Below are positions 1 to 23,576 of a DNA stretch of 23,576 nucleotides, piece by piece. The position numbers were made by a program, and so were the translations under genes. The DNA is from Macrostomum lignano (Eukaryota). Numbering within the stretch: the first letter of the stretch is position 1; every line of letters begins with the position of its first letter. The notes beneath the pieces are model-generated. The model was given only the letters and a program-made list of their open reading frames with translations, was not told the origin of the DNA and did no database searches. The stretch lies in NCBI GenBank assembly GCA_002269645.1, contig NIVC01001796.1, positions 1 to 23,576 of the forward strand, in the 5' to 3' direction.

Positions 1-168
1 AAAATTTCTACGACAGATTTCTTGAAATAAAAGGAAAACAGAGAACAAAACGAAGTTGAAAAATTTTAACACGTCATACACGCGACGATTCGCAAAAGTG
101 CTAATATAATATACAAATAATTGGATTTATTTCTGCAAAGCTGTGGCAACAATGCCTCTCAACCTGAG

Positions 169-779
169 CTACTCATCAGAGTCCGCTGCCGCCATCGCCG
201 CAGTCAAGCAGTCTTGGCTGGCTTTCCTGAATCCTTTCTCGCACAGGTCGTCAAGAGGAATTTCCAGGTGGAACTTCTTGCCGCCCTCGAATACTTCCAG
301 CGGCACGAAGGTCATCTTGTTTCTGTTGGCCTGGCTGAAGGCCAGGTGTGTCTGCAGCCGGTCGTTTAGGCTCAGATTTTGGAGGCGACCTGTGATGAAC
401 GAATTCAGTGATTTAATAAGGCTGGCTAAATTACAGCGCACCTGTGCAGGTTTCTGTACTCTTTTCATAACAGGTTTTATTGCCGATATGTAGCGTGGAT
501 AACTTTGCAAAGGGAAATATATACACAACACAGCCTGTGGATTTGAACTGTGCCTACCTGAAAGAGTTGTCGGACTCGTCCATTTGTTGAACCCGCTGTA
601 CCTGGTAGAGCAGGGGAACCAGGGCGAATATGAAAATAATTCGAGTCCACCTGGTGCGAATTTGATCGTACGGCGACAGAGGCGGCAGGAACAGCAGCTG
701 GCGCCGGGAAGACCCCGTAGCCGCCTGCTGAAGACTCAGTTTGCCCAGAAACATGGCCTTTTTCACATAAAAAATCCAT
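169..779 (-). CDS. Small spliced protein-coding gene, hypothetical, tentatively PIG-H-like (exon segments 558-754 or 558-779, 442-502, 169-389)
   Basis: Last exon 169-389 is strongly GC3-biased (GRLQNLSLNDRLQTHLAF...AAADSDE*). Canonical GT-AG candidate introns at 503-557 (55 nt) and 390-441 (52 nt). The GC3-rich frame from ATG 754 encodes a hydrophobic helix (RIIFIFALVPLLY). AATAAA on the minus strand at about 125-130. Exact isoform unresolved; the PIG-H resemblance is by-eye only. Confidence 0.6.
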
Positions 780-1095
780 GTCAAACTATTGCTTGAAGCA
801 TTTCGGGATGGATACTTATATTTTTAAACTACTTATTAAGTAGCATAGAATGCAGTTTTCTATACTCATGTTAACAATTAATTGCTACTTATCTAAAATA
901 GCTCTGCCTATTTGCCCGTCATGCAAGCTTTTTGCGTAACAATCGATACTGTCTACTTGTCAGTAGACGATACACCAAACTGATGATTAAAGCTACATTG
1001 GACTGGACATCTGTTAAGAGTGCGCCAATTAACGCTGATCAACTATTATATGCCTGGTTGATAGTTAACCATGCTATCCCCTCCCTCTGATTTTC

Positions 1096-1265
1096 TATTG
1101 GCTTATTCATAGACGACCTCCAACCCACCTCCAGCCCGACCCCTCGGACCGCGTCTTCCACGCGCGCGCCAACTCTCTACCCTCGAATCCCCCACCCCTA
1201 ATTTTATTGCCGTCCTTCTCCGCTTGCGTACATTCTTAAGAGGCATTGGTTAGCCGATGTACATT
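1096..1265 (-). promoter_or_regulatory. Putative cis-regulatory module upstream of the small gene (CCAAT box, GC-box-like G run, paired TGTACA-type motifs)
   Basis: Minus strand reads AATGTACA...AATGTAC...GGCAATAAAA...GGGGTGGGGG...GTGGAA...GTTGGAGGT...AGCCAATA, collinear with 3614-3764. Confidence 0.4.
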
Positions 1266-1905
1266 TGAACTGCGACGATAAATTTTATTGTCCTTGAGCT
1301 AAAGGGGCAAGCAAATAAACTTCGTTGGAGAAAATCTTATTCGAGCCCTGATGCTTTATAATGCAAGCCTAGCCTCAACTTTCACGACACAATTAATTCT
1401 ACAGTTGCTCCAAATCAAATTTTTACCCATGTACGAGTGAATGAGGAAATTTCATCATCAATTTTCTAAATTTATTATCTAATCACCTCATTGAGTCCTT
1501 ATCACTGTTATCAGAAGGGTTTCATATCTCCGATGCTTTTGGTTTATATATCATCATTGGAAAAGCAGCTTCTTTTACAATCCCGAAACTTTTGTATCGT
1601 GTTGCTACTGAGACTACTTCCCATTGGGCATATTAAATGCGAATTGCTGTCGGATTTTGCGACAAACATAAGAAGTCAGGTTTGCCAATTTTCAAGTTTC
1701 CAATCAACTCAGGTGTCCTTAACTAATGGAGTGGCTTATATCATGCCTTAGTGACAAAAATTATTTCATTAATTAAACTTGGCATTGTTGAAAAAATATG
1801 AATTTAAAACAACAACAACAAGCAGCCAAATCAAGCCAAGAAGAAATGCAACACCAATATTTATTTATTAATAATGGTTATGATTATGATTATGAGCACA
1901 CAGAA

Positions 1906-2760
1906 TCAGTCATCCTCATCCATTGGCTGCTCTGCATCTGAGGAGCCGCCGGAGGACTCGCGGTCCCAGTCCTTCATGCTCAGCGTGGGCTTCACCAAGT
2001 AGTCCTCGGACAGGGCGCCCCACGACTTCTTCGCTTTCTTCTTCTGCTGCCGATCTTCTTCCGCAGAAGAAGACTCATTGTTGCCAGATTTGGATTTCGC
2101 TTCGTCTGTCGCCTTCCGCCGGCCGGCCAGCATGTCGAGGAAGTCGCCGCGCGACAGCGAGCTCAGCACCCGCTGCCTGCCCGCCTCCGAGCGCCCGGCC
2201 AGCCGCGACTCCAGCGAGCGCTGCTGCGCCCTGACGGCGTTGAACAGCTGCACAACTCCGCGGCAGGCGATTCGCTCCAGCTGGCGCTCCGCCTCGCGCT
2301 CGTTTGGCGCCGACAGCGGCTTGCGGCGCCCGGCGCATAGCCAACGACGCCTCTCAGCCGTCAGTTTCCTGCGCCGGCGGCCCAGATCGACATTGGAGTC
2401 CTCGGCGGCGTCGCCGGTGTCGGCAGTGGCGTTGGCGGCGGCCGGGGAGAACCGCTGGCGGTCGGTGAGCGCCTTGGCCAGGATGGGGCAGGCGGGGGCG
2501 CGGGTCTGCAGCAGCAGGCCGCGGATGACGTTGGCCAGTCCGGCCGTTCCGCTCGCCTCCGCGGATTTGCGCTTGCCGCGGGCCTTCGACTGGCCGGCGG
2601 CCGGCTTCTGCCGATCCGAGGAGGCGTCGCTGTCGCTGGCGATGTCCTCGACTTCCTCCGCGTTGTCGTCTTCTTCGAGGTCCTGCTCTATCGTGACGCG
2701 AACCGCGGCCTGCGGCTGCTTTGAAGCGGCCGACGGCTTGGCTGAGGCGGCGACTCGCAT
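1906..2760 (-). CDS. RRP15: RRP15-like ribosomal RNA processing protein (284 aa, intronless)
   Basis: Recognisable Rrp15 core EAERQLERIACRGVVQLFNAV...LSSLSRGDFLDML, C-terminal WGALSEDYL...MKDWD, acidic N-terminal tract, GC3-rich codons, AATAAA on the minus strand at 1864-1869. Confidence 0.92.
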   Translation of the reverse strand: MRVAASAKPSAASKQPQAAVRVTIEQDLEEDDNAEEVEDIASDSDASSDRQKPAAGQSKARGKRKSAEASGTAGLANVIRGLLLQTRAPACPILAKALTDRQRFSPAAANATADTGDAAEDSNVDLGRRRRKLTAERRRWLCAGRRKPLSAPNEREAERQLERIACRGVVQLFNAVRAQQRSLESRLAGRSEAGRQRVLSSLSRGDFLDMLAGRRKATDEAKSKSGNNESSSAEEDRQQKKKAKKSWGALSEDYLVKPTLSMKDWDRESSGGSSDAEQPMDEDD

Positions 2761-2771
2761 TGCATGAGGAG

Positions 2772-3095
2772 TGAGTGATTGACAGATTGATTGATTGACA
2801 TATTGAACTAATTGACTGATTGATTGACAGATTGAACAGATTGGTTGATTGACAGATTAAACTGAGTGATTGATTGATTGATTGGTTGATTGATTGACAG
2901 ATTCAACTGAGTGATTGACAGATTCAACTGAGTGATTGACAGATTTAACTGAGTGATCAATGGATTGGTTGATTGACTGATTGATTGATTGACAGACTGA
3001 TTTCATTGATAGGTTGATCACCAGACTGATTTGACAAATTAAATTGATTAGTTGATTGATTGATAGATTTAATTTATTGATTAACTGATTTACAA
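2772..3095. repeat. Degenerate (GATT/TGAT)n microsatellite with an embedded 21-bp repeat (GATTGACAGATTCAACTGAGT, about 3 copies)
   Basis: Read directly; lies immediately upstream of the RRP15 ATG. Confidence 0.9.
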
Positions 3096-3613
3096 ACATA
3101 TAGCCTAATTAAACCCAAATTGAAAATGGTAATTAAAAAAACTGAAATCTCGTTCTTGACTTATAAAAATTTTTCTGTTCAAAATCATAAAATCAGACCA
3201 CGAATACAATAGAGTGGATTAGAGAATGTCTCCCAGCACAAAAGACACAGATATGGCAGTAATTCAGCAATATGAATCAGAACCAACAGAAAGCAAAGTT
3301 AAAAACATTGATACAAATTTTAAAAAAGAGCTGAGCACATTTTTATGCCAGCGGGTTGTTCGCTAAAACATTGCAAATAAACAGCATATGGCTGAATTGG
3401 ATTGGAAAGCAAAACTACCGCAGGGGTGTCCAATGACTTGTTGAATTTCAGGAAAAAGACAATCCTTGATTAATAAATTATATCAATACCACATGAGATA
3501 CTAGAATAGCTAGATGGGCCACTCCGACTCGGCACATTTGCGTGTCAGCTACTTTCAGTTCAGTAGTAAGTTAAACTGAAGAATTTTAATGTTTTTTAAA
3601 GCCAAGGCTCATT

Positions 3614-3764
3614 TATTGGCTCTTTCCCCCCCTCAAGCTTAAAACCTCCAACGGCGCCTTTCCACACAACCCCCCTCCGCCCCCCGCCCCAGTTTTTATT
3701 GCCTTTCTCGGAATTCCAGCCTAAAGCTGCCATGTACATTTCAGTGGACTGGCTAATGTACATT
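3614..3764 (-). promoter_or_regulatory. Putative cis-regulatory module upstream of RRP15 (CCAAT box, GC boxes GGGGCGGGG, paired AATGTACA)
   Basis: Same ordered motif blocks as 1096-1265; contains Sp/KLF-type GGGGCGGGG and NF-Y-type AGCCAATA on the minus strand. Confidence 0.4.
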
Positions 3765-4043
3765 ATTGCTAAACCAATTAGCAAGTTGTTTACGACTGCA
3801 AGCTTGGGCTTCTGAACTTATCAAAGTTCATTTCAGCAGCCTTTATTCTTATAAAATAGCTTATGTATTCTTTTTTGCTACTGAACTGAAAGTAGACAGC
3901 TGTTTTACTAAGGATATATGCCTGAATGGCCTATCTACGAGACTAGTTATTTTAGTATCTGTGACCAATACTAACAATATGATTATTAATCAATTCCAAC
4001 ATTCAGAAACATGATGAAAAATCTAGCTATGCTTTTACAGTCG

Positions 4044-4706
4044 TCACTTCTCCTTCTTAGCCCTGGCAGGCCTGCCGCTCGGCTTGCCGCTTGCAGCCTC
4101 CGCGCGCCCCTGCTGAGCGGTCAGCTTGGGCAGGTAGTGGTCGCACACCTGCTTGCACACGATGGAGCCCAGCATGAAGGCGGACACGAAGCAGGCGTAC
4201 CAGGCTGTGCCAGTCACCTGCTTGCTGAACCAGTCGGACCACATGCCGCTAGCCAGGGCGGCGCAGGCGCAGGTGAACATGAAGGTGCCGCTGGTGGCGT
4301 GGTACAGCTTCATGTCAGCGGGCCGGACTCCGCCCAGCTTCAGCCGGGTGCACACGCCGCCGATGCACTGCAGCAGCAGGTAGATGTTGCACAGGGCGCC
4401 AATCCAAGAGTGCCAGCTGGTCAGGTGCGGCCGGCCCTTCTCCTCCTTGCTGCGCCACACGAAGTAGCCGCCGGTTAAGGAGGCGCCCAGGGCCGCCCAG
4501 TTCAGCAGGGCGTGCGCGGTGGTCTGGCGTTCCCGGTTGCCAGCGAACAAAGACGACTGGCGGTTGAAGGACAGCACGCCTTGGAACAGCAGCAGGCCGA
4601 AGGCGACCGACATGAGGGTTGGGTGCCAGCTGAATAGGCTGCTGCCCGGCTGGGCGATGTACACCAGGAAGCCCACCAGCAGGATGCACAGGAAGTGCGA
4701 CACCAT
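4044..4706 (-). CDS. CYB561D2: Cytochrome b561 domain-containing protein, CYB561D2/101F6-like transmembrane ascorbate-dependent reductase (220 aa, intronless from ATG 4706)
   Basis: PGSSLFSWHPTLMS, AH, LTSWHSWIG and KLYHATSG supply the four heme-ligating His in family-typical context; multiple hydrophobic helices; GCCATG start context. The track ORF extension to 5099 is minisatellite. Confidence 0.92.
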   Translation of the reverse strand: MVSHFLCILLVGFLVYIAQPGSSLFSWHPTLMSVAFGLLLFQGVLSFNRQSSLFAGNRERQTTAHALLNWAALGASLTGGYFVWRSKEEKGRPHLTSWHSWIGALCNIYLLLQCIGGVCTRLKLGGVRPADMKLYHATSGTFMFTCACAALASGMWSDWFSKQVTGTAWYACFVSAFMLGSIVCKQVCDHYLPKLTAQQGRAEAASGKPSGRPARAKKEK

Positions 4707-4755
4707 GGCTGCGGGATGGGTGGGGCAGATTGGCTGCGGTTGAAGGCTGCGCGGG

Positions 4756-5620
4756 CAACTGAGGATCTGGGAGGCTGGCTCAGCAACTGACACTCTGGGA
4801 GGCTGGCCCAGCAACTGACACTCTGGAGGCTGGCCCAGCAACTGACACTCTGGGAGGATGGCCCAGCAACTGAGAATCTGAGGGCTGGCCCAGCAACTGA
4901 GAATCTGGGAGGCTGGCCCTGCAACTGACACTCTGGGAGGTTGGCCCAGCAACTGACACTCTGGGAGGCTGGCCCAGCAACTGACACTCTGGGAGGCTGG
5001 CCCTGCAAGTGGGGATCTGGGAGGCTGGCCCTGCAAGTGGGGATCTGGGAGGCTGGCCCTGCAACTGGGGATCTGGGAGGCTGGCCCAGCAACTGACACT
5101 CTGGGAGGCTGGCCCTACAACTGGGGATCTGGGAGGCTGGCCCTGCAACTGACACTCTGGGAGGCTGGCCCTGCAAGTGGGGATCTGGGAGGCTGGCCCT
5201 GCAAGTGGGGATCTGGGAGGCTGGCCCAGCAACTGAGGATCTGGGAGGCTGGCCCAGCAACTGAGGATCTGGGAGGCTGGCCCAGCAACTGAGGATCTGG
5301 GAGGCTGGCCCAGCAACTGACGCTCTGGGAGGCTGGCCCAGCAACCGAGGATCTGGGAGGCTGGCCCAGCAACTGACACTTTGGGAGGCTGGCTCAGCAA
5401 CTGACACTTTGGGAGGCTGGCTCAGCAACTGACACTCTGGGAGACTGGCCCAGCAACTGAGGATCTAGAAGGCTAGCCCAGCCCAGCAACTGAGGATCTG
5501 GGAGGCTGGCCCTGCAACTGACACTTTGGGAGGCTGGCCCAGCAACTGAGGATCTAGAAGGCTAGCCCAGCCCAGCAACTGAGGATCTGGGAGGCTGGCC
5601 TGGCAACTGGGAAACTGGTA
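4756..5620. repeat. 28-bp minisatellite, about 31 units (GGCTGGCCCAGCAACTGACACTCTGGGA and variants)
   Basis: Read directly; translations repeat every 28 aa (3 units); interspersed variant classes end ...GACACTCT, ...GAGGATCT or ...GGGGATCT. Confidence 0.95.
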
Positions 5621-6604
5621 GCCCAGCAACTAAATGAGAAACAGTGAGACAAACATAATCTGAGTGACAAAGTGTCAGAAAAGATGTCAGCGGCATATAG
5701 CATAAAGACACATTTAATATCTGGGCAGTCGTGGTGAGCTGTGTAGGCATGCTAATCCACAATATCAGTGCATAAGCAGTTTGAAGAGCAAAGTGAAGAA
5801 GCGCCGCCGCAGCGGGTACATCTGAGTAAGACAGGGTATAACAAAGAGAATGAGTAAAGAATGGCATGCATAGCGCATTTGCACAATGCCCGTGAGCTGG
5901 GTTTAGTAGAGAATATTACAGCTAAGGAGAAATTGTACACAAAAATAGCTACAGACAGAAGCAATAAAACTGAATAAATCGTGAAAAATGAGGCCACAGG
6001 CTGGTTGTCAAATCAAAGCGAACTTGAATTCACTTCCATTCTACTGGCAGTAGCATTATAAAAGCCACCTTACTCTCTTATTGTGGTTAGAAAAGGAAAA
6101 AAAGACTGTAAAAAAGGGACAATAGACAGGTGAAAGTAAAAAAAACTGATAAAACCAGGTATTGAACGGATTAGACTATGGAACTGGTTGTATCACAATG
6201 CAATAAAAAAGTTCGCTAGTAGAGTTTAAGAACAGTAGAGGCAGCTACGTGACGCGAATAACGCAAGGACTACTACTATCAGTAGTCTGACTGGACTTTC
6301 ACCAGGTCAGCGAGTTCGAATTCTGGTGCATTCTAGTCGAAATATTTCGGCCTTCAAAACAATTCCTAGAAACGAAAAACGTCTCTTATCTTAATTTTAG
6401 CTCGTATTGGTCCCTGCAATCAATGTCGAGATAATTTGGAAAGGCACGAACAGAGAGACTGCATGCTGGGTGAGACTGAGAAATAATCAGTCAGATTCTG
6501 ATTCCCGATATGTTGTGTAGACCACTTTTTTTGAAGTTCAGATACAAACAGGGAAGAATTTTTTTCTTGCTGTATTCATGTTTAAATTCTCGGCTCTTTC
6601 GTAC

Positions 6605-6975
6605 GGGGAATTCCCCGGTTAGGTAGGTGGGCTTGGAATTCCTTGGCATGGGGAATTCCCCGGTTAGGTAGGTGGGCCTGGAATTCCTTGGCATGGGGAA
6701 TTCCCCGGTTAGGTAGGTGGGCCTGGAATTCCTTGGCATGGGGAATTCCCCGGTTAGGTAGGTGGGCTTGGAATTCCTTGGCATGGGGAATTCCCCGGTT
6801 AGGTAGGTGGGCCTGGAATTCCTTGGCATGGGGAATTCCCCGCTTAGGTAGGTGGGCCTCGAATTCCTTGGCATGGGGAATTCCCCAGTTAGGTAGGTGG
6901 GCTTGGAATTCCCCGGTTCGATAGGCGGGCTAGGAATTCCTTGGCATGGGGAATTCCCCGGTTAGGTAGGTAGGC
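6605..6975. repeat. 45-bp minisatellite, about 8 units (GGGGAATTCCCCGGTTAGGTAGGTGGGCCTGGAATTCCTTGGCAT)
   Basis: Read directly; 12-bp palindrome GGGGAATTCCCC at 6605, 6650, 6695, 6740, 6785, 6830, 6875 and 6948; two EcoRI sites per unit; no unique spacers. Confidence 0.95.
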
Positions 6976-7201
6976 TAGGAGCTTCTTGCAACGGGGGAAA
7001 GCAATTAATCGATACTGCAGGTAATCTCGGTGAGGGGGACATTATTTGTGTAGGAAAGAGAATTCCTCTGTAGGGAATATAATTCCTTTTTAAGCAGAAA
7101 TTCTGAGTAGGGGGAATTTCCCAGATAGTTTGAAGAGTGCAGAGTCAAGGCAGGCATGACAGACAGACAGTTTCAGACCCGACTTCAGCCGGGCCATCGG
7201 C

Positions 7202-7508
7202 TCAGAACAGCACAGGCGAGGCCGCCCCGTTGTTGTCGGCGTCTCCGGTGGTGGCCACCTGCAGGGAGGCTGGCGCTGCCGGCCCCGCCTTGTTGACCTG
7301 GCCGCCTTCGCCCAGGCCGGCGAAGCTGTCGCTGTCTGGCGGCACTATCACGTCAGTGTCCTCCTGGCCGCCGGAGTACAGGTCCCGCTGCACAGCGGCC
7401 TGAGTCAGCTGCTCGGTGGTGGTGAGCAGGCGGGCCAGCGGCAGGCAGCAGCCGCTGCAGGTCTCCGTGAGCAGCGGCCGGGCGTTAGTGAGCAGCGGCT
7501 TCACGAAA
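7202..7508 (-). CDS. NHE exon 9 (last; [11 protein letters not shown]...ASPVLF*)
   Basis: Acceptor TTTCCACCGCAG; phase 2 matches exon 8; TGA at 7202-7204. Confidence 0.9.
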
Positions 7509-10500
7509 CTGCGGTGGAAATGCGGAGATTCTCAAGGACTGAGGCAGCTGATGAGACAGATTCTCAAGGACTGAGGCAGCGGAGAGGCAGATTCTCAAGG
7601 ACTGAGGCAGCGGAGAGGCAGATTCTCAAGGACTGAGGCAGCGGAGAGGCAGATTCTCAAGGACTGAGGCAGCGGAGAGGCAGATTCTCAAGGACTGAGG
7701 CAGCGGAGAGGCAGATTCTCAGGACTGAGGCAGCGGAGAGGCAGATTCTCAAGGACTGAGGCAGCGGAGAGGCAGATTCTCAAGGACTGAGGCAGCGGAG
7801 AGGCAGATTCTCAAGACTGAGGCAGCGGAGAGGCAGATTCTCAAGGACTGAGGCAGCGGAGAGGCAGATTCTCAAGGACTGAGGCAGCGGAGAGGCAGAT
7901 TCTCAAGGACTGAGGCAGCGGAGAGGCAGATTCTCAAGGACTGAGGCAGCGGAGAGGCAGATTCTCAAGGACTGAGGCAGCGGAGAGGCAGATTCTCAAG
8001 GACTGAGGCAGCGGAGAGGCAGATTCTCAAGGACTGAGGCAGCGGAGAGGCAGATTCTCAAGACTGAGGCAGCGGAGAGGCAGATTCTCAAGGACTGAGG
8101 CAGCGGAGAGGCAGATTCTCAAGGACTGAGGCAGCGGAGAGGCAGATTCTCAAGGACTGAGGCAGCGGAGAGGCAGATTCTCAAGGACTGAGGCAGCGGA
8201 GAGGCAGATTCTCAAGACTGAGGCAGCGGAGAGGCAGATTCTCAAGGACTGAGGCAGCGGAGAGGCAGATTCTCAAGGACTGAGGCAGCGGAGAGGCAGA
8301 TTCTCAAGGACTGAGGCAGCGGAGAGGCAGATTCTCAAGGACTGAGGCAGCGGAGAGGCAGATTCTCAAGGACTGAGGCAGCGGAGAGGCAGATTCTCAA
8401 GGACTGAGGCAGCGGAGAGGCAGATTCTCAAGGACTGAGGCAGCGGAGAGGCAGATTCTCAAGGACTGAGGCAGCGGAGAGGCAGATTCTCAAGGACTGA
8501 GGCAGCGGAGAGGCAGATTCTCAAGGACTGAGGCAGCGGAGAGGCAGATTCTCAAGGACTGAGGCAGCGGAGAGGCAGATTCTCAAGGACTGAGGCAGCG
8601 GAGAGGCAGATTCTCAAGGACTGAGGCAGCGGAGAGGCAGATTCTCAAGGACTGAGGCAGCGGAGAGGCAGATTCTCAAGGACTGAGGCAGTGGAGAGGC
8701 AGATTCTGAGGCTGCGGAGGCAGATTCTCAAGGACTGAGGCAGTGGAGAGGCATATTCTCAAGGACTGAGGCAGCGGAGAGGCAGATTCTGAGGCAGCAA
8801 ACATAAAAAGCTCACTTCTTGTCAATCTTCCGCCATCCCAATGCAATGCAAGACCTGTCGCGCAGGCTCGGCTGGGAAGCCGCCTGTAAAAAATAAAAAA
8901 TATGAAATTGCAGAGACAGACTAAACATTGGCATGACAAAAAAACTCAAAGAAATCGCAGTTACGAACCTCCCCTGTGGAGTCTTGCCGGTCAAGACGCT
9001 GACGATTTGGTTCCTCTTCAACTCCAACTCTGCGATGCAAGTGAATATGAATTATGAGCGCGCAATGGTTAACAGTCATTGAGCATGGTACACACAGTAT
9101 GCTCTTATGTACACTCAAATTCAGGACAGCTTGTGGAGGTGTTGACAGTCAGTTCTATTTGTACGCCCGTATTTGAAAACAAAGCAGAATGGGGTGTACC
9201 TGTGTACACCCTAACCTAGAACACGTTGAGTTGGCGATTTGCACCCCATAGCTAACTGACAGTTAAACTTAGGCGTCTTCTGAGCCTCTAAAAGTGTTCA
9301 AAGTGTGCTCAAGACGGCAGAAATCAATGATCTTAAATAGGTCGAGAGGTTCTGAACACAGAGCAGATGTTCTTGGATGGCTGATCTTTTAGTCCCATGA
9401 TCCTTGACCCCAGTGTACAGATGTATAAGTGTACAGATGTATAAGTGTACAGATGTATAAGTGTACAGATGTATAAGTGTACAGATGTATAAGTGTACAG
9501 ATGTATAAGTGTACAGATGTATAAGTGTACAGATGTATAATTGTACATATGTATAAGTGTACAGATGTATAAGTGTACAGATGTATAAGTGTACAGATGT
9601 TATAAGTGTACAGATGTTATAATTGTACAGATGTATAAGTGTACAGATGTATAAGTGTACAGATGTATAAGTGTACAGATGTTATAAGTGTACAGATGTA
9701 TAAGTGTACATATGTATAAGTGTACAGATGTATAATTGTACAGATTTTATGAGTGTACAGATGTATAAGTGTACAGGTGTATAAGTGTACAGATGTATAA
9801 GTGTACAGATGTTATAAGTGTACAGATGTATAAGTGTACATATGTATAAGTGTACAGATGTATAATTGTACAGATTTTATGAGTGTACAGATGTATAAGT
9901 GTACAGGTGTACAAGTGTAAAGATGTACAAGTGAACAAGTGTACAGGTGTACAAGTGTACAAGGTTTTTTCCAACGCCACCTGCAGGAAGTGACCGAGGG
10001 ACACGAGACTGCAAGCAGAAGGACCCCCCTGGCCGCAGGCTTACTCAATGTGCATCCACTGCAGCATCTGGGTGGCGAGGCCGCCGCACACCAGCACGGT
10101 GATCATGACCAGGATGAGAGTGGTAGAGAAGATGATCTTCCTGGCATCCGATGAGGTGTTCCGAATGGCCAGGGCGAACGCCATGGCGCCCCGCAGGCCG
10201 GAGAAGGCCAGCACGTGCATCCGGGACAGCCCGATGGCGCAGCCGCTGCGCCTGCGGCCAATATTGGCCAGGCCGCACAGGGGGTAGACGCACAGCACCC
10301 TGCCGATGATCATAGCCAGGAATCCCGCCACAATGAACACCGGGTCCCACAGGTGCGAGCTGTAGGTGAACACGCTGACCCCGATGTACACAAAGGTGAA
10401 ATTTTCAGCTAGAAAATTCAACAGGCCAAAGAATGACATTGTGGTGGCCTTGGACTCGTCAGACAGGTTGTTATAGGTGTAGTGCGCCTGGCAGATGCCG

Positions 10501-13500
10501 CAGAACAGCACGGCCACAATGCCGGTGCTCTTCACCGCCTCGGCCGCCAGGAAGGTGCTGTAGCTCATCAGCACGAACAGGCTGGTCTCCAGCAGCGGGT
10601 GCTCGCGGACCTGGGCAATGGGTGAGCCAGGCTTTGAATTTGAAATAGTAGAAACCCAGATAGTGGCCTCTGGAACCTGCTCATAATCAACTTTTCGGAT
10701 CCCGCATTTTTAAATCCCACAGGGATCAGTAGCCTGATTCTCCCGAAATCCTCACAGTGGGATCAGTAGCCTTATTCTCCCGAAATCCCTACAGTGGGAT
10801 CAGTAGCCTGATTCTCCCGAAATCCTCACAGTGGAATCAGTAGCCTGATTCTCCCGAAATCCTCACAGTGGGATCAGTAGCCTGATTCTCCCGAAATCCT
10901 CACAGTGGGATCAGTAGCCTGATTCTCCCGAAATCCTCACAGTGGGATCAGTAGCATGATTCTCACGAAATCCTCACAGTGGGATCAGTAGCATGATTCT
11001 CCCGAAATTCCTACAGTGGTATCAGTAGCATGATTCTCCCGAAATCCTCACAGTGGGATCAGTAGCCTGATTCTCCCGAAATCCTCACAGTGGGATCAGT
11101 AGCATGATTCTCCCGAAATTCCTACAGTGGGATCAGTAGCCTGATTCTCCCGAATTCCTCACAGTGGGATCAGTAGCCTGATTCTCCCGAAATCCTCACA
11201 GTGGGATCAGTAGCCTGATTCTCCCGAAATCCTCACAGTGGGATCAGTAGCCTGATTCTCCCGAAATCCTCACAGTGGGATCAGTAGCAGGATTCTCCCG
11301 AAATCCTCACAGTGGGATCAGTAGCATGATTCTCCCGAAATTCCTACAGTGGGATCAGTAGCCTGATTCTCCCGAATTCCTCACAGTGGGATCAGTAGCC
11401 TGATTCTCCCGAAATCCTCACAGTGGGATTAGTAGCCTGATTCTCCCGAAATCCTCACAGTGGGATCAGTAGCATGATTCTCTTGAAATCCCCACAGTGG
11501 AATCAGTAGCATGATTCTCCCGAAATCCCCACAGTGGAATCAGTAGCATTGTTCTCCCAAATCCTCAGTGGGATCAGTGATGACTCTTAAAGAAATCCCA
11601 CAGTGGGATCGGAAATGACTCTTATAGAAATCCCACAGTGGGATCAGTAGCCTTATTCTCCCGAAATCCTCACAGTGGGATCAGTAGCCTGATTCTCCCG
11701 AAATCCTACAGTGGGATCAGAGATGACTCTTCTCTTTCCAAAACGCTCACCCGAGACTCACCTGCGTGAACTTGGTGATGAGGGCGGTGAGGCAGCCCAG
11801 CAGGCAGCCGATGCCGATGGCGCCAAGGAACACCCCGGCGAAGCTGCCGATGGCCTTCAGCACGGAGATGGCGGCGGTCTCTCCGGCCGCCGCGGCCGAA
11901 CCGTAGGTCTCGATAGACTCGGACAGCACTATGGCAACGGCGTCGTTAAGGACGCTTTCGCCGAATACGAGAGCGTAGAGATCGGGCTCGACGCGGAGGT
12001 CGCTGAATATTGCCAGGACGGTGACTGGAAGGATGCGATGAAAACAAAGGCTTGCCTGACTTGACAGCACATCAGATGCCGATGGCAAAGAAGCGGTTTT
12101 AAAAATTCTCACCCGGATCGGTGGCCGATATGAAGGCGCCGAACAGGAGGCACTCGCTGAGGCTGACGATCGAGGCGAGCCTGGCGCTGGCCCGGCTGAT
12201 GCCGAATGTCACGCCGCTGCGGGAGTTCAACGGCGATTTGGGAGAACAGTTGGGATCTGGGATGAGGCAGACTCTATGGTAGGGGTTTGCAGAAGAGAGA
12301 TGGGAATGGGATAAGAGAAGGGATTAGAGAAAAGATAAATGAGGGAGAGAAGAGAGGAGGGAGAAGGGAAAAGAGAGCAGACAGAGGAGAGGGGAGAAAG
12401 AGAGCTTAGAAGAGACATAAACCTTGAGCAGGCCGGGCCGGATTGCTATTGTGAACTTTCAAAAGTCAGGAGGGTCGAAGTTTTCCAACCCCTGCTCTAT
12501 GGGGATCAGGGATGAGGGAGTCTATATGGGGATCAGGGATGAGGGTGTCTATATAGGGATCAGGAATGAGGGTTTCTATATGGGGATCAGGGATGATGGT
12601 GTCTATATGGGGATCAGGGATGATGGTGTCTATATGGGGATCAGGGATGAGGGAGTGTATATGGGGATCAGGGATGAGGAAGTGTATATGGGGATCAGGG
12701 ATGAGGGAGTGCATATGGGGATCAGGGATGAGGGAGTCTATATGGGGATCAGGAATGATGGTGTCTATATGGGGATCAGGGATGAGGGAGTGTATATGGG
12801 GATCAGGGATGAGGGAGTGCATATGGGGATCAGGGATGAGGGAGTCTATATGGGGATCAGGGATGAGGGAGTCTATATGGGGATCAGGGATGAGGGTGTC
12901 TATATGGGGATCAGGAATGATGGTGTCTATATGGGGATCAGGGATGATGGTGTCTATGTGGGGATCAGGAATGATGGTGTCTATATGGGGATCAGGGATG
13001 AGGGAGTGCATATGGGGATCAGGGATGAGGGAGTCTATATGGGGATCAGGGATGAGGGAGTGTATATGGGGATCAGGGATGAGGGAGTGCATATGGGGAT
13101 CAGGGATGAGGGAGTCTATATGGGGATCAGGGATGAGGGAGTGCATATTGGGATTAGGGATGAGGGAGTCTATATGGGTATCAGGGATGATGGTGTCTAT
13201 ATGGGGATCAGGAATGAGGGAGTATTGCAAATCTGGAGTCAATTTATGAAATCAAAGATGCAGTTCAAAAGTGACAGATCAGATGAAATCCAAGAAACAT
13301 GGGTTGCTGAACTCACCCGATAACAAAGCACGATATGGTGGTGCCAAGAAATGCCAGCATCAGAATCGAGCCAATATTGCGAAAGAAGTGTTTCTGGAAC
13401 AATAATGTGGGCTTTAAATTTATTGCTTGTAAAAGCTGTAAGCATAATCTGATCAATGACGTTTTGAAAGCCTCATAGTGGGATTGGGGTCATGCGATGG

Positions 13501-16500
13501 GATTTAAGGGACCTGCAAGCGTCGTGTCATGAAGGCACATTGGAAACATCATGAAGGCACATTGGGGACGTCATGAGGGCACATTGGAAACATCATGAAG
13601 GCACATTGGGGACGTCATGAAGGCACATTGGAAACATCATGAAGGCACATTGGGGACGTCATGAAGGCACATTGGAAACATCATGAAGGCACATTGGAAA
13701 CATCATGAAGGCACATTGGGGACGTCATGAAGGGACATTGGGAACGCCATGGAGATGGGGATGCATGGAGATTGGGGACGCCATCCTCACCCTCTTCATG
13801 CTGAAGCCGGCAAAGAAGATGATGGGTGGCAGTATGAAGTTGAAAAACACTTCGGGATTAAACGTCGCCTTCTCGTCTAAAATCGGGGCGTTGATATCGT
13901 TGCCATAGAGACGCCGCTTATAATCGTACTCGTAGATTTGCGATTCGTTCAGAACGGACATGTTGACGAGGACTTTCTCCGGCGGCAGCTTGTTAGACTG
14001 CTCGGGTGAGTCCTCGATAGAGATCATTGTGATGCTAGGCTGGTAGCTGGGAGAGCCGTAGCGAATGATAACGCCAACTATGAGACCTGGGTTGGAGATA
14101 GGACAGAGTGTACTTTAGTTTTGAATCATTAGCCATGATGGCTGGGTTCATTTTTTCGGAGTTTTTGGAGTTTTTTTCGGGTTCATTTTTGCATCCAGGT
14201 GCCAATTGCTAGGTGGCACCTGGATGCACCTGGATGGGGTTCAAAATTCACTTTTCATTTTTAATTTAATGCTAACTTTGTAAGTCTATCTGAGACTTTT
14301 TGTTAAGTAATTGTTAGTGATTCTCAATATTAATATAAACTATCCTATGCCATTAAGTTTGTATACAGTCCACCACTGTCATTAATTGAATTAGTAGAAA
14401 CAGAAATGATAAATTTCCATGTAATTCACGGCCTGCGAGCTCAGAGTGAATTTTATCTAGCATGGACAAGTGGAGAAAATTTGCAGCAAAAAAGTACCAG
14501 CTCTGAATTTGAATACCAGAAATTCATCTCCAAACTTTCTCGGCTGGCAACTTCAAGTACACACATGAGTCAATGAACAGTTATTTAACCTTTTTTTACA
14601 TATCTATAGTGAACATCCACTGCTTAAAAACCAACTGCTACGGCATGAAATATTGTGGGTTTAAGGAAAATCGATTCTTAATAGCAACGAGCATAGACAC
14701 CTGTTTGAGTTTTCACTTTACATACATAAATTTTGACCAAATAAGACCAATTTAGCAGTAAAGATTGGTTATGAGTACCAAAGTCTGGCAGGAACAAGTT
14801 TTGAAACTCGTTACTTTCAAATTATTAACGGTAGCAAAATACGGCTAGCCGAAACGCCAGATAAAAAATCCACCAGAAGATCTTCGAGTAAGGAACTGGA
14901 ACTGGTGCAGATAAAAGCGGACAATCCAACAAGCCGTCAGAGTTAACAAGCTAAGAACTGTCAATGAATGTCAAAAAAGATTCGCACCAGCGATACGCCC
15001 AATCGTGTGAACTCGACAGTCTTTTCTTTGATAGTCTATATATGCAAGTCTGATTTAAGATGCCATCTCCAATTAACAAAAACTCATAAGCCGACAGTAA
15101 CCGAATTCGAAGAGCGCAACTCCAGTAACAAGTAAGTTTCGTCGACAATAATTTCCATTCTTCCTTTTTAAAAATAAAACAAATCAATATTCTACTCTCT
15201 ACTCAATAAGTGGATAGTAGCACAGTAAGCGCAATATAACTATTTTGCATTCCAATTACTACGAATATTCACAGAATGAAGGCCGTCATTGCTCTTCTGT
15301 GCCTCGTGGCCGTGGCCTCCGCTGCATACACCCCCGCCCAGCGTGAGGAGGTCCTGGATGACCTCGTCCACGAGATTGTGCCCTTCCTGTCTGTGGACTG
15401 GAACTGCGTCAAGAACGCCGGCATCTCCAGCTCTATGTGCATCCTGAAGAACCTCATCAGCTGCGGCGTGGCCATCAAGCCGCCGCTCATCGCTGTCTGC
15501 CTGGTTGCCAGCTGCGGCGGAGACGCTGCCAAGCTGGCGTACTGCATCAAGCTGTGAAGCTGGCAATGCCCCTTACATTGCTTTAAAAATAGTCGACTAA
15601 ATATATATTAATTCGACAAGTACAGCTTATATTGCAGCTTTCGTCTTAGGCTTCTTTAATTATGATAACAATCGAAAATTCATGATGACAGACTAATAGC
15701 ATACAAATATCTCAATCTGAGCTACAATTTAGCTCGTAGTAAACCCTGAAAATGTTCAAATTTTCGGAGCTCATTTACGATGACTGATTAGTGCTCAATA
15801 AGTTCGCGAAAAAAACACTTTTAAAATATTCTGGCACTAATTTTTTTCCGCATATACCCCCATCTAATGAGACTTCTCAACGTAGTTTCCAGACAGATTG
15901 ATGCATTTCTTCATCTGATGAAACCAATGCTGTAAAACAGTCCCTCAATTTCACCTGAGCTCTGCTCTCAGCTCCTCTTCGAGCTCCTTGCGAGAGTCAA
16001 AGTGCTTTCCTTTGAGATTCTTCTTGATATCTTCGAGAAGAGGAAGAAGTCCGCTAAGAAGTCTTTGGCCGCTCCTGACATAACAAAATGGGAAGAGGTG
16101 AAAGCAATGAACAAGAACACGGTCATGCCAAGGGACCAAACAGGACGGCAAACAGAGAACAGATACTGCACCATCTGCAACAGAGAGTTCAAGACTCACA
16201 CGGGACTGAAGATACACAACACCAGGATGCATCGAGAACAGAGACAAGAGGAGAAGAAGTTCCCAAGATGCGGAGACATCCTAAACAACAAGGCCAGCGA
16301 GACGAACCACCTTTAGATCTGTAAAGGCGCCCTGAAAGGGACATGCCCGTACTGTCTCCAGCCCAGGAGCGCCAGCAACATGGCGAGGCACATACGCAAC
16401 TGTGCGCAGTACAATGACCTACAAACAGGGTACCAACAAGAAGAAGAGGACCAAGACGCCTACACGACGGACAGGCCTGAACCAACCGACGCACCGAGAA

Positions 16501-19500
16501 GAGCGAAGATTGCTTGCCCGGGCTGCAGCAAGAGCATCTCGAAGACAAATATAGCAAGACACCGGAAAGTCTGCACCGCGGAACCGACTCAAAGCCAATG
16601 AGTGGCATGCCTCATAGGAGGTCGAATTGTCATATAAGGACAAGGACAAGGCCGCTCCTGAGAGAGTAACTTCAGCACCTGCGGTGAGCAGACACCTGAG
16701 TACCAGTTACCAGTCACTGTGGCACCTTCCTCGAATAGGATGGGTAGCAGAATGCCACACCGCATGCTGCCAAGACCTTGCCGACACTCGTAGGAATTTG
16801 ACAGGGGCATCCTCTTCGAAGGCGATCCCCTGCCTGCTCTGGAATTTTGTCTCTGAGAAGTACACCCATGTTTCATAACCTGTCAGGATGTTGTCCATCA
16901 ATTTCGAAGCCCCCTTGTCGAATTTGTTATGGATGAAGGTTGCGAACTCAATATGAACTTGCATCTGGGTTGGGTTCAGGTGATGGTTACCCAGCACCCG
17001 GATACTTTCACTCGTCGATCTTAGCCACTGCCGCCTCCTGACCAACTTGTATACCATTGTATAGGATGAGGCTTCATCATTCAGGGCTTGTTGAAGCGTC
17101 TGCACGCATTCCGAGGCAAACTGGCCAAGTCGAAACTGGACAAGAATTGCGACTCCTCTGTCACACATGGTCAATCAAGTGCAGTAAAGATTATGAGGTT
17201 GCATCACTCTTTCAGCCACTGCATCGGAGAATCTCAGTCAAAGATGCTGAAAATCTACATGAAAGGTTTTAACATCGAATGAAATAAACAAACTTCAGTA
17301 TATTTGCATGAAAAGGATATTCATTTTTCGCGAACTTATTAAGCAGATCTTGTACAAGTAATTTAGGACTGTATGAAATGTATAATGACGGAGTATGTAA
17401 AAAAACGGAATGTATTCGTATTTCTCGGCATATCTGTATATATCTTTATGTCTTTTATGGAGCTGGTTTCAATTTTAACTCGATTTTTACCTAGCTATAA
17501 GAAACAATCATGTACTATTTAGAACAAACTCCTAGGGCATGACATATTAAGGGTTTAGTTTAAATAGATTCCAAATAACAATGAGCATAGCAACCTATTT
17601 TACTTTAAACTTTAGATGCATAAAAAACATATTGTTTTTGGGGCCTAACTTAGAGCTAGGGGAAGCTGTATAGCAGCCAGAATGTATGCAAAAAGTGAGC
17701 ACCAGTGCAGCTGCTCTTGAAACTCCCCATCTCTGTCGCTGATATGGGGTAGGCACACCAAGCTTTCCAGAAAAAGAAAATAATTCTCTGATAAGTTTCA
17801 AATGAGAATAATTAATGAGTTTCAAATAAATACACCAAATATACCAAATACCAATACCATTAATACCAAAAAGATATTGTTCAAAAATAATGCAACTTGG
17901 ATAATACCAATAAAGAAAGTACTATTAATCCAATATACTTTAGATAATTTTAAGTACATACTAGAAAATTCTTAAGTAAGAATAACATCTTTTTGGAGTA
18001 TAGTTAATTAGTAAATCTATAACTATTAATCTACTAAACTTATTTTTTAATCTATAGTCATATTTATTATTATAGTTTTCAATTTATAAACCAAAACCAA
18101 TTTTAAGTTGTTAAAATTATTAAATTAAAATAAATAATTTTTTTCTGAACAAAACTGCACCAAGTGCCAACATGAGAACAATGATAGGCCTTATCATTGG
18201 GCTTATCATAGGAGCCTATATGTTCCCAATTTTAATGATATTAGTATAGATAGTTAGGTCTCTTATTTTAGCCAATTAGAATAACCACTATTGTAGATAG
18301 TGTTTAATTTAGATTGGCTCTTAGCAATATAGGCCATATTGCAGATGTAATATAAGCTAGAAAATTCTAGCATATAAATGCTTCAGCTAGTATATATCTA
18401 GATATATAGATACAAGCATATAAATAAAAGAAATAGAATTCCAGTTGTTTCACCCCATAAACTATTTTGGCCATAGACATTTCACCCCTAGACCATTTTG
18501 CCCATAAGTCCATTTTGCCCATAAACCAGTTTGGCTATAAGCATTTTGGCCAAAATGGTAATTATATAATTTAGAGATATAGCCATACATTTATCTTTCT
18601 TTTCTTTTTTCAATGCTAATTTTTTTAATGTGTAAAAAAACTATGATCTGAATTGTTGCTACAACAATTGTGTTATTGCAATTTTGTTCATTATGATTGT
18701 GAACATATATGCGCAACTGCTAGTCGATCTGGCCACCATAAATTGTGGTTGACCAGGGGTAAGTCGCAAAAATTCCCAGTCTAAAGAATACAGATGTAGC
18801 ACTAATTATATGACGAGGCATTTAGCCCTTATAAGACAGTCATGGTTACTCCTGCCATTTACTCAAAATTGCGTTAGGGTTTCTTTCACAGGTAAGTTGC
18901 ATTTTTGGTCAAAAAGTAAGTCGCATGGCCAGTGTAAATCAGGGGGGTTGCGCATGTATGATTGTGAATTATTACAAGGTAAAGCCAGAAATACTAAAAG
19001 AATAAGATTTGTCACCAAAATTTAAAATCAAAGCACAGAGTTAACAAACTGTAAAGTTTAGAAATGGTCCATGGCCAAAATGGGCTATGGAAGAAACAGT
19101 CTGTGGGCAAAATGGTGTAGGGGCAAAATGTCCATAGCCAAAATGGTTTATGGGCAAAACAACCAGTTACCCAAGAAATAAATTCTTAACTATATTTGTT
19201 CAAGCTTATGGCGTAGCAAATAGAACCATAAGAAGAATATGATATCATTGTCTAAAGTATATTAAATAATTATTTGTTATAAAAAAAGTAATTTTTTAAT
19301 TATAATAATAAGTTAGCTTTTTAAATAAAATAGTATTTTTATAGTTCCTAGTGAAGAATACAAGGGGTGATCAAAAAGTTCTGCAAGTGACCTCACAACT
19401 CAGTTCTACAGCAGCCAAGGCATCTAATCAGTGTCATATTCCCTTAAAGTACTTTCCATCAATATCTATACACCGTCGCATGCGTGTGCACCATGTCTGA

Positions 19501-22500
19501 AAGCAGTCATGGTACTCTGAAGTTGGTATACCCTGTAGAGCTGAATGTACCACTTGGGCAAGGTCTTGCATGCATGAAAATGGCCTCCCAGAAATGACGG
19601 ATTTGATCCTCAGGACCAGCCAAAAGTCGCATGGTGCTAGGTCTGGAGAGTAGGGTGGATGGGGCAGCAGCCGGACCCCCTGCTGCTCTAGGCACGCCAT
19701 GGTTGAGGCCGCTCTGTGCAGTGCCGCATTGTCATGGTGCAGCAGGAGTTGTGGTCCATGCCTGGTTTGCGCACGTTCCTGCCACTCCTGCAGCACGCCT
19801 GGCAGAGCAGTGTCTACGTAGTACCTGGCAGTCACTGTGGCACCTGCTGGAAGGATGTTCACTAATACAACACCCTGAGAGTTGAAAAAATGGTGAATAT
19901 CCACTTCTGACTGCGGAATCCAGTCTTTAGCACCTTAGGCCTTGGCTTATCTTCTGCCAGCCAGACCATGTTGGACTGCTTATCTTTCATGGTAAAAGAA
20001 GGAGATCCAACATTTGTCTCCTGTGATGACATCCAACAGTCGTCGTGGGCCGTGGGCCTCAAACATTTGCACCCACAAGTGACAGATGTGCACCCTCTCT
20101 GCTTGCTGCTCCGGAGTGAGAAGATGGGGTACCCACCAAGCGTAGGTCTTTGTGTGGCCCAGTCACTCATGCATGATGTTATGAGCACTTCCATAGCTGA
20201 CACCAAGCTCATAGGCAATGAATCTCAGCATAATGCTCCAATCCTCACGAATTATTGCATTGGCATGGGCCACAACATCTTTGGTCACAGATGTCTAGGG
20301 TCTGCCAGACCTTGGTTCATTGTTGAAGCTGTCCCAGCCTTCCAAGAAATGGCGCAGCCAGTGGGCAACCATGTCAAATGATGGAGCAGAGTCAGCTAAA
20401 ACATTCACCAGATTGGTATGAATCTCAGTCACTTTGCAACCAAGTTGCATGCACATAAAGATATAGAAGCGAACACTATCTTTTGATGTTTCCATCAGCT
20501 ACTAAAAACACATGGAAAATATATGGCTGTGAAATTTTACTAGAGCACATTTGGAAGCCAAAAATGCATATAAATATAGCAAACAGATATAGCCGCATAT
20601 GTGTAAGTTTTTGGCTTTTGCCAATTCTATAACTAAAAGCTATAACAAAAGGTTGCAGAACTTTTTGATCACCCCTCGTATATTCCAATCAAAAATAAAC
20701 TTTACTATTTTGTTCTAGGCCTACTAATTATTTCTATTTTTTTTAAATGGTACAGAACAGGTTTTATTTTGCAGAAATTATTTGCTTCCTTTATTGCTTG
20801 TTGCATTGTTTTTATGCTTGTTAATCATACAATATTATTAGTATACAATTCATTAGAACACTTAATTGGTATACTTTACTAGTCTACACTTTACTAGATA
20901 GCTAAATACTTTCTGGAATATATGGAATACCAGACTCCAGAAGGTTACAAGTACGTCGGAAAATTCCAGCATACAAATGACCCCTTTCAAAGTTGGGGTA
21001 CAAATTTTGGCATACAAACAAAGTCTTGCCATTTTTGGCATACAAATTTTGGCATACAAACAAAGTCTTACCATTTTTGGTGGACAAATTTTTGCCTACA
21101 AACTTATGCTATGTGACTTGTGCCTGAAACTTTTAACATAAATTATGCAATTTACATAAAAAAAATTCAAGAACTATTTCAAAATGAGTTTAAATTTTTT
21201 TTTATTTCTATTTCTAGATGACTGAAAGAAGACAACTGAGTAATATTGATTAATTTGGATGTAACTATTGTCTTATGCTTTTTTTAACCTAAATGACCTT
21301 TTTTAGAAGAAATTTTGGCATACATATTAGGGGAATTGTTACCCTTTTTGGCGTACACTGCTATATATTTAGATGAGCTAGGATTCTTGTTCTGGTATAC
21401 ACTACTATATGATCTAGACCTTGGATAGAATATAGGTATATGTTATTAACATAGTCTAGTATAGAAAAATAGGGCATCTAGTGCATTAGGGGTTGGGTCT
21501 ACTAGTTTTATAAAGTTTAGTTGATGATTAATAAGGACATGGTTTAAGCAGCTTCATAGGAATTTTTAAAAAGCCACACTTAGAGACATGGCACTTGTCT
21601 ATAATGCAGAAACCTATAGACACAGCAGCCATGTCTCTGATAGTGACTAGATCCATACTTAGAGATACAAGTATCTATAAGTATTTATATTATAAACATG
21701 GCACCATGTCTATAAGTATGGACCTAGTCACTAGGATGCCCATTAAAATGGCCACACGCGGAATGGCCACCAAAATGGCCATATAAAACAAAAAGGGTTG
21801 CAGATCAACTTTGTTTTATTTGTTATGTTAAGGAAGCTTTGTTATGTTAATTGTTTTTAGCTTTGGTACTTGCATCAGTATCAAAATGCAAAAAAGTGAA
21901 TGCATTGAGATATTATGCAATTTATGTAGGCCGAAAAGGATCCGAAAGCGAAGATGAAATTGTATTTTATGGAGCGACCAGCAGTTATGCAAATTTTTAA
22001 AATATGCTAAAATAGTTATGTAAGAAAGTTAAAAAATGCTAAAATGGTTCACAAAGTAAAATTTTCAACTAAGAAATCAACTAAATATAAAGAATATAAA
22101 GAAATCAACTAATTTCTTTCTTGTTGTAAAATGATAAGCTCCTCTCTCTGCAACCATCCACCTTTATTCTTAATTGACCAGTGCCTCGGCCCCCATGTAC
22201 GCCACCCCCCCCCCCGATTGTTCATCATTTATCTTTCTACTTAAATGTACATTCAACCCTCCACTTCTCTTATCTCTTATTATTACAAATTATTATATTG
22301 TGTGGCAGTTTTGTCGTGTGGCCGTTTTGACAGTGTGGCCGTTTTGTTGTATGGCCGTTCTACGTGTGGCCATTTTGATGGCACCCTAGTCACTATTGAA
22401 GACATAGCCACAATGTCAATGAAACTTGCATGGCAGACATGTTATTAGGCCTAATATTAAATGGGTTCACACTTAAAAACACAGTGGGTGGCCATGTTAT

Positions 22501-23379
22501 TAAAATGGGTTCACATGTAAAGACACGGTGGGTAGCTGTGTCTCTAATATTAGAGCTTATAGGCATGGCTGCCATGCTATGTATATAATCATTGATTGGA
22601 TGAAAAGATTGATCAATTGAAAAGTTAGAGTTTTTTTAAATGAAATTTAATTTAATTTTTAAGAGTAACACAAAATCATGGCAATCGTCTTATCCACTAC
22701 ACTAAGCCTCTGCCACTATTTGATTGTGAGAGAGCCCTTAGAACGCATTTTATATTGATTATAGCCGTGCCTATAACAGTATAAGCTCAAATATTATAGA
22801 CATGGCCACCATATACTTCATTTAAAAAGTAACAGGAACTACAGAATGGCAACTCATAGGCCTAGCTTGAGTCATAGGCCTTTGTCAGAATATATCAGTA
22901 GACCTACAATCTGTAGAAAAAAAATAGGTATAGTTCTAGTTTACTGCGTTAAATTATTTCGCCCTCTATTCAAGGAATCAAGGGTAGGCGGTTTGGAATA
23001 TAACAAAGTAAACTAGAACTATGTCAAAAAATATCTTATAGCTACTTGACAAATGGGCACACAGAGGGCTAGCCTGCCATACATTGTGACTATGCCCCTA
23101 TGGTTTTAATATGGCTAGGAGAAAACAAGAGGTTGTGATCACATTTACATACAAAGAATTTTATAGTTTCTTACCATATAAAATAGCCAGACCAGTTTCA
23201 TGAATAAACCGAAATCGTCGATGCTTAAAAAGCCATACAGTAAGGATAGTGACAATCAGTAAACCCAGATACAAAAGAAGAGTCATGCTATCTGAAACAT
23301 GATTAATTTGAACTCTTGATTCCTGAGAGGTTTCAATGCTTTTATCTATGCTTGTCTCTTTAGACGACTTAGAAGACAT
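7202..23379 (-). CDS. SLC9A6: Endosomal Na+/H+ exchanger (SLC9A6/7/9 clade), 9 coding exons, 1947 nt, 648 aa
   Basis: Exons 23175-23379, 13791-14086, 13317-13393, 12113-12216, 11762-12024, 10045-10610, 8969-9029, 8816-8883 and 7202-7508. All introns are GT-AG with matching phases. Motifs [91 protein letters not shown] and KPLLT. Probably co-orthologous to SLC9A6/7/9, so the symbol is approximate. Confidence 0.95.
7527..8797. repeat. 31-bp minisatellite, about 40 near-identical units (GATTCTCAAGGACTGAGGCAGCGGAGAGGCA), filling NHE intron 8
   Basis: Read directly; a few 30-bp single-deletion variants; terminal units degenerate. Confidence 0.97.
8816..8883 (-). CDS. NHE exon 8 ([22 protein letters not shown])
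   Basis: Acceptor TTTTTTTACAG, donor AA|GTGAGC; W..D motif precedes KPLLT as in NHE6/7/9. Confidence 0.8.
8969..9029 (-). CDS. NHE exon 7 ([20 protein letters not shown])
   Basis: Acceptor TTGCATCGCAG, donor GAG|GTTCGT (weak); continues the HI(E/R)VGV motif. Confidence 0.8.
9413..9960. repeat. 16-bp minisatellite, about 34 units (GTGTACAGATGTATAA), NHE intron 6
   Basis: Read directly; 130-bp (8-unit) higher-order duplication starting at 9681 and 9811. Confidence 0.95.
10045..10610 (-). CDS. NHE exon 6 ([17 protein letters not shown]...QWMHI)
   Basis: Acceptor CATTGCCCAG, donor GA|GTAAGC; core transmembrane segments. Confidence 0.95.
10717..11720. repeat. 37-bp minisatellite, about 27 units (CAGTGGGATCAGTAGCCTGATTCTCCCGAAATCCTCA), NHE intron 5
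   Basis: Read directly; internal inverted repeat ATCAG/CTGAT; a variant block recurs at 11101 and 11323 (222 bp = 6 units). Confidence 0.95.
11762..12024 (-). CDS. NHE exon 5 ([10 protein letters not shown]...GESVLNDAV...TKFTQ)
   Basis: Acceptor ATCCTTCCAG, donor CAG|GTGAGT. Confidence 0.95.
12113..12216 (-). CDS. NHE exon 4 ([34 protein letters not shown])
   Basis: Acceptor CTCCCGCAG, donor G|GTGAGA; not in the ORF track. Confidence 0.92.
12290..12420. repeat. GA-rich polypurine tract (polypyrimidine on the transcribed strand), NHE intron 3
   Basis: Low-complexity A/G run read directly. Confidence 0.8.
12498..13222. repeat. 27-bp minisatellite, about 27 units (ATGGGGATCAGGGATGAGGGAGTCTAT), NHE intron 3
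   Basis: Read directly; gives (MGIRDEGVY)n-type ORFs; three G-runs per unit. Confidence 0.95.
13317..13393 (-). CDS. NHE exon 3 ([26 protein letters not shown])
   Basis: Acceptor TTATTGTTCCAG, donor GG|GTGAGT; not in the ORF track. Confidence 0.93.
13527..13746. repeat. 22-bp minisatellite, 10 units of two alternating variants (TCATGAAGGCACATTGG-AAACA / -GGACG), NHE intron 2
   Basis: Order ABABABAAB plus one degenerate unit. Confidence 0.92.
13791..14086 (-). CDS. NHE exon 2 ([11 protein letters not shown]...[24 protein letters not shown])
   Basis: Acceptor TCTCCAACCCAG, donor AGG|GTGAGG; phase 1 joins exon 1 to give ILYGLIVG. Confidence 0.95.
14190..14228. repeat. Perfect 15-bp inverted repeat with a 9-nt loop
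   Basis: TGCATCCAGGTGCCA-ATTGCTAGG-TGGCACCTGGATGCA. Confidence 0.9.
15036..15274 (+). promoter_or_regulatory. Putative TATA-like box, non-coding first exon and 5'-UTR intron of the nested gene
   Basis: CTATATAT at 15036-15043; consensus donor GTAAGT at 15132; acceptor ATTCACAG ending at 15274, one base before the ATG context (143-nt intron). Confidence 0.5.
15276..15557 (+). CDS. Secreted six-cysteine prepropeptide (93 aa), nested antisense in NHE intron 1; function unknown
   Basis: Signal peptide [16 protein letters not shown], acidic spacer, hydrophobic cationic C-terminal part with 6 Cys; strong GC3 bias inside AT-rich sequence; splice acceptor just upstream. Confidence 0.88.
   Translation: MKAVIALLCLVAVASAAYTPAQREEVLDDLVHEIVPFLSVDWNCVKNAGISSSMCILKNLISCGVAIKPPLIAVCLVASCGGDAAKLAYCIKL
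15792..17354 (-). mobile_element. Decayed mariner element A, interrupted by a foreign insert
   Basis: TIR cores TGCTCAATAAGTTCGCGAAAAA (15792) and TTTTTCGCGAACTTATTAAGCA (17324), TA at 17353-54; left outer end diverged. Minus-strand remnants: HTH region, ILTGYETW (TGDETW with D>Y), LYDNSTSY (HDNA-like), [37 protein letters not shown]; frameshifts and deletions. Confidence 0.85.
16052..16601 (+). mobile_element. Fragment encoding a C-terminal multi-zinc-finger region, probably from a non-LTR retrotransposon (pseudogenised)
   Basis: One frame gives CTIC...HNTRMH (C2H2), degenerate FPRC...NHL*IC, CPYC...RHIRNC and CPGC...RHRKVC (CCHC) with one in-frame TAG at 16314-16316. The retrotransposon origin is recalled from family architecture, not searched. 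Confidence 0.65.
18442..19172. mobile_element. Foldback/MITE-like non-autonomous element with long imperfect TIRs built of CATTTTGCCC-type subrepeats
   Basis: 18442-18510 aligns by eye with the reverse complement of about 19098-19170; no coding capacity. Confidence 0.65.
18704..18956. mobile_element. 253-bp non-autonomous element with short TIRs and a 12-bp flanking direct repeat
   Basis: TATGATTGTGAA at 18692-18703 and 18957-18968; termini CATATATGCGCAAC and GTTGCGCATG; three internal GTAAGT(C/T)GCA motifs. Confidence 0.6.
19361..20678 (-). mobile_element. Full-length (1318 bp) mariner element B, DD34D, transposase pseudogene
   Basis: 26-bp TIRs CAAGGGGTGATCAAAAAGTTCTGCAA and TTGCAGAACTTTTTGATCACCCCTCG (1 mismatch); TA on both sides (19359-60, 20679-80). 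Transposase 20495->19434 has WVPHLL, ITGD, HHDNA, 34 aa to [13 protein letters not shown] and [10 protein letters not shown], with at least two internal stops and two frameshifts. Confidence 0.95.
20996..21112. repeat. Short 42-bp tandem repeat (about 2.5 copies) built from 14-bp GGCATACAAA subunits
   Basis: GGCATACAAATTTTGGCATACAAACAAAGTCTT(G/A)CCATTTTT read directly. Confidence 0.8.
21560..22575. mobile_element. Second foldback/MITE-like element with (AAAAT)GGCCAC subrepeats and nested imperfect inverted blocks
   Basis: About 21724-21775 pairs with 22345-22395; 21624-21650 with about 22385-22411; 21579-21593 with 22533-22547. Outer ends not defined. Confidence 0.55.
23175..23379 (-). CDS. 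NHE exon 1 (MSSKSS...[39 protein letters not shown])
   Basis: Family motif [12 protein letters not shown]; donor G|GTAAGA; AT-rich codons unlike the downstream exons. A further upstream exon cannot be excluded. Confidence 0.9.
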
Positions 23380-23576
23380 AGTTGAATTTTATCACGTCTG
23401 ACGGTCTGTTTTTAAATCAAAGAATGTTGCGATTTTAGCATTGATCAATTTTTTTAGCAATAGAAAACAATTTAAACATAGACGTAGGGATAGAGCGACA
23501 CTGCAACGTTCGTTAACCGCTTTAAAAACGCCGCTTCTTTCGGTTTTCAACTTTTTGATTTCCAAGAAGCATACTT

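Follow-up and report, generated by a model that had tools for sequence, protein, structure and literature searches.

A small uncharacterised family of predicted secreted six-cysteine proteins includes the product of a nested plus-strand gene in Macrostomum lignano

The first coding intron of a Na+/H+ exchanger gene of Macrostomum lignano holds a short open reading frame on the opposite strand, and the question it raises is whether this frame is a gene in its own right and, if it is, what kind of protein it specifies. The window, that is the whole stretch of DNA analysed, comprises 23,576 nucleotides (contig NIVC01001796.1). Its interspersed repeats are 78–92% identical to those on M. lignano contigs, and its codon style is the same. 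The host gene was assigned to the NHE6/NHE9 family by PDB matches at E = 3e-56, and the proteins closest to the host NHE exon, from arthropods or metagenomes and none of them from Macrostomum, are only 59–61% identical to it. Host exon 1 runs on the minus strand from an ATG at 23379 to 23175, where it is followed by gtaaga, and exon 2 begins at 14086 (minus strand) after cccag. The borders at 23175 and 14086 therefore place the plus-strand frame antisense within the first coding intron, confirming the nested arrangement proposed in the initial annotation of this DNA.

14087–23174, minus strand: first coding intron of the host gene (Na+/H+ exchanger of NHE6/7/9 type), 9,088 nt, phase 1
15276–15557, plus strand: coding sequence of the nested gene, complete and intronless, with homologues found

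The frame was checked against the sequence and is intact, with 93 codons followed by TGA. Its GC content is 0.62 and its GC3 about 0.84–0.85, against a GC content of 0.37 in the flanks and 0.39 in the host intron, in keeping with its earlier description as a GC3-rich island in an AT-rich intron. High expression had been claimed as well. The GC3 of the nested gene equals that of the core exons of the host gene (0.84–0.87) and is therefore a matter of genome coding style and not of expression level. Signals that could belong to an independent transcription unit lie on both sides of the frame.

15037–15044, plus strand: TATA-like box TATATATG, a perfect match to TATAWAWR, putative core promoter
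15066–15131, plus strand: putative non-coding leader exon, 66 nt, GC 0.41, ending at a GTAAGT donor
15132–15274, plus strand: putative 5'UTR intron, GTAAGT...CACAG, 143 nt, GC 0.30
15600–15605, plus strand: AATATA, putative poly(A)-signal-like hexamer, the sole such hexamer within 180 nt past the stop

The 5' end of the leader exon is a guess, set about 30 nt past the TATA box; with transcription starting at or after about 15063, the upstream ATG at 15060 would be excluded. The borders of the putative UTR intron agree with the cis-splicing motifs reported for M. lignano, donor GT[G/A]AG and acceptor CAG (PMC8629364). A TATA box and a UTR intron are plausible for the nested gene on the strength of these motifs, and the acceptor could also be unused or a trans-splicing site. 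No canonical AATAAA was found within 180 nt of the stop. The paralogues of the gene, described below, have CATAAAT/CATATAAAA boxes about 95 nt 5' of the ATG, and those in arrays share a promoter module, CGTCA(C/G)CTGCAG-TATA. This module was sought upstream of the nested gene and was not found, so that the regulation of the nested gene, and possibly its role, may differ from those of the paralogues.

Three parts were distinguished in the encoded protein.

15276–15323, plus strand: predicted signal peptide with cleavage at ASA/AY, recognised by inspection (n-region, hydrophobic core, small residues at −3 and −1)
15324–15386, plus strand: acidic N-terminal segment of 21 residues, 5 of them acidic, net charge −4
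15387–15554, plus strand: hydrophobic, cationic six-cysteine domain of 56 aa, net charge +3, GRAVY 0.99

The cysteines are spaced C-X10-C-X7-C-X11-C-X4-C-X9-C and span 47 residues; this spacing, the five acidic residues of the spacer and the hydrophobic 56-residue tail with a charge of +3, all given in the initial annotation, were reproduced from the sequence.

Homologues were searched for with phmmer among 1.84 billion proteins. The best matches had E-values of 7e-19, 2e-10 and 7e-9, and the relatives are 31–46% identical to the query; paralogues with conserved cysteines, a check proposed in the initial annotation, thus exist. A profile search recovered eight family proteins at E-values from 1e-24 to 1e-38, with the nested-gene protein at 4.6e-37. 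The family consists of M. lignano proteins annotated as hypothetical, one Logan contig protein and a pair of genes on an AT-rich metagenome contig (Ga0265459_10766186); scans with P0006 and with a Macrostomum-only alignment returned no further relatives on metagenome contigs. The Macrostomum homologues are BOX15_Mlig029556g2/g3, Mlig001791g1/g4, Mlig018888g1 and Mlig013012g1, together with the N-terminal part of UniRef100_A0A1I8GVX6, and a 406-aa repeat protein matched at seven short stretches was treated as spurious. The BOX15_Mlig gene models derive from a genome-guided RNA-seq assembly (PMC5730564). The nested-gene protein itself is present in UniRef as an exact match and its paralogues carry annotations, if only as hypothetical proteins, hence the adjective "unrecognised" used previously does not apply as it stands.

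The Macrostomum paralogues are 41–48% identical to the nested-gene protein, and the coding sequence is intronless at all of their loci. All six cysteines, P36 and T19 are invariant in the family alignments, and the Macrostomum members have Y18, T19, Q22, E25, V26, D29, E33 and P36 invariant among them; their shared motifs are an acidic segment AYT.EQ..EV, the invariant proline and a C-terminal C-I-K-[LIF]. Inspection of the alignments gave the same signal-peptide layout in all relatives. Compared with its paralogues, the nested-gene protein has a C3–C4 loop two residues shorter (X11 versus X13) and lacks the N-glycosylation sequon present in that loop in some of them. The gene is moreover an intronic singleton, whereas some of the paralogues stand in intergenic tandem arrays of at least four copies. 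The two metagenome members possess an extra cysteine pair, at C1+4 and C6−4.

With these relatives at hand, it could be asked whether the frame is non-functional, being a chance frame, a decaying duplicate or the cargo of a transposon. The singleton adjoins a mariner-like element, its exact product does not appear among the genes called on the recorded contigs, and it has neither the canonical AATAAA nor the promoter module that the paralogues in arrays share.

15792–17345, no strand assigned: mariner-like element bounded by 22-nt terminal inverted repeats that are 95% complementary

This element, which includes a transposase-like open reading frame (16707–17174, minus strand), begins 235 nt past the stop codon, so that the nested gene lies outside its inverted repeats and the transposon-cargo explanation was rejected. 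A chance frame was rejected on account of the homologues at E = 7e-19 and the six invariant cysteines. As for a decaying duplicate, the frame, the six cysteines, the proline and the signal peptide have been kept at 41–48% identity, along with a coding-type GC3, and an old dead copy would carry stops or frameshifts; an intact frame at such low identity therefore speaks against a dead copy. A non-functional frame is accordingly highly improbable. Judged by its sequence, the frame that lies in the host intron is a true protein-coding gene of the plus strand with an organisation of its own, and the absence of its exact product from the called genes indicates that small nested genes of M. lignano can escape annotation.

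The ratio dN/dS between paralogues is 0.3–1.1, a value inflated because strong codon bias deflates dS, while the cysteines are invariant; the family has evolved fast on a fixed cysteine scaffold. Defence, toxin and reproductive proteins often combine fast evolution and tandem arrays with a fixed scaffold. The nested-gene protein might be a reproductive or communication protein, a component of seminal fluid or of the prostate gland secretion or a water-borne pheromone, that binds a receptor of the partner and not membranes. This explanation would predict the duplication in tandem, the confinement of the family to a single lineage and the high dN/dS on the cysteine scaffold, and small helical three-disulfide pheromones such as Aplysia attractin and those of Euplotes are precedents. 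Rapid evolution of reproduction-related genes in Macrostomum is reported (PMC7336406). Against it, the four paralogue identifiers are absent from the supplementary tables of PMC7336406, PMC5816591 and PMC5730564, diffusible signals seldom reach a hydrophobicity such as this (GRAVY up to 0.99), and two family members occur in the organism of the AT-rich metagenome contig, which makes the family older than one mating system. Taken together, a reproductive role is possible, if rather unlikely. No mention of the paralogue gene identifiers was found in the literature, and a literature search combining Macrostomum with saposin, antimicrobial peptide or cysteine-rich proteins gave nothing relevant.

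The fold was approached with two AlphaFold models, of moderate confidence (pLDDT 71 and 73) and built from an alignment of eight sequences. Both are all-helical, with five helices in the mature chain, in agreement with the helical peptide suggested by the initial annotation. The N-terminal helix (mature residues 4–18) is poorly placed, with a pLDDT of 53–55, and the cysteine domain is modelled as four helices at 72–81. In both models a short two-residue bridge connects the beginning of the cysteine domain with its end. The positions of the cysteines have near-constant sums, C1+C6 = 102, C2+C5 = 103 and C3+C4 = 106, from which we infer that the disulfides would be nested as C1–C6, C2–C5 and C3–C4. 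The extra pair of the metagenome members has a sum of 103 and would look like an additional rung of the same ladder.

None of the known families examined fits this protein. Pfam searches with the nested-gene protein and the eight family members gave noise only (ASH2L WH, COE1 DBD and others, E > 0.04), the single sequence had no match in the PDB, and SecB, obtained from the PDB profile search at E = 0.023, was judged spurious. Foldseek comparison of the two models with the PDB and with viral structures gave nothing below E = 1.8, and thereby no structural neighbour that would link the fold to membrane activity. A defensin or macin CSαβ fold was rejected, both models being helical save for the two-residue bridge and no such sequence or fold being matched in the PDB. 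The earlier statements that defensins, macins and saposins do not match, and that the family is possibly undescribed, were upheld by Pfam, PDB, HMM, profile–profile (hhalign) and AlphaFold plus Foldseek comparisons, which found no characterised relative. The proteins form a small uncharacterised family to which no described family and no solved structure corresponds.

A further candidate was a highly divergent saposin-like protein (SAPLIP, as NK-lysin, amoebapores and caenopores) with shifted cysteines. One paralogue bears the UniRef name "Saposin B-type domain-containing protein", the size is similar (about 77–79 aa past the signal peptide), and the nested-gene protein shares with saposins a predicted all-helical, hydrophobic make-up with six cysteines, probably in the same nested disulfide order. 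The cysteine pattern of saposins is nevertheless C-x2-C...C-x10-C...C-x5-C over about 74–75 residues (C5, C8, C36, C47, C72 and C78 in the reference alignment), as opposed to X10/X7/X11/X4/X9 over 47. The SapB_1, SapB_2 and Saposin HMMs matched 0/8 family members even at E ≤ 10, while six control saposins matched SapB_1/SapB_2 at 1e-5 to 1e-15. The hhalign probability between the family and saposins was 0.14%, with one aligned column. The PDB holds many saposin folds, and Foldseek retrieved no saposin-fold entry from it with these models of pLDDT 71–73, the best hits having E = 2.8–4.4 and TM ≤ 0.39. Membership among saposins was rejected on the cysteine pattern and on the HMM and hhalign results, and even a much diverged relationship is very unlikely.

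Information on how the protein might work came from its charges. The N-terminal part carries −3 to −6 and the cysteine part +1 to +6, roughly compensating each other in 7/7 members; splits of −6/+6, −4/+4, −4/+3 and −3/+2 occur. The layout of signal peptide, acidic part and cationic six-cysteine part described for the nested gene hence recurs in every relative. The GRAVY of the cysteine domain is 0.56–0.99 across the family, and the whole chain past the signal peptide is neutral to acidic (net 0 to −3). In most Macrostomum members the cysteine domain has a net charge of only +1 to +3, a low value when set against cationic antimicrobial peptides of the classical type.

The term prepropeptide, used in the initial annotation, is less well founded. 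No KK, KR, RK or RR is present in 7/7 members. The junction proposed between the acidic and the cysteine parts reads VPF/LSVD, VPV/ISID or DPY/ISVN and has no basic site in it or close by; a propeptide is therefore unproven. The acidic segment is about as rich in invariant positions as the remaining protein and is helical in both models. On the models, it may not be a pro-piece but the first helix of a mature protein 77 residues long.

The family protein may well act on lipids or membranes, and the following sequence of events can be envisaged. Signal peptidase would cut after Ala16 to leave a chain of 77 residues, of which the first 20 or so would form an acidic amphipathic helix and the last 56 a helical hairpin of high hydrophobicity and mild positive charge, stapled by C1–C6, C2–C5 and C3–C4 (C44–C90, C55–C80 and C63–C75 of the precursor). 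During storage and secretion the acidic helix would mask and neutralise the hydrophobic cationic face. The protein would then serve defence or cytolysis by targeting extracellular lipids or membranes, where its acidic helix would be displaced, unless a non-furin protease cut it off. The preferred description as a whole, namely a lineage-restricted, Macrostomum-centred secreted helical disulfide protein, made from an independently transcribed gene and acting on membranes or lipids, is put forward tentatively, as plausible though short of probable. An antimicrobial, cytolytic or pheromonal function, as proposed in the initial annotation, is speculative.

The same hydrophobicity would suit a protein that builds up or is carried in a secretion (mucus, rhabdites or eggshell), or a carrier of hydrophobic ligands, neither lytic nor signalling. 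Small helical lipid-binding proteins of tapeworms are a model for the latter. A very hydrophobic domain in a chain of near-neutral overall charge, multi-copy arrays suggestive of demand for a bulk product, and the sequons in the C3–C4 loop of some paralogues are all compatible with a role of this type. A structural protein made in bulk would be less likely to diverge as fast in its amino acids as these paralogues do, however, repeats or low-complexity composition of the sort seen in matrix proteins are missing, and Pfam and PDB searches revealed no similarity to known carriers. This role is considered unlikely.

A bolder form of the membrane-active reading would make the family a new fold class of animal effectors, a nested-disulfide helical ladder with an acidic safety-catch helix, serving in pore-forming or lipid-extracting defence and unrelated to saposins, whose solution it would have reached on its own. 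It would involve three or four nested disulfides, release without a furin-type site, and free-living flatworms as the producers. We regard this extension as doubtful.

Were the protein membrane-active, it would represent a new scaffold among helical, disulfide-stabilised lipid-targeting effectors, which to our knowledge have so far been essentially saposin-like proteins, and M. lignano, an animal that offers transgenesis and RNAi, would gain its first candidates for humoral defence peptides. As matters stand, the family is one more lineage-restricted cysteine-rich secreted family, of a kind that many animal genomes contain.

Several known systems resemble the nested-gene protein in part. Aplysia attractin and the Euplotes pheromones are small secreted helical three-disulfide bundles whose precursors carry a signal peptide and, in Euplotes, also a pro segment; both are included in the PDB, and neither was matched there by sequence or fold. 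These pheromones are hydrophilic, whereas the nested-gene protein is strongly hydrophobic. Alpha-defensin precursors and big defensins show the same layout of signal peptide, acidic part and cationic disulfide-rich part with compensating charges. The nested-gene protein differs from them in its lack of a basic site, its modest charge and its predicted helical and not β-sheet structure, and its cysteine spacing is not known to match any alpha-defensin or big-defensin family. In saposins helix 1 carries C1 and C2, whereas the first helix here is predicted to be free of cysteine. With this difference, the SAPLIPs (saposins A–D, NK-lysin, granulysin, amoebapores and caenopores), which are secreted helical proteins of about 80 residues, provide an analogy for the nested-gene protein.

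The plus-strand open reading frame at 15276-15557 translates exactly as the initial annotation had it, ending in AYCIKL, and the observation of a gene for a secreted six-cysteine protein of 93 aa is confirmed. The spacing C-X10-C-X7-C-X11-C-X4-C-X9-C was recovered when a cysteine of the signal peptide was left out, five of the 21 spacer residues are acidic, and the last 56 residues are hydrophobic (GRAVY 0.99) with a net charge of +3. The coding sequence has a GC content of 0.62, and 0.84 at third codon positions (GC3), against 0.37 in the 0.4-0.6 kb on each side, so that the description of a GC3-rich island in AT-rich surroundings was accurate. High expression, which had been read from this richness, was not upheld: core exons of the host gene are equally GC3-rich (0.84-0.87), and the composition is therefore the ordinary coding style here. 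A TATA-like box, TATATATG, is present at 15037-15044, and a putative 5' intron of 143 nt runs from GTAAGT at 15132 to CACAG ending at 15274, two bases ahead of the ATG; its GC content is 30% versus 41% in the preceding 66 nt. These borders are compatible with the GT[G/A]AG donor and CAG acceptor motifs of M. lignano (PMC8629364). Promoter, leader exon and intron are thus candidates predicted from sequence. Within 180 nt of the stop codon the canonical AATAAA was not found, and the only hexamer resembling a poly(A) signal is AATATA at 15600.

The host, on the minus strand, is a Na+/H+ exchanger gene of the NHE6/7/9 type, a 177-aa exon of which matches the structures of human NHE6 (E=3e-56) and NHE9 (E=5e-52). 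Host exons were located with a human NHE6 sequence, and their junctions were then read directly.

Features surrounding the peptide gene
23379 to 23175, minus strand: first coding exon of the host gene, from its ATG, with in-frame stops before the ATG and gtaaga after the exon
14086 (start), minus strand: next host exon, preceded by cccag
10044-10613 and 11759-12028, minus strand: host core exons compared for GC3 (0.84-0.87)
15792-17345: mariner-like element in the first coding intron of the host, with 22-nt inverted repeats (95% complementary) at its ends
19434-20218: second DDE_3 transposase remnant, in the same intron
1906-2760 and 4044-5609, minus strand: two more genes, downstream of the NHE gene, one Rrp15p-like (Pfam, E=4e-19) and the other with a cytochrome b561 domain (E=2e-26)

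The peptide gene lies antisense within the first coding intron of the host (9,088 nt), as had been proposed. The mariner-like element holds degenerate transposase-like ORFs and C2H2-like ORFs; the peptide gene is outside both this element and the DDE-transposase remnant, and transposon cargo was therefore rejected. Codon usage of the host is graded, GC3 being only 0.24 in the first coding exon versus 0.84-0.87 in the core exons. Long minisatellites crowd the host introns at 6605-6912, 7526-8790, 9412-9953, 10722-11720, 12498-13223 and 13526-13751 (units of 45 nt x7, 31 nt x41, 16 nt x33, 37 nt x27, 27 nt x27 and 22/44 nt); several give rise to spurious long ORFs in both orientations, and GC skew is extreme in some of them (maximum 0.73). 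The open frame of the cytochrome b561-domain gene runs on into a 28-nt x30 minisatellite at 4755-5609. Interspersed repeats at 21745-22386 and 3496-3963 are shared with M. lignano contigs at 78-92% identity (about 91% for NIVC01002221, 78-82% for NIVC01000671 and NIVC01004760). These repeats, the M. lignano origin of the peptide's relatives and the common GC3-rich coding style make it probable that the window is from M. lignano or a very close relative; a search with the host NHE exon gave arthropod or metagenome proteins of 59-61% identity as best matches and no Macrostomum entry.

The exact protein is already present in UniRef, and a word-indexed search with it returned nothing beyond the query itself. 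True relatives emerged when 1.84 billion representatives were scanned exhaustively with HMMER.

Relatives found by the HMMER scan
P0002: 46% identity, E=7e-19
P0003, N-terminal part of a fused 979-aa model: 46% identity, E=2e-10
P0005: 45% identity, E=7e-9
P0006: 31% identity, E=3e-4

The first three are "hypothetical" or uncharacterised proteins of M. lignano, and P0006 derives from an AT-rich 949-bp contig of JGI metagenome 3300030741. Profile searching added three more M. lignano proteins (P0008, P0009 and P0011) as well as P0010, present in the Logan assemblies of two runs. P0003, named "C-type lectin domain-containing", opens with a family member at residues about 103-182, which keeps the SVDWNC motif of the window protein and has lost the last two cysteines; most likely the model is a fusion of a further paralogue with downstream genes. 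The metagenome contig carries two eight-cysteine members head to head, 31 nt apart, at 157-450 (minus) and 482-775 (plus); they are 59% identical, and the minus-strand copy has no ATG where the signal peptide begins. In M. lignano, NIVC01000671 holds a tandem array of one fragment and four or more complete copies, spaced about 3.7-4.3 kb apart, an arrangement that recurs on a second contig; the P0002 gene is an intergenic singleton. The coding sequence is intronless in all copies, and the M. lignano paralogues share the GC3-rich style of the window gene. Six cysteines, one proline and one threonine are invariant throughout the family. Pairwise dN/dS between paralogues was 0.3-1.1, values inflated by strong codon bias; even allowing for this, they indicate rapid change between fixed cysteines.

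The GenBank models of the M. lignano paralogues come from genome-guided RNA-seq assembly (PMC5730564), so the family is transcribed, which has no direct bearing on the window copy. A promoter-proximal module recurs in the paralogues of M. lignano and in the Logan copy: CGTCA(C/G)CTGCAG, with CATAAAT or CATATAAAA 25-35 nt downstream. In the array paralogues the box is CATAAAT.

Position of the module at paralogue loci
L004: about 95-140 nt upstream of the ATGs at 5118, 8820 and 2260 (minus strand)
L001: about 95-125 nt upstream of 548
L005: about 90-135 nt upstream of the ATG (~10058)

The module may be a family-specific regulatory element; the window gene has its own TATA box, but CGTCA(C/G)CTGCAG was absent upstream of it. 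A dead ORF is highly improbable, and the gene very probably belongs to a genuine family of secreted proteins.

The initial annotation could not match the cysteine spacing to defensins, macins or saposin-like proteins, and the searches agree. A Pfam scan of all eight members gave noise only, and sequence and profile searches of the PDB gave no credible match. Because UniRef names one paralogue, P0011, "Saposin B-type domain-containing", the family profile was compared by hhalign with an alignment of six reference saposin-like sequences, validated by strong SapB_1/SapB_2 matches; the probability was 0.14%. The cysteine pattern is also unlike that of saposins, spanning 47 residues in the window protein and about 74 in saposins, and a divergent saposin is, despite the name, very unlikely. 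AlphaFold models of the window protein, minus its signal peptide, and of P0011, built from 8-sequence alignments, were both all-helical (pLDDT 71 and 73), and Foldseek found no neighbour for them among PDB and viral structures (best E-values 1.8-4.4), which at moderate model quality is suggestive, not conclusive. In these searches the family matched no known one.

The proposed prepropeptide was supported in its two-part layout: in each of the seven members compared, net charge is negative ahead of the cysteine domain (-3 to -6) and positive within it (+1 to +6), and the two charges track each other (-6/+6, -4/+4, -4/+3, -3/+2). Cleavage fared less well. No dibasic site occurs anywhere in these seven members, the junction is non-basic throughout (VPF/LSVD, VPV/ISID, DPY/ISVN, the slash marking the proposed boundary), invariant positions are about as many in the acidic segment as elsewhere, and this segment is helical in both models, at low confidence; removal of a pro-piece is therefore unproven. 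The simplest reading would be a mature protein of 77 residues, in which an acidic amphipathic helix packs on a hydrophobic cationic hairpin. Cysteines of the mature chain are at 28, 39, 47, 59, 64 and 74, and the sums C1+C6, C2+C5 and C3+C4 are nearly constant (102, 103 and 106), as would be predicted if the bridges C1-C6, C2-C5 and C3-C4 were nested in a helical hairpin. Both metagenome members have one additional cysteine pair, at 32 and 71 (sum 103), resembling an additional rung, and a short bridge linking domain start and end was predicted in both models.

Such a secreted, helical, disulfide-stapled protein might have lipids or membranes as its target, its acidic helix serving as a mask. 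This explanation as a whole is preferred tentatively, at somewhat below even likelihood, and its membrane or lipid mechanism, taken on its own, is doubtful. A reproductive or pheromone role seems unlikely, and a structural or carrier role marginally more so. The product is already publicly deposited and its relatives are annotated as hypothetical proteins, so that the sequence itself is not new; the novelty lies in recognising a coherent family whose acidic-plus-cationic six-cysteine architecture is conserved and corresponds to neither a described family nor a solved fold. In kind, it is familiar, joining the lineage-restricted secreted cysteine-rich proteins.
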